The notes under the pieces: generated by a model | The model's database searches: none | What the model saw: the letters and a program-made list of their open reading frames with translations, nothing else | What the model was told of the DNA's origin: nothing | Assembly (NCBI GenBank): GCA_965658655.1 | Contig: CBFHTA010000002.1 | Location: 1 to 64,000 of the forward strand | Source: Candidatus Babelota bacterium | GTDB lineage: Bacteria; Babelota; Babeliae; Babelales; CAIQNR01 | DNA length: 64,000 nucleotides | Direction of reading: 5' to 3' | Shown: positions 1 to 64,000 of the stretch, one piece after another | Numbering within the stretch: the first letter of the stretch is position 1 | Layout of the letters: each line of letters starts with the position of its first letter | Made by a program: the position numbers and the translations under genes

Positions 1-2
1 CA

Positions 3-134
3 GTAAGTACAGCATCAGATAAAAAGCGTAAAAGAACTCACACAGAGCAAAGATCTTATGAGTGTGAAATTTGTAATAAAAGTTTTGCGCATTCTAGTAA
101 TTTAAACAAACATAAGCAAATACACGAAAAATAA
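3..134 (+). CDS. Partial (5'-truncated by window) member of the secreted C2H2 zinc-finger family; a single finger
   Basis: Manual translation from nt 3: [43 protein letters not shown]. Same NLS-like motif and HEK* end as the downstream paralogs. Confidence 0.9.
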   Translation, partial: VSTASDKKRKRTHTEQRSYECEICNKSFAHSSNLNKHKQIHEK

Positions 135-156
135 ATAGGTATATAAGGAGGTTATA

Positions 157-948
157 ATGAATAAAGTATGGATGTTGGGATTGCTTTTTATTTCAATAGG
201 GCAATTGAATGGAATGGATGCTGGTTTAAATGTGCTACCATTAGAAGGTCTGACAGATAAAGATGTATTGATGTTTGGCTCAAATATGTTTAATGAAGAG
301 GATGTATCTCAGATTTTAACTGCGTTGGCTTCTTTTCAAGAAGTACAGACTCCTCAAGCTGTGCAAAGTAGTGAACAATCTTTGGCTGTAGGGCCAGCAA
401 GTACAGCATCAGATAAAAAGCGTAAAAGAACTCACACAGAGCAAAGATCTTATGAGTGTGAAATTTGTCATAAAGGTTTTAAGAAAAGTAGTTATTTAAA
501 AGGTCATGCACTAGTTCATAAAGATGAAAGACCTTTTGTATGTGAAACTTGTCATAGAGGTTTTAAAGTAAGTGGCGATTTAAGAAAACATAAAAGAGTT
601 CATACAGATGAGAGACCTTTTGTATGTGAAATTTGTGATAAAGGTTTTAAACGAAGTGGCGAGTTAAGAAGGCATAAAAGAATTCATTCAGGGGAAAGAC
701 CTTATAAGTGTGAAATTTGTGATAAAGGTTTTAAAGTAAGTGACGATTTAACAACACATATAAGAGTTCATACAGGGGAAAAACCTTTTGTATGTGAAAT
801 TTGTGATAGAGGTTTTGTGACATCTAGTAATTTAACAACACATATAAGAGTTCATACAGGGGAAAAACCTTTTGTATGTGAAATTTGTGATAGAGGTTTT
901 GCGACATCTAGTAATTTAAGCAGACATGAAAAAAGACATGAAAAATAA
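157..948 (+). CDS. Signal-peptide C2H2 (Kruppel-type) zinc-finger protein, 6 fingers
   Basis: [20 protein letters not shown] leader, DKKRKR, six C-x2-C-x3-F-x5-L-x2-H-x3-H repeats with TGEKP/SGERP linkers; SD TAAGGAGGT upstream. Confidence 0.95.
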
Positions 949-969
949 ATAGGTAATAAGGAGGTTATA

Positions 970-1680
970 ATGAATAAAGTATGGATGTTGGGATTACTTT
1001 TTATTTCAATAGGGCAATTGAATGGAATGGATGCTGCTTCAAATGTACCGCCATTAGAAGACATAACAGATGAAGATGTAGCAATGTTTGGTGTGAGTAT
1101 GCCGACGGAAAGTGAAGTAGTGGCATCTCAGGCTTTAATTGCGTTGTCTACTGGTCAAAGAGAGATTTTTCAAGTTGAGCAAAGTAGCGAACAATCTTTG
1201 GCTGTAGGAGCAGTGAGTACAGCATCGGATAAAAAACATGAAAGAGTTCATGCAGAGAAAAGACCTTATAATTGCTCATATTGTGATAGAAGTTTTACGC
1301 AACTTGGTAATTTAAAAATACATGAAAGAATTCATACAGGGGAAAGACCTTATAAGTGTTCAGATTGTGATAAAAGTTTTACTCGAGGTGGTGCTTTAAA
1401 AGAACATGAAAGAATTCATACAGGGGAAAGATCTTATAAGTGCTCATATTGTGATAAAAGTTTTACGCAACTTGGTGGTTTAAAACAGCATAAAAGAGCT
1501 CATGCAGAGAAAAGACCTTATAAGTGTGAAATTTGTCATCAAGGTTTTAACCAAAGTGGTCATTTAACAGCACATATAAGAACTCATACAGGGGAAAAAC
1601 CTTATAAATGTGAAATCTGTGATAGAAGTTTTAAGCAATCCGGTAATTTATCAAGACATAAAAAAGTACATGAAAAATAA
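970..1680 (+). CDS. Signal-peptide C2H2 zinc-finger protein, 5 fingers
   Basis: Same leader; five fingers with TGERP/TGEKP linkers; KKRKR replaced by KKHER; SD TAAGGAGGT. Confidence 0.95.
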   Translation: MNKVWMLGLLFISIGQLNGMDAASNVPPLEDITDEDVAMFGVSMPTESEVVASQALIALSTGQREIFQVEQSSEQSLAVGAVSTASDKKHERVHAEKRPYNCSYCDRSFTQLGNLKIHERIHTGERPYKCSDCDKSFTRGGALKEHERIHTGERSYKCSYCDKSFTQLGGLKQHKRAHAEKRPYKCEICHQGFNQSGHLTAHIRTHTGEKPYKCEICDRSFKQSGNLSRHKKVHEK

Positions 1681-1701
1681 ATAGGTAATAAGGAGGTTAT
1701 A

Positions 1702-2325
1702 ATGAATAAAGTATGGATGTTGGGATTACTTTTTATTTCAATAGGGCAATTGAATGGAATGGAGACTGGTTTAAATATACTACCATTAGAAGGTCTGACA
1801 GATCAAGATGGGGCGATGTTTGGCTTAGATATGTTGAATGAAGAGGATGCATCTCAGATTTTAACTGCGTTGGCTTCTTTTCAAGAAGTAGAGATACCTC
1901 ACGATCAGCAAAGTAGTGAACAATCTTTGGCTGTAGGGCCAGCAAGTACAGCATCGGATAAAAAGCGTAAAAGAACTCACACAGAGGAAAGATCTTATGT
2001 ATGTGGAATTTGTTATCAAGGTTTTAAGCAAGATCGTCATTTAAGAAGCCATGCACTAGTTCATAAAGATGAAAGACCTTTTGTATGTGAAATTTGCCAT
2101 AGAGGTTTTAAAGTAAGTGGCGATTTAAAAAAACATACAGTAGTTCATTCAGATGAAAGACCTTATAAGTGTGAAATCTGTGATCAAGGTTTTAAACGAA
2201 GTAACGATTTAAAAAAACATACAGTAGCTCATACAGATGAAAGACCTTATAAGTGTGAAATCTGTGATAAAAGTTTTAGGTATTCTAGTAATGTATCAAG
2301 ACATAAAAAAGTACATGAAAAATAA
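1702..2325 (+). CDS. Signal-peptide C2H2 zinc-finger protein, 4 fingers
   Basis: Same leader, DKKRKR, four fingers; SD TAAGGAGGT. Confidence 0.95.
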   Translation: MNKVWMLGLLFISIGQLNGMETGLNILPLEGLTDQDGAMFGLDMLNEEDASQILTALASFQEVEIPHDQQSSEQSLAVGPASTASDKKRKRTHTEERSYVCGICYQGFKQDRHLRSHALVHKDERPFVCEICHRGFKVSGDLKKHTVVHSDERPYKCEICDQGFKRSNDLKKHTVAHTDERPYKCEICDKSFRYSSNVSRHKKVHEK

Positions 2326-2346
2326 ATAGGTAATAAGGAGGTTATA

Positions 2347-3237
2347 ATGAATAAAGTATGGATGTTGGGATTATTTTTTATTTCAATAGGGCAATTGAAT
2401 GGAATGGATGCTGCTTCAAATGTACCGCCATTAGAAGACATAACAGATGAAGATGTAGTAATCTGTGGTGTGAGTATCCCGACGGAAAGTGAAGTAGTGG
2501 CATGTCAGGCTTTAATTGCTTTGGGTACTGGTCAAAGAGAGCAACAAGTACAGATTTCTCAAGCTGTGCAAAGTAGTGAACAATCTTTGGCTGCAGGTTC
2601 AGCAAGTAGAGCCTCGGATAAAAAGCGTAAAAGAACTGACACAGAGGAAAGACCTTTTGTATGTGAAATTTGTCATCAAGGTTTTAAGAAAAGTAGTCAT
2701 TTAACAGGCCATGCATTAGTTCATACAGGTGAGAGACCTTTTGTATGTGAAATTTGTGATAAAGGTTTTAAACGAAGTGACGAGTTAAGAAGACATGCAG
2801 TAGTTCATACAGGTGAGAAATCTTTTGTATGTGAAATTTGTGATAAAGGTTTTAAACGAAGTGGCGAGTTAAGAAGGCATAAAAGAATTCACACAGGGGA
2901 AAGACCTTATAAGTGTGAAATTTGTCATCAAGGTTTTATGCAAAATTGTAATTTAACAGCACATAAAAGAATTCATTCAGGGGAAAGACCTTATAGGTGT
3001 GAAATTTGTCATAAAAGTTTTACGCAACTTGGTGGTTTCAAAGCACATAAAAGAATTCATGCAGGGGAAAGACCTTATAGGTGTGAAATTTGTCATCAAG
3101 GTTTTAAGCAAAGTAGTCATTTAAAAGGACATAAAAGAATTCACACAGGGGAAAGACCTTATAAGTGTCAAATTTGTCATCAAGGTTTTAAGCAAAGTAG
3201 TCATTTAAAAGACCATGAAAAAACACACGAAAAATAA
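2347..3237 (+). CDS. Signal-peptide C2H2 zinc-finger protein, 7 fingers
   Basis: Same leader, DKKRKR, seven fingers including an RSDELRR helix; SD TAAGGAGGT. Confidence 0.95.
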   Translation: MNKVWMLGLFFISIGQLNGMDAASNVPPLEDITDEDVVICGVSIPTESEVVACQALIALGTGQREQQVQISQAVQSSEQSLAAGSASRASDKKRKRTDTEERPFVCEICHQGFKKSSHLTGHALVHTGERPFVCEICDKGFKRSDELRRHAVVHTGEKSFVCEICDKGFKRSGELRRHKRIHTGERPYKCEICHQGFMQNCNLTAHKRIHSGERPYRCEICHKSFTQLGGFKAHKRIHAGERPYRCEICHQGFKQSSHLKGHKRIHTGERPYKCQICHQGFKQSSHLKDHEKTHEK

Positions 3238-3258
3238 ATAGGTAATAAGAAGGTTACA

Positions 3259-3897
3259 ATGAATAAAGTATGGATGTTGGGATTATTTTTTATTTCAATA
3301 GGGCAATTGAATGGAATGGAGACTGGTTTAAATGTACCGCCATTAGAAGACATAACAGATGAAGATGTAGTAATGTGTGGTGTGAGTATCCCGACGGAAA
3401 GTGAAGTAGTGGCATGTCAGGCTTTAATTGCTTTGGGTACTGGTCAAAGAGAGCAACAAGTACAGATTCCTCAAGCTGTGCAAAGTAGTAAACAATCTTT
3501 GGCTGCAGGTTCAGCAAGTAGAGCCTCGGATAAAAAGCGTAAAAGAACTCACACAGGGGAAAGACCTTATAAGTGTGAAATTTGTCATAAAGATTTTACG
3601 GAAAAGAGTAGTTTAAAAACACATATAAGAGTTCATACAGGGGAAAAACCTTTTGTATGTGAAATTTGTCATAAAGGTTTTACGCAAAAGTGTAGTTTAA
3701 AAAAACATACAGTAGTTCATACAGGGGAAAGACTTTATAAGTGTGAAATTTGTCATAAAGGTTTTAAGCAAAGTAGTTATCTAAAAGGACATACAGTAGT
3801 TCATACAGGGGGAAGACCTTATGAGTGTGAAATTTGTCATCAAAGTTTTAGGCATTCTAGTAATTTATCAAGACATAAAAAAACACACGAAAAATAA
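3259..3897 (+). CDS. Signal-peptide C2H2 zinc-finger protein, 4 fingers
   Basis: Same leader, DKKRKR, four fingers; SD weakened to TAAGAAGGT. Confidence 0.95.
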   Translation: MNKVWMLGLFFISIGQLNGMETGLNVPPLEDITDEDVVMCGVSIPTESEVVACQALIALGTGQREQQVQIPQAVQSSKQSLAAGSASRASDKKRKRTHTGERPYKCEICHKDFTEKSSLKTHIRVHTGEKPFVCEICHKGFTQKCSLKKHTVVHTGERLYKCEICHKGFKQSSYLKGHTVVHTGGRPYECEICHQSFRHSSNLSRHKKTHEK

Positions 3898-3941
3898 ATA
3901 GGTAATAAGAAGGTTACAATGAATAAAGTATGGATACTGTT

Positions 3942-6662
3942 TTATAGTAAACCATAGTCTTTGCAACGACGATGAACAGAAGAGCGGTTAACGCCTAAGA
4001 ATTCTGCAATTCTATTTTGATTTTTAAATTTGTTCCAAAGTAGTGCCATTATCTGTCCATCTTTAAGAGCATGCTTACCCATTTTTGCTGCTTGTGCTAA
4101 TTGTGGGTCGGATATATTAAAGGCAGGATTGAATTTTGTTTTTTCAAAAGCACTTTCGTTTGTTGTTTTTGCCATAATAAGTGTTTCTACTTTGCGTTTG
4201 AGTTCATGCAGGCTTGCTGGCTTCTGTTTGAATATTCTCTTCTTCTCTTGATCTGTAAGGTTAATGACTTTAGCTGTATTGTCTTCTGCAAGCGCTTGAT
4301 CTGCAAATCCTTCTACCAAACTTCCGATTTCTGTCGATTCAAGTGTTACAAGCGAAGGCATAGTTAATGAAGTGCGTTTAAGTTCATTATAGAGAGATTG
4401 GGAGAATGTTCCTTCTTGAACCATAAGCTTTAGATTTTGATTGCTTGTGGCAATAATACGTACGTCTGTTTGTATCTTCTTATTACTTTTAAATACTTTG
4501 TAGAATCCGTATTTAATGCATTCAGCAAGATTTTCTTGAGATTCTAAATCTAAGAAATGAATGTTTTTAATAACCAAAGTGCCTTTTTTGTTTAATTTCT
4601 CTAGAAGAGGTTGATTTGTGTTTGAGCTGAAGAGGTTATTAATACCAAACAGAGAAATAGGTATTTCAGAAGTAGAAACCCGTCCATCAAGCTCAAGAAT
4701 ATGCAAAGTTTCTCGTAAACTAATATGGTGCAAAATCTCTACCGTAGGAGTTAAGTCTTCGCTTGGTAAAGAAAGTAATAAGGCTTTTTTACTTAAAGCA
4801 GACTTGAGAAGCTCTACTTTAAAGTTTACAAACTGTTCTTCGTTGCTTGGAATGAGTTTATTAATTAGTCTGCCAGACTCAGTTGTTTCTAGATAGAGTA
4901 AATAATCCCAATTTGAAGGATCATGAATGGCATCTAAGAGATGCTTAATAGTGTCGGAGATTTCTGGGTGGTGTGCAACAAAAATAGCGCCATTAGCTTC
5001 CGGATGGGGCATGCCAAGTAACACAATCTGTTTGCCTTTTGCGTTACTTACCATTTGAGTTTGTGCAGCTTTGTATGAAGCAATTTGATTAACCATGGTT
5101 TTAAGTTTTTTGGTTAAAGGTTCTTCAGTTTGTGTATTAGGGTTTATTCCTAAAATATCTGTAGCGGCTTTATTGCCAAAGGTGAATCGACGACTTTTGT
5201 AGAAGAATACTCCAATGGTATGATCTTTATTGTTTCTCAAGAAAGAGCGAATGCTCTCTTTATAGCGATTAATTTCTTGATGTTTACTGTAAAGTTCTTC
5301 AATCATCTCTTTCTTTTGCTTGAATAATTCTTGCAGATTTCTGGTTTGAAGTAGGTTGATAACTTTCGATAAATAACTACCAAATACTAGTATTTCATCT
5401 CGTTCTACATTGGTATAAAGGTTGCCGTTTCGAGCACTTTGTTGCACGGTGATATAAGCGATAATCGTATTATTGCTATAAATAGGGAGAAAAATGTCTG
5501 CATTAATTTTTTCTAAAAAAGAGAGTAGGGCTCCCTGGATTTTAGTAGGGTTATGGAAATGATCGTAAGCAAGTTCATCGTAAATGAGGATTTTACGTTC
5601 TTGTAAAAAATGTAGTGTGTTCGGATCTTCATTAAATTTATCGTTATGAATTTCTAAAAATGTTTCAATTGTTGCTTGTTGATAAGGTAAGGTTACAGCA
5701 TCGTTTTTTTGATGATCAGTGCTATGTAGTGATCGGATTGATAAAGACGTGTTTTCCGGAGCTACAGAAAAGGCTTTATGAAAGAAGTGTTGAGTAAGTA
5801 TTTTAACTTCTGTGGTATTAGATGCCTTTCCTAAGTCTTCTAAAACGCTTTTAAAGTCATTAACAAAGTTAAATTTTTGGTCATCGTGAACATGCTCGTG
5901 TAGACCAAAAAAACGCAATCCAATAATTCGTTTAATGCAATGGTAAATTGCCATAGATAAAAATATAGCTGAAAAGCTTACCGCGGGAAGACAGTTTGCC
6001 ATGGTGTTTGCAACAAATTTAAATGGGTAAAGTTCCCAGATATTAGCAAGAAGATGAGGAAACAAAAAGAACTGCAGACAGGTTTTCAGTTGTAAACGTA
6101 AAATGGATGGTAGTTGTTTATCACGTAAAGAATGAAAACCTGAGATAATAGTGGTTGGTACTAGAAGGAAGAAAATATAAATAGATTCCCACTCTCGTAC
6201 AGTAAACTCCATAGGTAAAGGATATGCTCCCTTGCATGTTCCTATATATGATAATGCTGCAAAGAAACCAAAACTTATGGCTCCTAACATATAGTGATAA
6301 AATTTAATTTTAAAAGTTCTGCTTTTAAATGTTTCCACAAAAATAAAGAGCGAATGATACATTACAATGTTTATTGCCCATGCAAATCTTTTTATAAAAA
6401 TATTAATGTGTTCATAGGAATCATTAAGGAAAAGTTTTTTTGAAAGAGCAAAGATCCAAGAGAAGTCTTCAAATGTGGCTACTGCAAGTACAATGCAAAG
6501 ATAAATCCAAGACATCGAAATTTGTTTAGTTCGCGCTATATGTGTAAAGAAAAAACCCAATAAAGTTACTTTAAAAACAAAAGCAAGTGTTCTTACAGCA
6601 AGTAGGAATTCGGTGCTTCCTAACGTGTCATACAAAAATATGTAACAAGATTGTAGCGTCAT
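3942..6662 (-). CDS. Membrane-anchored transcriptional regulator: multi-TM N-terminus, GAF/PAS-like middle, degenerate sigma54-activator-type AAA+ domain, Fis-type HTH
   Basis: About 7 hydrophobic segments in the first 250 aa; GTLVIKNI...DVRIIATSNQNLKLMVQEGTFSQSLY aligns to the NtrC-family GTLFLDEI...DVRIIAATNRDL..GxFRxDLYYRL pattern; C-terminal NQNRIAEFLGVNRSSVHRR. Confidence 0.8.
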   Translation of the reverse strand: MTLQSCYIFLYDTLGSTEFLLAVRTLAFVFKVTLLGFFFTHIARTKQISMSWIYLCIVLAVATFEDFSWIFALSKKLFLNDSYEHINIFIKRFAWAINIVMYHSLFIFVETFKSRTFKIKFYHYMLGAISFGFFAALSYIGTCKGAYPLPMEFTVREWESIYIFFLLVPTTIISGFHSLRDKQLPSILRLQLKTCLQFFLFPHLLANIWELYPFKFVANTMANCLPAVSFSAIFLSMAIYHCIKRIIGLRFFGLHEHVHDDQKFNFVNDFKSVLEDLGKASNTTEVKILTQHFFHKAFSVAPENTSLSIRSLHSTDHQKNDAVTLPYQQATIETFLEIHNDKFNEDPNTLHFLQERKILIYDELAYDHFHNPTKIQGALLSFLEKINADIFLPIYSNNTIIAYITVQQSARNGNLYTNVERDEILVFGSYLSKVINLLQTRNLQELFKQKKEMIEELYSKHQEINRYKESIRSFLRNNKDHTIGVFFYKSRRFTFGNKAATDILGINPNTQTEEPLTKKLKTMVNQIASYKAAQTQMVSNAKGKQIVLLGMPHPEANGAIFVAHHPEISDTIKHLLDAIHDPSNWDYLLYLETTESGRLINKLIPSNEEQFVNFKVELLKSALSKKALLLSLPSEDLTPTVEILHHISLRETLHILELDGRVSTSEIPISLFGINNLFSSNTNQPLLEKLNKKGTLVIKNIHFLDLESQENLAECIKYGFYKVFKSNKKIQTDVRIIATSNQNLKLMVQEGTFSQSLYNELKRTSLTMPSLVTLESTEIGSLVEGFADQALAEDNTAKVINLTDQEKKRIFKQKPASLHELKRKVETLIMAKTTNESAFEKTKFNPAFNISDPQLAQAAKMGKHALKDGQIMALLWNKFKNQNRIAEFLGVNRSSVHRRCKDYGLL

Positions 6663-6685
6663 TGAAATGTCTTTCTCAATTCGTA

Positions 6686-6714
6686 TTGACCTTCTTATTC
6701 CAGACCATTATACT
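6686..6714 (+). promoter_or_regulatory. Sigma70-type promoter for the small peptide ORF
   Basis: TTGACC (6686-6691), 17 bp, TATACT (6709-6714). Confidence 0.65.
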
Positions 6715-6758
6715 AGCAATCAGTTAATTGTTAATCTTACAACACCAAAGGAAACGTT

Positions 6759-6899
6759 ATGACTACATGGTTTTTTCTTTCAAAAAAATCTTTCGTCACA
6801 GCAGCTTTTTTGGTTATGTTTGCAGGACAACTGTCTTGTTCTATAACCCCTCCACAAGAATGTGGAAAGCTGGTGCTTGCAAGTACTCCACCACAATAA
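6759..6899 (+). CDS. Small (46 aa) secreted peptide, not in ORF track
   Basis: MTTWFFLSKKSFVTAAFLVMFAGQLSCSITPPQECGKLVLASTPPQ*; AAAGGA SD; near-consensus promoter; basic n-region and hydrophobic core. Confidence 0.6.
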   Translation: MTTWFFLSKKSFVTAAFLVMFAGQLSCSITPPQECGKLVLASTPPQ

Positions 6900-6978
6900 A
6901 CTGATATTAGTTTGTTGAGTGTACCATAAGTGTACCTTGAGCACAAATATCCTATCTAGAATATGATAGTCAGAAATT

Positions 6979-7647
6979 ATGAAGCGACATTGGCTTAAAG
7001 AAGAAATCCTCGTTCTCCTTAATAAAATAAGAGAAAAGACGCGGAATTTGCCTAAGCCAATGTCGTTTTTTATTGTAGATTTATTTGGTAAAAATCCGTT
7101 TCTTTTACTCATAAGTTGCCTTTTGAGCCTCAGAACCCGTGATACGGTTACTTTTCCTGTAAGCTTACAGCTCTTTGAAAAAGTGCGTACTCCTCAGGAT
7201 ATGATCAAAATTTCGCTCTCAGAACTCGAGTCTCTTATTTATCCTGTAGGTTTCTATAAGCGTAAAGCTGCTCAGATTAAACAAATCAGTGCCATTCTTA
7301 TAGATGCTTACTCTGGTAATGTACCAGACACAGAAGAGGCATTACTGGCACTTCCTGGGGTGGGTATTAAAACGGCAAATTTAGTGTTGGGAATGGCGTT
7401 CGATATTCCTGCCATTTGCGTGGACATTCATGTGCATAGAATTTCAAATCGTTTAGGATTGGTAGAAACTGAAACTCCTGAGCAAACAGAAAAAGAGCTT
7501 AAAAAAATACTTCCTAAAGAATATTGGATAGAGTGGAATAAGTTGTTGGTTATGTGGGGGCAGAATGTGTGTCATAAATCTCAAGTATGCGAACTCTGTG
7601 ATAAAGCTCAGTTAAGAATTAAAAAAACACCGAAAAAGAAAAGATAA
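6979..7647 (+). CDS. nth: Endonuclease III
   Basis: PFLLLISCLLSLRTRD, HhH LLALPGVGIKTAN, VDIHVHRISNRLG. Confidence 0.93.
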   Translation: MKRHWLKEEILVLLNKIREKTRNLPKPMSFFIVDLFGKNPFLLLISCLLSLRTRDTVTFPVSLQLFEKVRTPQDMIKISLSELESLIYPVGFYKRKAAQIKQISAILIDAYSGNVPDTEEALLALPGVGIKTANLVLGMAFDIPAICVDIHVHRISNRLGLVETETPEQTEKELKKILPKEYWIEWNKLLVMWGQNVCHKSQVCELCDKAQLRIKKTPKKKR

Positions 7648-7671
7648 ACTTAGGTTCAATTAAAATTGCGC

Positions 7672-7707
7672 AAAAAAAATCGCCTCACGAAAAGAGGCGA
7701 TTTTTTT
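7672..7707. terminator. Bidirectional intrinsic terminator
   Basis: A-tract + tcgcctc-acgaaaa-gaggcga + T-tract between convergent genes. Confidence 0.85.
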
Positions 7708-7715
7708 CGTGATGC

Positions 7716-8060
7716 TTATCGCTTTTTACGGCGAACAGCGCGACGCTTTGCAGTTCTCTTTTTAGGAGCTGCTTTACGCTTAGCTGTTTTACGTTTTACA
7801 GTTTTGCGCTTTGCAGTTCTCTTTTTAGGAGCTGCTTTGCGTTTAGCTGTTTTACGTTTTGCAGTTTTGCGCTTAGCGACTCTTTTTTTAGGAGCTGCTT
7901 TACGTTTAGCTGTTTTACGTTTTGCAGTTTTACGTTTTGCGACTCTTTTTTTAGGAGCTGCTTTACGTTTAGCTGTTTTACGTTTTACAGTTTTACGTTT
8001 AGCGACTCTTTTTTTAGGAGCTGCTTTACGCTTAGCTGCCTTTTTACGTTTTACTGCCAT
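7716..8060 (-). CDS. Histone H1-like, Lys/Arg/Ala-rich repeat DNA-binding protein (Chlamydia Hc2-like)
   Basis: Repeats KRKAAPKKRVAKRKTAKRKTA (about 60-bp period); start likely MAVKRKK at 8060 behind GGGAG (ORF track start 8117). Confidence 0.85.
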   Translation of the reverse strand: MAVKRKKAAKRKAAPKKRVAKRKTVKRKTAKRKAAPKKRVAKRKTAKRKTAKRKAAPKKRVAKRKTAKRKTAKRKAAPKKRTAKRKTVKRKTAKRKAAPKKRTAKRRAVRRKKR

Positions 8061-8238
8061 TGTACTCTCCCTGCTTTTTTTAGGGTTACTCAATTCCTTT
8101 TTTTTTCTCTTTGTCATTCTCTGCTGAGCATACTTCTGATACTACAGATAGAGTTGTCTAAAAGTCAATATTTTTTGCAACTATCTTCTAGCGTGTATTA
8201 TATAACTTTTTTTAATATATTAATTTTTATGTTTTGAG

Positions 8239-9960
8239 TTACTCAGAAATAAGCTTGTGTGCTTTTGAAATAAGCTCATCATAAGAAAGACCCATATCTT
8301 GCTTTCCATTACTGTATCGAATTGTAACGGATTTATTTTCTACCTCTTTTTTTCCTAGAATTAACATCCAAGGAATTTTTTCTAACTGGGCATCTTTAAT
8401 TTGAGCTGCAAGTGCGTCGCCAGATCCGTCAACCTCTATTCGAAGTTTGTGTGATCGTAACAGTTTTGCTAGTTCATGAGCAGCAGGTTTTTGATCATCA
8501 GAGATAGTAAGAATACGAGCTTGTACAGGAGAAAGCCAAAATGGAAGGTGTCCTTTATAATGTTCAAGGATTGTTCCAAAGAATCGTTCGAGTGAGCCAT
8601 AAATTGCTTGATGAAGCATGACTGGACGCTTATATGTTCCATCAGAAGCTACGTATTTAAGGTCGAAATTTTCTGGTTGGAAGAAATCAAGCTGAATAGT
8701 TCCACATCCCCATTCTCTACCCATGGAGTCGATAAACTCAAAACCAATTTTTGGACCATAAAATGCACCGTCGCCTTCTGCCACTTCATACTTAAGATCG
8801 GCTTTTTTGAGAGCAGACTGTAAGCCATTGATTGCGGTATCCCACATATCATCTGAGCCCATAGCTTTTTTTGGTTTGGTCGATAGCACAATTTTAATAT
8901 CATCTAAACCGAATTTTTTCATAGCTTTGGTGATAATGCCAATGTTGTTTGCGATTTCTTGTTCGATTTGGTCGATGGTACAATAAATGTGAGTGTCATC
9001 AATAGTAAATGCACGTACGCGGAACAAACCGTGTAACACTCCCGAAAGTTCGTGACGATGCACTTTTCCAAATTCCATTAAACGCAATGGTAGGCTTCGG
9101 TAAGAACGTGGACGTTCTTTGTAAATGAGGATTGATCCCGGGCAATTCATTGGTTTAATGGCATAATTTTTTTCATCAATATCAGAAAAATACATATTTT
9201 CTTTATAGAACTCATAATGACCTGAGTTTTTCCATAGCTCATCAGAAAGCATAGTTGGAGTTTCTATTTCTTTGTAATCAGCGTCAGAAAGTAGTGAGCG
9301 CATGTAACGACGAAGCTCATTTAAAACGACTTTCCCTTTAGGGTGAAAGAAAGGAAATCCGGCACCTTCTTGATGGAAAGAGAAGTAGTCAAGTTGTTTT
9401 CCAAGACGACGATGATCGTACATATCGAGTTCTGCTTTTTTCTTCTCTGCTTCTTCTTGGTCTTCTTTAGATAAATAAGCAGTGCCTGAAATTCTTTGTA
9501 GAGCGTCATTTTTCTTGTCTGCTCGCCAGTACGAACCGGAAATCCCGGTTAATTTAAAGTGCTTAATATCACCAGTTGTCTCTACATGACCACCTTTACA
9601 GAGGTCATAAAAATCTCCTTGAGTTGCAATGCCTGCAACGTCTCCTGGAATGCCTTCAATGAGTTCAAGTTTGTATTTATTATCTTTATAGATTTGGCGA
9701 GCTTCTTCTTTTGGTACTTCTTTATGTTCAAGAGGAATATTGCGTTTTGCAATTTCATGCATCCGCTCTTCAATCTTTGGCAGATCTTCCAGTTTAAAGT
9801 TTTTGGTTGGTAGACAGTCATAAAAGAAGCCGTCTTTAGTTGGGGGGCCAAGCGTCAATTTTGTATCAGGATAAAGTTCGCTAATAGCGTGAGCAAGTAA
9901 GTGAGCTGCCGAATGGCGAAGTTTTTGTAATTCTTGGTATTTCTTATTTTTCGCGCTCAT
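8239..9960 (-). CDS. thrS: Threonine-tRNA ligase (no N-terminal TGS domain)
   Basis: LRHSAAHLLAHA, DLCKGGHV, KPMNCPG, GAFYGPK, GSLERF. Confidence 0.97.
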   Translation of the reverse strand: MSAKNKKYQELQKLRHSAAHLLAHAISELYPDTKLTLGPPTKDGFFYDCLPTKNFKLEDLPKIEERMHEIAKRNIPLEHKEVPKEEARQIYKDNKYKLELIEGIPGDVAGIATQGDFYDLCKGGHVETTGDIKHFKLTGISGSYWRADKKNDALQRISGTAYLSKEDQEEAEKKKAELDMYDHRRLGKQLDYFSFHQEGAGFPFFHPKGKVVLNELRRYMRSLLSDADYKEIETPTMLSDELWKNSGHYEFYKENMYFSDIDEKNYAIKPMNCPGSILIYKERPRSYRSLPLRLMEFGKVHRHELSGVLHGLFRVRAFTIDDTHIYCTIDQIEQEIANNIGIITKAMKKFGLDDIKIVLSTKPKKAMGSDDMWDTAINGLQSALKKADLKYEVAEGDGAFYGPKIGFEFIDSMGREWGCGTIQLDFFQPENFDLKYVASDGTYKRPVMLHQAIYGSLERFFGTILEHYKGHLPFWLSPVQARILTISDDQKPAAHELAKLLRSHKLRIEVDGSGDALAAQIKDAQLEKIPWMLILGKKEVENKSVTIRYSNGKQDMGLSYDELISKAHKLISE

Positions 9961-10168
9961 AGAGCATTCCTTTCTACAACAATTGACGATAAAGCATTGT
10001 ATACGGATGAAATTATATCATACCCACCTAAAAAGAACAGTTCGGAAGCATAGGGCGAAGGCGAATCAGCTTATTTTTAGTTGTTTTAATTGAGGAGGTC
10101 TTTACGGTGGTGCTACACTCGTCTTGTGATAGTTGTTTGTATAACCTTCTAAACTGTGCGGGGGGAAA

Positions 10169-11632
10169 ATGTCTACAGCAAAATCTACATCCGACCAAAA
10201 GTATCCTTTAAGTGCGCCAGAGAATGAAAAAAAATTATACATTTTGGATACCAATGTACTGTTACATGATCCGCGGGCTATGTTTTCATTTGAGGGAGCA
10301 TCAGTAGGAATTCCTATTATGGTGCTAGAAGAACTAGAGCAATTTAAAAAAGAAACCTCGGGACGAGGTAAAAACGCCCGAGAAATTGTTCGTTATTTAG
10401 ATATGTTAAGAAAAGATGGAAATTTAAACGATGGAGTTAAGACGGAAGACGGTAGTACTATTCGAGTATTATTTACACCAGAGAATGTTCCGGTTAATTC
10501 TTCTTTAAGTGTTGATCTTGTAGATAATGAAATTTTACTCACGGCTGCCGGTTATAAAAACGATGGTTATGACGTACGCTTTATTTCTAAGGATTTAAAT
10601 GCGCGAGTTAAAGCCGACGTTCTAGGTTTGGAGTCAGAAGATTATTTAAAAGGTTATGTTCGTCGTGACGAATTTTATAAGGGGTGGATTCGATTAAAAG
10701 TTCCTGCTGTGCAACTTAAGCAAGAAATACCTGACGATTTAAGGCAGTTGGTAAAAGAACGACAGATGATGATTAATGAATATATCTTGGTAGAGAGTAA
10801 TCATAATGAACATAATTTTAAAGTGTTCAGATATGTAGCTGGTAATAAAGGTTTTATTCCGGTTACTAATCCGCAGTTACAATGGGCAATTGAGCCGCGT
10901 AATCCACAACAATTGATGGCGCTTAATGCGTTGCTCGATCCTTCTCTAGAATTGGTTTCTCTTCTTGGGCCTGCCGGAACGGGTAAAACATTCTTGGCGT
11001 TATTGGCTGGCTTAGATCAAGTACTTCATAAAGATATGTACCAAAAAATGTTAGTGTCTCGCCCTGTGGTTCCTCTTGGGCCAGATCTTGGATTCTTACC
11101 GGGTGATTTACAAGAGAAATTGCATACTTGGATGCAACCAATTCATGACAATATAGATGTTATTACTCATTCAGCGTCTGCAACAAGACACGAACAAGAT
11201 GTGCACGAAGAGCTTCAACCTGAAGAGCATCCAGAAAAAGAGGGTAAAAAAAGTAGCAAAAAACACAAAGGCAAAAAGTCTCGCAAACAAAAGCAGTATT
11301 CGGTTGATGATCTTATGAATCAAGGCCGTTTAAGTTTAGAAGCTATCACGTATATGCGTGGTCGTTCAATTCCGTATCAATTTATTCTTATTGATGAAGT
11401 TCAAAATTTAAGTCCTCACGAGGTTAAAACACTCATTACTCGTGTAGGTCAGGGGAGTAAGATTATCTTGTGCGGTGATCCGTACCAGATAGATTCTCCG
11501 TATTTAGATTTTAGTAGTAATGGTTTGGTGCTTGCGAGTGACAAATTTAAAGATCAGTCGCTTTTTGCAACCGTATATTTAGAAACCAGTGAGCGTAGTC
11601 AACTGAGTAAATTGGCTGCAGAGTTATTGTAG
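10169..11632 (+). CDS. PIN domain-PhoH family ATPase (PhoH2/YlaK-like)
   Basis: ILDTNVLLHDP PIN motif, Walker A GPAGTGKT, YMRGRS, IDEVQN. Confidence 0.93.
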   Translation: MSTAKSTSDQKYPLSAPENEKKLYILDTNVLLHDPRAMFSFEGASVGIPIMVLEELEQFKKETSGRGKNAREIVRYLDMLRKDGNLNDGVKTEDGSTIRVLFTPENVPVNSSLSVDLVDNEILLTAAGYKNDGYDVRFISKDLNARVKADVLGLESEDYLKGYVRRDEFYKGWIRLKVPAVQLKQEIPDDLRQLVKERQMMINEYILVESNHNEHNFKVFRYVAGNKGFIPVTNPQLQWAIEPRNPQQLMALNALLDPSLELVSLLGPAGTGKTFLALLAGLDQVLHKDMYQKMLVSRPVVPLGPDLGFLPGDLQEKLHTWMQPIHDNIDVITHSASATRHEQDVHEELQPEEHPEKEGKKSSKKHKGKKSRKQKQYSVDDLMNQGRLSLEAITYMRGRSIPYQFILIDEVQNLSPHEVKTLITRVGQGSKIILCGDPYQIDSPYLDFSSNGLVLASDKFKDQSLFATVYLETSERSQLSKLAAELL

Positions 11633-11667
11633 ATAATAAAAAGAGCTGCCAAATAAAAACTGTATCT

Positions 11668-11979
11668 TTATGTGTCAGCTCTTCTTTTGTATATGCACAG
11701 ATCTTTAAGACCACCTTCAAAAGATTCATCATACATTTTAGCGTATTCTGTTTGTTCTTCTGAGCTCAACCAATGGTTATCCCCAGCGATTCTTAATGTA
11801 AGTTTTACGTCTTCATTGGTTTTTAAAGGAAAGATTTCTATTAAATGAGTACCGTTTTTTTTGTCGCTCTTTTCTAAACTTGTTTTTAGTAGAGTCTTCA
11901 TTTTGGTATAATCTTGTTTTCCAGTCGTATAATTATAGGTACTTATACATAACAAGCTTAAAGTCATGAATTTTTTCAT
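11668..11979 (-). CDS. Hypothetical protein with signal peptide
   Basis: MKKFMTLSLLCIS leader; no recognisable domain. Confidence 0.6.
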   Translation of the reverse strand: MKKFMTLSLLCISTYNYTTGKQDYTKMKTLLKTSLEKSDKKNGTHLIEIFPLKTNEDVKLTLRIAGDNHWLSSEEQTEYAKMYDESFEGGLKDLCIYKRRADT

Positions 11980-12109
11980 TTTTAATCCGTTGTTCTTATT
12001 AAAATAATCTCCTGAAAGAGTAGCTTATTTGTAGTAAAACTCAATAGGTGAAGAATTGCACAATAGCGCATCTCAAATGGTTTATTTAACACGCGACAAA
12101 AGGGGAGGT

Positions 12110-12255
12110 ATGGACTATCTAGTAGGTGTTGTAGAATAGTTTTTAAAAATGAATACGCTACTATTTTAGATTTAAATATGTTCTATTCAATTGAAATAAA
12201 GAAAGCGGGTATAGAAATTACATCTTGGAATACCGCGGAATCAAAAACCATTGCA
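12110..12255 (+). pseudogene. Decayed fragment of a paralog of the downstream 712-aa gene (C-terminal region)
   Basis: MDYLVGVVE*...EYATILDLNMFYSIEIKKAGIEITSWNTAESKTI vs MDDIVSIVEN...EFCIVLGPNIVDPIEAKKTGIEIKSWNTANPKII at about 14118-14275. Confidence 0.75.
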
Positions 12256-12290
12256 AAGTGTGTTTGTTTGAAATCGGCTAAGGCCTCTTA

Positions 12291-14429
12291 ATGAATAAAA
12301 ATCGAAAGATCAGTATGGTTCGTAAAATATTATTAGTGACACTATTAGTAAATATAGTGGCAAGTCCACTGCGTGCAATGCAGTCAATGCTACGTCTTGT
12401 TTATGTGGGTGTACGTACGGCTCCACAGAAAGGTATGTTAGGTCAAATTGTTAAAGAGCAATTAATGCATAAAGGTGTGCGCTCTGTAGCTAATGATACT
12501 TTAAAGATTACCCAAGAAACTCCAAAAACGGTACTTTTTGCTGTAGCTCAGAAACAAAAACTTCAAGCAATTGATGGAATTCAAAAACAACCAAGAACTT
12601 TATTAGTTGCTCCAAATAAAAAAAATAAACTGGAATCATATAATACAGATATTGGTGAGAGCCAAATTCCTACTCAAGACGTCTTGAAATCTCTTGTAGA
12701 AAGTAAACATCAAAAAGAACAGTATGAAGATAATAAAAGTACATGGTTTACTTTTATTAAGATAAGTTTAATAAGTTTTTATTTAAATTATAGAGTTAAA
12801 AAAGTATCTGCTTTAGAAGAATCTAAAGAAATGTCAGAGCAAGAGCTTAAACAGATAGAAATGGTTAAAAGTTTAATTAAAAAAGAACGTGTTTCAGCAG
12901 ATGATTCATGTTTAATAAAAGTTATATACGATAATGGAACAAAGGAATTTAGAGAATGTATTATAGATGAATTAGTCACTATAATAGATTTTACTAAAAT
13001 AGAAGAAAATAAAAAATACGGAAATTTGAAAGATATAATTACTCTTGTTGTTGCAAAATTGCCAATAGATAAGCAGATAGGGTTTGTTAGGAGCACTTTA
13101 TTAAAAGAGAATATTTCAAGAGATGAATTACATATAATAAAAAAAATATATGAAAATGGAGTAAGTGAATTTAAAAAAGGTCTTCTTGAAAAATTAGATA
13201 ATGTAATAGATTTTGCTCATTTAGGTAAACATTACTTTCCTTATCTAGAAGAATTAATTATTGATTTTTTTATGGGATTAAATACAGAAAATAAGATAAG
13301 AAATATTGAAAAGATATTTAAAAAAGATAAAGTTTCACAAAGTGATTTATTTCTTATGGAAGAAATTTATAAAAAAGAAAAAAATGTTATAAAAAATTTT
13401 ATAGAAGAGTGCTTTTTTGAAGGTTGTTTTGCAAGTGAAAAAAAACATACACCTACTGATAAGTATTTTCTTAATTATTTTACATCATGTGTGCAAAATA
13501 AAAATTTACCCCAAGACCTTAAGAACTTAACTCATCGATTGAATCGATATTCTGCTGATAATATTAATAACAATAAAATAACTTTTTTCCATGGGCAAGC
13601 ATGGTATTGGAATTTGCAAGCCATAATTGTTAAGAAATTGTATGAATTTAAACATAGAGTAAAAATAGATGGAAATTTTACTTTTTTACGCTTTGTTCAA
13701 GCAGAGATGGGTTTATGTGAAAAGCATCAAAAGAAACTTGTTCAAACAGGGATAAGGGGAACACCAACTTTTTTTTCAGAAGAGCGTTCAAATGTTATTT
13801 TTGTAAATCTTGCTCTTTTTGCAAATGGTCCTGGCTCAAACACTGTTGGGTATGTTTTAAATAATAATGATCAGAGCTTATTGATGAGGCGGAAAAAAGA
13901 TCTATGCCGATTTGTAAAGATTTTTAAAGATTTTGGTTTTGAAAAAGAAATTCAAGAGCTACAAAGAATACAGCCTACTCTTTTAAAAGATCTTACAAAT
14001 TTGCATTTTTCAGCATCTTCCTATGGTAATTTTGTTACTATTGTTATGCCTAAGCAGCTGGCATCTCAAGTTGCTTATCCAGGAAAAACAGCTGGTCCTA
14101 GAATTAAATACAAAAATATGGATGATATTGTTAGCATTGTAGAGAATTTTGAAAGAATGCCCTTTGAGAATGAGTTTTGCATTGTGCTTGGTCCAAATAT
14201 AGTTGATCCAATTGAGGCAAAAAAAACGGGCATTGAAATTAAATCATGGAATACCGCAAACCCAAAGATTATTGTTTTGCGTGATGCATTGATTGATGAA
14301 ATTATTGCGTGGTGTGAGGTGGCTCAAAATCAAACTAAATCTTATGCAGAGCTTGCTGCGTGGGGGCAGCAGATAGTTGATGATGCAAAAAAGAAACTAG
14401 AAGAGGCAAAGTACTTAAGTGATAGGTAA
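12291..14429 (+). CDS. Large hypothetical secreted protein (effector candidate); start may be MVRKILL
   Basis: Signal-like RKILLVTLLVNIVASPLRAM; visibly AT-rich, Lys/Ile-rich helical middle. Confidence 0.75.
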   Translation: MNKNRKISMVRKILLVTLLVNIVASPLRAMQSMLRLVYVGVRTAPQKGMLGQIVKEQLMHKGVRSVANDTLKITQETPKTVLFAVAQKQKLQAIDGIQKQPRTLLVAPNKKNKLESYNTDIGESQIPTQDVLKSLVESKHQKEQYEDNKSTWFTFIKISLISFYLNYRVKKVSALEESKEMSEQELKQIEMVKSLIKKERVSADDSCLIKVIYDNGTKEFRECIIDELVTIIDFTKIEENKKYGNLKDIITLVVAKLPIDKQIGFVRSTLLKENISRDELHIIKKIYENGVSEFKKGLLEKLDNVIDFAHLGKHYFPYLEELIIDFFMGLNTENKIRNIEKIFKKDKVSQSDLFLMEEIYKKEKNVIKNFIEECFFEGCFASEKKHTPTDKYFLNYFTSCVQNKNLPQDLKNLTHRLNRYSADNINNNKITFFHGQAWYWNLQAIIVKKLYEFKHRVKIDGNFTFLRFVQAEMGLCEKHQKKLVQTGIRGTPTFFSEERSNVIFVNLALFANGPGSNTVGYVLNNNDQSLLMRRKKDLCRFVKIFKDFGFEKEIQELQRIQPTLLKDLTNLHFSASSYGNFVTIVMPKQLASQVAYPGKTAGPRIKYKNMDDIVSIVENFERMPFENEFCIVLGPNIVDPIEAKKTGIEIKSWNTANPKIIVLRDALIDEIIAWCEVAQNQTKSYAELAAWGQQIVDDAKKKLEEAKYLSDR

Positions 14430-14454
14430 GTAAAAAAGTTGGTCATAATAGTAG

Positions 14455-15456
14455 TTAACTTTTTTTGTACCTATGTAAGCTACGAATTCGCGCTCCGGTT
14501 GACAAGTTCAACTCTGGGGCGCGTTTCCATGTGGCATATAAATTCTTTTTTTGCTCGTTGCTATACACAACTTCTTGGGTGCGTTGAAGGCTTTTCTTTT
14601 TAACAGGCTTGCGAATTGCCACCGTCATAGGAGCATCTTTTTTCAAAGGGCTTAAAGAAGCGAACAGATCTCTGTGTATTCTAAAATGTTTTTTAATGTC
14701 GTAACAGAGCGCCAAAATGTTTTTACCAACCAGGCTACTATAAATCTCTGTTTGGTATGGTTGATTATTGTTTACGAGCAATAATACAGAGTAAGCATTA
14801 GAGTGATGAAACTGTGTATATTCATGGGTATATTGAGGATGTAGCGTTGGTTTAGAAAACGTAAACGGTTGTTGAGAGTAAAAGGTGTAGAGCTGTTCTA
14901 TTTTTTCTGCTTTTGGCATAAACAATTTATACTTTTGTGTGTCTTTAGGGATTGCGGTGCCCAGCTGTATAGCAACTTCTACAGGTTTTTTAATCTTGCG
15001 CGTTGCAGCATTAAAAACGAGTCCACCTCTGCCTTGAGTAATAACAATACATTTACTTTTAAGTGAATGGAGGTAATCAAGACCTTCGGCAAGTTTCTGA
15101 GCCGGTGTATTTAAGTGGTTGGTGCTTGGAGAAGAATCTATCCAATCAAAATAGACACAAAGCGGAGTAGTGTTTTTGGCAGGACTATTAGCAGAAAAGA
15201 ATGAATAGGGCACTCTAATTTTATTATTATTGGTGAATGCCTTTAATGTTTTAGCTGCTTCAACATCTTTTTTTGCAGATTCAGCTGCTGCAGGAACTAC
15301 TACAAAAAAGATATTATGTTTTTTTTGTTCGGGGTCAAAGAGGGTGGAATTCTTTTCTTTTCCTATTATGTGGAAACTATCGGGAAGACGCGCAAGACGT
15401 GCTTGTGCGCTTGCCAGAGATATCAGGGCTATACTTATTACTACTCTTTTTTTCAT
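14455..15456 (-). CDS. Hypothetical secreted protein, possibly degenerate alpha/beta-hydrolase-like
   Basis: Signal MKKRVVISIALISLASAQA; IVITQGRGGLV resembles a nucleophile elbow lacking Ser. Confidence 0.6.
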   Translation of the reverse strand: MKKRVVISIALISLASAQARLARLPDSFHIIGKEKNSTLFDPEQKKHNIFFVVVPAAAESAKKDVEAAKTLKAFTNNNKIRVPYSFFSANSPAKNTTPLCVYFDWIDSSPSTNHLNTPAQKLAEGLDYLHSLKSKCIVITQGRGGLVFNAATRKIKKPVEVAIQLGTAIPKDTQKYKLFMPKAEKIEQLYTFYSQQPFTFSKPTLHPQYTHEYTQFHHSNAYSVLLLVNNNQPYQTEIYSSLVGKNILALCYDIKKHFRIHRDLFASLSPLKKDAPMTVAIRKPVKKKSLQRTQEVVYSNEQKKNLYATWKRAPELNLSTGARIRSLHRYKKS

Positions 15457-15500
15457 TTCGATACTCCTTAATTAGAAGTATTAAAATGGCATAAAAATGA

Positions 15501-15689
15501 TTATGAAGTAAAGGGATTACAGGAAAACACCCGTAGAATAATGTTTTTGATAGCTTTGAAAAGAGATTGGGTTTGAAGTTGTTCGTGAGCGTACAGAGTG
15601 CAGCTAACAGGGTATTTACAATGTGCGGGTCCCAACAATGGGCGAAGACCTTGAATGAAGAACCAAAGAATGTGTGCTATAAAGGACAT
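15501..15689 (-). CDS. yidD: Membrane protein insertion efficiency factor YidD
   Basis: RPLLGPAHCKYPVSCTLYA...RVFSCNPF; position after rnpA. Confidence 0.85.
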   Translation of the reverse strand: MSFIAHILWFFIQGLRPLLGPAHCKYPVSCTLYAHEQLQTQSLFKAIKNIILRVFSCNPFTS

Positions 15690-16018
15690 GAACCAAAAAC
15701 TCGATGAAGTAATTTTTTGAGAGTACCAAATGAGGTATCAATACCTTCGCGTCTAACGATGATAACGAGATCCATTTTTTTGCTATATAATTCGTCTCCA
15801 ATGAAAATTGCTTTAATTCGACGACGAATAAGATTGCGCTGAGGTGAATTGCCTGAACGACGAGGTGTGATAATAAGAACCCTGCCATGCTCGGGTAAAG
15901 AAGCTGGAGCTGCTAAAATACGGAGACCTGGAATGCGTGCTTTGACGCGGGCCGTGTTTAGCAGCTTAGTAATTTCTGACTGTGTAAACGAGGAAATTTT
16001 CTTCGTTACCCGTGGCAT
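15677..16018 (-). CDS. rnpA: Ribonuclease P protein component
   Basis: GNSPQRNLIRRRIK (RNR-like motif); rpmH-rnpA-yidD synteny. Confidence 0.88.
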   Translation of the reverse strand: MPRVTKKISSFTQSEITKLLNTARVKARIPGLRILAAPASLPEHGRVLIITPRRSGNSPQRNLIRRRIKAIFIGDELYSKKMDLVIIVRREGIDTSFGTLKKLLHRVFGSCPL

Positions 16019-16030
16019 AGTACCCCTAAA

Positions 16031-16174
16031 TTACGCCCTTACAGCCAAACGCTTACGACCCTTCGCTCTACGGCGATTTAGGATCTTGCGACCGTGACGT
16101 GTGGACATACGTTTACGGAAACCGTGTTTACGGTTTCTTTTTAATCTACTTTTCTTAAAAAAAGTTACTGACAT
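16031..16174 (-). CDS. rpmH: 50S ribosomal protein L34 (not in ORF track)
   Basis: Manual translation [47 protein letters not shown]. Confidence 0.96.
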
Positions 16175-16245
16175 GCTCTACCCTTTGGATATCTATAGAT
16201 TAAGAGAATATACGTTATTCTAAAGGTAATTTAAGATTTTTTCAA

Positions 16246-17181
16246 CTAAAGAAAGTCTTTAAGCTCAAGGTATCTTTGAGCATCTAGCGCGGCCATGCAC
16301 CCACTTCCAGAAGAAACAATCGCTTGTTTATAGCGGAAATCGGCTATATCACCCGCAATAAAAACCCCTTCAACAGAGCTTTTAGTTTTATCTTTAAGGT
16401 CAAGATAGCCCATTTTATCCATATTCAGCTGCCCTTTAAAAAGCTGCGTATTAGGTTTTTGTCCAATGGCTAAGAAGACCACATCTGTTTTGAGGGTTTG
16501 TTTCTCTTGAGTTTCTTGGTTAGTAATCTCTATTTCCGTTACATGAGACTCATTGCCTTTGATTGCAGTAACAGTGCTGGAGTAAATTATCTTGATTTTG
16601 GGATTGTCGAGGACTCGTTTTTGCATTGACGGAGAGGCTGTAAGCTTATCAAGGATATGAACGATTGTGATTTTGTCGGTGTATTTGGTCATAAAAGAAG
16701 CATCTTCCATGGCAGTATCTCCACCACCAACAATAACAGCTTCTTTTTCCGGATAGAAGGCGCCATCACACACAGCACAGGTTGTGACCCCTTTTCCCCA
16801 ATATTCGTCTTCTCCTGGGCATTGTAGTTTGTTTGGAGATGCACCTGCAGCAATAATGACACTGTTTGCTTTGAGAGTTTCTTTATTGGTGGTCACGGTG
16901 AAAGGGTGTTCTTTAAAATTAACGCTGGTAACTGAGTCAGAAATAAATTCTGTACCAAAATGTTTTGCGTGTTCTTTCATGTTCATCATAAGTTGAGGAC
17001 CCATGATACTTTTTTCTCCTGGCCAGTTTTCTACTGCGGTGGTTCCCATTAATTGGCCACCAGGGTTAGGTCCTTCAATAACGACTGGTTTTAAAAAAGC
17101 ACGGCTTGCGTATACTGCTGCCGTTAGTCCTGATGGTCCCGATCCAATAATAATAACGTTATGTGTGTTATTTGTACTCAT
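16246..17181 (-). CDS. trxB: Thioredoxin reductase
   Basis: IIGSGPSG, GGQL, CAVCDG, VGGGDTAME. Confidence 0.97.
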   Translation of the reverse strand: MSTNNTHNVIIIGSGPSGLTAAVYASRAFLKPVVIEGPNPGGQLMGTTAVENWPGEKSIMGPQLMMNMKEHAKHFGTEFISDSVTSVNFKEHPFTVTTNKETLKANSVIIAAGASPNKLQCPGEDEYWGKGVTTCAVCDGAFYPEKEAVIVGGGDTAMEDASFMTKYTDKITIVHILDKLTASPSMQKRVLDNPKIKIIYSSTVTAIKGNESHVTEIEITNQETQEKQTLKTDVVFLAIGQKPNTQLFKGQLNMDKMGYLDLKDKTKSSVEGVFIAGDIADFRYKQAIVSSGSGCMAALDAQRYLELKDFL

Positions 17182-18488
17182 GTTCCCGATTTAGTTTTTA
17201 TAAGGTGGTGAATCGCATGATTCAATGTTTTTTCTTTTAAACAACATTGCACTAATAAAGATGATGAAATAGGAATTTCGTGCCCTAAAAACTTTGTAGA
17301 AGGTGGTTCAAAATAAATAAATTCACTTGTCCGTGCTCGATTCCCTAAATTCAAGTATCCCTTAATGTCTGTATTAGTAATGCCAATATTTTCATGAAAA
17401 GCAAGTTGGTGAATGAAAACATCTTCTTTTACTTGTTTTTCTGCAAGTGCTTTAATCTTCTCTTTAAAGTCTGGTTGCATTTTATAGACTTGGTAATCAG
17501 GAGTATCGTGAATAAGATCAAGAATAGTTTTTTGTTGTCTCAGAATGAGGTGTTGTGGTGCAGAGAATGCATGTTTAGAGAGTAAGAGCTTTAGTGACTC
17601 TTCAGCAGTGGCACGGCGTTGGGAGATATCGTTTCTATAAGAAAAAACTTCAATTAATTTTTGATGGAGCTCTTTACTGTTTCTAATTCGAAAATGCTTT
17701 TTAAAATGATCGACACAGAAAAATGCATGAGGTAATCGATCAACAATGGTAACTTCAAATTTATAATGTGTGTCTAAGTGACTGCTGAAATATTCTTGTA
17801 GACATTCATCATCGGTTATAAAAGTGTCGTTTGGTTTTTTTCCTAAAAAGAGTTTCTTGAAAGGGGCATCGGCTTCTTCTCTGCCAATTTTGAGCCATAA
17901 ATTTTCTTTGTAGAGTCCGAGCAGTGGTTTATCTTTTTCGTTGAGTAAACAAACGGTAAAGTTAATCCAGTCTCCAGACTTAATGGTGTTGTCGGTATCT
18001 TTTTTTATAGCTGTTTGTTCTTCTTTTAGAAAGTTTTCTACTTGTCGGTCGAGATCTTTATAATTTTTTCTTTTGGGAGCCTTGAAAGGTAAACGTTTCC
18101 AACCTTGTAATGAAATGGGTTGTGCAAGTGTGAGTGAAAAGCTAAACCGTGCATCTTGATGTGGGTTTAAGCTGATATCTTGTAAGAATGGTTCTCCAGC
18201 AAGAAAAACTTTTTTATTATATAACTCTTTGTAAAGCCAATTAATAACAAAATATTTGAAGAAAAATTCTTTGACATGGTCAACTAAGTGCGGTTGGAAA
18301 TTTTTTTCAATATAAGAGAGGGGAGTGTTGCCTTTTGAAAATCCGAAAGTGTGGACTTCTGCTTGTTGAGCTATTGAGGCTTGAGCGTACAATTTTTTTA
18401 CATAGGTGGCTGGAATAGTTACAACTGCAGAACCAAATTGCGGGCTATTAGAATGCAATGCAAAAGACGGTGTTGCAAAACCTGTCAT
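17178..18488 (-). CDS. tig: Trigger factor-like chaperone (divergent)
   Basis: GFSKGNTP resembles the GFRxGKxP ribosome-binding motif; IKSGDWINF FKBP-like region; 436 aa; follows tRNA-Leu. Confidence 0.75.
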   Translation of the reverse strand: MTGFATPSFALHSNSPQFGSAVVTIPATYVKKLYAQASIAQQAEVHTFGFSKGNTPLSYIEKNFQPHLVDHVKEFFFKYFVINWLYKELYNKKVFLAGEPFLQDISLNPHQDARFSFSLTLAQPISLQGWKRLPFKAPKRKNYKDLDRQVENFLKEEQTAIKKDTDNTIKSGDWINFTVCLLNEKDKPLLGLYKENLWLKIGREEADAPFKKLFLGKKPNDTFITDDECLQEYFSSHLDTHYKFEVTIVDRLPHAFFCVDHFKKHFRIRNSKELHQKLIEVFSYRNDISQRRATAEESLKLLLSKHAFSAPQHLILRQQKTILDLIHDTPDYQVYKMQPDFKEKIKALAEKQVKEDVFIHQLAFHENIGITNTDIKGYLNLGNRARTSEFIYFEPPSTKFLGHEIPISSSLLVQCCLKEKTLNHAIHHLIKTKSGT

Positions 18489-18513
18489 TACTACGTACTC
18501 CCTTTTTTAATTT

Positions 18514-18600
18514 TGGTGCGAGAGGAGGGACTTGAACCCACACTCCGATTAAGGAACTGGATCCTAAATCCAGCGCGTCTACCAATTTCGCCACTCTCGC
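18514..18600 (-). tRNA. tRNA-Leu(TAG)
   Basis: Reverse complement GCGAGAGTGGCGAAATTGGTAGACGCGCTGGATTTAGGATCCAG...GGTTCAAGTCCCTCCTCTCGCACCA; long variable arm; encoded CCA. Confidence 0.96.
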
Positions 18601-18745
18601 ATGCCCCATGTTTATTTCAATCTACTCTTTTATAACCTGCAGTTAAGAGTTCGATGCTCTGCCTATTAAACTAACAGCTTCACAGTAAGTCAATAGCTGA
18701 ATAACATGCTGGTAGTGTACCAGAGCATCGTTAAAATGCAACTCT

Positions 18746-19333
18746 TTATGCTTTTAGATCAGCTTCTTTTTTAGTGCTCATTTCTTCTGCTTGCTTGATA
18801 AATTTATCAGTAGTTTTCTGTAGCAAGTCGTTTAAACGCTTTGCAAAGTCTTCTGATATATCTTTTGCCTTTTGTGTATCTCGTACTAGATTCTGATAAT
18901 GTTTACGAACATTTCTAATACTTACACGGCATTCTTCAAGTTTTTTGCTGAGAACTTTTTTGAGCTCTTCTCGACGAGCACTGCTCATTTCGGGCAACAC
19001 CAAACGAATTAAGTTACCATCGTTTTGGGGTGTTACGCCAACGTCAGATTCTCTAATTGCACGTTCAATGTCGGGCACAACTGTTTGATCCCACGGTTGA
19101 ATAACAATGAGGCGCCCTTCAGGAGTAGAAATGTTTGCTAGGCCTTTTAAAGCCATTTCAGTTTCGCCCCCGTAGCACATTACCTTGATATCTTCTACCA
19201 TAGAAGGATGTGCACGACCAGTACGTAAAGAAACGAGCTCATGTTTAAAATGATCGATACTTTTGATCATTTCTTCTTGAGTTGCTTTTTCGAATGGTGC
19301 TGTTGCGCCTTCGGAAAGTTTAATTTCCATCAT
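18746..19333 (-). CDS. frr: Ribosome recycling factor
   Basis: LRTGRAHPS, IQPWD, TPQNDGNLIR, RVSIRNVR. Confidence 0.96.
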   Translation of the reverse strand: MMEIKLSEGATAPFEKATQEEMIKSIDHFKHELVSLRTGRAHPSMVEDIKVMCYGGETEMALKGLANISTPEGRLIVIQPWDQTVVPDIERAIRESDVGVTPQNDGNLIRLVLPEMSSARREELKKVLSKKLEECRVSIRNVRKHYQNLVRDTQKAKDISEDFAKRLNDLLQKTTDKFIKQAEEMSTKKEADLKA

Positions 19334-19349
19334 GATTGTTCCTTAGTTC

Positions 19350-19946
19350 TTATGCGCCAATTTCGTAACGAACAAAACGTTTAATTTTGATGTTTTCGCC
19401 CATCTTACCTACAACGTCTTGAATCATTTGTTCAACAGTAAGTTTGTCATTTTTAACAAATTTTTGTTGAAGTAAACATACATCGCCATAAATCTTGTTA
19501 ACTTTACCTTCAACGATCTTATCTACAAATTCAGCTTTTTTCCCTTCTTCAACCAACTGTTCTTTGATCAAAGTTTTTTCTTTTTCAAGCCATGCTTGGT
19601 CTACACTTGTAGGATCAAGATAAAGAGGTTTCATTGCGGCAATGTGCATACCAAGGTCTTGAGCTAATGCAGTGAGAGCTTCGTTGCGAGCAACAAAGTC
19701 TGTTTCACAGTTAAGCTCAACTAGTACACCTACAGTGCTTCCTGGGTGGATATATGCATGCACTAATCCTTGATCAGTTTCGTTGTCACCACGTTTTGCG
19801 GCTACTTTAGCGCCTTTTTTACGTAGCAATTCAACTGCTTTCTCCATGTCCCCATCAGATTCTTGAAGGGCTTTTTTGCAGTCCATCATACCCATGCTGG
19901 TACGAGTTCTTAATACTTGAATATCATCTAAGCTTATTTTCGCCAT
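19350..19946 (-). CDS. tsf: Elongation factor Ts (short form)
   Basis: GMMDCKKAL, VELNCETDFVARN. Confidence 0.97.
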   Translation of the reverse strand: MAKISLDDIQVLRTRTSMGMMDCKKALQESDGDMEKAVELLRKKGAKVAAKRGDNETDQGLVHAYIHPGSTVGVLVELNCETDFVARNEALTALAQDLGMHIAAMKPLYLDPTSVDQAWLEKEKTLIKEQLVEEGKKAEFVDKIVEGKVNKIYGDVCLLQQKFVKNDKLTVEQMIQDVVGKMGENIKIKRFVRYEIGA

Positions 19947-20030
19947 ATATGCTCCCGGTCGATCGAATTATATTTCTTGATCTTTCTAGTGTGCCAGAAG
20001 CAGTATTTTTGGCAATACGGCCCTTAAGTA

Positions 20031-20522
20031 TTATTTTTTAGGGGGATAAAGTTGAAAACCTAGAATAGAAAGAGCAATGCTTCCCACTGATGAGGAAGTG
20101 AAGATTATTAGAAGTTGCTTAAGAGAAAGGTGAATTTTGAGAAATTTATTAAGGATCAGACCGCAAACTATATTTACTAACCAAATAGCGAATATGCCAT
20201 AAGGACAAAAAATATAAGACTCAGTAAAGCAAGAGGAAAGAGGTTTGATAGCAGTTGCGATTGTTCGAAATAATTGAACAAAGGGGGTGAGTAGTATGAA
20301 CATGAAGATGCTTGAGAGCAGATTGGTAGCTAATGAAAAGAGAATGCCGTGCCCCAATGATTTCTTTTTTTTAAAGTAGTAAAATAGGTACGATTCAATA
20401 AAAAGCTTAACGGTACCTACAACCACAGTCCATTGTAGACCGGTGCTTAAGCCATCGTTTATTACTTGTTTTATAGAAGACATACCGTTCCTTCTTGCTA
20501 TTAAAATGTGAGCTTTGCCCAT
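20031..20522 (-). CDS. Hypothetical 4-TM membrane protein (start uncertain)
   Basis: Four hydrophobic segments; last of a cluster of four similarly sized genes. Confidence 0.6.
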   Translation of the reverse strand: MGKAHILIARRNGMSSIKQVINDGLSTGLQWTVVVGTVKLFIESYLFYYFKKKKSLGHGILFSLATNLLSSIFMFILLTPFVQLFRTIATAIKPLSSCFTESYIFCPYGIFAIWLVNIVCGLILNKFLKIHLSLKQLLIIFTSSSVGSIALSILGFQLYPPKK

Positions 20523-20556
20523 CTGTAAAGCTCACATTTTGATTATTTATTGTGGA

Positions 20557-20985
20557 TTATCCTTGGTGCTTAGCCTTTTTAGTAGGAGCAGAACATTGCT
20601 TTTCAACGCACATGCTCACACAGTTTGCAGCGAGAATACCTACAAAAAAGCAAAGAGCGAATACTTTTGGTGCAGTTGTTTTTACTTTAAGTTGTTTGCC
20701 TATAACCATAAGAAGTACAGTGATTATAACTGTCATAACAAAAGAGGTCCAAATTGGCTGCATAAAAACGTGGCTACTGGTGTCTACTGCACACATGAAA
20801 CTGCTCAATATGTTAGCAAAGAAAAGGTTTGTTAATACCATTAAAGAAACACCGACTACACTGATGTAAGCTGCTTCCTCTCTGCTTTTTTTCCCAAATT
20901 TAGAGAACATGAGCATGCTGAATACAACTGCCATCATGGTTACTATTTCTTGGTTATAAACACTAAATTGGTGACAAAAATTCAT
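20557..20985 (-). CDS. Hypothetical 4-TM membrane protein, paralog of 21065-21490
   Basis: Shared CHQ..VY..., REEAAYI/REETAYI, VIITVLLM, C..P.K.AKH.G C-terminus. Confidence 0.8.
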   Translation of the reverse strand: MNFCHQFSVYNQEIVTMMAVVFSMLMFSKFGKKSREEAAYISVVGVSLMVLTNLFFANILSSFMCAVDTSSHVFMQPIWTSFVMTVIITVLLMVIGKQLKVKTTAPKVFALCFFVGILAANCVSMCVEKQCSAPTKKAKHQG

Positions 20986-21064
20986 GATTTAATTCCCTTT
21001 ATAATAAAAGAGTGAGCTGAACAATTTGTTAGAGCTCACATTAAAGTTTAAATGTGCTTAGTTA

Positions 21065-21490
21065 TTATCCGTGGTGTTTGGCGTTTTTTGCAGGAGGTGT
21101 ACAGCTACTGTTGATGAACATGCCTACAAAGTTAGAAAGTGCTATGCCTATAAAGAAACAAATGACCAATGTTTTTGGTGGCATTGCCTTTGCTTTTATT
21201 GTTTTTCCTACAATCATAAGAAGTACAGTAATTATTACAGCTGCAACTGCAGAGCTCCAAAGAATGTGTAAAGCTTCTGAACCCTGTACAAGGCTTATTA
21301 CGTTGTGAAGTGGCTCAGCTAGAATAATGTTAACCAAGCAAAGTAAAGACATACCAGCCAATGCTATATAAGCTGTTTCTTCCCTGTGCTTTTTAGCAAT
21401 GCGAGAAAAAGCAACCATTGTGAAAATAGCTGCTAGAAGAGTACCAACTTGCTCTCCGTAAACATTGAGTTGATGACAAATATCTATCAT
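21065..21490 (-). CDS. Hypothetical 4-TM membrane protein, paralog of 20557-20985
   Basis: Direct similarity over the whole length; AAGGAG SD. Confidence 0.8.
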   Translation of the reverse strand: MIDICHQLNVYGEQVGTLLAAIFTMVAFSRIAKKHREETAYIALAGMSLLCLVNIILAEPLHNVISLVQGSEALHILWSSAVAAVIITVLLMIVGKTIKAKAMPPKTLVICFFIGIALSNFVGMFINSSCTPPAKNAKHHG

Positions 21491-21529
21491 TTAGTTCTCC
21501 TTATTTTGGATTTAAAAACTCAAAGATTA

Positions 21530-21973
21530 TTAATTATTGTGACGATGCTCTTTTTCGTGAGAGTCGTGTACGATACATTCTGAATTAATGAAGTAAGCGA
21601 TTCCGCCAGCAACAATAATTCCCATAAGAAAGCATTTATAGAGAGTGCTGAAGTTGTTTTTTTTCATTTTTAAAGCGCCACCAAGAGCCATTGTGGCAAC
21701 GCTTGCAGTTGCAGCAAGAGCAAGGCTATCGGCTATAAGAGCAATAATACCGTTATTGGCAATAATGTTTTGCACCCCTGGCAGATGTTGAATCATGTGT
21801 TGGAAGTTAGGGAATATGCAAGTAAGAGCGACCACACCTACTCCAATACCTACGAGAGAAAGAAGTGCTCCATCTGCACAGCTCTTTCTTCCTATTTTGC
21901 AGAAAGCTAAGGTGCAGAAGGTCATCATGAGAGTAGCCATGGCAAAGCTAAGCATTGCACAATCGTTTATCAT
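21530..21973 (-). CDS. Hypothetical 4-TM membrane protein, distant paralog of the cluster
   Basis: AFCKIGRK, CFLMGI, FINSEC resemble AFSRIAKK, CFFIGI, FINSSC; AAGGAG SD. Confidence 0.75.
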   Translation of the reverse strand: MINDCAMLSFAMATLMMTFCTLAFCKIGRKSCADGALLSLVGIGVGVVALTCIFPNFQHMIQHLPGVQNIIANNGIIALIADSLALAATASVATMALGGALKMKKNNFSTLYKCFLMGIIVAGGIAYFINSECIVHDSHEKEHRHNN

Positions 21974-22061
21974 CTCTATCTCCTTATTTTTGAGAGATTA
22001 AACAATTATCAGGCTTACATTTTTGGCTAAAATGAGTCAATAGTTTACCGAGTAGGGCCTT

Positions 22062-23696
22062 TTACATTCTTTCTGGTTTAGATAAGCCCATGAGAGTTAA
22101 ACATCGCTCAAATGTGTCTTTGACAAGCATGGTCAGGAACAGGCGGGCGCGAGACTGGTTGATGTCTTTTGGCTCAATAACTCGATTATGGTGGTAATAA
22201 TTATGGAATAGGTGAGCTAACTCGAGTAGGTAGTAGGTAAGTAAATGAACCTGGTAGTTCTCAGAGATGTCCTCTAAAAGTTCCTGTAGGGCAGCCATTT
22301 TTTTGATTAAGAGGTTTTCTGCTTCAGACAAATGCTGGGCGTCAAGCTTGGAGATGTCTTCGAGTCCTGGTACTTCTTTTGCTTTTTCCATAATTGCTCG
22401 GGTTCGAACAAGAGCGTATTGCAAGTAGTAAACTGGATTTTCATCATCTTTTTTCATGGCTAGATCAAGGTCGAAATCAAGGTGAGCGTCTGCTTTTCTA
22501 TTTAAGTAAAAGAATCGAGCAACGTCTGGACCAACTTCGTCAATGATGTCTTGCAGGTTAATAATAGCTCCCGCTCGCTTAGACATACGAACCGATTCAC
22601 CACCTTTTTTCATAGAAACAAGTTGGTAGATAATGCAGTTTAGATTAAGATCATGAAGACCAAGTGCTTGGCGAATGCCGTTAAGACGTTTTGGGTAGCT
22701 GTCATGATCTTGTCCTAAAACAATCACTAAGGTAGTAAATCCTCTATTTGCTTTATCGAGCATGTAGGCAGCGTCGGCTGCAGCATAGGTGTATGTACCA
22801 TCAGCTTTTCTCAAGACACGATCTTTGTCATCACCATAATCTTGGGCTTTAAACCACAAGGCACCTTCTTTTTCATACGTTTTACCAGCTTTATCTAGAC
22901 GTTCTAGTGCTTGTTCAATACCGGCTGTGTGAAGTTTTCTTTCTGAGAACCATACATCAAAATCAATGCCATACTGACTGGTAGTATTTTTGAGTTGTTC
23001 AAGTTGTGACTTATAAGCATAGTCGATAAAAAATTGATCAGATTTTTCTAAAACTTTGTCACCATTTTCTTTAATGCATTCTTTTGCAATATCTTTAACA
23101 TAGTCGCCATGATATGCTGCTTCAGGCATTTCAATATCTTGCCCAGCTTCTTGCTGGCAACGTGTTCTTAGAGAGTTGCCAAGTTTAATCATCTGTGCGC
23201 CAGCGTCGTTAATATAATGTTCTTTGGTAATTTTGTAGCCTAAAAATTTCAATATATTTCCAAGAACATCTCCAATGATGCCACCGCGACCATGACCTAA
23301 ATGTAGTGGGCCGGTTGGGTTGGCGCTGACAAATTCAAGATTAAAGATGCCATGTGGATTTTCGTGCTCAAAATAATGATCTTTATTAGTAAAAAGCTCT
23401 TGAGCAATGGTTCTGAATGCTTCTTCGGTTAAAAAGATATTCAAGAACCCAGGGCCAGCAATGTCTATTTTTTTTATGTTAGAGTCAGAAAAGCGACTTA
23501 CAATCTCTTGAGCTAAATCACGAGGATTAACACCTAATTTTTTAGCCAGCATTAAAGCCGCGTTAGAAGAAATATCACCAAATTTTTGTTTTTGGTCGTC
23601 GGTATTAAGTTTGAAATCTATGTTTGGGAGCTCTTTTACCCCAAGAGTTCCAAGGAACGTGAAAAATTTTTGCTCAAGAGTTTGAATGGTATTCAT
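22062..23696 (-). CDS. argS: Arginine-tRNA ligase
   Basis: EFVSANPTGPLHLGHGRG, MSKRAG, NPVYYLQYA. Confidence 0.97.
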   Translation of the reverse strand: MNTIQTLEQKFFTFLGTLGVKELPNIDFKLNTDDQKQKFGDISSNAALMLAKKLGVNPRDLAQEIVSRFSDSNIKKIDIAGPGFLNIFLTEEAFRTIAQELFTNKDHYFEHENPHGIFNLEFVSANPTGPLHLGHGRGGIIGDVLGNILKFLGYKITKEHYINDAGAQMIKLGNSLRTRCQQEAGQDIEMPEAAYHGDYVKDIAKECIKENGDKVLEKSDQFFIDYAYKSQLEQLKNTTSQYGIDFDVWFSERKLHTAGIEQALERLDKAGKTYEKEGALWFKAQDYGDDKDRVLRKADGTYTYAAADAAYMLDKANRGFTTLVIVLGQDHDSYPKRLNGIRQALGLHDLNLNCIIYQLVSMKKGGESVRMSKRAGAIINLQDIIDEVGPDVARFFYLNRKADAHLDFDLDLAMKKDDENPVYYLQYALVRTRAIMEKAKEVPGLEDISKLDAQHLSEAENLLIKKMAALQELLEDISENYQVHLLTYYLLELAHLFHNYYHHNRVIEPKDINQSRARLFLTMLVKDTFERCLTLMGLSKPERM

Positions 23697-23768
23697 AATA
23701 AAAATCGCCTTCTGAATAAGCTAATAAGATACTAGCCTACCCAAAAGGTGATTGAATGTCATATTAAT

Positions 23769-24173
23769 TTAGAGAGCTCTTTTAGCAGCAATTAGTTCTA
23801 GTTGCTTTTCATAAGCTTTTTTTCTACTTAAGCAAATCTCTTGGAGGGATCGAGAACAAGATCGTATGATTTTGGCAATAAGAGCACAAGCCATAAAGTT
23901 TGCTGCATTTTTTATAGTTGTTTCGATTTCACGTTGTGACATTGATACCTTGTTGTATATTCCCCAAGCCAAAGGACTTATTCTTATCATTACCAAAACG
24001 GCTGCACCGTACATACCAATTTCGGTAATTGCTCCGGGTTTAAAAAAGGCTGCCTTAATTTCTTGGTCTATGATTTTTTCTGTAAGTTCTTCAATTTTTT
24101 TTGACTCGTTCTGTGGATAAGCCCAAAAAATGGTGAATAGACATAATGTTGTTATTAATCGTGCTGTTTTCAT
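23769..24173 (-). CDS. Hypothetical protein with signal peptide and internal hydrophobic segments
   Basis: Leader MKTARLITTLCLFTIFWAY. Confidence 0.65.
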   Translation of the reverse strand: MKTARLITTLCLFTIFWAYPQNESKKIEELTEKIIDQEIKAAFFKPGAITEIGMYGAAVLVMIRISPLAWGIYNKVSMSQREIETTIKNAANFMACALIAKIIRSCSRSLQEICLSRKKAYEKQLELIAAKRAL

Positions 24174-24883
24174 TGAATGTTTTCCAGTTCGGCTTCAGTC
24201 TCTTCTTTGGTGTTGTTTAAAAAATTAATATCTTCTTTTAATTCGTTGATTCGTCTACTTTTGCTTTGAGCGGAGGCTTCATTCCAAACCATTATAACAC
24301 CTCCTATTCCTACCGCAACAACACTTCCAAGAGCACTTACTCCCTCTTCGATACCGTTATAAGCAGCCACTACTCCAACAATAATAGCTCCGCCTGCAGC
24401 TTCTAGGTAGCGATTTAGTTGCTTTGAACTCTGTTGCTTTGCTAAATTTTCTTCTGTTTTTTTGAACTTAGCGTTAGTGGCTTCTAGAGAGTGCTTTAGG
24501 GTTTTGATGCGTTCATCTTTAGCGCCTTGTTCTCTCTGATTAGTTTGCCGCTTACGTGTTCTTGTATCTCGCTCCTCTTTTCTTTTTCTAGATTCTTCAG
24601 GTGTTAATATTCTTGGTTTACCAGTGCGTGTTTCAATGTCTGGTTTTTGTGTTGAAGCAGTTGGTGATGATGTGCTGGAAGACCAAATTTGTCTTTTTAC
24701 AGCTCCACCCAATTCTGTCATAGCGCTTTTTGCATTGGGATCAAGATCGTCATCCATAGAGTCGTTACACCATACATTTGGATCAACATCGTAAGTGTAT
24801 GGATGTGCAGAGAAAGAGAGTAATGAGAGTGATAAGAAAAGAACTTTGTTATTCATAACTACTCCTAAAAAACATGATGTCAA
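24170..24883 (-). CDS. Hypothetical protein: signal peptide, coiled coil, bilobed hydrophobic domain (start likely MNNKVLF)
   Basis: AAGGAIIVGVVAAY...ALGSVVAVGIGGVIMVW flanked by coiled-coil-like segments. Confidence 0.7.
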   Translation of the reverse strand: MTSCFLGVVMNNKVLFLSLSLLSFSAHPYTYDVDPNVWCNDSMDDDLDPNAKSAMTELGGAVKRQIWSSSTSSPTASTQKPDIETRTGKPRILTPEESRKRKEERDTRTRKRQTNQREQGAKDERIKTLKHSLEATNAKFKKTEENLAKQQSSKQLNRYLEAAGGAIIVGVVAAYNGIEEGVSALGSVVAVGIGGVIMVWNEASAQSKSRRINELKEDINFLNNTKEETEAELENIQ

Positions 24884-24929
24884 AGTAACGGAGGGAGTTT
24901 AAAAATATTGTGGTGGGGTGTCAAATTCT

Positions 24930-25367
24930 TTATTTAGATTCTTCTTGAGTTTCAGTATTATGCTCTAAGTATTGTTCGCCACTCATGTAGTGAACAACAA
25001 TATTATGTTCTTTTTTTAAGTCTTCAGCTTGATTGTGTGCAGACTGTGCAGACCAGGCACACCACCCAGCGTAACTACCGCTAGCAACAGCAAACAGAGC
25101 AGAGCATAAACTAACTGGTTCAATATGACCATTTCTGTGATAAAGGCGTATTGTTGTTATTATTGATCCAAAGACGCATGCAGTTAAGCCTTGTTGAGAT
25201 TTTGCTGTGTTTTGCTCTGCATATAGTTCTAAATATTCAACTTTTTTTTCGGGATTAATTTTTACAATCTTTTGTTCTTTTGGATGGTTCTTGCTCCAAT
25301 AATTGGTATGGGTAGGCAGTGGTGTTAAAACTAAAGAAAGACATAGAACCCTAAAAAAACATTTCAT
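24930..25367 (-). CDS. Hypothetical protein with signal peptide and paired hydrophobic segments
   Basis: MKCFFRVLCLSLVLTPL leader. Confidence 0.65.
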   Translation of the reverse strand: MKCFFRVLCLSLVLTPLPTHTNYWSKNHPKEQKIVKINPEKKVEYLELYAEQNTAKSQQGLTACVFGSIITTIRLYHRNGHIEPVSLCSALFAVASGSYAGWCAWSAQSAHNQAEDLKKEHNIVVHYMSGEQYLEHNTETQEESK

Positions 25368-25466
25368 GTGTATCCTGTTTAAGCTTAAAAAATATCATTA
25401 CAAAAGGCTGTGGGTGCGGTATACTTAGAATATGTGAAACTATAAAACATTTTTTGTGAGTTTACA

Positions 25467-26513
25467 ATGAGAATAGCGGTATTACTTTCTGGTGGGGTCG
25501 ACAGCTCGGTTGCCTTGAATTTACTCAAAGAGCAAGGGCACGATGTCACTGCTTTTTATCTTAAAATTTGGTTAGAAGATGAACTTGCTTTTTTGGGTGA
25601 TTGCCCTTGGGAGCAAGATCTTTCGTATGCTCGTGCAGTGTGTGAAAAGTTAGACATACCACTTAACATTGTACCGCTTCAGAAGGAATATAAAGACACT
25701 ATTATTAAATACACCATTGACCAAGTACAAAAAGGTTTAACTCCAAATCCAGACATGCTTTGTAATACGTTTATCAAATTTGGTGCGTTCTATGATGCTG
25801 TAGGTAAAGATTTTGATAAAATTGCAACGGGGCATTACGCAGGTATTACTCAAGAAGATGGTGTGTATTATTTAAAACAAACGCCCGATGTTGTTAAAGA
25901 TCAAACCTATTTTTTAGCACGTTTAACACAAGAGCAATTGTCTCGTGTATTATTTCCTTTGGGTGACTACACCAAAGAGCAGGTGCGTCAATTGGCACAA
26001 AAATTTGATTTACCAAATAAAGAACGAAAAGACAGCCAGGGACTTTGCTTTTTAGGTAAAATATCTTTTAGAGATTTTATTAAAGCACACGCAGGAACCA
26101 AGAAGGGTGATCTGGTAGTATTTGAAACCAATGAAAAAGTGGGCGAACACGAAGGATTTTGGTTTTATACTCTTGGCCAACGCCAAGGCATTGGTTTGAG
26201 TCATGGTCCATGGTATGTAGTTAAAAAAGATCCGCAAACAAATATTGTGTATATTTCTAATGAATATTACGATCCAGCTAAAAAACGAGACACGTTTTAT
26301 TTAACCGATTGTATGTGGAACGATGTTCCTGTAAAGGGTAAAGCAAGTCTTAAGTTGCGTCATGGTCAGCATATTCATACTGCAACAGTGTTTCATGAGG
26401 ATGACCAAACAAAAGTAGTTTTAGAAGATCAAGATCAAGGGATTGCTCCAGGGCAGTTTGCTGTGTTTTATGGTAATGGTTTATGTCTAGGGTCTGGTGT
26501 TATTAAGGAGTGA
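25467..26513 (+). CDS. mnmA: tRNA 2-thiouridine synthase MnmA
   Basis: LSGGVDSSV, TPNPDMLCN, ATGHYA, KDQTYFL, DSQGLCF, APGQFAV. Confidence 0.97.
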   Translation: MRIAVLLSGGVDSSVALNLLKEQGHDVTAFYLKIWLEDELAFLGDCPWEQDLSYARAVCEKLDIPLNIVPLQKEYKDTIIKYTIDQVQKGLTPNPDMLCNTFIKFGAFYDAVGKDFDKIATGHYAGITQEDGVYYLKQTPDVVKDQTYFLARLTQEQLSRVLFPLGDYTKEQVRQLAQKFDLPNKERKDSQGLCFLGKISFRDFIKAHAGTKKGDLVVFETNEKVGEHEGFWFYTLGQRQGIGLSHGPWYVVKKDPQTNIVYISNEYYDPAKKRDTFYLTDCMWNDVPVKGKASLKLRHGQHIHTATVFHEDDQTKVVLEDQDQGIAPGQFAVFYGNGLCLGSGVIKE

Positions 26514-26893
26514 GGGTGAAAAGAGTTGTAATAAGTTTTTTGTTTTTAACAACAATTGTTATTTGTGCAAAAACACCATCTTTTATAAAACCAAAAAAAA
26601 TAAGTAAGAAGAAATCACCAGCACAATTAAAAGAGCAGGTAGGATACGAATTAGAAGACATATTGACGTTATCTTCCGATCTGATAGCCTCTTTGACTAA
26701 GGGGCAAAAACTTGTAGTCTCAAAAATGCATACGTTAGTTGCTCCTGAAAAAGACGATTTTTTTTCTAAGGTAAAAGCAAAAGATCTTGAAACGTATGCG
26801 CATAATCTTGAGCAAATGCACCAAGAATTGAAAAATATAGAACAACGAATAGAAAAAGAATGTACCAATTTTTCTAAAAACTTTACTCACTAA
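26510..26893 (+). CDS. Hypothetical protein with signal peptide
   Basis: Overlaps the mnmA stop; hydrophobic leader; coiled-coil-like tail. Confidence 0.65.
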   Translation: MRVKRVVISFLFLTTIVICAKTPSFIKPKKISKKKSPAQLKEQVGYELEDILTLSSDLIASLTKGQKLVVSKMHTLVAPEKDDFFSKVKAKDLETYAHNLEQMHQELKNIEQRIEKECTNFSKNFTH

Positions 26894-26908
26894 TACAAAG
26901 GAAGACTC

Positions 26909-27514
26909 ATGGCTGGATACAATAGAATTATCATGGTAGGAAATTTAACGCGTGACCCAGATTATAAACAATTATCATCAGGGCAAGCGGTGTGTCGATT
27001 GGGAATTGCTTCTAATCGTCAATTCAGAAATAGACAAAGTGGCGACATGGTACAAGAAGTTTGCTACATCGATATTGATGTGTGGGGACCTCAAGCAGAT
27101 AGTTGTAATCAATACTTGTCAAAAGGACGCCAAGTTTTAGTTGAAGGGCGCATTAAATTTGATACTTGGCAAGATCAAGATGGTAACAATCGTAATAAGC
27201 ACTCTGTTGTTGCGGACCGTGTAGTATTCCTGTCTTCAGGTTCAGACGCTGCGAGTGACGCTACAGCCCCAAGCACAAACAACGAGAAAATGGAGCCTCG
27301 CAACGAAGTTGAACGAGAGCTAATGTCTCAGCTTGATCAAATAAAAACGCGCACTCAGCCCCAAGCTCCTCAAGCTGCAGCACCACAGCCATCGGCTACA
27401 ACTCAAGCGGCTTCTCGACAAACAAATAATCCTGCTCCAGCAGCACAATCAGTTCCTCAGGCAGGTCCAGCATTCAAAGATGAGCCTCCGTTTCAGGACG
27501 ATCTTCCGTTTTAA
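26909..27514 (+). CDS. ssb: Single-stranded DNA-binding protein
   Basis: NRIIMVGNLTRDP, LSKGRQVLVEGR, C-terminal DDLPF. Confidence 0.97.
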   Translation: MAGYNRIIMVGNLTRDPDYKQLSSGQAVCRLGIASNRQFRNRQSGDMVQEVCYIDIDVWGPQADSCNQYLSKGRQVLVEGRIKFDTWQDQDGNNRNKHSVVADRVVFLSSGSDAASDATAPSTNNEKMEPRNEVERELMSQLDQIKTRTQPQAPQAAAPQPSATTQAASRQTNNPAPAAQSVPQAGPAFKDEPPFQDDLPF

Positions 27515-27540
27515 TTAAAAACAAGCAATTTAAGCTTAGT

Positions 27541-27570
27541 AAAAGGCGTTTCTTAGGAGACGCCTTTTTT
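27541..27570 (+). terminator. Intrinsic terminator after ssb
   Basis: aaaaggcgtttc-ttag-gagacgccttttt. Confidence 0.85.
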
Positions 27571-27657
27571 GTTACACATTGTTAATTTATTGACTCTGCC
27601 TTGCCATAATTTGTATAATAATCCTTATAGGAAGCACGAAATGGAGAAGGGGAGGTT

Positions 27658-28161
27658 ATGAAGAGTCGAATGTTTTACGTAAGTTTATTGTTGCTCATTT
27701 TATCAATGGCCGACGCAAGTATTGGCGATATTACAGATTCAGCACGATTGGCGGTTTCTTTTTCATCACCTTATCCTGCATCTCCGGTGACACAAGCAAA
27801 GTCTTTGGCAACTCAGTTGTGGACAGAAGTTAATAATGCAGTCGAGGATGTTACAGCTCGTGATATGCTTGAGGGTTCTATTGTTAATTTTTCTGACACT
27901 GTTCTTGATTTATATGTATTGGGTAGTCTTGTTATTAAAAACGCACAGATACAACTTGATGGCGTTGGTTCTCGTTATCATTATAAGAGTATTCAAAAAA
28001 CACTCGAAGAAATGCGTTATCTGGTAGATCTTATTGGTTCTTTAGAGCAAACATTTGATAGAGCGATGGACGGACATTTTAGTGATCAAGCTGCATGTGT
28101 GAAAGTGGTATTAAGTTGTATTAAAAAGAAAATGGAGCGAACATTGCTGTTCGCTCCATAA
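27658..28161 (+). CDS. Hypothetical secreted protein
   Basis: GGAGG SD, signal-like leader, TATAAT upstream. Confidence 0.7.
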   Translation: MKSRMFYVSLLLLILSMADASIGDITDSARLAVSFSSPYPASPVTQAKSLATQLWTEVNNAVEDVTARDMLEGSIVNFSDTVLDLYVLGSLVIKNAQIQLDGVGSRYHYKSIQKTLEEMRYLVDLIGSLEQTFDRAMDGHFSDQAACVKVVLSCIKKKMERTLLFAP

Positions 28162-28188
28162 TTTTGAGGTGTTACAACCAGTTGTGTA

Positions 28189-31100
28189 TTACACCAATCC
28201 TCTTACACCGCTGTCAGTAGCGATGAGAAGCTTTCCAGTACTACCTGCATTTGATATGCCATGTAGGTAAGAAGCCTCTGAGGTTGAACCTGGGTTATAT
28301 ACTAGATGTGCGTGTGGGCTTAGGTTGTTCCACCATTTTGCATGTGATGCGTATGGTTGACCGTAGAGGTTAGCTGTGTTTCCGTCTGATACTACACGGA
28401 ATTTTTGAACAATACGACGAGAACCATCAGAGTAGAAGCCCATTATTGGAGGCTCTTGATCGAAGAGTGTAGGTTCAGTTGCTGTTCCATCGAAAGCGTT
28501 AAACACAGTTGGGTTGTAAGCCCAGTTACCCCATGTTGTACCGTTATTTAGTGCGTCACCGCGTCCTTCAGTCAGAGGTCTTCTGCTCATTTGGTGAATG
28601 TCTACTGCAAAGTAAACGCCTGATCTCTCTTTATGTTCGGCAATACGATTGAACCAGAATGTTGAAGGGTTACGTGTATAAGCAGGTTCATCGAAGGTAA
28701 GCTGGTATGTGTTGTCTGTATTAGGTTCGCTCATTTGTACCCAACCACAAATACCTTGTGCATTGTCTGGATTGCTACCAACATTGTAGTCATTGGTACC
28801 AATAGAGCAAGTTGTGGTCCAAATTCCGTCGTTTGTTAGCATCATGAGTTGTTCTTGTTCACCTATTTGACCAGTACGAGCCTGTGCACCTGAAGTTTGA
28901 GCATCTGAGGTTGTTACGGTTATTACAAAGTCATAGATACGTGCTGGAAGTGTAGAACCTTGGGCGCTACCTGCTATGCTACCTTGTTTTCCTGAAGATG
29001 CAGTTACACAGAAATCTGTGTTTAGAGCGGCAGCAGTACTTTGACGTGTTAAGCGGAAGATTCTGTCTGGTGTTGCTTCATCGTATCCGTGAGTAAGAAT
29101 GTATACTGCACCTCCGCGAGAAACAATCTTAGAAGGAACACCGCTTATACGAGTAAGTTTCTGCCATGTTCGTGCATTTGCTGCTGCTACATCACCAGTA
29201 GTACGGAATGGAGGCATGTTTAGATCGTGTACATCACGAGTATCGAAACCTGCACCAAGATTTGCTGCAGCCCATACATATAATTCACCATTTCCTGGGT
29301 TATTAACATCTTCTACCCCAGCAAAGAAATAACCAGTGTTTGTACTTGAGGCTCTTTCGTTCCACCCAGAGTAAGCAAGGCAACAAACCACTTTTCCAGC
29401 AGCAACTGTTGTAGTTTTTAATGTTCCTGTTGTGCTGTAATCGAAAGCAATGTTGTGTACTACACCTGTATTGGTAGAGAGGAGTTTTCCTGCACTATGT
29501 GCAACACTTGTTCCAGAAGAACCAACTGCAGATCCTGTTATAGCAAAAGATACTTTACCTGCATCGTTACCAAACATAGTAAGACGAGTTGGAGTTGTTG
29601 CACCCCACCCAGTTGTTGAAGAGTTCAAGTCGCAAATTGCAGTACAGTTACCAGCAAGGTGAGACGATGAGTTAAGATTATAGATCAATCCGGTGGAGTC
29701 TTGTGCTGGAGCAGTAGTATTTGCATCTTTTGAATCAGAAGCCCAAGAAGTTAAACGTAAAAGTTTCTTAGTTGTGTCTACACCCCAGATACGAGAAGAA
29801 ATAGCGTCTACTGCAAAGAAGCTAATTCGCCCGTTGTTTGCATTTGTAGCACTATAACCAAGATTTGCAGGTGCAACTCTTTGCCATTCTGTCCAATGAT
29901 CAATTTGACCATGTCTGTTGAAGCATGCTTGTGAGTGCCAAATACCAGGAGAATCTGTATTAGATGCAGCAGCGTCAATAGAACAATAAACAGCATCGCC
30001 ATCTACCCACATTGCGCTTGGCTTCGTTGTTGCGGCACATGGAAGTGGACCGTTACCAACGCGAACTGCGGCGGTGTTTGTTAAGAAAAGGTCACCAGCA
30101 TTTGTTGCAACAGTTGAGTAGTCTCCTGTTGTTACATCTGCAAATTTACCGTTATTAGCTGCTGTAGCATTTCCAACTACAAGAGGTGTAGCCCATACGC
30201 GGTTAGAAACAGCAGAAGAACCAGCAATTGCCGTTGAGCCACCGTGTCCGTTACCACCGTTTACAATTAAGTATGCAAAACGAGTTCCGTCTGAGGGTCC
30301 AGTTGAAGTGTGCATTACTTTAAGGTTGTGGTAAGTAAGAGACGCACGAGTCCCTGCAGTACTAGAACCGCCACCACCAACACCAACAATGTGAGAACCT
30401 GTTAGAACAAGAGATCCACCTGCTTCTGTGTCACCGCTTTGATCTAAGTTTGTTAGAGTGTTGTTGTCAGGATCTACTTGGAATATTTGCACACCCCAAC
30501 CACCTGTGTGGTCGTATTCTACGTTTGAAGTTGTGTAGTTTACACCAACATAAAGACGTTTTAATGTTTGGCTATAGTACATAGCTGGAGCGCGGCCGTT
30601 TTCTCCGAGTTGAACATTTGTATCAAGCGCTGACCCAAAATTTAGAGAGTAGGTTTGGCTAAGGTCGCTTGAGACAACAGAAGATGGAGCTTTAGCTCTT
30701 TGAGTCATTGTGTAATCGTCTTCTCCACATTCAACCATTACAACACCGTCACCTGCATGATACCCAAAGTTTCCACGATTTGCATCGTGACCAGCATCAT
30801 CTTTAACAGCTACAAAAGCATACGTTTTATTGTTAGTTGTTCCATAGGCGTTACCTGCAACCACTGTCATTGTATAGCAACATGCAGCTGTTGAATTAGC
30901 ATCTGTAAGTTTCAAAGCGTTAGGGTTAGAAGGAATTCCGGTTGTTGTAATAACCATCAATGGGTGGCCTACATTGCTTGTTGCAAGCGAATCGTTGTTG
31001 CCTTGAGAACTCAAGAAGAAGATTTTTGCTTTAGAGAAATTCTCTGGACTAGTAATGTCGTTTGCTACAGCTACGGCTTGGATACTGCTATTTCTGATAG

Positions 31101-31425
31101 CCATTAAACCAGCAGCTGTGCTTGATTCGGCGATACCTGTGTAGGTTGGAACCGTGTCGAGCATTGCGTGAGAACCCGCAGAATTAGCTGTAACTGTGTT
31201 GCTTGCAAAACCAAGAGCGTCTTCACTTGCTTGTTTGCCTAGACCAAATACCATAGTTCCAGATGGTCTATGGAACGCTGCAGCTTGTGCAACCTTTTGG
31301 AACGTTTCTCCTGAAGAGGCACCGCCATCTGTGTTAGGCACTACTTTTGTTACGGCATGTAAACGCGGGGCGCATACAGCAGAGCAAAGTAGTAGTAATA
31401 AACTATATTTCATGAATTGTTTCAT
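28189..31425 (-). CDS. Large secreted beta-rich (propeller/adhesin-like) surface protein
   Basis: Signal ...APRLHA; rich in G/S/T/A/N; recurrent short beta-strand patterns. Confidence 0.75.
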   Translation of the reverse strand: MKQFMKYSLLLLLCSAVCAPRLHAVTKVVPNTDGGASSGETFQKVAQAAAFHRPSGTMVFGLGKQASEDALGFASNTVTANSAGSHAMLDTVPTYTGIAESSTAAGLMAIRNSSIQAVAVANDITSPENFSKAKIFFLSSQGNNDSLATSNVGHPLMVITTTGIPSNPNALKLTDANSTAACCYTMTVVAGNAYGTTNNKTYAFVAVKDDAGHDANRGNFGYHAGDGVVMVECGEDDYTMTQRAKAPSSVVSSDLSQTYSLNFGSALDTNVQLGENGRAPAMYYSQTLKRLYVGVNYTTSNVEYDHTGGWGVQIFQVDPDNNTLTNLDQSGDTEAGGSLVLTGSHIVGVGGGGSSTAGTRASLTYHNLKVMHTSTGPSDGTRFAYLIVNGGNGHGGSTAIAGSSAVSNRVWATPLVVGNATAANNGKFADVTTGDYSTVATNAGDLFLTNTAAVRVGNGPLPCAATTKPSAMWVDGDAVYCSIDAAASNTDSPGIWHSQACFNRHGQIDHWTEWQRVAPANLGYSATNANNGRISFFAVDAISSRIWGVDTTKKLLRLTSWASDSKDANTTAPAQDSTGLIYNLNSSSHLAGNCTAICDLNSSTTGWGATTPTRLTMFGNDAGKVSFAITGSAVGSSGTSVAHSAGKLLSTNTGVVHNIAFDYSTTGTLKTTTVAAGKVVCCLAYSGWNERASSTNTGYFFAGVEDVNNPGNGELYVWAAANLGAGFDTRDVHDLNMPPFRTTGDVAAANARTWQKLTRISGVPSKIVSRGGAVYILTHGYDEATPDRIFRLTRQSTAAALNTDFCVTASSGKQGSIAGSAQGSTLPARIYDFVITVTTSDAQTSGAQARTGQIGEQEQLMMLTNDGIWTTTCSIGTNDYNVGSNPDNAQGICGWVQMSEPNTDNTYQLTFDEPAYTRNPSTFWFNRIAEHKERSGVYFAVDIHQMSRRPLTEGRGDALNNGTTWGNWAYNPTVFNAFDGTATEPTLFDQEPPIMGFYSDGSRRIVQKFRVVSDGNTANLYGQPYASHAKWWNNLSPHAHLVYNPGSTSEASYLHGISNAGSTGKLLIATDSGVRGLV

Positions 31426-31450
31426 GAGATTGACTCCCTTTCTTTTTAAA

Positions 31451-32782
31451 TTAGAAATCCATTGCTACATTAACACCGGCTGTACCACCACCTACATCAG
31501 TTGCAAAGATATATTTACCTTTGACTGGTCTGCTGTAGAAAACTGAGAAGCATGGATTCCAGCGACGGCCTTCTTCTGCCATGTCGTACTCAAGAGTAAC
31601 GGTTAGAGCGTGTTGATCCCAGCCTTTGAGCATATCATCAGCATTTACATGATCAGGTTCAAATTTTACGGTATCAACTGGAGTCAACATCGATTTACCT
31701 TGATGAGCGTAGTTGTAACCAAGCATTAATGAGATACCTTTAAAGATGTGATCTGCTTTAAGATACCCACCTGCATGCCAAATGTTACCCATATCGTACT
31801 CAGCATCACCTTTTTGAAGTTTTAACCAACCACTTTGGTGTTTGTTAGTTTGCATACGAAGGTTAAGTGTTTTGTCTAGGAAGAAGAGTCCACCAACGTG
31901 AGCACCGAGTGTTATCCACTCATAGAACCCAAGACCAAGGTCAAACTCAGCACCAATTCCTGTATGCTTTTCATAACCAAGTGCTAACTCAAACGCTTTA
32001 TTTTGGTCACGTTTTTTTGCTGTTGGAAGAGAAACGCCAAGTTTAATAGTGGTGTCTAAGAAATCTAATCCTTCTATATCGTCGTGATTGCAAGTCCAAC
32101 CACCAGAAAGCATTAGGTCACCAACGCCAGTTGTAGAGGCATCACCAATATTCAAGTCATAAGGAGAAGATGCGAGTGTGGTTGCCAGGTTACTTCCACT
32201 TACAGCTATTTCTTCAGCTAGAAAACCAACAAGACGAATTAGTGCTCCACGACCAAGCATGCCCAATCGCGTAAAATCTGCAGTGCTTGTAATGTTTTTG
32301 TGACTTATATTAGATATTTTAAGTTTTTTAATAGGTAGATTTGCGCTTAAGAAGAAGCCATTACAGAAGTTTTGGGTGTAAGAAAGATTTGCTTCAAACA
32401 AGCTGTATTTACCATCAAACTTGATACCAATATCTGCATTTGGATGTATACCTGCACCTAAGGTCAAAGTAAAAAGATCTCCAAGCGCACCAAGTATGCC
32501 ACTTGGGTCTCCGACAGCATTTACTCCTAGTGTACCGAGATGGTCAATGCCATAAATGCTAAGGGCATTTACTTTATCTTTGTTGAAGTCGTACCCTTTT
32601 TTGGCACGTCCACCCATGAGTTCGAGCTCAAATGTTGCCATACAGTTTCGTTCGTAGCGAGTTTCGTGAGCAGTTTGCCCAGATCTGTGGCGAAATTTAG
32701 TATTCATTTGCTTTGCGAATACTGTCATTGGAGCGAGAAGCAATGCGACGAAAAGGGCGCTATGCGAGAAGAGTTTCTTCAT
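31451..32782 (-). CDS. Putative outer-membrane beta-barrel protein
   Basis: Signal ...TVFA; alternating hydrophobic strands; C-terminal Phe; similar layout to 52561-54111. Confidence 0.7.
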   Translation of the reverse strand: MKKLFSHSALFVALLLAPMTVFAKQMNTKFRHRSGQTAHETRYERNCMATFELELMGGRAKKGYDFNKDKVNALSIYGIDHLGTLGVNAVGDPSGILGALGDLFTLTLGAGIHPNADIGIKFDGKYSLFEANLSYTQNFCNGFFLSANLPIKKLKISNISHKNITSTADFTRLGMLGRGALIRLVGFLAEEIAVSGSNLATTLASSPYDLNIGDASTTGVGDLMLSGGWTCNHDDIEGLDFLDTTIKLGVSLPTAKKRDQNKAFELALGYEKHTGIGAEFDLGLGFYEWITLGAHVGGLFFLDKTLNLRMQTNKHQSGWLKLQKGDAEYDMGNIWHAGGYLKADHIFKGISLMLGYNYAHQGKSMLTPVDTVKFEPDHVNADDMLKGWDQHALTVTLEYDMAEEGRRWNPCFSVFYSRPVKGKYIFATDVGGGTAGVNVAMDF

Positions 32783-32985
32783 TCGTACTTCCTTTTTTTT
32801 TGAAGGTTTATTAACTCTACTGATTTTTTCTCTCTATTAACTTTATTAGAAAATTAATAATAAAAAGTAAAGAGATTCGTTAGGTTCTCTGTGGTGTCTC
32901 CTTGTATATGAAGGGTTCTTTGATATACTTTAATCATTATAGTTCTCATTCCTAATTACAACTTATCAAAAAGTCAAGGGACTCT

Positions 32986-33513
32986 ATGTTTGGTAAAAAG
33001 AAAGATTTTAAAGAGCCTGTTCAAGAGGGTTCAGAAAATATTGAAGAAAAAGAAATTAAAGATTCATCGATTGAGCAGACTCCAGAAGAAGAAAATGCAC
33101 TTGCTCAATTAGCACGATTGACAGCTGATTTTCAGAATTACAAAAAACGTGTAGAAAAAGATCGTGCAATGTGGATGGATCGTTCTTCTATGGATCTTCT
33201 TTTACCGTTATTGTCGGTTGTGGATGATTTTGATCGTGCGCTGCAAGATGCAGAAAAGAATAAAAATCAAGAAACGCTTCAAGAATGGATTAAGGGCTTT
33301 GCCATGATTCGTAAGGCATTGTACGATTTTCTTGCGCAACAAAAAGTAGTTGTTATTGAACAAGTACAAACGTTTGATCCATTGTTGCATGAAGCGGTTA
33401 TGCAGGTAGAGTCTGCTGATCACAAGAGTGGAGATGTTGTGCAGGTTATGCAAACCGGTTACATGTACAAAGATAAAGTTCTACGAACAGCTAAAGTAAG
33501 TGTTGCAAAATAA
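32986..33513 (+). CDS. grpE: Nucleotide exchange factor GrpE
   Basis: RLTADFQNYKKR, LLSVVDDFDRAL, FDPLLHEAV, GYMYKDKVLRTAKVSV. Confidence 0.96.
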   Translation: MFGKKKDFKEPVQEGSENIEEKEIKDSSIEQTPEEENALAQLARLTADFQNYKKRVEKDRAMWMDRSSMDLLLPLLSVVDDFDRALQDAEKNKNQETLQEWIKGFAMIRKALYDFLAQQKVVVIEQVQTFDPLLHEAVMQVESADHKSGDVVQVMQTGYMYKDKVLRTAKVSVAK

Positions 33514-34623
33514 CTACTTGATTATTGCAACAAGAAGTTCGATCACAATAAGAACAATAATGAGTGTGGAAAGTAAATCTTCTCTAATAGAGTTTACTTT
33601 GTTTTGATAAATTGAGCGTACATCTCTGATGATCTCGAGTTTTTCGTCAACAGAAGTTTTCCACGTATTAATCTCAAGTTTCTTAACAAGTAAATCATAA
33701 ACTTTTGAATAGTACGGCTCACCGGCGAGTTTAATGCTGTTGGTGAGTCGTTCTGTGATTACAGAAATTTCTACTTTAAGTTTAGAAAGTTCACTTAAAG
33801 GGTCATACAGAGTACCAATAAAAGGCAGGTATGAGTAGGGTGAAGGTTTCTGTATTGTTTGATTATAAACACTATCTAATTTACTATCGAGCAATTTATC
33901 GAAATACTGTAATTGAAGTTGTTGGATTAAGGCTTGTTCAAAAAAGTCTAATAATTCTTCTGGTTCTTTATCGTATACAAAAGCTGCTTCTGTATCGATG
34001 ATAACTAAATCTCGTTTGTAATACCCTGTGGTAGATTGCAAAATTTCTTTCATTTGGAATTCTGATATTGTTTGTTTTTCGAATCGTAGGGCAGAGGCAA
34101 TTGTTGGTCCATATTGCTTTATAAACATTGCATTAGAGGATTGCTCTGTTTGCGGTTCTATATGTGTTACCACATACGAGTTTCTATGATGAAATGTTTT
34201 AGCATGAGAGATATGGTCTTTTATTTGGTTAAGTAAATATGAAGCATCTTCTGTGCTTTTAATTTTATATTGTTCATTAAGCTTGCTGATCCTGCTTTGG
34301 AGTGTTTCTAAGGATCCTTTAAATGGTATTTTATAAATAATAGAAACTGCACCAAAGTGGTGTATGTTTGCGTATAAACATCTAGCCGTGTCAGGTGTTT
34401 GGCTGCTACATAACTCAATGGTTAGTGGCGTGTGAAAGTGTTTGAAATGTTTTGGCCAAGTGCGTGGACAGGTATGAATTGAAGGTAAAGCTTTAACCTT
34501 TTCTAGATCAACATCATCACCCATATCAAAGCCATAGAACAAATAGATTGAACCCGAAAATATATGTTCGGGTTCTTGAGAAATTTTTGTTGTGACAATA
34601 GGTTTTTTATTTTTTGTGTCCAT
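33514..34623 (-). CDS. Conserved hypothetical protein with C-terminal TM helix (RMD1/DUF155-like, tentative)
   Basis: HFGAVSI, QLQYFDKLLD, C-terminal LSTLIIVLIVIELLVAI. Confidence 0.55.
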   Translation of the reverse strand: MDTKNKKPIVTTKISQEPEHIFSGSIYLFYGFDMGDDVDLEKVKALPSIHTCPRTWPKHFKHFHTPLTIELCSSQTPDTARCLYANIHHFGAVSIIYKIPFKGSLETLQSRISKLNEQYKIKSTEDASYLLNQIKDHISHAKTFHHRNSYVVTHIEPQTEQSSNAMFIKQYGPTIASALRFEKQTISEFQMKEILQSTTGYYKRDLVIIDTEAAFVYDKEPEELLDFFEQALIQQLQLQYFDKLLDSKLDSVYNQTIQKPSPYSYLPFIGTLYDPLSELSKLKVEISVITERLTNSIKLAGEPYYSKVYDLLVKKLEINTWKTSVDEKLEIIRDVRSIYQNKVNSIREDLLSTLIIVLIVIELLVAIIK

Positions 34624-34641
34624 TCCTTATTATTCCTTTGT

Positions 34642-37600
34642 CTAAGATATAAATGCCTTAATGAAGTTAGTTACTTTATGACCAATTGATTTTACTGTTT
34701 CCCATAGATTAGTGAACCAGTTTTCTGTGTTTTGGGTTGTTATAGTTTCACTTGTTGATTGGTCTGAGTCTGTAGCACTAATTTTGTTACGTCTTGTTAA
34801 CGGCCTTTTTTGTTGTTGGTAATTAACAGGGCGATCAACAGGTACAAATTTTGATGATGTCGACCTTTTTTCGTCTCTATCGGTAACAGAACTTATTACA
34901 ATTGGAGTTTTAGGTTTTCGTAGCCACGATTTTATATCGCCAACAGGTGAAGTAAATCCTGTAAATCTTTCACCAATAGTTTTGCTTGAAGGCAATCCCA
35001 CTCGTGTTCCCAACGATTTGTTTCTTGGGGGTATAGGTGGTGCAAAGGTACTTGATGGTATAGCTGCAGGTACGGTTTGAGCAATGTTTTTCATTGTGGG
35101 TTTCTGTTCTTGTTTATTGTTTATAATACTATGATTTTGACGATTGTTGTCTGCATTTTCCTTTATTTGATCGTTATTATTTTTTGAATCGGTATCTTTT
35201 TGTATGTCTTCTTCTTTGATACTTCGTGGTGTAGAAGCAACTTCATCTTCTGTTCCTGTGTCTACAGGTGTAACAGTAGAACCGTTTTCGTCATCGCCAC
35301 CTCTTTCTGTCTCCTCTGAACTATCTGTATGAATAGGTCTTGGAAAACGAGGCATTGGATCTGTTAGTATATCTACTGTATCAGTATTGTCAGTATCAGT
35401 ATTGTCAGTATTAGTATTGTCAGTATTAGTATTGTCAGTATTAGTATTGTCAGTATTAGTATTGTCAGTATTAGTAGACATATTATGCGTCACTGTTACT
35501 AATGGTCTTTCTTTTGGGGTAACGGGTGGAACAACTCTTGGTGATTTTATCACTCTTCTTGGGGGGGTATAGGGGGCAATTCTTCGTTTGCTTCCAAAAA
35601 GCTCTTCGAAATATTGTATTAATTTTCCAACTCTTCCTCGACTAGGTTTCTCTATTCTTCTTAGAGGAATACGAGGAATACGTGGACAAGGGACTCCTCC
35701 TCTTTTGTCAACAACATTTGGTTTAACTTTTTTTCTGTCCCCAAAACGAAGACCAACCTTTGAAGGTTGCGCCACTCTTCTTGTATCAACATGTGGACGA
35801 CCGATTGTAGCAATATCCGGGTTAACTGGACGATTAAGACCATTTTTAAATTCTTCAACTCTTCCTCTTAGAGGAACACGTGGACGACCGACTCCTCCTC
35901 TTTTGGGAACAACATTTGGGTTAACTTTTTTTCTGTCCCTAAAACGACGACCAAACTTTGTCGGTTGCGCCGCTCTTCTTGTAGCAGCAACATCTGGGAC
36001 AACTCTTTCTGCGCCTCTAGAGAAAGGATTACTCAAAAAGTTTCTAAATTGTTCCCACATTCCTTGACTAGGTTGTTCTATGTCTCTTGGTCCAGTAGAT
36101 GGACGACCGTTTTGTTCGCTTATTGGTTGAGAAGCTTTTTTTGTACGTTTTTTTCTTTTTTTGACTTTATTCCAGTAGTTTCTGAATTTATTCATAGGGA
36201 ATTTCTTTATAGGCTTTTTAAAGTTTTTTGATGGTTCTGAAGTGCCTGTTTGTGATTCACTAGTCTTAGCTACTTTTTCTGCTTGTATCCTTCTTTTGGG
36301 AAAAATATGTGGAGTGTCGTTTGTTGGTATTTTTTTTACTTGTGTCGGTCTGGGGTTACTCTGTTTTATGCCTCCAGAAAGCCTTTCAAGGAGATTTGTT
36401 AATGCTGTAACGTTACCCTGTTCTATCTCTTCAGAAGCTTTTTTTGTACGTTTTTTTCTTTTTTTGAAGTTATTCCAGTAGTTTCTGAATTTCTTTATAG
36501 TGAATTTCTTTATAGGCTTTTTAAAGTTTTTTGATGGTTCTGAAGTGCCTGTTTGTGATTCACTAGTCTTAGCTCCTTTTCCTGCTTGTATCCTTCTTTT
36601 GGGAAAAATATGTGGAGTGTCGTTTGTTGGTATTTTTTTTACTTGTGTCGGTCTGGGGTTACTCTGTTTTATGCCTCCAGAAAGCCTTTCAAAGAAGTTT
36701 TTTAATGTTTTAACGTTACCTTGTTGTATCTCACTAATTTCAGCTACTTGGCCTGGTTGTACTGCTCTTCTTGGAGCAATATGTGGAATTTTGTCTAGTC
36801 GTATTTTTTCTTTCAGATTACGTACTTTTTGTGTTCGGTTATTATTATTAAACCATATATTTTTAAGCTCAGCAGCCTCGGCTTCAAGTAATCGAGTACC
36901 ATTATTTTTTGCATCTCGCCCAACTGATTTTCGTACTGCCGGTTGTCGCGCAGGATGAACAGGCAATGGGTTTAGTGGTTTTATTGGATCCGTAAGTGTT
37001 TTTCGTGGAAGTTGTTCAAGAATGCTTCTACGATTCTTCAGTTGTTGTATGATTCTTTTTGCAGCTTGGCGTGTTTTTGGGTGTACGCTCGCGGCACCAG
37101 TTGCTGCAAAACCTAATAATTTTACAAGTTCATCTTGGCGATCGGTAGTAAATTCTTTTATTCGTTCCAACGCAGAAGGGTTATTCTCTGTAGTTAGCAC
37201 TTTGCTGGGTTGGTCTTTATGCAGTACCAATGCTTTTGATTGGTTAGTAGCGGGTAATAGTGCTCTTCTGTTGTGTTGTTGTGTATAAAATGTTTGTAAC
37301 ATTTTTTCAAGCTCTGGTGCTAATGCTTGTGCAGCTTCTTGTGGAGTTTTTTGTCCTCCAGGGTTGAATATATTTGTTTCTAATATTTTATCTAGAAGTT
37401 TTTTTAAATCTTTTCTGTTAACAGTAATTCTTTGTGTTGGTCCTGTTTCTTTATTCTTTTGTTTAATAGGAACAAGTCCTGTTTCTTTATCTGTGTATGG
37501 TACAATTGCACTTGAACGTTGGTTTGTTGTTTGTTCAAAATAGTCCGCTAATTTATCCGCTATTTCAGCAGTGGTGGTTTGTGCTCTGTTGTATTGAGTA

Positions 37601-39774
37601 GGTGTGTTCATTGCATTTTGTAATAATTCTGCCAGTGTGGCTTCGTCAATTTTAACAATAAGTGCTCTGTTTGTTTCGTTTACTACCGGAGCGAGTGCTG
37701 TGTTTTGATTAAAAGGAATAAGTTCTTGTGCAGGATTATCAAAGGGTACAATATCGGCAGCAGGTCTTTGGTGTGGTATAACCGGTGCTTCGTCTCTCAT
37801 TGCTAACGCTTTTGGTTCGACTTCATTAAGTTTTAGTTCATCTTGGCGATCGGTAGTAAATTCTTTTATTCGTTCCCATGCAGAAGGGTTATTGTCTGTA
37901 ATTAACAATTCACTGGGTTGGTCTTTATACGGTACTAATGCTTTTGATTGATTAGTAGCGGGCAACAGTGCTCTTCTGTTGTCTTGTTGTGTATAAAATG
38001 TTTGTAACATTTTTTCAAGCTCTGGTGCTAATGCTTGTGCAGCTTCTTGTGGAGTTTTTTGTCCTCCAGGGTTGAATAGATCTGCTTCTAATGTTTTATC
38101 TAGAAGTTTTTTTAAATATTTTTTGTTAACAATAATTCTTTGTGTTGGTCCTGTTTCTTTATTCTTTTGTTTAATAGGAACAAGTCCTGTTTCTTTATCT
38201 GTGTATGGTACAATTGCACTTGAACGTTGGTTTGTTGTTTGTTCAAAATAGTCCGCTAATTTATCCGTTATTTCAGCAGTAGTGGTTTGTGCTCTGTTGT
38301 ATTGAGTAGGTGCGTTCATTGCATTTTGTAATAATTCTGCCAGTGTGGCTTCGTCAATTTTAACAATAAGTGCTCTGTTTGTTTTGTTTACTACCGGAGC
38401 GAGTGCTGTGTTTTGATTAAAAGGAATAAGTTCTTTTGCAGGACTACCAAGCTCTAATGTTTTTTGTAGGGGTGCTTTTGGATTTGCACGATATATATGC
38501 CATAACCCCTCTGGATGTTGGAAAGTTTCGGGTACAATGTGTGGTCGATTCAGTAAATCTGGATTGTTAAGTTTAATAGCTTTGGGTTGTTGTTGATAAG
38601 GAACAATCGCTTGTTGTGTAGCATGAGCAGGAGCAACAGCCATTGGTGCTGATTCCATTGGTGTTGATAGTGTAACTGCATTCGGAGTATCTAGTCTTTT
38701 TGCAATTGAGTTTGGTTGTGCAGCTGGTATTGCAATATCGTTAACTGGTGGTTGGTATGGCGTAACTTTGTCGTTTTGTTCTGCAAAGGGTGCAAGACTG
38801 GTTGGTAGATTTGGCGTTATAGCGAGTTCTCTAGGAACCTTTTCTACTGGTACAAGTGCAGCAGGTTGAGGTTGATGTGACATAACCGGTGCTTCTTGCC
38901 TAACTGCTAATGCTGTTGGCTCGGATTCATCTATAAAAGGGCGATGTGGTGTAGCAAGTGGTCGTTCAACTTCAGGAACAAAGTCATAGCCATCGTCATC
39001 TCCAAATATGCCAAAAGGAATTGTGTAGTCTGCTAAATGTTCGTTTGCATCTTTATTTTGAGCTTTTTTAGATTCTTCATTTTTTTTCTTATGATGTTTC
39101 ATAGAGGTTGATGTAATAATACCTGGATTTTTATTTTCATCATTTAAAATGTTAAGTAGTCCTTTTGAGGGTTCTGTTTCTTTTTTTAAATGATTTGCAA
39201 CGCCGCGCTCCAAGCTCTGGTTATATAACCCTGGTTGCTTGTGATCCTCAAAGAGGCGATTTAATCCTTTTGGTTTGTTTTCTTGAGGAGTTTTTTTAGC
39301 TTCCCCTCCTCCTACAACGCTTTTTTGTTCATATCCAAATAAGGTTTTAAAGAACTTGCCTAGGCTTGACTCACTCTCAGTTTGTAACGGATCTGTTCCT
39401 TCTTTATTGTCAGGATTATCATCATAATATTCTGCTGGAGCACCTAATGGATTCATAGAACTAAGTTCGCCGTTTGATTTAGAGTTGCCGTATTGAATTG
39501 TTTGAGGGTAATAAATTGGAGGTTTATAGGTGGATGCACTTTGTGGATAATTTTCGTTTTCTGAATAACCCTTTGCAGCTTTTGAGCTTGATAGAGGAGG
39601 TGTAGAAATTTTACGTACGAGAGCAGGCATATTTTTTGCCGAACGAACAGTAGGTGTACCTTGTGCTGAACGTGCAAAAACAGACATACCTCTTCCCGCA
39701 GCTGAAAATAAGCTTGTACTAGAAAATAGGGCAAGTAAAAGAACCATCCATTTTTTAACCATTTTAACCTCCAA
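34642..39774 (-). CDS. Very large repetitive secreted protein with internal duplications and NLS-like motifs
   Basis: Signal MVKKWMVLLLALFSSTSLFS; KKRKKRTKK twice; NTDNT tandem repeats. Confidence 0.8.
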   Translation of the reverse strand: MEVKMVKKWMVLLLALFSSTSLFSAAGRGMSVFARSAQGTPTVRSAKNMPALVRKISTPPLSSSKAAKGYSENENYPQSASTYKPPIYYPQTIQYGNSKSNGELSSMNPLGAPAEYYDDNPDNKEGTDPLQTESESSLGKFFKTLFGYEQKSVVGGGEAKKTPQENKPKGLNRLFEDHKQPGLYNQSLERGVANHLKKETEPSKGLLNILNDENKNPGIITSTSMKHHKKKNEESKKAQNKDANEHLADYTIPFGIFGDDDGYDFVPEVERPLATPHRPFIDESEPTALAVRQEAPVMSHQPQPAALVPVEKVPRELAITPNLPTSLAPFAEQNDKVTPYQPPVNDIAIPAAQPNSIAKRLDTPNAVTLSTPMESAPMAVAPAHATQQAIVPYQQQPKAIKLNNPDLLNRPHIVPETFQHPEGLWHIYRANPKAPLQKTLELGSPAKELIPFNQNTALAPVVNKTNRALIVKIDEATLAELLQNAMNAPTQYNRAQTTTAEITDKLADYFEQTTNQRSSAIVPYTDKETGLVPIKQKNKETGPTQRIIVNKKYLKKLLDKTLEADLFNPGGQKTPQEAAQALAPELEKMLQTFYTQQDNRRALLPATNQSKALVPYKDQPSELLITDNNPSAWERIKEFTTDRQDELKLNEVEPKALAMRDEAPVIPHQRPAADIVPFDNPAQELIPFNQNTALAPVVNETNRALIVKIDEATLAELLQNAMNTPTQYNRAQTTTAEIADKLADYFEQTTNQRSSAIVPYTDKETGLVPIKQKNKETGPTQRITVNRKDLKKLLDKILETNIFNPGGQKTPQEAAQALAPELEKMLQTFYTQQHNRRALLPATNQSKALVLHKDQPSKVLTTENNPSALERIKEFTTDRQDELVKLLGFAATGAASVHPKTRQAAKRIIQQLKNRRSILEQLPRKTLTDPIKPLNPLPVHPARQPAVRKSVGRDAKNNGTRLLEAEAAELKNIWFNNNNRTQKVRNLKEKIRLDKIPHIAPRRAVQPGQVAEISEIQQGNVKTLKNFFERLSGGIKQSNPRPTQVKKIPTNDTPHIFPKRRIQAGKGAKTSESQTGTSEPSKNFKKPIKKFTIKKFRNYWNNFKKRKKRTKKASEEIEQGNVTALTNLLERLSGGIKQSNPRPTQVKKIPTNDTPHIFPKRRIQAEKVAKTSESQTGTSEPSKNFKKPIKKFPMNKFRNYWNKVKKRKKRTKKASQPISEQNGRPSTGPRDIEQPSQGMWEQFRNFLSNPFSRGAERVVPDVAATRRAAQPTKFGRRFRDRKKVNPNVVPKRGGVGRPRVPLRGRVEEFKNGLNRPVNPDIATIGRPHVDTRRVAQPSKVGLRFGDRKKVKPNVVDKRGGVPCPRIPRIPLRRIEKPSRGRVGKLIQYFEELFGSKRRIAPYTPPRRVIKSPRVVPPVTPKERPLVTVTHNMSTNTDNTNTDNTNTDNTNTDNTNTDNTDTDNTDTVDILTDPMPRFPRPIHTDSSEETERGGDDENGSTVTPVDTGTEDEVASTPRSIKEEDIQKDTDSKNNNDQIKENADNNRQNHSIINNKQEQKPTMKNIAQTVPAAIPSSTFAPPIPPRNKSLGTRVGLPSSKTIGERFTGFTSPVGDIKSWLRKPKTPIVISSVTDRDEKRSTSSKFVPVDRPVNYQQQKRPLTRRNKISATDSDQSTSETITTQNTENWFTNLWETVKSIGHKVTNFIKAFIS
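35378..35478. repeat. 15-bp tandem repeat encoding (NTDNT)n
   Basis: (gtattagtattgtca)n, about 6-7 copies. Confidence 0.9.
36130..36730. repeat. 303-bp (101-codon) tandem duplication inside the 1710-aa ORF
   Basis: 36130 onward matches 36433 onward (e.g. agtgcctgtttgtgattcac at 36241 and 36544). Confidence 0.9.
37127..38435. repeat. About 600-bp direct duplication (period 708 bp) inside the 1710-aa ORF
   Basis: 37127-37727 near-identical to 37835-38435. Confidence 0.9.
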
Positions 39775-39990
39775 AAGCCTAAATTAAGTTTATTTTGAAC
39801 TTATTTAGAGTATACCATAGATAGATCCTCAGAAACAATGGATCGGAGATGTGATACGCCGTTAAAGTATAAAAGTAACTATTCTAAGCTTAAGGTAAAT
39901 CGGATTTGAATATTATAGGGGGAGAATGATGCTGTTAGGTTTCTATATGGATTTTAAAAATAGGTTTAGAGCAAGTAAGTTAATTGTATT

Positions 39991-41811
39991 TTAGTCTTTC
40001 TTTAAAATACTTAAGAAGGCTTCTTGCGGAACTTCAACATTACCAACTTGTTTCATCCGCTTTTTGCCTTCTTTTTGTTTCTCAAGAAGTTTTCGTTTAC
40101 GACTAATATCACCACCATAACATTTTGCAGTCACGTTTTTACGCAAGGGCGCAACACGTTCACGAGCAATAATAGTAGCACCTTGTGCTGCTTGAATAAT
40201 AACTTCAAACAATTGTCTTGGAATTGCTTTCTTTAATTTAGCGGTAAGAACTCTTCCAATAGCATAGGCACTTTCTTTGTGTACAATAACTGCTAATGCA
40301 TCAACTGGACGAGTGTTTAGGAGAATGTCCATTTTGACTAAGTCTGCAGGTTCGTAGCCCGCTTCTTCATAATCAAAACTCGCATAACCAGAAGAAAGAG
40401 ATTTTATTTGATCGTAAAAATCTGTTGCAACTTCGTTGAGTGGAAGCTTGTATTTAACGATCATACGCGATTCATCAAGAGGTTCCATATTCTTTTGCTC
40501 ACCACGCTTTTTTTGACACAAGGTAAGAATGTTGCCCAAAAATTCTTTGGGAACAATAATGGTTGCGTCGATCATTGGCTCATAAATTGTTTGTATGTAG
40601 CTTCTATCAGGGAAGTCTGATGGGTTTTCTATTTCTAATTTTTTACCGTTGGTAAGCTCAAGTTCGTAGCGTACACTGGGTGCTGTAGCAATAACATTTT
40701 GGTTGTACTCTTGTTCAAGTCGTTGCTTGAATACATCCATATGCAAAAGTCCCAAAAATCCGCACCTAAAGCCAAGCCCAAGTGCAGGTGATGATTTTTT
40801 TTCTACTGTTACGCTTGCATCATTAAGTGTTAATTTTTCAATCGCATCGCGCAAGAATTCAAAGTCAGTATTTTCTATAGGGAAAATTCCGGCAAATACC
40901 ATGGGTTTTGCTTCTCTAAATCCTGGGTATGCTTCTACTGTTTGCTTGCTTAAATGAATAGTATCACCAACTTGTGCTTCTTTAACGGTTTTCATACCGG
41001 TAATAACATAGCCTACTTGGCCAGCATACAAAGCATCGGTTGGAGTTGGGCCTGGATACATAACGCCAACTTCAAGCACCTCGTAGCGCGCATTGGTTTG
41101 TGCTAAGGTGATGTTGTCACCTTTTTTTAAGGTGCCACTTTCTAACGTTACCAAACAAATAACACCACGGTACTCATCGAACCATGAATCAAAAAGAAGT
41201 GCTTTGAGGGGACTATCATTTTTTGTTTTTGGAGCGGGAATGCGCTCGATGATTGCACCGAGAATGTCGTCTATACCGAGACCTGTTTTTGCAGAAGCTA
41301 ATAAGATTTCGTCTTTTTTATAATCGAATAAAGAATCAAGCTCTCTACTTACACGGTCAGTATCTGCATTTGTCATATCAACTTTATTGATTACTGGAAC
41401 AATGGTTAAGTCTTGTTCAAATGCTAAATAAAAATTTGCCATTGTTTGTGCTTGCACTCCTTGGCATGCATCAACCAATAAGAGTGCTCCTTGGCATGCA
41501 TATAAAGAACGAGAAACTTCGTAGCTAAAATCAACATGACCTGGAGTGTCGATTAAATTAAGTAAGTATTCTTCACCTTTGTAGGTATAAACCATAGATA
41601 CTGTTTGTGCTTTTACAGTAATTCCTCGTTCTTTTTCTACTTGTAGTTTGTCTAAAAACTGTTCGTTCTTATGACGAGTAGAAAGTGTTCCTGTGACTTC
41701 TAGAAGTCTATCAGAGAGGGTTGATTTTCCATGATCAATATGAGCAATCACAGAAAAGTTGCGAATTTTGTCGGGAGTAAAAGTCTTTAATTTATCTTTA
41801 GTTAATTTCAT
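39991..41811 (-). CDS. lepA: Translation elongation factor 4
   Basis: IRNFSVIAHIDHGKSTL, DTPGHVDF, CGFLGLLHM, KCYGGDISRKRKLL. Confidence 0.98.
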   Translation of the reverse strand: MKLTKDKLKTFTPDKIRNFSVIAHIDHGKSTLSDRLLEVTGTLSTRHKNEQFLDKLQVEKERGITVKAQTVSMVYTYKGEEYLLNLIDTPGHVDFSYEVSRSLYACQGALLLVDACQGVQAQTMANFYLAFEQDLTIVPVINKVDMTNADTDRVSRELDSLFDYKKDEILLASAKTGLGIDDILGAIIERIPAPKTKNDSPLKALLFDSWFDEYRGVICLVTLESGTLKKGDNITLAQTNARYEVLEVGVMYPGPTPTDALYAGQVGYVITGMKTVKEAQVGDTIHLSKQTVEAYPGFREAKPMVFAGIFPIENTDFEFLRDAIEKLTLNDASVTVEKKSSPALGLGFRCGFLGLLHMDVFKQRLEQEYNQNVIATAPSVRYELELTNGKKLEIENPSDFPDRSYIQTIYEPMIDATIIVPKEFLGNILTLCQKKRGEQKNMEPLDESRMIVKYKLPLNEVATDFYDQIKSLSSGYASFDYEEAGYEPADLVKMDILLNTRPVDALAVIVHKESAYAIGRVLTAKLKKAIPRQLFEVIIQAAQGATIIARERVAPLRKNVTAKCYGGDISRKRKLLEKQKEGKKRMKQVGNVEVPQEAFLSILKKD

Positions 41812-41907
41812 GGCCTACCAGGTAAAAAGTGAAAAACTTACTTCTAGAGTAGAAAAAGCACGTGAGATTGTCGAGTATTTGGTTTTATGAATCTGTCTTT
41901 TTAAAAC

Positions 41908-42020
41908 GAGTCATTCTGAGTGATTCCATAGGAATTGTATCAAAGGATAATAGAGAGCCATTTTTTTTACCATCCTTTGATACAGTTTTTGCTGTACTTG
42001 AGTCATTCAAAATGACTTAA
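41908..42020. repeat. Palindromic REP/MITE-like element
   Basis: gagtcattctgag...tgtatcaaaggat / atcctttgataca...gagtcatt..aatgactt nested inverted repeats. Confidence 0.55.
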
Positions 42021-42439
42021 GTAGAAGGCTTTTTTAATGTTAAATATATGCAATAGAGTTTCAGAGATCGTAGTTTTTGTTTTTGGTTTTTCAACAAGGC
42101 GCATTTATTCGGCTTACTGTATAAAGAAGGGTTGACCTTGTCAGCCATTATTCGACAGAGTTTAATATGGAGATAATTGCTGAATTAAAACTGCGGTTTC
42201 TTTTTATGGCCCGACTGGCATCAGAGAATAGAGCAGCAATTAAAGGAGTAGTTCAAGGGTGCCGGGTAGTGTCTTATGTGAACCCTCTTCCTTCATAGTA
42301 CATTGGTGAATTTCTTTCTCTGAGCTTATTTTGGGACAGAATAATCGTGCATCCTTGTCTTATCTGCTTATTCGAGGTAATATACTCTATATTCGTCGAC
42401 TAATCGTAAGATCTGATCATTACTAAAAGGGTACAGGGT

Positions 42440-45205
42440 ATGTCAGCCGAAAAGGCCCAAGAAAAATTACCAAAGGGTATCAAACCAGTCCTCATTGAAG
42501 ATGAGCTTAAGAGTTCGTTTTTAGATTACGCCATGTCTGTGGTAGTAAGTCGTGCAATTCCAGATATTCGTGATGGCCTTAAGCCAGTACATAGGCGTGT
42601 TTTGTACGCTATGTATGAGCTTGGTTATCATTTTAATAAGCCCTACAGGAAATCTGTACGTGTAGTTGGTGATGTACTTGGTAAGTATCATCCACATGGT
42701 GATCAGGCAGTATATAATACTATGGTTGGTATGGTGCAAGACTTCGCGAAACGTTATCCATTGTTAGATGGTCAGGGTAACTGGGGTTCAGTTGATGGTG
42801 ACAACGCAGCTGCTATGCGTTATACCGAAGTGAGAATGAAAAAAATTACGCAAGAAATTCTTGCAGATATCGACAAAAATACTGTTCAGTTTGTACCAAA
42901 CTTTGATGAATCAACAACTGAACCAGTTATTTTACCAAGTCGATTGCCAAACCTATTAATCAATGGAACAGCCGGTATTGCGGTTGGTATGGCAACTAAT
43001 ATTCCACCGCATAATTTGGGTGAAGTAATAGATGCATGCTTGGCATTACTTAAAGATGAAAATCTTACATTCGAAGAACTTATTAAATTAGTTCCTGCAC
43101 CAGATTTTCCTACTGGCGGTATTATTTGTGGTCGCGGCGGTGTGCTTCAAGCGTACAAAACCGGTCGCGGTAAGGTTATGGTTCGTGGTGTAACAGCTAT
43201 TGAAGAAACCAAAAAAGGTGGCTCTGCAATTGTTATTACTGAGCTTCCTTACCAGGTAAATAAAGCAGAACTTATTATTAAGACTGCAGATTTAGTAAAA
43301 AATAAAATTATCGAAGGTATTTCTAATATTCGTGATGAGTCAGACAGACGTGGTATGCGTGTGGTTATAGACATTAAACGCGGTGAAATTCCTGATGTGG
43401 TTCTAAATCAACTGTATAAGTATACTTCGCTTCAAACATCGCTTTCTATTTTGATGCTTGGGTTGCTAGATAACAAACCAATGGTATTTACGCTCAAAGA
43501 ACTTATTAAGCAGTTCTTGTTGCATAGAGAAACGGTTGTGTATCGAAGAACTAAGTATGAACTTGATAAGGCAAAGTCTCGAGAGCATCTTTTAGAAGGT
43601 TTTATTATTGCGCTTGATAATATTGACGCAGTAGTTCAACATATTAAAAAATCTAAAGCAGCTGACGAAGCAATAGCAATTTTGGTTAAAGAATACAAGC
43701 TTTCAGAAGAGCAAAGTAAAGCGATTCTTGAAATGCGCTTGCAACGTTTGACTGGTTTGGAACAGCAAAAAATTCATAACGAAATTACAGAAATTAAAAA
43801 ACGCATTGAGTATTTAATGTCTGTATTGCAAGATCGAGAAGTTCTTAAAAAAGAAATTGAAGTTGAGCTTAATGAAGTTAAAGCTACGTACGACAACCCA
43901 AGACGTACTGTGATTGAAGATAGCTTTACCTCATTAACCGATGAAGATTTAATTCCTGATGAAGACGTGGTCGTAACTTTAACTCAAAAAGGTTATGTAA
44001 AACGTGTTGGCCTTGAAAACTACGGTGTGCAGCATCGTGGTGGTAAAGGTAAAATGGGTATGCAAAAGCTTGACGACAACGATGATGTTGTACGCGATAT
44101 GTTTGTTGCAAAATCTCATGACGAATTGCTCTTCTTTACGAGTCTTGGTCGTGTTTACAGTATGCGTGTATATGAAGTTGGTGAAGGTTCTCGTACTTCA
44201 AAAGGACGTGCAGTTATTAACTTGCTGCCGTTGGTAGAGGGTGAATCTGTAGTAAGATTACTTTGTATGCGAGACATGAAAGATAAAAATATTGTGATGG
44301 TTACCAAGAAAGGTATCATCAAAAAAACCGATGCGAAGTCGTTTGCAAAGATTCGTGTGTCAGGTATTCGTGCTCTTGGTCTTAGAGAAGATGACGCACT
44401 TTCATTCTGTGGTGTTTCTTCTGGGCAAGATGACATTGTTATTGCAACAGCATTTGGTCAGGGCATTAGATTCAATGAAAAAGAAGTACGTGCAATGGGT
44501 CGTCAGGCAGCAGGGGTTATTGGTATTCGCCTAAGAGAAGGTGACTCTGTTGTTGGGATGGAAATCATTGACGACGAAAATAAAAATATTTTGTTTGCAA
44601 CACAAAATGGTTACGGAAAGCGTACACGTGTAGGAGACTTCCGTGTGGCTCATCGTGGTGGTTTGGGTGTTCGAACAATCCCAACAGATCGTCGTAATGG
44701 TGAGGTTGTTGGGTTGGTTATTGTTAGTGAAACGTCTCATATTCTCCTCATCGATGATGCAGGGAAAATTATTCATCTGCTTCCAACCGAAGTTCGTACC
44801 ATGGGAAGACAGGCTAAAGGGGTTCGCCTTATTCGTCTTGATTCTGGGCGACGATTGATTTCGATTGCAGCATTTGATGAAGATGAAGACTCAGATTCTG
44901 AAGTAAGCTCAAGTGAAGGAGGGTCAGGTGGTGACAAACCTGAAACTAAAGCACAAGACGCAGCAGGGTCGCAAGAAGTAAAGGGTGCGATAAAGGCGTC
45001 TGAACAAGAAGAACCAGTTGCAGAAATTTCTGAAGAAGGTACAATTGTTATAGGTGCGAAGGAAGAAATAAGTAATGAACCTGAGAAAGCTGTAATGGCT
45101 GACCCTCAGGATGGAACAAAAATTTCAGCAGCGGCAACGTTGCTTGAAGATGAAATGAATGATACATCGTCGTTTGACAATAGTGATCAGACGATGATTT
45201 TTTAA
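42440..45205 (+). CDS. gyrA: DNA gyrase subunit A with long acidic C-terminal tail
   Basis: RDGLKPVHRR, KYHPHGD, AAAMRYTE, GyrA-box QHRGGKG. Confidence 0.98.
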   Translation: MSAEKAQEKLPKGIKPVLIEDELKSSFLDYAMSVVVSRAIPDIRDGLKPVHRRVLYAMYELGYHFNKPYRKSVRVVGDVLGKYHPHGDQAVYNTMVGMVQDFAKRYPLLDGQGNWGSVDGDNAAAMRYTEVRMKKITQEILADIDKNTVQFVPNFDESTTEPVILPSRLPNLLINGTAGIAVGMATNIPPHNLGEVIDACLALLKDENLTFEELIKLVPAPDFPTGGIICGRGGVLQAYKTGRGKVMVRGVTAIEETKKGGSAIVITELPYQVNKAELIIKTADLVKNKIIEGISNIRDESDRRGMRVVIDIKRGEIPDVVLNQLYKYTSLQTSLSILMLGLLDNKPMVFTLKELIKQFLLHRETVVYRRTKYELDKAKSREHLLEGFIIALDNIDAVVQHIKKSKAADEAIAILVKEYKLSEEQSKAILEMRLQRLTGLEQQKIHNEITEIKKRIEYLMSVLQDREVLKKEIEVELNEVKATYDNPRRTVIEDSFTSLTDEDLIPDEDVVVTLTQKGYVKRVGLENYGVQHRGGKGKMGMQKLDDNDDVVRDMFVAKSHDELLFFTSLGRVYSMRVYEVGEGSRTSKGRAVINLLPLVEGESVVRLLCMRDMKDKNIVMVTKKGIIKKTDAKSFAKIRVSGIRALGLREDDALSFCGVSSGQDDIVIATAFGQGIRFNEKEVRAMGRQAAGVIGIRLREGDSVVGMEIIDDENKNILFATQNGYGKRTRVGDFRVAHRGGLGVRTIPTDRRNGEVVGLVIVSETSHILLIDDAGKIIHLLPTEVRTMGRQAKGVRLIRLDSGRRLISIAAFDEDEDSDSEVSSSEGGSGGDKPETKAQDAAGSQEVKGAIKASEQEEPVAEISEEGTIVIGAKEEISNEPEKAVMADPQDGTKISAAATLLEDEMNDTSSFDNSDQTMIF

Positions 45206-45229
45206 TCTCTTTTGTAAGGATACGAACGT

Positions 45230-45532
45230 ATGAAATTGTACGTAGGAAACTTGAGCTTTAACTTGTCAGATAACGATCTTAAAGCAAAATTTGAAGAATT
45301 TGGTGCAGTTGAATCTGCTAACATTATTACAGATCGTGAAACTGGCCGCTCTAAGGGTTTTGGTTTCGTTGAAATGGTTGACGCTGCTAATGCACAAGAA
45401 GCTATTGCACAACTTAACGGTTCTGACTACGAAGGCCGTAAAGTAATCGTTAACGAAGCTCGTCCTCGTCCAGAACGTACTGGTGGTGGCAGCCGTGGTC
45501 CACGTGGTGGAAATGGCGGAGGTCGCTGGTAG
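45230..45532 (+). CDS. RRM RNA-binding protein with Gly-rich tail
   Basis: RNP2 LYVGNL, RNP1 KGFGFVEM. Confidence 0.95.
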   Translation: MKLYVGNLSFNLSDNDLKAKFEEFGAVESANIITDRETGRSKGFGFVEMVDAANAQEAIAQLNGSDYEGRKVIVNEARPRPERTGGGSRGPRGGNGGGRW

Positions 45533-45562
45533 TCTGTTTTCAGATTAACTTCGATTTTAAAG

Positions 45563-45591
45563 AAAAGGGTGTCTTCAAGGCACCCTTTTTT
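45563..45591 (+). terminator. Intrinsic terminator
   Basis: aaaagggtgtct-tca-aggcaccctttttt. Confidence 0.85.
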
Positions 45592-45605
45592 AATGGAATA
45601 CATAT

Positions 45606-45968
45606 ATGAAAAATTTTTTTTTAATTGTTTTTCTAATTGTTTGTTTTTCTCTCTATGGTAACGACCAATTACTTGATGCAGTTAATTCTGTTCGTTTAAA
45701 AATTGCTTTAGATAATTTAAACCGATTCTGTGAAAACATAGAAATGGGAATTAATATAGTGATTACAACTGCTGGCATACTTACCTATAGAGAATTAAGA
45801 CCAAAATTTTTTTGGGGTAAATACCCGGTATCGGCAGCTTTATTGCTGACATTCTTGTTAGGAGCAGGGTTGCATGGAGCGTTGCATCTTTATAAAGGCG
45901 CAGAAGCTAAAAAAATTACACAAAAAACTCTGAAATCTGATTTTTCTTTATGTACAAACAACAATTAG
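45606..45968 (+). CDS. Hypothetical protein, signal peptide plus two TM segments
   Basis: MKNFFLIVFLIVCFSLYG leader. Confidence 0.65.
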   Translation: MKNFFLIVFLIVCFSLYGNDQLLDAVNSVRLKIALDNLNRFCENIEMGINIVITTAGILTYRELRPKFFWGKYPVSAALLLTFLLGAGLHGALHLYKGAEAKKITQKTLKSDFSLCTNNN

Positions 45969-47050
45969 TTCTACATCTTTCTTTAATTGCATCAGTTGGC
46001 CCAGATAAAATAGGCAAGCTGGTAAAAGTTCTTAAAAAAGAAAAAAATCCTGCTAGCTGGTATGCTTATCGGCAACAAGATTTTATGCGTTTAGGGATGA
46101 CAGCACGGAATGCTCAAACCATTGTTGCGGGTCTTGCCAATGCGCAAATTCTTAAAGAAGAATTAGAACTTATCGAAAAATATGCGATTAACTGGACCAC
46201 GATTTTAGATGCTGATTACCCAGCACTTTTAAAAGAAATTCATACTCCGCCTGCAGTTTTGTATTGGCGAGGAGAACCGGTGTGGCAAACCACAGAAAAA
46301 ACAGTTGCATTTGTTGGCGCGCGTAAAGGTACGGCATATGGTCAGAGAGTCGTTAACGCTGTTATTCCAACTTTGGTTGCGGCAGGATACACTATTGTTT
46401 CTGGAGGTGCTTATGGTATCGATACTATGGCTCATCGAGCTACCCTTGAATGTGGTGGAAAAACAATTGTGGTGATTGGTGCAGGTCTTTTAATCCCGTA
46501 TTTGGCTGGTAATCAAAAGCTATTTGAGCAAGCGGCATCTGCAGGAAGTGTTGTAGTCAGTGCTTTTCCATTGATGCACGGTGCTGATAAATGGACATTT
46601 CCGGTACGTAATAGAATTATTGCTGGGTTGTCTCAAGGCTGTGTGGTGGTGCAAGCGGCTAAGAAAAGTGGTGCTTTGATCACCTCAAGTTATGCCTTAC
46701 AAGAAGGTAGACAGGTCTTTGCAGTACCCGGACCGTTTGATGATGAGCTAAGCGTAGGATGCCTAAATTTGATCAAGCAGGGCGCAAAAGTGGTGTGTAG
46801 TGCTCAAGACGTCTTAGAAGAATTTGGAGCTCAAGAAGAGATTTTTGAGCAAATAGAGATCTCTACGGTTGAAGCGCCTAAGCAAAAATTAGACAATTCT
46901 ATTTTAGTCCATTGCGCTCAACCAATAAGTTTATCTGAGCTTATTCAAAAAACAGGCTTAGAAGAAAATAAGCTTAAACAGGATCTTTTTGATCTTCAAT
47001 TAGATGGCAAAATAGAGCAAGATTTTGCCGGTCTATGGAAGCTGCTTTAA
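45950..47050 (+). CDS. dprA: DNA processing protein DprA
   Basis: YPALLKEI, IVSGGAYGID, FPVRNRIIAGLS, AAKKSGALIT, VFAVPG. Confidence 0.96.
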   Translation: MYKQQLVLHLSLIASVGPDKIGKLVKVLKKEKNPASWYAYRQQDFMRLGMTARNAQTIVAGLANAQILKEELELIEKYAINWTTILDADYPALLKEIHTPPAVLYWRGEPVWQTTEKTVAFVGARKGTAYGQRVVNAVIPTLVAAGYTIVSGGAYGIDTMAHRATLECGGKTIVVIGAGLLIPYLAGNQKLFEQAASAGSVVVSAFPLMHGADKWTFPVRNRIIAGLSQGCVVVQAAKKSGALITSSYALQEGRQVFAVPGPFDDELSVGCLNLIKQGAKVVCSAQDVLEEFGAQEEIFEQIEISTVEAPKQKLDNSILVHCAQPISLSELIQKTGLEENKLKQDLFDLQLDGKIEQDFAGLWKLL

Positions 47051-47133
47051 GTTTAAAACCTTGACCTGTTGAGGTTTTGGTTTGTGTTGCTACAATTATA
47101 AGTAGTATTTTAAGTGGATTTCTGGAGGTTGTT

Positions 47134-47332
47134 GTGAAAAAAAAACTAATATTTTTTATTTTTTCGACCTGAAGATGATTTGCGTGAGTTAAATAAATTA
47201 GCTGAGACACAAGAAAAGATTGCTAAAGAGAAAAGAGAGTTTTATGAAAATTTATCTCGCGAATCTCTTAAGCTTATGAGAGAGAGAGAAGGAATAACTG
47301 AGGAAGAGTGGAATAAAAAGTATGGCAAATAA
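47134..47332 (+). pseudogene. Deleted/frameshifted small gene, N-terminus paralogous to 48077-48469
   Basis: GGAGG + GTG KKKLIFFIFST* (cf. KQKLILYIFSS); another frame continues EDDLRELNK...KYGK*. Confidence 0.65.
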
Positions 47333-47364
47333 GTTAGTCTAAAAATTGATTTTGAAAGGTTATT

Positions 47365-47733
47365 ATGAAAAAGTTTTTATTATTGACGCTAATATTATTT
47401 GGGAGTGTGTTTGCCAATATGAAACAAAATGCATTTAAAGAAAAGATGATACAAGAAGCCGAAAAGGAAATGTTTTGTGCTGAAAAAGATTTAAACAAAT
47501 CTCGAATAAAAAGATCTTTAGTGGCCACTTTTGGACTGTTGCTTATGATAGCATCTCTAGATAGTCATTTAAAGAATCATGATAATATTACGGGGCCAGT
47601 TTTGATGGGTCTAGTGGGTCTAGGAAATAGTCTTTTTCGATTTGAGCTAGAGTGGTTTATAAATAAGAAAAGTTATAGTAATGCAAATCGAGCTTTAATC
47701 AATGTTTTACGTAAAGTTGATGAGCAAAAATAA
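47365..47733 (+). CDS. Hypothetical protein, signal peptide plus two hydrophobic segments
   Basis: MKKFLLLTLILFGSVFA leader. Confidence 0.7.
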   Translation: MKKFLLLTLILFGSVFANMKQNAFKEKMIQEAEKEMFCAEKDLNKSRIKRSLVATFGLLLMIASLDSHLKNHDNITGPVLMGLVGLGNSLFRFELEWFINKKSYSNANRALINVLRKVDEQK

Positions 47734-47790
47734 TTATTGTTATAAGGTTATTTAAGAAGACCAGTTTTAGGGTTGCACCCGACTTTTTTA

Positions 47791-47988
47791 AAATAGAGAT
47801 CTCTACGGTTGAAGCGCCTAAGCAAAAATTAGACAATTCTATTTTAGTTCATTGCGCTCAACCAATAAGTTTATCTGAGCTTATTCAAAAAACAGGCTTA
47901 GAAGAAAACAAGCTTAAACAGGATCTTTTTGATCTTCAATTAGATGGTGAAATACAGCAAGACTTTGCCGGCTTATGGCAAGTGGTTA
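47791..47988 (+). repeat. Second copy of dprA 3' end (near-identical to 46851-47050)
   Basis: aaatagagatctctacggttgaagcgcctaagc...gatcttcaattagatgg, offset 940 bp. Confidence 0.95.
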
Positions 47989-48076
47989 AAACCTTGAAAT
48001 CCCACTCTAGTTGAGTTATTTCTCTTTTTTTGCTATAATTTTATAAGTTTAAATTAAATGACTTCTGGGGGTTGTT

Positions 48077-48469
48077 GTGAAACAAAAACTTATACTTTAT
48101 ATTTTTTCGAGTTTATTTTTAGGGTTGCACCCAAGTAATTCTTTTTTTGATAATGAGTTGAGTCGTACAGAAAAATATATTTCATTTTTAAAGTATAAAG
48201 AGTCGCAGCTAAGAGAAAAAGAGAAAGGAATTAAAACAAATTTAATGTTGCAATTCCAAAAAAACTTACAAAATATTACTATGGGGCCACCGAGACAATT
48301 AGGTTTAGTAAGGATGATTAGTTTAGCTTCTTTTTTAGTGAATTATGTGCCGGCTACTGTGCATTTAAGTTTGACTTATACTGATAACAAGACCACTCAA
48401 AAAGAGTTGTCTACCTGTAAAAATTACTCTGACATGCTTAAATCATTAAATAAATCTTTTATTGCATAA
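48077..48469 (+). CDS. Hypothetical protein with signal peptide (GTG start)
   Basis: Preceded by gctataat and ggggg SD-like motif, as for 47134. Confidence 0.7.
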   Translation: MKQKLILYIFSSLFLGLHPSNSFFDNELSRTEKYISFLKYKESQLREKEKGIKTNLMLQFQKNLQNITMGPPRQLGLVRMISLASFLVNYVPATVHLSLTYTDNKTTQKELSTCKNYSDMLKSLNKSFIA

Positions 48470-48485
48470 GTTGGAAATTTTTTGC

Positions 48486-48723
48486 TTAGAAGAGTTTGGA
48501 GCTTAAGAGGAGGTTTTGGAGCAAATAGAGATCTCTAGGTTTGAAGCTCCTAAGGCAAAAGCAGACAATTCTATTTTTAGTTCACTGGGTTCAACTTATA
48601 AGTCAGTCTTGACTCATTTAAAAAACAGTCTTAAAAGAAAGTAAGCTTAAACAGGATCTTTTTGATCTTCAATTGGATGGTAAAATACAGCACGACTCCG
48701 CAGGTTTATGGCAGCTTACTTGA
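48486..48723 (+). pseudogene. Third, more decayed copy of dprA 3' end (cf. 46814-47050)
   Basis: ttagaagagtttggagc...aagcttaaacaggatctttttgatcttcaattggatgg, with indels and substitutions. Confidence 0.9.
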
Positions 48724-48832
48724 AGCCCTTTGTTTTTTTGCCTTTTCCGTTTATTTTGCTATAATTATCCTATCTATTAGGCGCCTAAGGCGTCATTTCT
48801 ATTAAAGATTTTAGGCTACCAAGGAGTTTGTC

Positions 48833-49126
48833 ATGCCAGTACCAAAGAGAAAAAGATCTCGTCAGAGAAGAGATAAGCGTTTTGCTAACAAAGGCGTTAA
48901 AGTTCGTTCTATTTCAAGCTGTACCAACTGTTCAGAAGCTGTGTCTTCTCATACAGCGTGTATGTCTTGTGGATTTTATAAAGGCCGCAAAGTGTTAGCT
49001 ACTAAGTCTGACCGTTCAGTTCGACGTGCAGATGAGCGCAAAGAAAAAGAAGGAAAACAAGAAGCATTACGACAAAAGCTTGAAGCTCAAGCAGCTCCAA
49101 TTGAAGAGCCAAAAAAAGCTGAGTAA
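48833..49126 (+). CDS. rpmF: 50S ribosomal protein L32 with C-terminal extension
   Basis: MPVPKRKRSR, CTNC...HTACMSCGFYKGR. Confidence 0.95.
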   Translation: MPVPKRKRSRQRRDKRFANKGVKVRSISSCTNCSEAVSSHTACMSCGFYKGRKVLATKSDRSVRRADERKEKEGKQEALRQKLEAQAAPIEEPKKAE

Positions 49127-49173
49127 TCTTTTGTTTGAGTAGTATGAAGAAAAAACTATAGAGATCGTTCGTA

Positions 49174-49875
49174 GTGAGGATGAGCATGATACAAGCATTA
49201 GTCAAAGATTGGTACCGCGAAATTGTTGAAGATAAGTATTCACTTGCTTTAACCGTAGTAATAATTTGTGGTGGCGCCTATTGGGGTGGTAGCGAGTTAC
49301 GTTTGCGCTACAAAAAACACGTGGGTGGAAAATCACAGATTGTTGTTGCAGAAGCGATAGAAGAGTATGACAAAGCTTTATATAACCATCTTGAAAAAGA
49401 GGGTGGACAAGAACTTGCGTCGCAACAATTTGATGATGTTCAAATTGGTTTTGATACTATTTTAAAACAACATAGTGGTTCTTCGTTGGTTCCGTATGCT
49501 CTTTCGTTTCAAGCAGATACGTTTGCTTTAAAGGGTGACTTTAAACAAGCGCTTATTACTTTAGAGGATGGTATTAAAAAAATGTCTTCTTCTGCTCCTG
49601 GTTATTACTTACTCAAAACTAAATATGCGCTTTTACAACTTGATGCTCAACAAGAAACAGAAGGTGTTGCCTTACTGCGTGAACTTGCTTTTAATTCAAG
49701 TAATCCAACGTTTGATACAGCTGCCTTTTTCTTAGGTTACTACTACTGGGCTAAGCACGATAAAGATAAAGCTCGTGATGCTTGGAAGCAACTAGAAACA
49801 ACAGAAAATAGTAAGTCTAAAAAGGGTGCATCTCCTTGGTTGCAAGCGGTAAAAGAAAAGCTTCAAAACGTTTAG
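49174..49875 (+). CDS. YfgM-like membrane-anchored TPR protein
   Basis: N-terminal TM helix followed by TPR-like helices. Confidence 0.65.
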   Translation: MRMSMIQALVKDWYREIVEDKYSLALTVVIICGGAYWGGSELRLRYKKHVGGKSQIVVAEAIEEYDKALYNHLEKEGGQELASQQFDDVQIGFDTILKQHSGSSLVPYALSFQADTFALKGDFKQALITLEDGIKKMSSSAPGYYLLKTKYALLQLDAQQETEGVALLRELAFNSSNPTFDTAAFFLGYYYWAKHDKDKARDAWKQLETTENSKSKKGASPWLQAVKEKLQNV

Positions 49876-49884
49876 GAATACGTA

Positions 49885-51306
49885 GTGGCAGATACTAATG
49901 TGCGAGTAAGGTTTGCGCCTTCTCCTACGGGAAATCTTCATGTGGGCGGTCTACGGACGGCCCTTTTTAATTGGTTATTCGCAAAACATAATAATGGTAT
50001 GTTCTTAATTCGTGTAGAAGATACAGATAAAGAACGCTCTAAAGTAGAACACATGCACGCGCAACTTCAAGCGCTTGATTGGGTTGGTATTAAGAGTGAC
50101 GAAAAACCGTTATTGCAATCTGAACGTTCTGAAGTTTATAACAAAATCCTTGTACAGCTATTGGAAGAAAAAAAGATCTATCGTTGCACCTGTAGGCCAG
50201 AAGAAATCGAAGAACGGGTTCGTGCAGCGGGTATTACCGGAGATCATTATGGTTACGATAGTTTTTGTCGAGATAAAGATCGTCAAGGGCATAGAGATAG
50301 ACCATCGGTACTTCGCTTTGCACTTCCAGAAGCTTTTAATGAACTTACCATTAACGATCTTATTCGTGGCAAAGTAACGTTCAAGCGTGAACAGTTAGAT
50401 GACTTTATTATTGTTCGTTCAGATGGCAGTCCAACGTATAACTTTGTGGTAGTTGTTGACGATTATGCTTCAGGTATTTCGCATGTTATTCGTGGAGAAG
50501 ACCATCTTTCTAATACACCTAAACAGATTTTATTGTATGAAGCATGTGGGTACGATTTGCCTAAGTTTGCTCATATCCCGATGATTCTAGGGCCAGAGGG
50601 AAACAGGTTGAGTAAGCGTGATGGTGCAGTTAATGTGCTTGCCTATCGTGAGGCTGGGTATTTACCTGATGCACTCTTGAATTACATGGTTCGTCTTGGG
50701 TGGTCACATGGCGATAAAGAGATTTTTACAAATCAAGAATTAATAGATTTATTCTCACTTAAAGCGGTAGGAAAAAAGGCTGCTATTTTTGATTATGCAA
50801 AATTAGAGTGGGTTAACAGCGTGTACATGCAAGAAGCATCTAGTAGTTCTTTGCTAGAGGTTATTGCAGAATATATTGACCTAGAGTGGCGTAATAAGGT
50901 ACAACAATGGACTGATGCACAGATTGCACAAGCCATTGAAATGTATAAAGGACGTGTAAAAACAGTCGGCCATCTCGCTCAAGTATTAGTTGAACTTTAC
51001 AACGGTCCATCTGAATATGCTAAAGAGGATATTGGTAAGTGGATGACAACCACCGCATGCGGATTGCTTGATCGTTTGATCCTTGTTCTAGAAGAGTATG
51101 ATTTTGAAAAAGAGTCTCTTAAAGAAGTGGTAAAAGCATTTTGCAAAGAGCACGAAATAAAGTTGGTAGTTATTGCACAACCAACTCGCATAGCGCTTAC
51201 CGGCGGTACTATGAGCCCAGGGGTATTTGACCTGCTTATTTTGTTCGGTAAAGAAGAAAGTATTACACGCCTTAAAGCTTTACAGAGGTTTTTAGAAAAA
51301 AAATAA
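49885..51306 (+). CDS. gltX: Glutamate-tRNA ligase
   Basis: RFAPSPTGNLHVGG, IRGEDH, RLSKRDG. Confidence 0.97.
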   Translation: MADTNVRVRFAPSPTGNLHVGGLRTALFNWLFAKHNNGMFLIRVEDTDKERSKVEHMHAQLQALDWVGIKSDEKPLLQSERSEVYNKILVQLLEEKKIYRCTCRPEEIEERVRAAGITGDHYGYDSFCRDKDRQGHRDRPSVLRFALPEAFNELTINDLIRGKVTFKREQLDDFIIVRSDGSPTYNFVVVVDDYASGISHVIRGEDHLSNTPKQILLYEACGYDLPKFAHIPMILGPEGNRLSKRDGAVNVLAYREAGYLPDALLNYMVRLGWSHGDKEIFTNQELIDLFSLKAVGKKAAIFDYAKLEWVNSVYMQEASSSSLLEVIAEYIDLEWRNKVQQWTDAQIAQAIEMYKGRVKTVGHLAQVLVELYNGPSEYAKEDIGKWMTTTACGLLDRLILVLEEYDFEKESLKEVVKAFCKEHEIKLVVIAQPTRIALTGGTMSPGVFDLLILFGKEESITRLKALQRFLEKK

Positions 51307-51324
51307 AAAGAAGAGGAGAGGGGC

Positions 51325-52284
51325 ATGAGAGTAGGGATGGTCTTTTCTGGGTATGGATCTCAATTTGTTGGTATGGGGAAAGAATTGTACGATGGATCTC
51401 GTCCAGTTCAAGAAATTTTTGAAGAGGCAGCAAGTTGTCTTGACACTAATTTTGTAAAATTATGTTTTGCATCCTCAGATGCTGATATCAAAAAAATAGA
51501 AAATGCGTATGTAACATTGTTTATAGTGGGTACGGCTATTGCTCAGGTACTTAAAGATGCGGGAGTAGAACCGGCTAAAGTTGCTGGCTATGATATGGGC
51601 GAATATACCGCAGTGGCAACTATTAATGGTATCAGTAATCCTGATGCGCTTTATTTATTAAAAAAATATGCAACACTTTTTCAGGCTTTGATAGACGAAA
51701 ATAAGTATTCTTTAGTACGCATTACCGGAATGAAGGAAGCTGAAGTCAAAGGCTTTTGTATGCAAGTTACAGGAGGTCAAGAGCGAGCAGATATTGCGGT
51801 GTATGAAACAGAAGAAAGTTTTGTGGTATCAGGAACTACAGAAGCAATGCAAGAACTTACTGAGGCAATAAAGAAAAAAAAAGGTGTGAAAATAAAAATA
51901 CTCGATGCCGGGGCAGGGCTTCATTCTCCTGTGATGGATGACATTGTTAAAAACGTAAAAATGTATCTGGAAAAAGTTGATTTTAAAGATACAAAAGTTC
52001 CGTTTATTAGTGGTGTTATTGCAGAACCATTGCAAACCGGAGAAACGATTCGAGCGTCGCTTATGCAACATATTCATGCACCTACACAATGGGCCAAAGT
52101 AATGCAGCTCTTTAAAGATTGCGATATTATTTTAGAAATTGGTCCAGGCGAGCATTTGCAAGACCTTTTGAAACAGGTTTATCCTGATAAAAAAATCTAT
52201 CGAGTCTTGACTCCCGAGGATGTTAAGCAAGTACAAGCAGACATGGGAATAGAGGTTAAGCCGAGCGTTTCTGAAGAAGATTAA
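51325..52284 (+). CDS. FabD (malonyl-CoA:ACP transacylase)-like protein lacking catalytic Ser
   Basis: FSGYGSQFVGMGKELY, AGYDMGEYTA (cf. AGHSLGEY), GLHSPVM, LEIGPG. Confidence 0.85.
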   Translation: MRVGMVFSGYGSQFVGMGKELYDGSRPVQEIFEEAASCLDTNFVKLCFASSDADIKKIENAYVTLFIVGTAIAQVLKDAGVEPAKVAGYDMGEYTAVATINGISNPDALYLLKKYATLFQALIDENKYSLVRITGMKEAEVKGFCMQVTGGQERADIAVYETEESFVVSGTTEAMQELTEAIKKKKGVKIKILDAGAGLHSPVMDDIVKNVKMYLEKVDFKDTKVPFISGVIAEPLQTGETIRASLMQHIHAPTQWAKVMQLFKDCDIILEIGPGEHLQDLLKQVYPDKKIYRVLTPEDVKQVQADMGIEVKPSVSEED

Positions 52285-52487
52285 TAGTTAGTTATTTATA
52301 AGTCATCCTGATTGATACATCCGTTTAATGGTGTTCACTTAGGGTGGCTTTTTTTATTACATTTATATCACTTGGAATGAACTAGATAGTGTTGTTTGAT
52401 TACATAAGAAAGCATTAGGTTTATCTCGAGTGTTTTTTTATAAAAGTAACGTCAACGAATTATACTATAATCATTACAATTGAGCAG

Positions 52488-52520
52488 CAAAAAAGGCCCG
52501 GAATTTCCGAGCCTTTTTTT
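52488..52520 (-). terminator. Intrinsic terminator (probably bidirectional)
   Basis: aaaaaaggcccgga-att-tccgagccttttttt. Confidence 0.8.
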
Positions 52521-52560
52521 AGTACTAGCTAAAGTCTACTAAGGTTTTACTACTATAACC

Positions 52561-54111
52561 TTAGACTGAGAAGTTGAATTGGAAACCAACACTCCAACGA
52601 TCGAATGTGTTGTTGTCTCCACCAGCGATGTGGTATGAACCGAGCATACCTACGCCTGGGTTCCACTCGTTGTCAGACCAGTTGTAGTTTAGTCCAGCGA
52701 ACAAAGTATGTTCTACAGCAGCTTTCATAAGAGCTGAGTCTGTAACCAAACGGTCGTTAGTAATCCAGTTAGCATTACCAGCACCAGCAGTTACATTAGT
52801 CATGCCTGTTGTGTTACCATCGATTTGAATTTTGCTAGCGAATGTAGCGTTACTCATGTTGTTAGTAGTGAAGTCATAAAGACCGTATGTATCAGCTGCA
52901 ATAGTATCTACAAATTCTTTGTGTTTTTCTTTGCCGTGTCCAGCAACTTGGTAACCAAAGTCTAGAGATACATTGCCCATTTGCCAGCAGAAAGTAATGT
53001 TTCCGTTGTAAACAACATCAACACCAATTTTTGCTTTTACTGTACCAACGTTAATCATGTTGTCTAATGTACCAGGACCACTAGTAAAGGCTGTAGCACT
53101 AGAGAACTTCTTAACAAGTAAGTAACGTGAGAAATCACCACAATCGGTAACATCGTAAGAACGTACTTGTTCGTTGTCAAACAAGTGAGCTGCGTGGAAA
53201 GTCATGTTTGCTACAAGTTGGTGCTCGTCATCTTTATCCCAAAGACGTGCGCCACCTTCTAGAGTACCACCAACACCGAAGCGACCTGCGTAACCAATGA
53301 TTGGTTCGAACATGTACTCAGCTTTGGTTTTTCCACCACCGCCAAGAACACCTGTAACACCAAGACCTAAGTGGCAGTGTTCTTTGTTGATGAAGTTGTA
53401 ACCAAGAGTAACGGTAGAGTCACCAAGTCTGGTTTCTGTTTGCTTACCATCGATTTTACCGTAAGACCACTTTACAGTGTCTGCAACAGTTTTATCACCT
53501 TTAAATGCAGCAATAGCGTCTGCATATGGTTTGTTAGCAATAACAACAGCATTAGTTTCGTCGTAAATATCACCCGCTACAAGGTTAGTTGCACCAAAAG
53601 CAGCTTTGTTGGTTTCTGTTAGTTCAATTTCCCAACGTGCATTTTGCAATGGCATGTGACTTCTGAAGTAAAGACCATCAAGCCATTCAGCTAAATCAAC
53701 ATACATACCAAAATCAATAACTAGATCTTGTGCTTTAGGTGCGAATTGAAGTTCAGCTTTGAAGTCGTTACCTAAAATCAAGTTAAGACCAGAAACTTCA
53801 GTATCATTCAGTGCACCTGTAGTATTTGCAGGTCCAATAATAAGAGTGTCGTTTCCGCCTGGAATTAAGTATTTACCGATTTCGCTACGCTTATTGTTAG
53901 CGCCGTATTCTAATTGAACTTTGAAGCAAGCTCTTAGCTCATCAGAATCGTGTTGATAAATAGAACCACTCCAGCCAACATTGCTAGAAGCTGTTCCTGT
54001 CATTGAAACTGGCATGAAGACAGATCGTCCACCAGTTGTTGCATCCGCGTTAACAGCCGCAACACTGAATAGCATTGCAATTGCCAACAAATTTATTTTC
54101 AAGAATTTCAT
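52561..54111 (-). CDS. Putative major outer-membrane beta-barrel protein
   Basis: Signal ...AAVNA; terminal amphipathic strand WSVGFQFNFSV; AAGGAG SD; strongly biased codons. Confidence 0.72.
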   Translation of the reverse strand: MKFLKINLLAIAMLFSVAAVNADATTGGRSVFMPVSMTGTASSNVGWSGSIYQHDSDELRACFKVQLEYGANNKRSEIGKYLIPGGNDTLIIGPANTTGALNDTEVSGLNLILGNDFKAELQFAPKAQDLVIDFGMYVDLAEWLDGLYFRSHMPLQNARWEIELTETNKAAFGATNLVAGDIYDETNAVVIANKPYADAIAAFKGDKTVADTVKWSYGKIDGKQTETRLGDSTVTLGYNFINKEHCHLGLGVTGVLGGGGKTKAEYMFEPIIGYAGRFGVGGTLEGGARLWDKDDEHQLVANMTFHAAHLFDNEQVRSYDVTDCGDFSRYLLVKKFSSATAFTSGPGTLDNMINVGTVKAKIGVDVVYNGNITFCWQMGNVSLDFGYQVAGHGKEKHKEFVDTIAADTYGLYDFTTNNMSNATFASKIQIDGNTTGMTNVTAGAGNANWITNDRLVTDSALMKAAVEHTLFAGLNYNWSDNEWNPGVGMLGSYHIAGGDNNTFDRWSVGFQFNFSV

Positions 54112-54482
54112 TTATTTTACTCCTTTTCAGATCCATATATTGGATTGAAATGTATCACCACAACAGTTAGTGTAAATTGCGAAGAATGTTTTTGAATTCT
54201 TCATTAACTTTGTCTTACGCTTTTTTTTTGCTTCCTCCTTTCGTAAGCTTCATTTAGTCTTCTTTAACTTTTTTTTTTACTCTTCTAGCCTTCTTAGGCA
54301 TCTCTTTCAAGCACACGCTAATACATTTCACTATACAAGTCAACTCTTTCCGTTTTAGGTGTCGACTCATTTCAACTTACTCATTATACTCACGTGAAGT
54401 TTAAAGTGTAAAGAATTTATATTGTACATATTTGCTTTACGCTGTTGTTTAGCATCTTACAAAATTATAAAAGGTCTTTGCA

Positions 54483-55280
54483 ATGCAGTTTTTCTATCTT
54501 TGGGCGTTTCTTCAAATTGTTCTTGAGTCTCTGCCGGTCAGTAGTTCGGGCAACGTTTATTTGTGGATTTCGACTTTTCACTCTGTTTTAAATTTTAATT
54601 TTTTGCCAGCAATAAATACGTTAGAGTTTGATTTTCTTTTGCATGGTCCTACCATTTTAATTGTTACTCTTTACTTTTTAGAGAGTTGGGTAAGCGCTCT
54701 CAGAGGGTATTTGAAGGGGGCGGGTGGAGCGGCTTCACTCTTGCTTTATTGTGCATGGGCTGATTTTCTTACTGCGGTTTGGTACGCAGTTTTTAAAGCA
54801 GTTGGAAAAAGTTGGTTTCCCTTATCTGTAGGTTTTTTTGTAACAAGTGTTGCGTTGCTTTCGTTACAGTGGTTGCCAAAAAAGGTTGCTTGTGAAAATG
54901 AAACGTTGTCTTTGTATCATGCAACTTTACTAGGCATGTTTCAGGGAATTGCTTTGCTTCCGGGGCTTTCTCGATTTGGCATAACGTATGTTGTAGCTCG
55001 TCATGCGCAGTATAGTTCGGAAAGTGCTTTTAGGTATTCGTTCTTGTTGCAAATGCCTTTGATTGGTGCTGCATTTTTAAAAGGTTGTTACTCATTTTAT
55101 TATTTTGAATATAAGGCCCAATTATTGCATCCATTGTTCGGTTTAACTATTCTGACAAGTACCATTCTTTCTTACTTTGCACTTGTTTGGGTTGGCATGT
55201 TGGTAAGAAAAAATCAGGTATATCTGTTTGGGTGGTATGTAATAGGATTAGCCGGATTGGCTGTAATGATAGGGAAGTAA
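54483..55280 (+). CDS. uppP: Undecaprenyl-diphosphate phosphatase
   Basis: ESLPVSSSG, QGIALLPGLSRFG, AFRYSFLL; multi-TM. Confidence 0.88.
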   Translation: MQFFYLWAFLQIVLESLPVSSSGNVYLWISTFHSVLNFNFLPAINTLEFDFLLHGPTILIVTLYFLESWVSALRGYLKGAGGAASLLLYCAWADFLTAVWYAVFKAVGKSWFPLSVGFFVTSVALLSLQWLPKKVACENETLSLYHATLLGMFQGIALLPGLSRFGITYVVARHAQYSSESAFRYSFLLQMPLIGAAFLKGCYSFYYFEYKAQLLHPLFGLTILTSTILSYFALVWVGMLVRKNQVYLFGWYVIGLAGLAVMIGK

Positions 55281-55328
55281 AATTGCGCTCTAGCTGCGGC
55301 TACGGCGGATGATAGTAAAGGAGAAAGT

Positions 55329-57626
55329 ATGGCGCGTTATTCAAGACGAAATACACCGTTAAGTTCTTATGTTGATGTAGAAAAAGTAGTTGCTGTTTTG
55401 TGCGCGTTGTCGGCAGTGTTGGTTGCTGTTGCCCTTGGAACCTTCAATCCTCATGACGCTTCTTGGTTCTATTATTCAAGCAAGGGGGGAGTTGTTCAGA
55501 ATTCTGCAGGTTTTGTGGGTGCTGAGGTCGCTGCGCTTTGTTTTTATCTTTTTGGTACAGTGGCTTACTGTTTAGTTCCTTTTTTGGCGTATTGTGCTTT
55601 TTATGCGTATCGGTATAAAACTATTGAAAAAGAATGGGATCGTTTTGTTGCCTGTGCACTTTCAATCTTTGCTTTCTCAGGATTGTTTCATTGGTACCAT
55701 GCGGGATCAAAACCTTACATGATTGCGGGTGGTTCTGTAGGGCAATTAGTTGCGCAAACACTGGAAGGTTTTTTTGATAAAGTTGGATCCGTTGTGTTTT
55801 TGTACGCTTTTTCTTTAGCCATGATTCTAGTTATTACACGCATGAGCTTTATAGCGTTATTGCGCACTGTAAAAGATTGTTTTGTTTGGTTGTATGACCA
55901 TCGCCATTTGTGGTTGATTCCCATGGTGCGAGTAGTGCAAACGTTGTTTTATGCTATTAAAGTTCCCATTGTATGGACAGTAAAACATTTGTGGGGAGCA
56001 TTGCGGGGCGCTGATGTACAAGAAGCAGATGAATCGGTATTTGCATTTGAACAAGGTGTTGCTGATCAAATAGAAGAAACAGATGAGGCGTTTTGGAATG
56101 ATTATATTCAACGACAGTCACATTCGGGTGTAATGCCTTCTTCTGGAACTGTAGAAGCGCAAGAAGAAGAGGGTGTAGAGAGTGATCCATCTAAGCAAAT
56201 AAAAGCTCGCGTACAACCAACAAAAACAAACACACGTAAAAGTTATGCAGTTCCTTCTTCAGCTTTATTTTCACCATCAAATAAAGAAGCACACTCTGGT
56301 CGTGGAGATGAGAATAAACAGTTAGCCATAACGCTGGAAGAAAAATTAGAGCGGTTTGGAGTGTATGGGAAAGTTGTTTCTATTAAGCCTGGTCCAGTTA
56401 TTACGCTGTTTGAGTATCAACCAGATATTGATGCAAAAGTAAGTAAGATTTTGGCACTTGAGCATGATCTTGCTATGGCATTACAAGCATTGAGTGTGCG
56501 TATTGTGGCACCTATTCCTGGAACAAATAAAGTTGGTTTTGAGGTTGCTAATAAAGAACGAAAAAGTGTACACATGGGAGACATTATTCGATCTTTGGCT
56601 TTTCAGCGATCAAAAGCAATATTGCCGTTAGTGTTAGGTCAAGACACTACTGGAGATACCGTGATTGTTGACCTTCTGGACATGCCTCATTTATTGGTAG
56701 CGGGATCTACTGGGTCGGGTAAATCGGTTGCGCTCAATGCCATGCTTGCCAGTTTGTTATGCAAGTTGCCGCCTGATGAGTTGAAACTTATTATTATTGA
56801 TCCTAAGCGATTAGAATTTGCTGCAATGCACGATATTCCTCATTTGTTGTTTCCTGTAATTACTGAAGCACGTCGTGCTGCTCCAGTGGTTCGTTGGTTG
56901 GTACGCGTTATGGAAGAACGGTACGAGATGATGGCTGCTCAAGGTGTGCGTAGTATTTTTGATTATAAAAAAATGTGCAAGCAAAAGGGGCAACCGGATG
57001 AACTGCCATTTATTGTTATGATTATTGATGAACTTGCAGATCTTATGATGGTTGCAGGCAAAGATATAGAAGATAGTATCGCTCGTCTTGCACAAATGGC
57101 ACGAGCTGCAGGAATTCATTTGATTATTGCAACGCAACGGCCTTCGGTAGATGTGTTAACTGGTGTTATTAAAGTAAACTTTCCAAGCAGAATGTCTTTT
57201 AGGGTAACGTCTAAAGTAGACTCACGAACTATTCTTGATACTGGTGGCGCAGAGAGCTTGTTGGGTAAAGGAGATATGCTCTTTATGAATGCGCAAAGTT
57301 CTCGTATGCGCCGTGTGCATGGAGCATATGTGAGTGATGCTGAAATACATGCAATGGCTAATCATATTCGCGCACAACAAAAGGTTGAGTATACTGATTT
57401 GCAAGAGGCAATATCTGCGTATAAAACAGAAACAGAAGTTGCTGATGAGCCGCTTTTACCAGAAGTTTTGGAATTTTTGAAAACGATAGACGATATCTCT
57501 ATTTCTTCGTTACAACGTCGTTTTAAAATTGGGTATAATCGCTCTGCGCGTTTAATTGAATTGCTCGAGCAGCAGGGTAAGATTATGCCAGCCAGTGGTT
57601 CTAAAATGCGTAAAGTTATTCATTGA
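55329..57626 (+). CDS. ftsK: DNA translocase FtsK
   Basis: 4TM N-terminus, MPHLLVAGSTGSGKS, IIDELADLMM, ATQRPSVDV, gamma domain LQRRFKIGYNRSAR. Confidence 0.97.
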   Translation: MARYSRRNTPLSSYVDVEKVVAVLCALSAVLVAVALGTFNPHDASWFYYSSKGGVVQNSAGFVGAEVAALCFYLFGTVAYCLVPFLAYCAFYAYRYKTIEKEWDRFVACALSIFAFSGLFHWYHAGSKPYMIAGGSVGQLVAQTLEGFFDKVGSVVFLYAFSLAMILVITRMSFIALLRTVKDCFVWLYDHRHLWLIPMVRVVQTLFYAIKVPIVWTVKHLWGALRGADVQEADESVFAFEQGVADQIEETDEAFWNDYIQRQSHSGVMPSSGTVEAQEEEGVESDPSKQIKARVQPTKTNTRKSYAVPSSALFSPSNKEAHSGRGDENKQLAITLEEKLERFGVYGKVVSIKPGPVITLFEYQPDIDAKVSKILALEHDLAMALQALSVRIVAPIPGTNKVGFEVANKERKSVHMGDIIRSLAFQRSKAILPLVLGQDTTGDTVIVDLLDMPHLLVAGSTGSGKSVALNAMLASLLCKLPPDELKLIIIDPKRLEFAAMHDIPHLLFPVITEARRAAPVVRWLVRVMEERYEMMAAQGVRSIFDYKKMCKQKGQPDELPFIVMIIDELADLMMVAGKDIEDSIARLAQMARAAGIHLIIATQRPSVDVLTGVIKVNFPSRMSFRVTSKVDSRTILDTGGAESLLGKGDMLFMNAQSSRMRRVHGAYVSDAEIHAMANHIRAQQKVEYTDLQEAISAYKTETEVADEPLLPEVLEFLKTIDDISISSLQRRFKIGYNRSARLIELLEQQGKIMPASGSKMRKVIH

Positions 57627-57744
57627 TAAACTAATAATATTTTGTTGGAGAAGGTAGGGTTTGTTCCTTACTGAATAACAAGTAAAATCTTGATCAGGTA
57701 ATTTTTTGCTTTCTAACACAAAATACTAAAGCCTTAAAAGAATT

Positions 57745-57778
57745 AAAAAAGGCCCAACAGTTTTGTCGAGCCTTTTTT
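57745..57778. terminator. Bidirectional intrinsic terminator
   Basis: aaaaaaggcccaaca-gttt-tgtcgagcctttttt. Confidence 0.75.
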
Positions 57779-57798
57779 GTATTTTAAGTTTTTCTGAT

Positions 57799-59172
57799 TT
57801 ACAATTCTAGTTCATCGTTATCAACTTCTAGTTCCTCGTCTTCGTTGAACGGATTTAAGAAGCAGATACCATTCCAAACACCTGTTAGGGCAGTATCACA
57901 AGCAGCTTTAGCGTTGTTCCAGTAGCTACTACCGTCAGTAAGGTTGATATTGAGATCAGAAAGTTTAACAACTTTTTTTCGTCTTAGCGCACCAGTTTTA
58001 AAGATTTCTTTTGGTGTAGTATATTTAAGTGTTAATCCTGAAACCTTATCTGTTAATACTGCTACTTGAGTAATTGCAAAAGTTTTTTCTAGTTGTGCAT
58101 GATTTGTAAGAGCTCGCACAGCATTTTCTTTAGCTGTCGTACTAGGAGCTGTCTTACATGCTTCTACAAGACGTTCTTTTTCATGAGTCCATTCTTGTAG
58201 ATTTTGACTCTCAATTTTCGTGCTATGTTTAAGTTTGAAACGATTAACTTCAGCAGTAAGTGCTTCTTCTGTATCAGCTGTTAGGGTAGTCTTCTTTTTA
58301 GGTAGTTCAAGGTTTAAACCGCGAGTTGCACTACCTAATTTCTTACTCATTAATCGAGTCGCTACGTAAGCACCTGTGTATGCACCCAAAGCTGAACAAC
58401 TTGTTGGAAAACCAGTGTGACGCGCAACAAGTGCAAGAGGAGCTGCTTTTACAAGTGTATGTGGAGAAAGTGTATAATCCATTTGAGTAATTTCAGCTTG
58501 GTAAGTAATGTCAAATTGAGAAGCATTAGGCAATTGCGTAGCACTTTTACGCTCATTTCCGTCTGTTTTGCAATCTTGAGCAAGTACAAAAGAATGTTTA
58601 ATAACATTATTCCATAATACTTCTATAAAGTTTTTGTGCTGAGTATTTCTTTTATCTAATGTAATGGTGTCAGACATGTTTAATGGTTTTGTAAGTAGTA
58701 CAGATGTGTCGTCTTGTAAAATAAGTGAAACTTCGTAAGTAAATTTAGCTTCTGGTAAATCTTTAATTTTAAGGTTTCTTTCCATAACTTGTGTAAATGT
58801 ATTTTTTGCTTGTTGTTCTTGCTCTTTGTTCCAACCGTTAAGTTTGACATACGCTGATCTAGAACCTATTTTAAGTTTAATCATAACTTTTTTAATGTCT
58901 TGAGTGTTTGCTATATCTACGGTACCAATTTGATTCTCTGAGTGAAATCCGTTTTGAATAACACGGTGCATAATTTGACCTGTGACCATTGCGGCTCCAA
59001 GAACACCAATGGTTTTCCAGCTCCATCCTTGTGGGTTCAATAAAGACCAAGAAGCAACTTCTTTAGCACCTTCAGTAACAACTGCAGCACCGGCATCAGT
59101 GGTATTTGTAATAGTTGGACAGTTCGCACTAGCAAGTAGTAAAACTGCTAAAAATAGATTTTTTCTTTCCAT
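57799..59172 (-). CDS. Hypothetical secreted/membrane protein
   Basis: GGAGG SD, leader MERKNLFLAVLLLASANC, acidic C-terminus. Confidence 0.7.
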   Translation of the reverse strand: MERKNLFLAVLLLASANCPTITNTTDAGAAVVTEGAKEVASWSLLNPQGWSWKTIGVLGAAMVTGQIMHRVIQNGFHSENQIGTVDIANTQDIKKVMIKLKIGSRSAYVKLNGWNKEQEQQAKNTFTQVMERNLKIKDLPEAKFTYEVSLILQDDTSVLLTKPLNMSDTITLDKRNTQHKNFIEVLWNNVIKHSFVLAQDCKTDGNERKSATQLPNASQFDITYQAEITQMDYTLSPHTLVKAAPLALVARHTGFPTSCSALGAYTGAYVATRLMSKKLGSATRGLNLELPKKKTTLTADTEEALTAEVNRFKLKHSTKIESQNLQEWTHEKERLVEACKTAPSTTAKENAVRALTNHAQLEKTFAITQVAVLTDKVSGLTLKYTTPKEIFKTGALRRKKVVKLSDLNINLTDGSSYWNNAKAACDTALTGVWNGICFLNPFNEDEELEVDNDELEL

Positions 59173-59335
59173 GATTTATAACCTCCATAAACCCCATTTA
59201 AAATTCAACCATTTTCATAAATTATATAATAGAAAATATTTATTGCAAGTGGGGTGCTCCTTGCTTTTAAGCTTAGGGAGCTTAAAAAAAGTCCCACTCA
59301 GGCAGGACTTTAATTTCAATAGGCTTAAGTATAAA

Positions 59336-59770
59336 TCATCCCTGAGAATCATCAACTGGTGCGTTGTATCCGGGTTTTTCAGATTCATTTGAGTTATCGT
59401 TTCCCGAGTTTTTAGGCTTGTTTTCGTTGTATAGGGCTTCGAAAGGGTGGGGAAAGAAAGAACCTTCCGAAAACTCAGGTAAATTTAAGCGTGTTTCTCG
59501 AGAGTTCTCTTCTAGCCATACCCCTCCCTCTTTAAGCCTGTCTCCTATATTTTCTGCAATAGTTCCTAGATCTTGGCCTAAAGCTAATGAAGCATCGAAA
59601 AATTTCTGTTCAGAAGTGTTATATTTAGAATTTTTAAGATGCCATGCGGTACGAAGTCCAGTTGCAGCTACTCCGCTTAAAAGTACAAGTTTTCCGTAGG
59701 TTATTTTTGCATGACTAGTCTGTGAAACTCCTGCAAGTAAACCTAAACTAAGTATAAGTTTTTTGTTCAT
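59336..59770 (-). CDS. Hypothetical secreted protein
   Basis: AAGGAG SD, signal MNKKLILSLGLLAGVSQTSHA. Confidence 0.7.
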   Translation of the reverse strand: MNKKLILSLGLLAGVSQTSHAKITYGKLVLLSGVAATGLRTAWHLKNSKYNTSEQKFFDASLALGQDLGTIAENIGDRLKEGGVWLEENSRETRLNLPEFSEGSFFPHPFEALYNENKPKNSGNDNSNESEKPGYNAPVDDSQG

Positions 59771-60067
59771 TTTTAATGCTCCTTAAAATTGTAAAACTTT
59801 AGTTGGCGCTAGTATAGAGCATATTTAAAAATTGAGAAGTTCAATATTTGAGTCTTTTTTTTAAAATTTCCTTTAAGAAATTAAAGTAATAATTTTTTAA
59901 AGGGGTAGCGTTTTCTTTCTATAAGTAGACTAGAAGGATGTAAGTGTGAAAAGGTGAAAAAGCGTTAAGCTTAAATATTCTTGACAAATGAGCAAAAGAT
60001 AGACATCTTGTCGTCCTGTAATAGCTTTGATGTAATCTATTTTTTCAATCAAAACGGAGAGAATTAC

Positions 60068-61480
60068 ATGCATCTTACTGAGGGATTTTTAAAGGCTGTT
60101 CTTCCCGGAGCTTTAGTTCTGCATGGTAAGCTTGATTGCCAAGTTACCTTTTCGGTTGATTCGCGCTCAATCTTAAAAAGTGAACTGTTTGTACCTGTGC
60201 AGGGAGTTAAATCGGATGGACATTCTTTCTTGGAGCAGGCATTGTCTGCAGGGGCAGGTGCGTTTATAGCGCGGGACAAAAAATTTTTACTTGCTACGTT
60301 TCCAAAAGAAATACTTGATAATCGTCTTATTATTATAGTTGATAATCCACTCGAAGCGCTCTTTGAGCTTGCTTCAGCTTGGCGTGCTCGCTTTACGTGT
60401 AAAGTAATTGGTATTACTGGTTCGGTGGGAAAAACATCAACCAAGTACATGCTTGGTTCAATTTTAACGCAAGCGAATAAACGTTGCTTTGTTTCGCATG
60501 GTAACCAGAATACACTTCTTGGAATTGCTCTTAATATTGTACGTGTAAATGATGATCATCAAGTTGTAGTATTTGAGCTTGGTATAAATGTGCGTGGTGA
60601 AATGAAAAAACTTGCACAGTTTTTACGCCCAGACATGGCCATTATAACTGGTATTGGGCATAGTCACCTAGAAGGGCTTGGTAGTTTGGCAAGTGTTGCT
60701 TCAGAGAAACGTGCAATTTTCAGTTACTTTAATGAGTCGAGTATTGGGATTATTAATGGAGACCAAGCAATTTTGAGTGGTGTTGGATATACCCACCCAG
60801 TAGTTCGATTTGGTGCTAAAACAACTAATCAAGTACAAGCTCGTCGAGTAGCTATTAAAAAGAACAAACTTTCGTTTCTCTTAAAAATTTATCAAGAAAC
60901 TTACCCGGTAACCCTTAACCTTCAGCATCGGGGAATGATCATGAATGCGTTGGCAGCAACAACAGCAGCACATCTTTTAGATATTGATGGTGTTACTATT
61001 GTAGAAGCTCTTCAATCGCTACCTGAGCGTTCACAACGATTTGAGCGCTGTTCTCTTAAAGGTTATAGAGGGGTGCTTATAGACGATTGCTATAATGCTT
61101 CTCCTGAGAGTATGAGAGCAGCTCTTTTGGCATTAGAAGAGTTTGAGAGTTTGGGTAAGAAGGTTGCGGTATTGGGTGACATGCTTGAACTGGGAGAGAA
61201 TAGTGCTTTTTGGCATCGCCAAGTAGGAAGGTTTTTACGTAAGACTCCATCGCTGTCACACTTGATTTTGGTAGGCTCAGAAGTACAGTCTATGCAGAAG
61301 GTGGTTCCGGTAGGAATTCAGGTGGAAATGGTTTCGAGTTGGCAAGAGGCTATAGAACGGTTAAAATATACATTAGAGAATGATGCAGTTGTTTTGGTCA
61401 AAGGATCGAATGGCATGCAACTGCATAATGTAGTTGCCGCATTTACCGATAAAAAAAGTTCTGTACCCACAAGCTTATAG
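60068..61480 (+). CDS. murF: UDP-N-acetylmuramoyl-tripeptide--D-Ala-D-Ala ligase (start likely MHLTE at 60068)
   Basis: VDSR, IGITGSVGKTSTK, VFELG, IDDCYNASPESM, VLGDMLELG, VLVKGS. Confidence 0.94.
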   Translation: MHLTEGFLKAVLPGALVLHGKLDCQVTFSVDSRSILKSELFVPVQGVKSDGHSFLEQALSAGAGAFIARDKKFLLATFPKEILDNRLIIIVDNPLEALFELASAWRARFTCKVIGITGSVGKTSTKYMLGSILTQANKRCFVSHGNQNTLLGIALNIVRVNDDHQVVVFELGINVRGEMKKLAQFLRPDMAIITGIGHSHLEGLGSLASVASEKRAIFSYFNESSIGIINGDQAILSGVGYTHPVVRFGAKTTNQVQARRVAIKKNKLSFLLKIYQETYPVTLNLQHRGMIMNALAATTAAHLLDIDGVTIVEALQSLPERSQRFERCSLKGYRGVLIDDCYNASPESMRAALLALEEFESLGKKVAVLGDMLELGENSAFWHRQVGRFLRKTPSLSHLILVGSEVQSMQKVVPVGIQVEMVSSWQEAIERLKYTLENDAVVLVKGSNGMQLHNVVAAFTDKKSSVPTSL

Positions 61481-61489
61481 TGATAGTTT

Positions 61490-62371
61490 ATGACATACCA
61501 TGTTCCTGTTCTTCTTAAAGAAACGCTTGAGGCACTTCGGCTTGAGCCAAATAAAACTTACCTTGATGTTACCTTTGGTGGCGGAGGCCACACTCGTGCT
61601 ATTCTTGAATCAGATCCTACTATTAAAGTTATAGGGCTTGATTGGGATAAAGAAGTTATTGAACGGGGCAAGGCATTACAAGAAGAGTTCCCAGACAGAT
61701 TAACATTGATTTGGGGAAGTTTTGCTCATTTATATAAACTTCTTAAGAAGCATAACATTACGCAGGTTAATGGAGTACTTGGAGATTTTGGTACCTCGCA
61801 ACACCAAATTCACAATAAAGATGGATTATCTTTTGCGAATAACACACCGCTTGATATGCGGATGTCTCAAGCACATCATAAAACAACGGCGTATCATATT
61901 GTGAATTTTGGGCAACCGGAAGAGTTACGAACAATCTTCTGGACCTATGGAGAAGAACGAAACACCAAAGAAATTGTGCAAAAGATTGTAGAAGAGCGAA
62001 AAAAGAAAAAAATTAAAACAACTGCAGATTTAGCTTCTATAATTGAACGTGTTTCGCCTAGACGATCACAGAAAATTCACCCCGCAACACGTGTGTTTCA
62101 AGCATTACGTATTTTTGTGAATAAGGAGTTAGATAATATTACATCATTTTTGCCGGCAGCGTTGCGTGTACTTGCTCCTGAAGGTCGTTTGGCTTGTATT
62201 AGTTTTCATTCATTAGAAGATAGATTGGTAAAAGAATTCTACAAAGAAGCTGAAGGATTACTCCAAGGTTCTATTGTTAAACCGTTTCCTGTGAAGCCAA
62301 GTGAGCAAGAGGTAGCAGAGAATTCACCTTCAAGATCCGCTAAGCTTCGGGTGTTTGAAAAAAAAACGTGA
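61490..62371 (+). CDS. rsmH: 16S rRNA m4C1402 methyltransferase
   Basis: HVPVLLKE, DVTFGGGGH, PLDMRM, HPATRVFQALRI, ISFHSLEDR. Confidence 0.97.
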   Translation: MTYHVPVLLKETLEALRLEPNKTYLDVTFGGGGHTRAILESDPTIKVIGLDWDKEVIERGKALQEEFPDRLTLIWGSFAHLYKLLKKHNITQVNGVLGDFGTSQHQIHNKDGLSFANNTPLDMRMSQAHHKTTAYHIVNFGQPEELRTIFWTYGEERNTKEIVQKIVEERKKKKIKTTADLASIIERVSPRRSQKIHPATRVFQALRIFVNKELDNITSFLPAALRVLAPEGRLACISFHSLEDRLVKEFYKEAEGLLQGSIVKPFPVKPSEQEVAENSPSRSAKLRVFEKKT

Positions 62372-62468
62372 GTTTAAAGTTTGACAAATAAGCTGAGTGA
62401 CATTACATTAAGCACTGAAAGATAGTTTTTGCCCTTAGTAATGGGGCGCTCTAGACTAAAGGTTCAAA

Positions 62469-62786
62469 ATGAATATAACAGAGGTCAAGATCTATCCGGC
62501 TAGGGAGAGAGGCACTAGGCTCAAGGCATACGCAACAATAGTTTTCGACAACGCCTTTATAGTAAGGGACTTGAAAGTTATTGAAGGCGAAAAAGGATTG
62601 TTTGTTTCCATGCCTTCACGCCGAAGAAAAGATGGTTCTTTTAGAGACATCGCTCATCCGCTCAATGCAGAAATGCGTAAGCATATAGAAGAGCACGTAG
62701 TAGGTGAGTACGAAGTTGTAGAAAAATCAGGAGGTATTCCAGCCGATGATGGTGGGGATGATTCTGAGGCTCCAGCCGACGAGTAA
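62469..62786 (+). CDS. spoVG: SpoVG family nucleic-acid-binding protein
   Basis: MNITEVKI, LKAYATIVFD, GLFVSMPSR, FRDIAHP. Confidence 0.95.
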   Translation: MNITEVKIYPARERGTRLKAYATIVFDNAFIVRDLKVIEGEKGLFVSMPSRRRKDGSFRDIAHPLNAEMRKHIEEHVVGEYEVVEKSGGIPADDGGDDSEAPADE

Positions 62787-62813
62787 AAAAGACAGTAGTA
62801 ATAAAAGATTTGT

Positions 62814-62888
62814 TGGGGCGTAGCCAAGTGGTAAGGCATCCGGTTTTGATCCGGACATTCGGAGGTTCGAACCCTTCCGCCCCAGCCA
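62814..62888 (+). tRNA. tRNA-Gln(TTG)
   Basis: TGGGGCGTAGCCAAGTGGTAAGGCA-TCCGG-TTTTGAT-CCGGA...GGTTCGAACCCTTCCGCCCCAGCCA. Confidence 0.96.
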
Positions 62889-62906
62889 TCATATTGTGAA
62901 AAAATT

Positions 62907-62930
62907 AGCAGACTTCGGTCTGCTTTTTTT
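62907..62930 (+). terminator. Intrinsic terminator after tRNA-Gln
   Basis: agcagac-ttcg-gtctgc-ttttttt. Confidence 0.88.
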
Positions 62931-62943
62931 ATTGAGGTAGTCT

Positions 62944-63660
62944 ATGAATACTGTTTTGTGGTTCTGTTCTTTTGTAGTTACAGTTCTTTTATTGTTCTGT
63001 TACTTTAAATTTCAGTCTCCTATTCCTAAAAACAATCGAAAAACAATAGTATTCGATTTTGATGGAACGCTTTGCGACAGTGTTCCTGTTCTAATCGAGG
63101 TTCTTAATGTTTTGTCTGATGAATTTGGTTATTCAAAAGGTGATCCTCAAAGAGAGCAAGAACTGCGTATGATGAGTGCAAAAAAGTTTATTTTGAATGA
63201 ATTAAAAGTTCCGATGTATCGTATGTTTTATTTTGAAAAGCGTGCTCGTCAAGAAGCATTAAAGCGTGTAGATAGGTTAGCATTGTTTGATGGTGTAAAA
63301 GAAGTTATAGAAAAATTGCAGGCTCAAGGATATTGCGTAGGCATTTTGTCTTCTAATTCTGAACAGGCGATTATTAAAGTGCTTGAGCGGGGCAATGTTA
63401 AAGTCGACTTTATTTATTCCGGTTCGAGTATTTTTGGTAAACATAAAGTAATTACTTCTCTACTTAAGGCTCGAGGTCTTTCAAAAGATAACATTGTATA
63501 TGTGGGTGATGAATTACGTGATAGTGATGCGTGTAAAGAAGTTGGTATAAAAATGGTAGCAGTTGGTTGGGGATTTAATGCTCCTGAGGCATTTAATAAG
63601 ATTGGCATAGAAACAATAGCTGATCCTGCTCAGTTGTTACAAAAGTGTGTTATTACATAA
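62944..63660 (+). CDS. HAD-superfamily phosphatase with N-terminal membrane anchor
   Basis: VFDFDGTLCDS, GILSSN, VYVGDELRD, AVGWGFN. Confidence 0.9.
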   Translation: MNTVLWFCSFVVTVLLLFCYFKFQSPIPKNNRKTIVFDFDGTLCDSVPVLIEVLNVLSDEFGYSKGDPQREQELRMMSAKKFILNELKVPMYRMFYFEKRARQEALKRVDRLALFDGVKEVIEKLQAQGYCVGILSSNSEQAIIKVLERGNVKVDFIYSGSSIFGKHKVITSLLKARGLSKDNIVYVGDELRDSDACKEVGIKMVAVGWGFNAPEAFNKIGIETIADPAQLLQKCVIT

Positions 63661-63669
63661 GGTTTATTA

Positions 63670-64000
63670 ATGAATACATTATTATTAGGTTCAACATCGC
63701 GTCCGCGTCAAATTTTATTAGAAGATGCATTAATTCCCTTTATTGTTGTGGGTCACGATGCTAACGAAGATGACATTAAACATACTACTATCGAAGAAAC
63801 AGTCTTAAACATTGCGCGTTTAAAAATGCAACAAGTGTTTATGCCTGCTGATAGAAAAGAGGGCGATGTAATCTTTCTTCTGACGGCTGATTCAATGGGG
63901 TGTACTATGGATGGTGTTATTCATGGAAAACCAAAAAATCGTGAAGATGCAATTGCAAAAATACAAGCGTTGAGTGGAGAGTCTTCTACGTTTACAGGGT
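63670..64000 (+). CDS. maf: Maf family nucleotide pyrophosphatase (3'-truncated by window)
   Basis: Manual translation MNTLLLGSTSRPRQILL...LLTADSMG...IHGKPKNREDA..IQALSG. Confidence 0.85.
   Translation, partial: MNTLLLGSTSRPRQILLEDALIPFIVVGHDANEDDIKHTTIEETVLNIARLKMQQVFMPADRKEGDVIFLLTADSMGCTMDGVIHGKPKNREDAIAKIQALSGESSTFTG

Follow-up and report, generated by a model that had tools for sequence, protein, structure and literature searches.

The window, a stretch of 64,000 nucleotides that is contig C2 of the assembly from base 1 on (the companion contig is C1), begins with an array of C2H2 zinc-finger genes. Its plus strand holds at positions 3-3935 a 3' gene fragment, five complete genes in head-to-tail order, and a 17-nt relic of a gene start (Table 1). 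The original prediction had described at least six head-to-tail genes (five complete, one partial) that have no introns and are preceded by Shine-Dalgarno sequences in spacers of 21-22 bp. The ORF listing agrees with this, as the frames are continuous and Shine-Dalgarno-led throughout, and the spacers of 22, 21, 21, 21 and 21 nt carry AAGGAGG or AAGAAGG 7 nt upstream of the ATG. Contig C1 adds a seventh, full copy with 5 fingers at its end (C1:520259-520966), and the contig closes with the spacer and 17-nt gene start that are also seen in the window. As copies are found at the ends of both C1 and C2, the array spans the assembly break, and its copy number is at least seven, with six complete copies (five in the window and one on C1). 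To judge from the repeat, the duplicated unit has its boundary, and the array its end, at the relic behind gene 5; the sequence departs from the repeat 6 nt ahead of the stop of a convergent gene, the product of which is kept in 5/5 relatives searched. Promoter-like sites are present at two places ahead of the first copy, and within the array neither a sigma-70-like site on the plus strand nor a terminator-like site was found. A second, unrelated pair of 5-finger genes, with leader and fingers and without the acidic segment, is encoded at C1:478544-479954.

Table 1. Features of the zinc-finger gene array and its flank in the window
Position	Strand	Feature	Basis
3..134	+	3' end of a gene copy truncated by the contig start; one C2H2 finger, stop 132-134	PF00096 match 57-125
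135..156	+	Spacer, 22 nt, with Shine-Dalgarno AAGGAGG	Sequence
157..948	+	Gene 1, 263 aa, six fingers (451-945)	ORF listing, Pfam, finger pattern
157..216	+	Gene 1, leader
about 217..414	+	Gene 1, acidic segment (net charge -9)
415..429	+	Gene 1, KKRKR
970..1680	+	Gene 2, 236 aa, five fingers, KKHER (degenerate basic motif)	ORF listing, Pfam, finger pattern
1702..2325	+	Gene 3, 207 aa, four fingers, KKRKR	ORF listing, Pfam, finger pattern
2347..3237	+	Gene 4, 296 aa, seven fingers, KKRKR	ORF listing, Pfam, finger pattern
3259..3897	+	Gene 5, 212 aa, four fingers, KKRKR	ORF listing, Pfam, finger pattern
3898..3918	+	Final 21-nt spacer copy, AAGAAGG variant	Sequence
3919..3935	+	Start of another gene, a relic of 17 nt that equals the first 17 nt of the array genes	Sequence
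3942..6662	-	Flank outside the array: convergent 906-aa membrane protein with sigma-54-activator-type AAA+ domain and HTH	Pfam

The flank of the array on C1 encodes an XerC-like recombinase, a PBP, S20 and FtsH, and the flank on C2 contains thrS, argS, gyrA, tsf, frr and others. In a congeneric genome, contig G001:C46 is collinear with C1:515352-520957 (amino acid identity 90% for the PBP and 81% for the recombinase) and runs on into a gene whose leader is of the same type and whose fingers are only 41-48% identical. A chimeric join had been named at the outset as a pitfall, and eukaryotic or giant-virus zinc-finger DNA that was misjoined to a bacterial bin could be suspected from the location at two contig ends, from an atypical codon usage (GC3 of 0.15-0.20 in the array genes vs. 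a genome median of 0.27, with distances to the genome codon usage in the 89th-99th percentile), and from the nearest Atlas clusters, which are arthropod and chordate zinc-finger proteins. However, this is close to refuted already, because the independent congener has the same locus beside the same flanks, and as both contig ends run straight into bacterial housekeeping genes, the estimated contamination is 0.16%, only 4 viral contigs match with at best 46% identity, and the Shine-Dalgarno sequences, 21-nt spacers and missing introns are those of bacterial genes, an artefact is extremely improbable. By its context, the array is bacterial DNA and not a chimera, and the atypical codon usage may result from repetition or recent acquisition.

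The homology search that had been proposed along with the original prediction detected bacterial homologs in many genomes of the phylum, which is probably Dependentiae/TM6: PF00096 matches occur in 81/261 of them, and in 13/15 of the window's own family. The zinc-finger genes of the phylum usually carry Sec-like leaders, which recur with unrelated sequences, and tandem arrays exist elsewhere too, each with a conserved leader of its own (8 genes in L154, 3 in L163, at least 6 in L034/L130), as do leader-bearing zinc-finger genes inside single-contig genomes of 1.1-1.2 Mb (L142, L156, L157), the latter also speaking against an artefact. Multi-C2H2 genes are present also in Endozoicomonadaceae, Ca. 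Endonucleobacter, a Cardinium endosymbiont and Bacteroidota MAGs. The system is, as far as gene content can tell, not a one-off but recurs in the phylum and in other host-associated bacteria.

The pattern C-X2-C-X12-H-X3-H returns exactly the predicted 6/5/4/7/4 fingers, and C, C, F, H and H are kept without exception in 32/32 fingers. The assignment to eukaryote-type multi-C2H2 arrays is borne out by the whole-protein E-values of Pfam zf-C2H2 (1.6e-39, 4.6e-31, 4.6e-20, 8.1e-37 and 1.9e-21 for genes 1-5) and by the closest solved chains, which are ZNF568 (phmmer E = 2e-92), CTCF, Aart, PRDM9 and Zif268; these best matches among solved structures are without exception arrays bound to DNA. ROS_MUCR is absent from the Pfam matches of all five window genes. 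An AF2 model of gene 1 has six beta-beta-alpha units with a pLDDT of 73-95, and residues 1-95 are below 50. The linkers are of the expected TGEKP type, with the canonical 5-residue length in 25/25 and exactly TGE[KR]P in 12/25. By pattern and profile, these fingers belong to the canonical DNA-binding class.

Within the finger, no positions vary more than those for DNA contact, which are hypervariable and have the highest entropies at the helix positions -1, 3 and 6 (2.6, 2.7 and 3.0 bits). Non-synonymous change affects 39/96 contact codons vs. 105/456 other codons (p = 8e-4), and the pooled dN/dS is 2.65 in contact codons vs. 1.08 in other finger codons, whereby the pool consists of 24 non-independent nearest-neighbour finger pairs with few synonymous changes (4.7 at contact codons). 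The dN/dS near 1 in the N-terminal module and in non-contact finger codons is also what a decaying, recently amplified and functionless repeat would show, and the degenerate basic motif of gene 2, the one-finger copy and the 17-nt relic could be taken as further signs of decay, but the change is clustered at contact residues and not evenly spread, open frames and Shine-Dalgarno sequences are found in all six complete copies, not a single finger has lost its zinc ligands (32/32), and the architecture is maintained across families of the phylum, which makes decay very improbable.

The leader of 20 residues had been described as near-identical and Sec-like, and both can be upheld, the latter by leader heuristics. 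It is the same in three copies, carries L10F in the two last ones, and is the most conserved part of the array genes: any pair drawn from the six complete copies differs by 0-2 nt in the first 60 nt. There is no twin arginine, and as there is no Cys, there is no lipobox either. The signal-peptide calls come from home-made heuristics and not from SignalP, with a background of 22-46% of all ORFs: the strict version selects 6/8 zinc-finger ORFs here and 22/34 in relatives vs. 188/844 ORFs genome-wide (odds ratio 6.4, p = 3e-7), and the loose version 32/37 zinc-finger ORFs vs. 389/844. Given this high background, and as bacteria own zinc-finger regulators of the Ros/MucR family (PMC9779718 and PMC7710501), the proteins could be thought to act in the bacterium's own cell, as regulators or as nucleoid, envelope or periplasmic proteins, with the N-terminus being a membrane anchor or unused. 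Such a role is nevertheless quite improbable: the strong conservation of the leader, its recurrence in unrelated sequences on zinc-finger genes of the phylum, and the missing ROS_MUCR match all argue against it, housekeeping regulators show neither diversifying selection on contact residues nor tandem expansion, and a protein with a positive N-terminus and only one hydrophobic segment would place its fingers outside the cytoplasm and thus away from the bacterial chromosome, no matter whether the leader is cleaved or not.

The organism, a marine bacterium with a genome of 0.93 Mb and a tandem of four TLC genes for ATP/ADP translocases, looks like an obligate intracellular energy parasite, which agrees with the intracellular bacterium that had been proposed. 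SecA and signal peptidase I are present, and there is a T2SS-like cluster with two GspD secretins, a GspC-like protein, a PilM-like protein and a single T2SSE ATPase. VirB4, FHIPEP, TolC and VipB were not found in the genome, hence no T1, T3, T4A or T6 marker, and neither were DsbB, DSBA, Thioredoxin_4 and VKOR, hence no Dsb genes. Two gspD copies are reported for all TM6 genomes (excerpt of PMC4776705), and in Babela, the T2SS is the only secretion system found and ankyrin proteins with signal peptide are probably secreted into the amoeba cytoplasm (excerpt of PMC4378268). T2SS substrates end outside the bacterium, and therefore a vacuolar life would need a further step to the host cytosol.

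Behind the leader follows an N-terminal module of 66-71 aa, described as acidic/hydrophobic in the original prediction, that is strongly acidic with a net charge of -7 to -13 (a charge of -8 is reached in only 1.9% of proteome windows). The acidic segment is predicted to be disordered, and the module has no relative outside this genome among 1.84 billion representative or 5.8 billion clustered proteins. The basic cluster KKRKR occurs in 4/5 window genes and 5/6 complete copies, and runs of at least 5 K/R exist in only 30/844 ORFs of the genome. Its proposed function as NLS stands only in part: the motif is present except in the gene at 970, but it is missing in the congener orthologue, and even the loose motif K[KR]x[KR], which is found in 6.8% of random 45-aa windows, lies beside the fingers in only 12/37 relatives' genes and is absent from 25/37. 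Going by these comparisons, KKRKR is not conserved among relatives, and the NLS argument is weaker than it appears.

The non-conserved basic cluster also suits the view that the proteins are exported for targets other than host nuclear promoters. In the cytosol, they could bind RNA or proteins of the host, and other DNA within the same cell could be their target as well, such as that of an organelle, of a co-infecting giant virus or of a second symbiont; they could also be blockers or repressors and not activators. Besides DNA, C2H2 fingers are known to bind RNA and protein, the RNA-binding types zf-C2H2_jaz and zf-met are also scored by Pfam on the array proteins, and the second family on C1 does without an acidic segment. 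Yet the linkers have the layout for continuous DNA reading, the positions for DNA contact are precisely those of maximal variability, the solved chains that match best are DNA-bound, and KKRKR is kept in most complete copies while K/R runs of this length are rare in the genome, so that such other targets are rather unlikely.

With moderate confidence, the array can be regarded as coding for host-nuclear DNA binders that are exported via Sec and T2SS and are TALE-like in logic, not in ancestry. It would be an operon of rapidly diversifying effectors of an obligate intracellular energy parasite. From the features described, we infer cleavage, export, host compartment, DNA binding and direction of regulation as follows. 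By means of the Sec-type leader, the proteins would cross the inner membrane unfolded and be cut by signal peptidase I, pass a periplasm without recognisable disulfide-forming system, and exit via the T2SS-like apparatus with its two secretins, next to which no other secretion machine was detected in the genome. The mature proteins of 21-31 kDa may reach the host nucleus via the KKRKR cluster, via the basic fingers themselves, or by diffusion, and their 4-7 canonical fingers could there recognise host sequences of 12-21 bp that differ from paralogue to paralogue, while the acidic disordered segment would attract host factors, in the simplest case as an activation domain. Unequal crossing-over, both of whole genes and of single fingers, would generate new specificities, accompanied by positive selection on the DNA-contact residues. 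The original reading is supported in part: its components that are testable in silico were all borne out, and the likeness to TALEs applies to the logic only, as no TALE feature is present by homology.

TAL effectors consist of 33-35-residue helical repeats that read 1 bp each, are delivered by type III secretion, and have a C-terminal acidic segment. Like these, the array proteins combine bacterial modular, putatively DNA-reading repeats (one unit per few bases) with an NLS-like basic cluster and an acidic segment, and in both cases paralogues differ mainly in base-contacting residues and new ones come from repeat recombination. Unlike them, the array proteins are built of 28-residue zinc-binding beta-beta-alpha units for about 3 bp each, with no relation in sequence or fold, they have a Sec leader and a putative T2SS route instead of type III secretion (no FHIPEP found), the acidic segment lies at the N-terminus, and a marine protist, not a plant, is the presumed host. 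SAP11-type phytoplasma effectors have a Sec signal peptide and an NLS, enter the host nucleus and alter transcription. They resemble the array products as small NLS-bearing proteins of an obligate intracellular bacterium with a plain Sec signal peptide (the route of the array proteins being putative), but SAP11 binds host transcription factors and not DNA, and Sec alone is enough in phytoplasmas, because they have no outer membrane. TAL effectors of Xanthomonas and Ralstonia are named in PMC7819608 and PMC8760140.

With eukaryotic poly-zinc-finger factors (KZFP type such as ZNF568, also PRDM9, CTCF and Zif268), the array shares the C-X2-C-X12-H-X3-H fingers, the TGEKP-type linkers, the tandem gene clusters and the positive selection at -1, 3 and 6; it differs from them as a bacterial operon with Shine-Dalgarno sequences, in which an export leader replaces KRAB, SCAN or BTB domains, with an N-terminal module that has no relatives, and with very short proteins (207-296 aa). 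In Babela massiliensis, 79/126 ankyrin proteins have a signal peptide (excerpt of PMC4378268), and the presumed T2SS route, the two gspD copies and the ATP/ADP translocases are the same as here, but the array cargo would be DNA-reading zinc fingers and not protein-binding ankyrins; the word 'zinc' occurs neither in PMC4378268 nor in PMC4776705.

Full-text literature searches gave no description of such effectors, with one passing sentence on Kistimonas in the excerpt of a review (PMC12491435), where the fingers are interpreted with Ros/MucR references only. Ros/MucR proteins likewise are bacterial and have a Cys2His2 zinc site, with DNA binding known for them and predicted for the array, but they are cytoplasmic regulators with one atypical finger and without leader, arrays or TGEKP linkers. 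If the proposed function is true, a bacterial export leader is joined to animal-style DNA-reading fingers that rewire host genes, and this is, within reach of the literature searches, an effector kind not yet described in print. The genes of Endozoicomonadaceae, Endonucleobacter, Cardinium and Bacteroidota are similar in that they are Krueppel-type arrays of host-associated bacteria and often in tandem (as in L043, L095 and L050). Some of them differ by a C-X4-C spacing, and the inspected Endozoicomonadaceae genes begin polar or directly with a finger, unlike the window genes with their Sec-like leader; when compared with the last three fingers of the latter, these bacterial multi-C2H2 genes show an identity of 49-60%.

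The zinc-finger genes at the start of the window (see table) form a tandem array as originally predicted: counting the finger pattern in the five complete genes gave the expected 6/5/4/7/4, and the spacers, one of 22 nt and four of 21 nt, carry Shine-Dalgarno sequences (AAGGAGG/AAGAAGG) 7 nt 5' of the ATG. The genome has 928,713 bp in four contigs (GC 37%, completeness estimate 95.4%, contamination estimate 0.16%), two of which matter here, C2, which begins with the window, and C1. An identical 17-nt gene-start string is found in the window and as the last 17 nt of C1, and as it is preceded on C1 by a seventh copy and the spacer, the array spans the assembly break and comprises at least seven copies. 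The string is the breakpoint of the duplicated unit and lies inside leader codon 6, the unit extending from there to the same codon of the following gene; in the window it is followed by the stop (3942) of a convergent gene of 906 aa. Inside the array, consensus matching detected neither a sigma-70-like site on the + strand nor a terminator-like site, and in the 168-nt gap upstream of the C1 copy there are two promoter-like sites, which are likewise only consensus matches; as far as such sites can tell, this layout fits a single operon. Among the sequencing runs listed, the array-bearing stretch is present in two DNA runs of marine plankton metagenomes from one study (shares 0.85 and 0.53) and in no RNA run.

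Zinc-finger genes and gene remnants of the genome
Feature	Position	Strand	Remarks
Fragment	3-134	+	Gene end with one finger, then stop
Gene 1	157-948	+	6 fingers
Gene 2	970-1680	+	5 fingers
Gene 3	1702-2325	+	4 fingers
Gene 4	2347-3237	+	7 fingers
Gene 5	3259-3897	+	4 fingers
Relic of a further gene start	3919-3935	+	First 17 nt, after the recurrent spacer
Seventh copy, complete	C1:520259-520966		Five fingers; then spacer and the same 17 nt
Second, unrelated tandem pair	C1:478544-479954 (L139:2542-3955)	-	205 aa each

It is practically certain that the array is bacterial and real, because of its flanks, its synteny with a congener, its genus-specific site and the occurrence of such genes in relatives with single-contig genomes. 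On the C2 side, the sequence runs on into thrS, argS, gyrA, lepA, tsf, frr, tig, ssb, murF, rsmH, ftsK and others, and on the C1 side there are genes for a XerC-like recombinase, a PBP, S20 and FtsH. A 6-kb contig of an independent genome of the congener is collinear with C1:515352-520957 (90% amino-acid identity for the PBP, 81% for the recombinase) and enters a gene whose leader is of the same type but whose fingers are only 41-48% identical, so that the locus is inherited and its cargo evolves fast. For the C2 side, the contig of the congener stops within the gene of 906 aa, for the product of which the ESM Atlas returns sigma-54 activator and sensor clusters. The orthologue of that gene is not followed by a zinc-finger gene in four further genera of the family, which makes the array at this site specific to the genus. 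Finger genes with a leader are also located within single-contig genomes of 1.1-1.2 Mb in the same phylum. A chimeric join with eukaryotic or viral DNA, the danger named in the original prediction, is not supported: housekeeping flanks and congener synteny place the array in bacterial DNA, and an artefact is extremely improbable. Codon usage is atypical: GC3 is 0.15-0.20, the genome median being 0.27, and the distance from the codon usage of the genome lies at the 89th-99th percentile. This is a point against full domestication and may come from internal repetition or recent acquisition. Only 4 viral contigs match the array, the best being the giant-virus-sized L150 (IMGVR_UViG_2706795115_000001, 370,920 bp) with three fingers at 46% identity; it is also the only substantial viral match.

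The fingers belong by homology to the classical C2H2 family, the sequence-level definition of which (C-X2-4-C-X12-H-X3-5-H and a core with a conserved aromatic residue and Leu) they follow in every respect. In the Pfam scan, all five genes are far above the curated cut-offs, with 71-132 bits for zf-C2H2 (PF00096, cut-off 25.2) and 71-160 bits for zf-H2C2_2 (PF13465, cut-off 40). The spacing is C-X2-C-X12-H-X3-H in 32/32 fingers, which also all have the core F, and 30 of the 32 have L at helix position 4. The linkers are of the TGEKP type, as had been claimed: all 25 have 5 residues, and 12 read exactly TGE[KR]P. For gene 1, AF2 predicts six beta-beta-alpha units in residues 99-262 (pLDDT 73-95 per 10-residue block), and the ESM Atlas returns eukaryotic zinc-finger clusters only. 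The nearest solved chains are DNA-bound poly-finger proteins, with ZNF568 (2e-92) before CTCF, Aart, PRDM9 and Zif268. Among the 32 fingers, entropy peaks at helix positions 6, 3 and -1 (3.0, 2.7 and 2.6 bits), and positions -1, 3 and 6 are the canonical base-contact positions. In 24 nearest-neighbour finger pairs, which are not independent and contain few synonymous changes, non-synonymous change was found in 39/96 contact codons (-1, 2, 3, 6) versus 105/456 other codons (p = 8e-4), and the pooled Nei-Gojobori dN/dS is 2.65 for the contact codons and 1.08 for the remaining ones. This excess is a sign of positive selection, to be taken as an indication and not as a test, since the pairs are dependent and the synonymous counts small. 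The same variability pattern is known from fast-evolving animal zinc-finger genes, and it is very improbable that genes with such regular fingers and such a distribution of changes are repeats in decay.

The leader comprises 20 residues, namely MNK, an uncharged hydrophobic run of 12 residues and (Q)LNG, and contains neither Cys nor a twin arginine. It is better conserved than what follows: the six complete copies differ from each other in 0-2 of 60 nt, whereas the remaining N-module reaches a dS of 0.3. Sec signal peptides have a positive n-region, a hydrophobic h-region and small residues at -3/-1, and a strict home-made heuristic for them is positive for 4/5 window genes and the C1 copy, on a background of 22% of the ORFs of this genome (46% with a loose version). 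The acidic segment behind the leader has 66-71 aa, a net charge of -7 to -13 and about one quarter to one third hydrophobic residues, and a comparable acidity is reached in only 1.9% of the 65-aa windows of the proteome. AF2 gives a pLDDT below 50 for residues 1-95 of gene 1, with two short helices. Acidic N-modules were found in paralogues of the own genome only (5.8 billion proteins; profile search of 1.84 billion representatives), patterns of the N-module had no match in metagenome contigs, and leader patterns had none in the contigs of species genomes or metagenomes. Between acidic segment and fingers, the fragment and all complete copies but one (five of six) have the proposed KKRKR; gene 2 has KKHER instead, the exception already noted for this gene. 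Estimated from their lengths, the mature proteins have about 21-31 kDa. The second tandem pair of the genome, between lysS-like and DJ-1/PfpI genes, encodes proteins with a classical signal peptide ending in ..VQS-AS, five fingers joined by longer, atypical linkers and a C-terminal KRKK, but without an acidic segment, which is why the acidic part cannot be needed by all such proteins.

For export, the genome encodes SecA and signal peptidase I (Peptidase_S26), a cluster on C1 with two secretins (N0/Secretin_N domains), a T2SSC-like protein and a PilM-like protein, and a single T2SSE ATPase. There were no matches to VirB4, FHIPEP, TolC or VipB, nor to DsbB, DSBA, Thioredoxin_4 or VKOR, in this genome at its completeness of 95%. 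TLC ATP/ADP translocases are encoded by four genes in tandem (444-477 aa each, C1:489882-495556), and such tandem translocases are a hallmark of an energy parasite. The phylum comprises 261 species genomes of 0.5-1.7 Mb, and in all 100 of the 261 that were listed the order is that of the genome studied here, which matches the Dependentiae, presumably a phylum with a single order of small genomes. In TM6 bacteria, T2SS components with two gspD copies are reported for all genomes in the available part of PMC4776705, and a small genome, translocases, a T2SS with two gspD and no other system are also what was found here. The bacterium is thus probably a member of the Dependentiae/TM6, as its genome traits agree with the available parts of PMC4776705 and PMC4378268 and as the presumed single order agrees as well. 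In L142-L144 and L118, loci of the same phylum, a very large share of the neighbouring ORFs start with signal-peptide-like N-termini.

With the leader and this machinery, it is very likely that the proteins are located outside the bacterial cytoplasm, and a function for the bacterium itself is quite improbable. As a whole, the reading that the array encodes exported binders of host nuclear DNA is held with moderate confidence. The operon would yield a panel of small proteins that are exported by Sec and then cleaved, stay reduced in a periplasm without Dsb enzymes, and are released into the host cell via the T2SS-like machine. They could enter the nucleus by means of KKRKR, of the basic fingers or by passive diffusion, the latter two being generally known ways, and would there bind to distinct sites of 12-21 bp, while the acidic disordered segment would engage host machinery, possibly as an activation domain. 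The binding of nuclear DNA is somewhat more likely than not; that the array proteins activate transcription is a more doubtful suggestion. An unlikely alternative is that the exported proteins have another target, be it RNA, protein or the DNA of organelles or viruses, or a repressing function.

The prediction of an analogue of TAL effectors holds for the logic and not for the parts, as there are no TAL-type repeats and no marker of a T3SS in the genome. TAL effectors consist of 33-35-residue repeats with repeat-variable diresidues, whereas the 28-residue finger is the only repeat unit of the array, and the Pfam matches of its genes include no TAL-type family. TAL effectors are delivered by type III secretion, whereas there is no match to FHIPEP (SctV/FlhA) in the 95% complete genome, and a Sec-like leader is found instead. 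TAL effectors have an NLS and an acidic activation domain that work in the host nucleus; the array proteins have KKRKR as a putative NLS and an acidic disordered segment, both on the N-terminal side. An identity as TAL effectors was rejected. So was one as Ros/MucR proteins, which are cytoplasmic regulators with a single finger: ROS_MUCR is not among the 13-22 Pfam families per gene, and there are 4-7 fingers and a leader. The route resembles that of the signal-peptide-bearing eukaryote-like proteins proposed for Babela. Motif-level hints, namely KKRKR, basic fingers and a mature size of 21-31 kDa, may point to nucleomodulins, the bacterial proteins that act in the nucleus of the host and change processes there. 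The array proteins would be an addition to the eukaryote-like, nucleus-directed effectors, a class already known. A full-text search covering main texts and few subscription journals gave no description of secreted bacterial poly-C2H2 proteins, and there may be an earlier mention elsewhere. In the available part of PMC12491435, one sentence with Ros/MucR citations states that Kistimonas is enriched in zinc-finger proteins; the available part of PMC7819608 does not contain 'C2H2', and those of PMC4776705 and PMC4378268 do not contain 'zinc'.

Similar genes recur in the phylum. Gene 1 as query has matches in 20 of 41 genomes (own and relatives), including 12 of the 15 in its family, and PF00096 is found at E <= 0.001 in 81 of the 261 genomes of the phylum, 59 of them above the curated cut-off, and in 13/15 of the family. 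Among the relatives, 45 distinct finger ORFs with at least two fingers were collected, 37 of which have an upstream ATG. The loose signal-peptide heuristic is positive for 32 of these 37, against a high background of 389/844 ORFs genome-wide, and the strict one for 22 of 34 finger ORFs with a complete 5' end versus 188/844 (odds ratio 6.4, p = 3e-7); both heuristics are home-made, with a high background, and most of the strict negatives look leader-like by eye. Other tandem arrays with conserved leaders of their own comprise eight genes (locus L154), three (L163) and at least six (L034/L130). The basic motif is not general among the finger genes of relatives: K[KR]x[KR] occurs within 45 residues before the fingers or anywhere after them in only 12 of the 37 genes, and it is absent from the congener's orthologue.

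Beyond the phylum, 553 stretches were confirmed in a pattern scan covering 185,579 species genomes. The best 80 of these come mostly from Endozoicomonas, Sansalvadorimonas and other Endozoicomonadaceae, and also from Ca. Endonucleobacter, a Cardinium endosymbiont, Bacteroidota MAGs and other MAGs. The Endozoicomonadaceae genes that were inspected have no hydrophobic leader. Large tandem families of leaderless poly-C2H2 proteins are found at L043 and L095 (Endozoicomonadaceae MAG) and at L042 and about 35 further loci of a Sansalvadorimonas MAG, where the genes have C-X4-C spacing and nearly identical repeats. Ca. Endonucleobacter is an intranuclear parasite of mussels, and its locus L050 (JASXSU010000001.1:1407121-1415390) has at least 4 complete genes in tandem, each encoding 389-400 aa with a common N-terminus and five C2H2 fingers; no paper that pairs Endonucleobacter with zinc fingers was found by full-text search.

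In its widest form, the proposal would be that obligate intracellular bacteria throughout the phylum have turned the eukaryotic poly-C2H2 array into a trans-kingdom transcription factor that is secreted and programmable, which is a serious possibility, if somewhat short of probable. Each paralogue would address one host DNA sequence, with the acidic N-module as activation domain, finger shuffling and positive selection at contact residues would reflect an arms race with the host, and Endozoicomonadaceae and other animal or protist symbionts would have adopted such arrays in parallel. TAL effectors would then have a natural counterpart that is made of zinc fingers and delivered via Sec and T2SS. 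To our knowledge, effectors that read host DNA sequence-specifically are so far known essentially from the TAL effectors of plant pathogens. If the proposal is true, the same task has been solved a second time and independently, with the most common DNA-binding module of eukaryotes, by protist parasites of a little-known phylum and probably by several symbionts of marine animals. Eukaryote-to-bacterium transfer with subsequent expansion under positive selection would also have a clear example, and a plain Sec/T2SS route would be able to carry nuclear effectors. As finger specificities are measurable and partly predictable, the idea is directly testable, and predicted targets could indicate the hosts and the host genes that the parasites need to switch.

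Some further observations concern the surroundings of the array. At C1:465676-465972 there is a weak extra match to gene 1 (E = 1e-6) in an open frame of 271 aa. Between window positions 7666 and 59770, 24 of the 55 window ORFs of at least 90 aa have no NCBIfam or Pfam match, among them ORFs of 1710 aa (34642-39774), 1078 aa (28189-31425) and 712 aa (12291-14429), the last of which sits in a GC trough of 0.26-0.31. Further window genes (45230-45532 and 62469-62786) encode an RNA-binding protein of the RRM type (NF058537, E = 4e-35) and a homologue of SpoVG. About 3 kb upstream of the array, an ORF of 147 aa (C1:516679-517122, L140:11680-12123) contains an Ntox37 (Bacterial toxin 37) domain (E = 5.7e-15).

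Follow-up and report, generated by a model that had tools for sequence, protein, structure and literature searches.

A tandem array of C2H2 zinc-finger genes in a bacterial genome encodes candidate exported DNA-binding effectors

Why would a small bacterial genome carry a row of genes for C2H2 zinc-finger proteins, and what might their fingers read? We examined this question in a window of 64,000 nt, the whole stretch of DNA analyzed here, from a Candidatus Babelota bacterium (GCA_965658655.1, CBFHTA010000002.1:1-64000), in which positions 3–3897 (+ strand) hold five complete finger genes and one that is cut at its 5′ end. A seventh paralog, gZ, with five fingers, terminates contig C1, and the array as a whole comprises at least seven finger genes and 32 C2H2 fingers, 27 in the window and five in gZ. 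The first-pass annotation had counted 27 fingers for positions 450–3890; the number is right, with 26 of them in that interval and one at 56–134.

The window begins with g0 (3–134), the 3′ end of a paralog truncated by the contig start, which retains a basic patch and a single last finger. A 22-nt spacer carrying the Shine-Dalgarno sequence AAGGAGG (135–156) separates it from gA (157–948; 263 aa, six fingers), with a leader at residues 1–19, an acidic linker extending to about residue 84 and then the basic patch KKRKR. After a 21-nt spacer (949–969, ATAGGTAATAAGGAGGTTATA) comes gB (970–1680; 236 aa, five fingers), in which the patch is weakened to KKHER, followed by a 21-nt spacer with a Shine-Dalgarno sequence (1681–1701), gC (1702–2325; 207 aa, four fingers), another such 21-nt spacer (2326–2346), gD (2347–3237; 296 aa, seven fingers), a 21-nt spacer with the variant AAGAAGG (3238–3258) and gE (3259–3897; 212 aa, four fingers), the last complete gene of the array, all on the + strand. 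The gA/gB spacer sequence is found at three junctions and the others differ from it by one or two bases, with AAGGAGG lying 7 nt before the ATG. A stretch at 3898–3957 (+) consists of a further spacer (3898–3918) and a dead stub of the next unit, which retains the first 17 nt of the leader (3919–3935), diverges thereafter and stops after 12 codons, marking the 3′ edge of the duplicated unit.

We take these to be polycistronic, tandemly duplicated bacterial genes, with gZ first, then g0 across an assembly gap, and gA to gE after it, as part of an overall explanation that we hold to be somewhat better than an even bet. A TTGACT-17-TAAATT site lies 34 nt upstream of the first gene, gZ, and none of the three promoter-like sites found inside the array is on the + strand (14.5 expected, both strands). 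The array shares a 239,840-bp contig with thrS, gyrA, lepA and murF, to which it is contiguous, and bacterial genes adjoin it physically on both sides, the array itself being split over two contig ends. It contains no introns and all frames are open. Its codon usage is atypical for the genome, with a GC3 of 0.15–0.19 vs 0.27–0.34 and AGA accounting for 79% vs 17% of Arg codons.

The fingers themselves are intact canonical C2H2 units, a conclusion that is well supported. The ligand pattern C-x2-C-x12-H-x3-H occurs in 32/32 fingers with invariant zinc ligands, and the hydrophobic core comprises the Phe before the helix (32/32), Leu at +4 (30/32) and Y/F two residues before the first Cys (32/32). 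These counts agree with the earlier description of a largely conserved scaffold (CEIC, GF, TGERP): both Cys, the Phe and both His are present throughout, and CEIC in 25/32 fingers. Among 25 inter-finger linkers, T is found in 18, G in 19, E in 23, R in 18 and K in seven, and P in 22, with an exact TGE[KR]P in 12/25. Tandem Repeats Finder (TRF) detected an 84-nt period in every gene, equivalent to a repeat of 28 aa. The five complete genes match Pfam zf-C2H2 (PF00096; E = 4.6e-20 to 1.6e-39, 71–132 bits vs a gathering cut-off of 25.2) and zf-H2C2_2 (PF13465; E = 7.2e-20 to 3.9e-48, 71–160 bits vs a gathering cut-off of 40). In a phmmer search, the best PDB relatives of gD were DNA-bound poly-finger structures, namely ZFP568 (6e-82), Aart (5.6e-52), PRDM9 (1.5e-47), CTCF (5.3e-44) and Zif268 (about 1e-22). 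An AF2 model predicts four beta-beta-alpha units for gC at a pLDDT of about 90, with residues 1–93 below 50. A protein-cluster look-up returned generic animal ZNF clusters only, which are uninformative on the donor.

Next, we compared the recognition helices. The paralogs carry different helix sets, as had been claimed, and 30/32 heptads are distinct: QLGNLKI, RGGALKE, QLGGLKQ, QSGHLTA and QSGNLSR in gB; QDRHLRS, VSGDLKK, RSNDLKK and YSSNVSR in gC; KSSHLTG, RSDELRR, RSGELRR, QNCNLTA, QLGGFKA, QSSHLKG and QSSHLKD in gD; EKSSLKT, QKCSLKK, QSSYLKG and HSSNLSR in gE; and HSSNLNK in g0. The ten heptads quoted in the first-pass annotation were all recovered in the translation at their places, RSDELRR being finger 2 of gD, RSGELRR finger 3 of both gA and gD, RSNDLKK finger 3 of gC, QSSHLKG finger 6 of gD and EKSSLKT finger 1 of gE, with QSGNLSR, QSGHLTA and QLGNLKI in gB, and TSSNLSR and VSGDLRK in gA. 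The reference helices cited as known are likewise genuine: RSDELTR of Zif268 finger 1 appears in a PDB molecule name, a table in PMC4219604 pairs Sp1 finger 2, RSDELQR, with gcg, and Table 2 of PMC3607563 lists QSGNLAR for GAA, TSGNLVR for GAT and QSGHLQR for GGA. Taken literally, the statement that the fingers follow the canonical DNA code holds for the 6/32 whose residues at -1/3/6 equal those of a characterized module; the other 26/32 match no such module.

We then asked where along the finger the paralogs differ. Across the 32 fingers, Shannon entropy peaks at +6 (3.00), +3 (2.69) and -1 (2.56), with +2 at 1.93, and -1/2/3/6 average 2.55 bits, vs 1.24 at the remaining 20 positions that are not ligands; of 20,475 four-position sets, just 4 reach a mean this high. 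Codon models, in which -1/2/3/6 were again taken as contact sites, point the same way. Fitted on a full grid to independent nearest pairs, omega was 2.40 (about 1.28–3.95) at contact sites vs 1.13 elsewhere (likelihood-ratio test p = 0.0035), and a tree model gave 2.36 vs 0.99 (2dlnL = 24.4). The outcome that the first-pass annotation had named as refuting, a lack of excess variation at these positions, was not obtained. An independent replicate array in another genus (g7, genome G007) yielded omega values of 2.11 at contact sites vs 0.78 elsewhere (p = 3.8e-5), with 12/3,876 sets in the entropy test, and position tests were weak in two other sets of relatives (G050, 700/3,876; mixed loci, 180/3,876).

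The further proposal of diversifying selection at base-contacting sites stands in part. The non-synonymous excess is real, with NG86 counts over 15 pairs of 29.3 non-synonymous vs 2.7 synonymous differences at contact sites, numbers that are too small to establish omega > 1 by themselves. The codon models lend no more than modest significance to omega > 1 at contact sites (p = 0.017 and 0.025), and none with kappa = 1 (p = 0.16 and 0.19); in a control that varied the site set, 84 of 3,060 combinations of four variable positions did equally well. Positions x1, +10 and -2 are also fast; these surface positions and the linker (omega 0.93) evolve at a roughly neutral rate, so part of the contact-site signal reflects general relaxation.

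Ahead of the fingers, each protein has the same layout: a signal-peptide-like leader, a disordered acidic linker of about 65–70 aa (9–12 D + E vs 0–3 K + R), the KKRKR patch and four to seven fingers. A leader-like N-terminus was called for 9/9 C2H2 ORFs of the genome and 17/17 in eight loci of seven related genomes, under a crude rule that does not distinguish cleaved signals from signal anchors and has a base rate of 306/675 ORFs (45%). Between genera the leader sequence varies while its signal-peptide character and the leader-linker-finger architecture are retained. KKRKR is present in five of six full genes and in g0, and several relatives have no obvious basic patch. Relatives of the N-terminal sequence were scarcely recovered: a pattern search for the leader/linker module over the genome contigs gave 85 matches, none of them confirmed, a homology search with residues 1–100 retained only two paralogs from the window among 123 candidates, and the sole relative of the N-terminus, 38% identical, was in a genome of the same genus (G001).

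The genome that harbors the array is bacterial, 0.93 Mb in size and 95% complete. It encodes four TLC ATP/ADP translocases in tandem and, among secretion genes, signal peptidase I, a GspE-type ATPase and two secretins; the type III marker FHIPEP (SctV/FlhA) and the type IV marker VirB4 had no match in it. Judged by gene content and by a single order of 261 small genomes, the phylum is probably Dependentiae/TM6, an assignment that presumes the structure of GTDB. A LepA scan yielded one 70% relative, whose label, "uncultured Pseudomonadota bacterium", disagrees with this assignment, and otherwise matches at 51–58% spread over many phyla. PF00096 matches occur in 81/261 genomes of the phylum (59 over the cut-off), in 13/15 of the family and in 1/14 controls, and the matching DNA data sets are labelled marine plankton metagenome. 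Passages of PMC4776705 describe two gspD copies in all TM6 genomes, and in a cultured Dependentiae parasite, according to passages of PMC6561590, 44% of coding sequences and 78% of ankyrin proteins carry signal peptides.

On balance we favor, with slightly more than even confidence, the reading that the array encodes Sec-exported, nucleus-directed DNA-binding effectors that would resemble TAL effectors in function. The bacterium would live as an energy parasite, in keeping with its four TLC translocases and the marine plankton labels, and its host would most likely be a protist of the marine plankton. Its finger proteins would be exported unfolded through Sec, leave the bacterial cell through a type II-like secretin pathway or in vesicles, enter the host and fold in its reducing, zinc-containing cytosol, after which the nuclear-localization-like KKRKR patch could carry them into the nucleus. 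There, residues -1/2/3/6 of the helices may let each paralog read a different 12–21 bp DNA site. The acidic linker could serve as an activation domain, and transcription might be altered. The family would grow by unequal crossing-over in the homogenized spacer and leader junction, with diversification falling on the base-contacting residues.

C2H2 fingers also bind RNA and proteins, and the array could instead supply exported effectors whose fingers engage host RNA or proteins, or act outside the nucleus, rather than specific double-stranded DNA. The dsRNA-binding-type Pfam family zf-C2H2_jaz does score 9.2e-27 for gA, and the 26/32 helices that match no characterized DNA module would suit such a role, as would the many +6 residues in the array that are G, A or T. 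We nonetheless consider it unlikely, given linkers of the TGE(K/R)P type, best structural relatives that are all DNA-bound arrays, variation that is maximal at exactly the three primary base-contact positions, and a classical basic patch ahead of the fingers. Exported DNA binders might also be aimed at DNA outside the nucleus, such as organelle genomes, or co-infecting giant viruses or rival symbionts sharing the host cell, as part of a defense or competition system. The speed at which specificity residues change would suit an arms race with a DNA target of any kind that itself evolves fast, and a relative replicates inside a remodelled mitochondrion, according to passages of PMC6561590; the combination of KKRKR with an acidic linker fits the architecture of a nuclear transcription factor, and Pfam found no nuclease or other effector domain attached, which makes this option improbable in our view.

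A different possibility is that the bacterium is itself the site of action: the hydrophobic N-terminal segment would be a membrane anchor or non-functional, and the fingers would regulate bacterial genes or have a part to play in the periplasm or at the surface. Export is deduced from a leader rule that would score signal anchors equally, and bacterial C2H2-like regulators of the Ros/MucR type exist (cited in PMC12491435). A lysine at position 3 before the hydrophobic core would, however, place the fingers facing away from the cytoplasm and chromosome, no Ros/MucR-type domain (ROS_MUCR) was among the Pfam matches at E up to 0.01, the architecture stays constant across genera despite changes in leader sequence, and no role in a bacterium suggests itself for the basic patch or the acidic linker; we regard this possibility as very improbable. 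That the locus is host eukaryotic sequence mis-assembled into the bin, or a recent and decaying insert, is scarcely credible: the position at two contig ends and the codon usage deviating from that of housekeeping genes would agree with it, whereas the Shine-Dalgarno spacers, intronless open frames, contiguity with bacterial genes on both sides, zinc ligands intact in every finger and recurrence of PF00096 across the related genomes speak against it.

If the array proteins do arrive in the host nucleus and bind DNA there, as in the reading we favor, bacteria would possess, alongside TALEs, a second class of modular effectors that read DNA, this one made from the transcription-factor domain most common in the host itself. 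The proteins would also offer a direct handle on the takeover of marine protists by uncultured Dependentiae-like parasites. Their predicted binding sites could then even help to identify unknown hosts from promoters. It would further follow from the Sec leaders that export of fingers can precede folding, with zinc taken up no earlier than in the target cell. With 32 fingers in one operon and replicate arrays in other genera, the family provides a natural experiment on the diversification of specificity under selection. A bolder version, which we advance tentatively and rate at somewhat below even chances, is that the C2H2 finger of eukaryotes has been domesticated across an entire phylum that parasitizes protists, probably Dependentiae/TM6, to serve as a Sec-exported, programmable reader of host genomes. 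Operons of paralogs would then supply tailor-made transcription factors, each with an NLS and an acidic activation region at its N-terminus, whose specificity residues are in an arms race with host promoters. The TAL-effector strategy would have been invented a second time, independently, and the phylum would hold a natural collection of zinc-finger DNA readers of bacterial origin.

How does the array compare with known systems? It shares its domain family, ligand spacing, hydrophobic core, TGEKP-type linkers and 84-nt repeat with eukaryotic Krüppel-type C2H2 factors (ZFP568, KRAB-ZNFs, PRDM9, CTCF, Zif268/EGR1 and Sp1), and some of its helices have the contact residues of Zif268 finger 1, Sp1 finger 2 and the engineered GAA and GAT modules. 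Fast-evolving animal ZNF arrays are reported to have hypervariable -1/3/6 positions and omega above 1, features also seen here. Unlike eukaryotic C2H2 factors, the array is bacterial, organized as an operon with Shine-Dalgarno spacers and signal-peptide-like leaders, and its proteins are short (207–296 aa) and have no KRAB, SCAN, BTB or SET partner.

With TAL effectors (Xanthomonas, RipTALs and Burkholderia Bats), the proposed common principle is a secreted bacterial protein with an NLS, an acidic region and modular repeats, where the DNA target is determined by a small number of hypervariable residues in each repeat and differs between the several paralogs of a genome. The two are not homologous, and no TALE family was among the Pfam matches of the array proteins. 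TAL effectors use 34-aa (33–35 aa) repeats reading 1 bp each, vs 28-aa fingers reading about 3 bp each, and travel by type III secretion, whereas the array proteins have a Sec-like leader in a genome lacking a FHIPEP match, and an acidic region that is N-terminal. By analogy, the array may work like a TALE; it is not a member of the TAL effector family.

In organisms of similar gene content, the leader-bearing repeat proteins of Dependentiae/TM6 parasites, such as the 98 ankyrin-repeat proteins of Chromulinavorax destructans, come from similarly small genomes with ATP/ADP translocases and two secretins, and share the delivery logic, with a eukaryote-type repeat domain placed behind a Sec leader, as described in PMC6561590 and PMC4776705; they differ in that ankyrin repeats bind proteins. 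In the main texts of these two articles, "zinc" occurs nowhere in one and once, for a transporter, in the other, with zinc fingers unmentioned. A literature search of main texts, covering few subscription journals, found no paper in which C2H2 arrays are connected with Dependentiae/Babela or with effectors that bacteria secrete. A parallel in design is fungal: according to PMC12488382 and PMC11555045, MoHTR1 and MoHTR2 of Magnaporthe oryzae combine a signal peptide, a C2H2 domain and an NLS, are delivered to the host nucleus, as we infer for the array proteins, and reprogram transcription. They are made by a eukaryote, to which such domains are native, their genes are not in tandem operons, and the 110-aa MoHTR2 contains a single finger domain, vs four to seven fingers per protein in the array.

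The finger array lies at the start of the 239,840-bp contig C2, the first 64 kb of which form the window, in a genome (G000) of 928,713 bp on 4 contigs (GC 0.37, 95% complete). Window positions 3-3897 on the + strand hold a 5'-cut finger gene, g0, and five complete finger ORFs, gA to gE (157-948, 970-1680, 1702-2325, 2347-3237 and 3259-3897), the latter separated by 21-nt spacers, ATAGGTAATAAGGAGGTTATA, the same or nearly the same at each junction, with a Shine-Dalgarno AAGGAGG in each array spacer 7 nt before the ATG. Beyond the last gene, one more spacer leads into a stub that keeps 17 nt of a further leader (3919-3935), then diverges and runs into a stop codon. A seventh paralog, gZ, was found at the end of the other contig, C1 (C1:520259-520963), with this spacer again behind it and then the opening 17 nt of another copy; since C1 thus ends in a paralog, a spacer and the start of a further copy, the array crosses the assembly gap and comprises at least seven genes. 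No promoter-like or terminator-like sites were found on the + strand within the array, which is a native, co-oriented, Shine-Dalgarno-linked multigene array with intact classical fingers. Directly upstream of the array's first gene, in divergent orientation, is a gene for a Xer-type tyrosine recombinase (L003 415-1332, - strand, equivalent to C1:519173-520090), and the 168-nt gap between the two contains a TTGACT-17-TAAATT site. A tie between this recombinase and array rearrangement is possible.

The first-pass annotation had described 27 fingers in the window, built on a conserved scaffold with variable recognition helices, and had quoted ten of these helices. The count is correct (32 fingers including the C1 paralog), all ten helices were found in the translation, and Pfam, PDB and AF2 agree on classical finger identity. 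All 32 fingers retain the two Cys, the core Phe and the two His, 30/32 have Leu at helix position +4, and the inter-finger linkers (n = 25) retain T in 18, G in 19, E in 23, K/R in 25 and P in 22. Variation is likewise where it had been placed, with the highest entropy across the 32 fingers at +6 (3.00 bits), +3 (2.69) and -1 (2.56). Mean entropy at the contact sites (-1/2/3/6, a set fixed beforehand) was 2.55 bits vs 1.24 bits at the other non-ligand positions, and only 4 of 20,475 four-position sets matched or exceeded it. The 32 heptads (helix -1 to +6) include 30 distinct ones, and the series differs from gene to gene. The entropy result repeats in the array of a related genome, G007 (12/3,876 sets), and is weak in that of another, G050 (700/3,876), and in mixed relatives (180/3,876). 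Such a finger-level pattern is what textbooks describe for C2H2 arrays; the encoding organism and the packaging of the fingers are the unusual part.

The helices cited as known agree with a PDB molecule name and with tables in PMC3607563 and PMC4219604. The proposal that the fingers follow the canonical DNA code stood in part: the -1/3/6 residues are the same as those of a characterised module in only 6/32 fingers, namely RSDELRR and RSGELRR (the latter twice) for the GCG type, QSGNLSR and QFGNLSR for GAA, and TSSNLSR for GAT, whereas the remaining fingers are without such identity. With so few module matches, the canonical code is a reasonable expectation, short of a demonstrated fact.

The spacer and the first 60 nt of the genes are ~98% identical among copies, N-terminal dS elsewhere reaches 0.3, and the third fingers of gA and gD differ at 1 of 69 nt in genes that are otherwise diverged. 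The near-identical junctions and the near-identical gA/gD finger suggest that recombination or gene conversion acts at junctions and between fingers; recombination also violates the single-tree assumption of a tree-based codon model. The test for DIVERSIFYING selection took three approaches: NG86 pairs, a codon model on a tree, and tree-free pairwise maximum likelihood (ML). For 16 independent nearest-neighbour finger pairs, NG86 gave dN 0.275 and dS 0.125 at contact sites (ratio 2.2), compared with 1.37 at other helix sites and 0.85 in the rest; with the one distant pair removed, the ratios were 2.84, 1.30 and 1.01, respectively. The tree-based model (IQ-TREE tree, 32 fingers, 23 codons each) returned omega = 2.36 at contact sites vs 0.99 elsewhere (2dlnL 24.4), absolute values that are suspect because the branches of the finger tree add up to a long 10.7 substitutions per codon. 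Under the same model, site-wise omega was 3.38 at +6, 2.82 at -1, 1.96 at +3 and 1.63 at +2, was also high at x1 (2.82), +10 (2.82) and -2 (2.35), and of 3,060 four-position sets drawn from the variable positions, 84 reached a test statistic as large.

Tree-free ML was restricted to independent pairs with p-distance <=0.25 and used a full grid with kappa 2.6. For 15 of the 16 G000 pairs, omega was 2.40 (about 1.28-3.95) at contact sites and 1.13 in the rest (p 0.0035 against the equal-omega null, p 0.017 against omega = 1). An independent six-gene, 41-finger array from another genus (G007; 15 of 20 pairs used, two identical and three distant pairs left out and one finger unpaired) gave 2.11 vs 0.78 (p 3.8e-5 and p 0.025, respectively). 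At kappa 1, the omega = 1 test was non-significant in both (p 0.16 for G000, 0.19 for G007). Base-contact positions thus show more amino-acid change than other sites, a solid and replicated excess that agrees with the first-pass annotation. Strict positive selection at these sites is likely, but only modestly supported. Outside the fold-determining residues, the rate is near-neutral throughout, including in the N-terminal linker (omega 0.93).

Codon usage sets the array (157-3897) apart, with a GC3 of 0.15-0.19 vs 0.27-0.34 in the window's housekeeping genes, at the extreme of the genome, AGA for 79% of Arg codons vs 17%, and TGT for 95% of Cys codons vs 58%. Local ORFans fall between the array and the housekeeping genes. 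The bias may stem from foreign origin, from amplification of a single founder finger, or from low expression.

The array proteins begin with a signal-peptide-like leader whose n-region is basic and whose hydrophobic core spans 10 to 12 residues, with small residues at SIG or LNG. The leader is followed by an acidic linker of 65-70 aa (D+E 9-12 vs K+R 0-3) and, before the fingers, a basic SDKKRKR patch (KKHER in gB); AF2 assigns pLDDT <50 to residues 1-93, except for one short helix (47-58). Leaders were called with a crude hydrophobic-window rule that 306 of 675 G000 ORFs pass overall; 9/9 G000 finger ORFs of at least 150 aa pass it, as do 17/17 finger ORFs from eight loci in seven related genomes. 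The relatives' finger ORFs include a six-gene tandem array in G007 and a three-gene one in G050, with acidic linkers in most of the ORFs. The architecture of leader, acidic linker and basic patch recurs across genera, and no relatives of this array's own leader and linker module were found elsewhere, save for one N-terminus of 38% identity within the genus. In the G007 array (L102, G007:C28:2546-8053), the stop and start codons of the six tandem genes overlap, and acidic-aromatic motifs resembling those of acidic activation domains recur in the linkers (…EEAALWFTEE…, …EELDLWLTEE…).

Three further finger genes on C1 have differing, textbook-looking leaders, e.g. MNKKLIVIIFALFLTNTSIVQSA: two adjacent genes for 205-aa proteins (C1:478655-479867, - strand), each with a textbook signal peptide, a KRKK patch at the C-terminus and 4-5 C2H2 fingers of a more divergent kind, and a third for a leader-bearing protein with one or two fingers (~C1:465685, - strand). 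They read as another, older branch of the effector idea within G000.

TLC ATP/ADP translocases are the mark of an energy parasite, and G000 carries four tandem genes of this family (C1:489882-495556, outside the window). It encodes Sec components, signal peptidase I, two secretins and one GspE-type ATPase, without T3SS or T4SS markers: VirB4 and FHIPEP had no match in this 95% complete genome. The 261 genomes covered for the phylum all belong to a single order (0.5-1.9 Mb), and the DNA was found in runs labelled marine plankton metagenome. Two gspD copies are reported for all TM6 genomes (PMC4776705), and a Dependentiae bacterium in culture that parasitises a marine flagellate has signal peptides on 44% of its CDS and 78% of its ankyrin proteins (PMC6561590). 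From gene content, the single small-genome order, these papers and the GTDB structure of Dependentiae, we regard the organism as a Dependentiae-like energy parasite, an assignment at odds with the 'uncultured Pseudomonadota' label of the one 70% LepA relative.

In such a setting, the unfolded chain would be exported via Sec, might exit through the secretin pathway or in vesicles, and would undergo zinc-dependent folding in the host cytosol. The KKRKR patch could then direct nuclear import, each paralog would read a different site of 12-21 bp, and the acidic linker might be activating. This proposed working principle is like that of TAL effectors, which share no homology with the array proteins; the nearest architectural precedent is MoHTR2, a secreted nuclear effector of the rice blast fungus Magnaporthe oryzae that combines signal peptide, C2H2 domain and NLS (PMC12488382). 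In the mostly open-access literature covered, we found descriptions neither of secreted bacterial poly-C2H2 effectors nor of zinc fingers in Dependentiae or Babela, and the main texts of PMC4776705 and PMC6561590 leave zinc fingers unmentioned.

Across the phylum, PF00096 matches occur in 81/261 genomes (59 over the curated cut-off) and 49/145 genera, including 13/15 genomes of the window's family, and in 1/14 control genomes. Long finger arrays with >31 scored matches each are present in other families of the phylum (G073:C1:234186-241557; G139, on several contigs) and would suit a phylum-wide selection analysis; G013 is a further array-bearing genome of the phylum.

Convergent on the array, 45 nt past its end, lies a gene for a 906-aa sigma-54-activator-like protein (3942-6662, - strand) with a hydrophobic N-terminal third, a helix-turn-helix-like tail and only the C-terminal half (88-167 of 168 profile positions) of a sigma-54 interaction domain; it is an odd enhancer-binding protein, possibly degenerate. 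Farther neighbours are common bacterial housekeeping genes (thrS, argS, lepA, gyrA, gltX, ftsK, murF). Seven large window ORFs of 333-1710 aa (12291-14429, 14455-15456, 28189-31425, 31451-32782, 34642-39774, 52561-54111 and 57799-59172) are without a Pfam (E 1e-4) or NCBIfam (E 1e-5) match. Local GC is 0.285 at 12-14 kb and 0.43 at 28-32 kb, for 0.37 overall.
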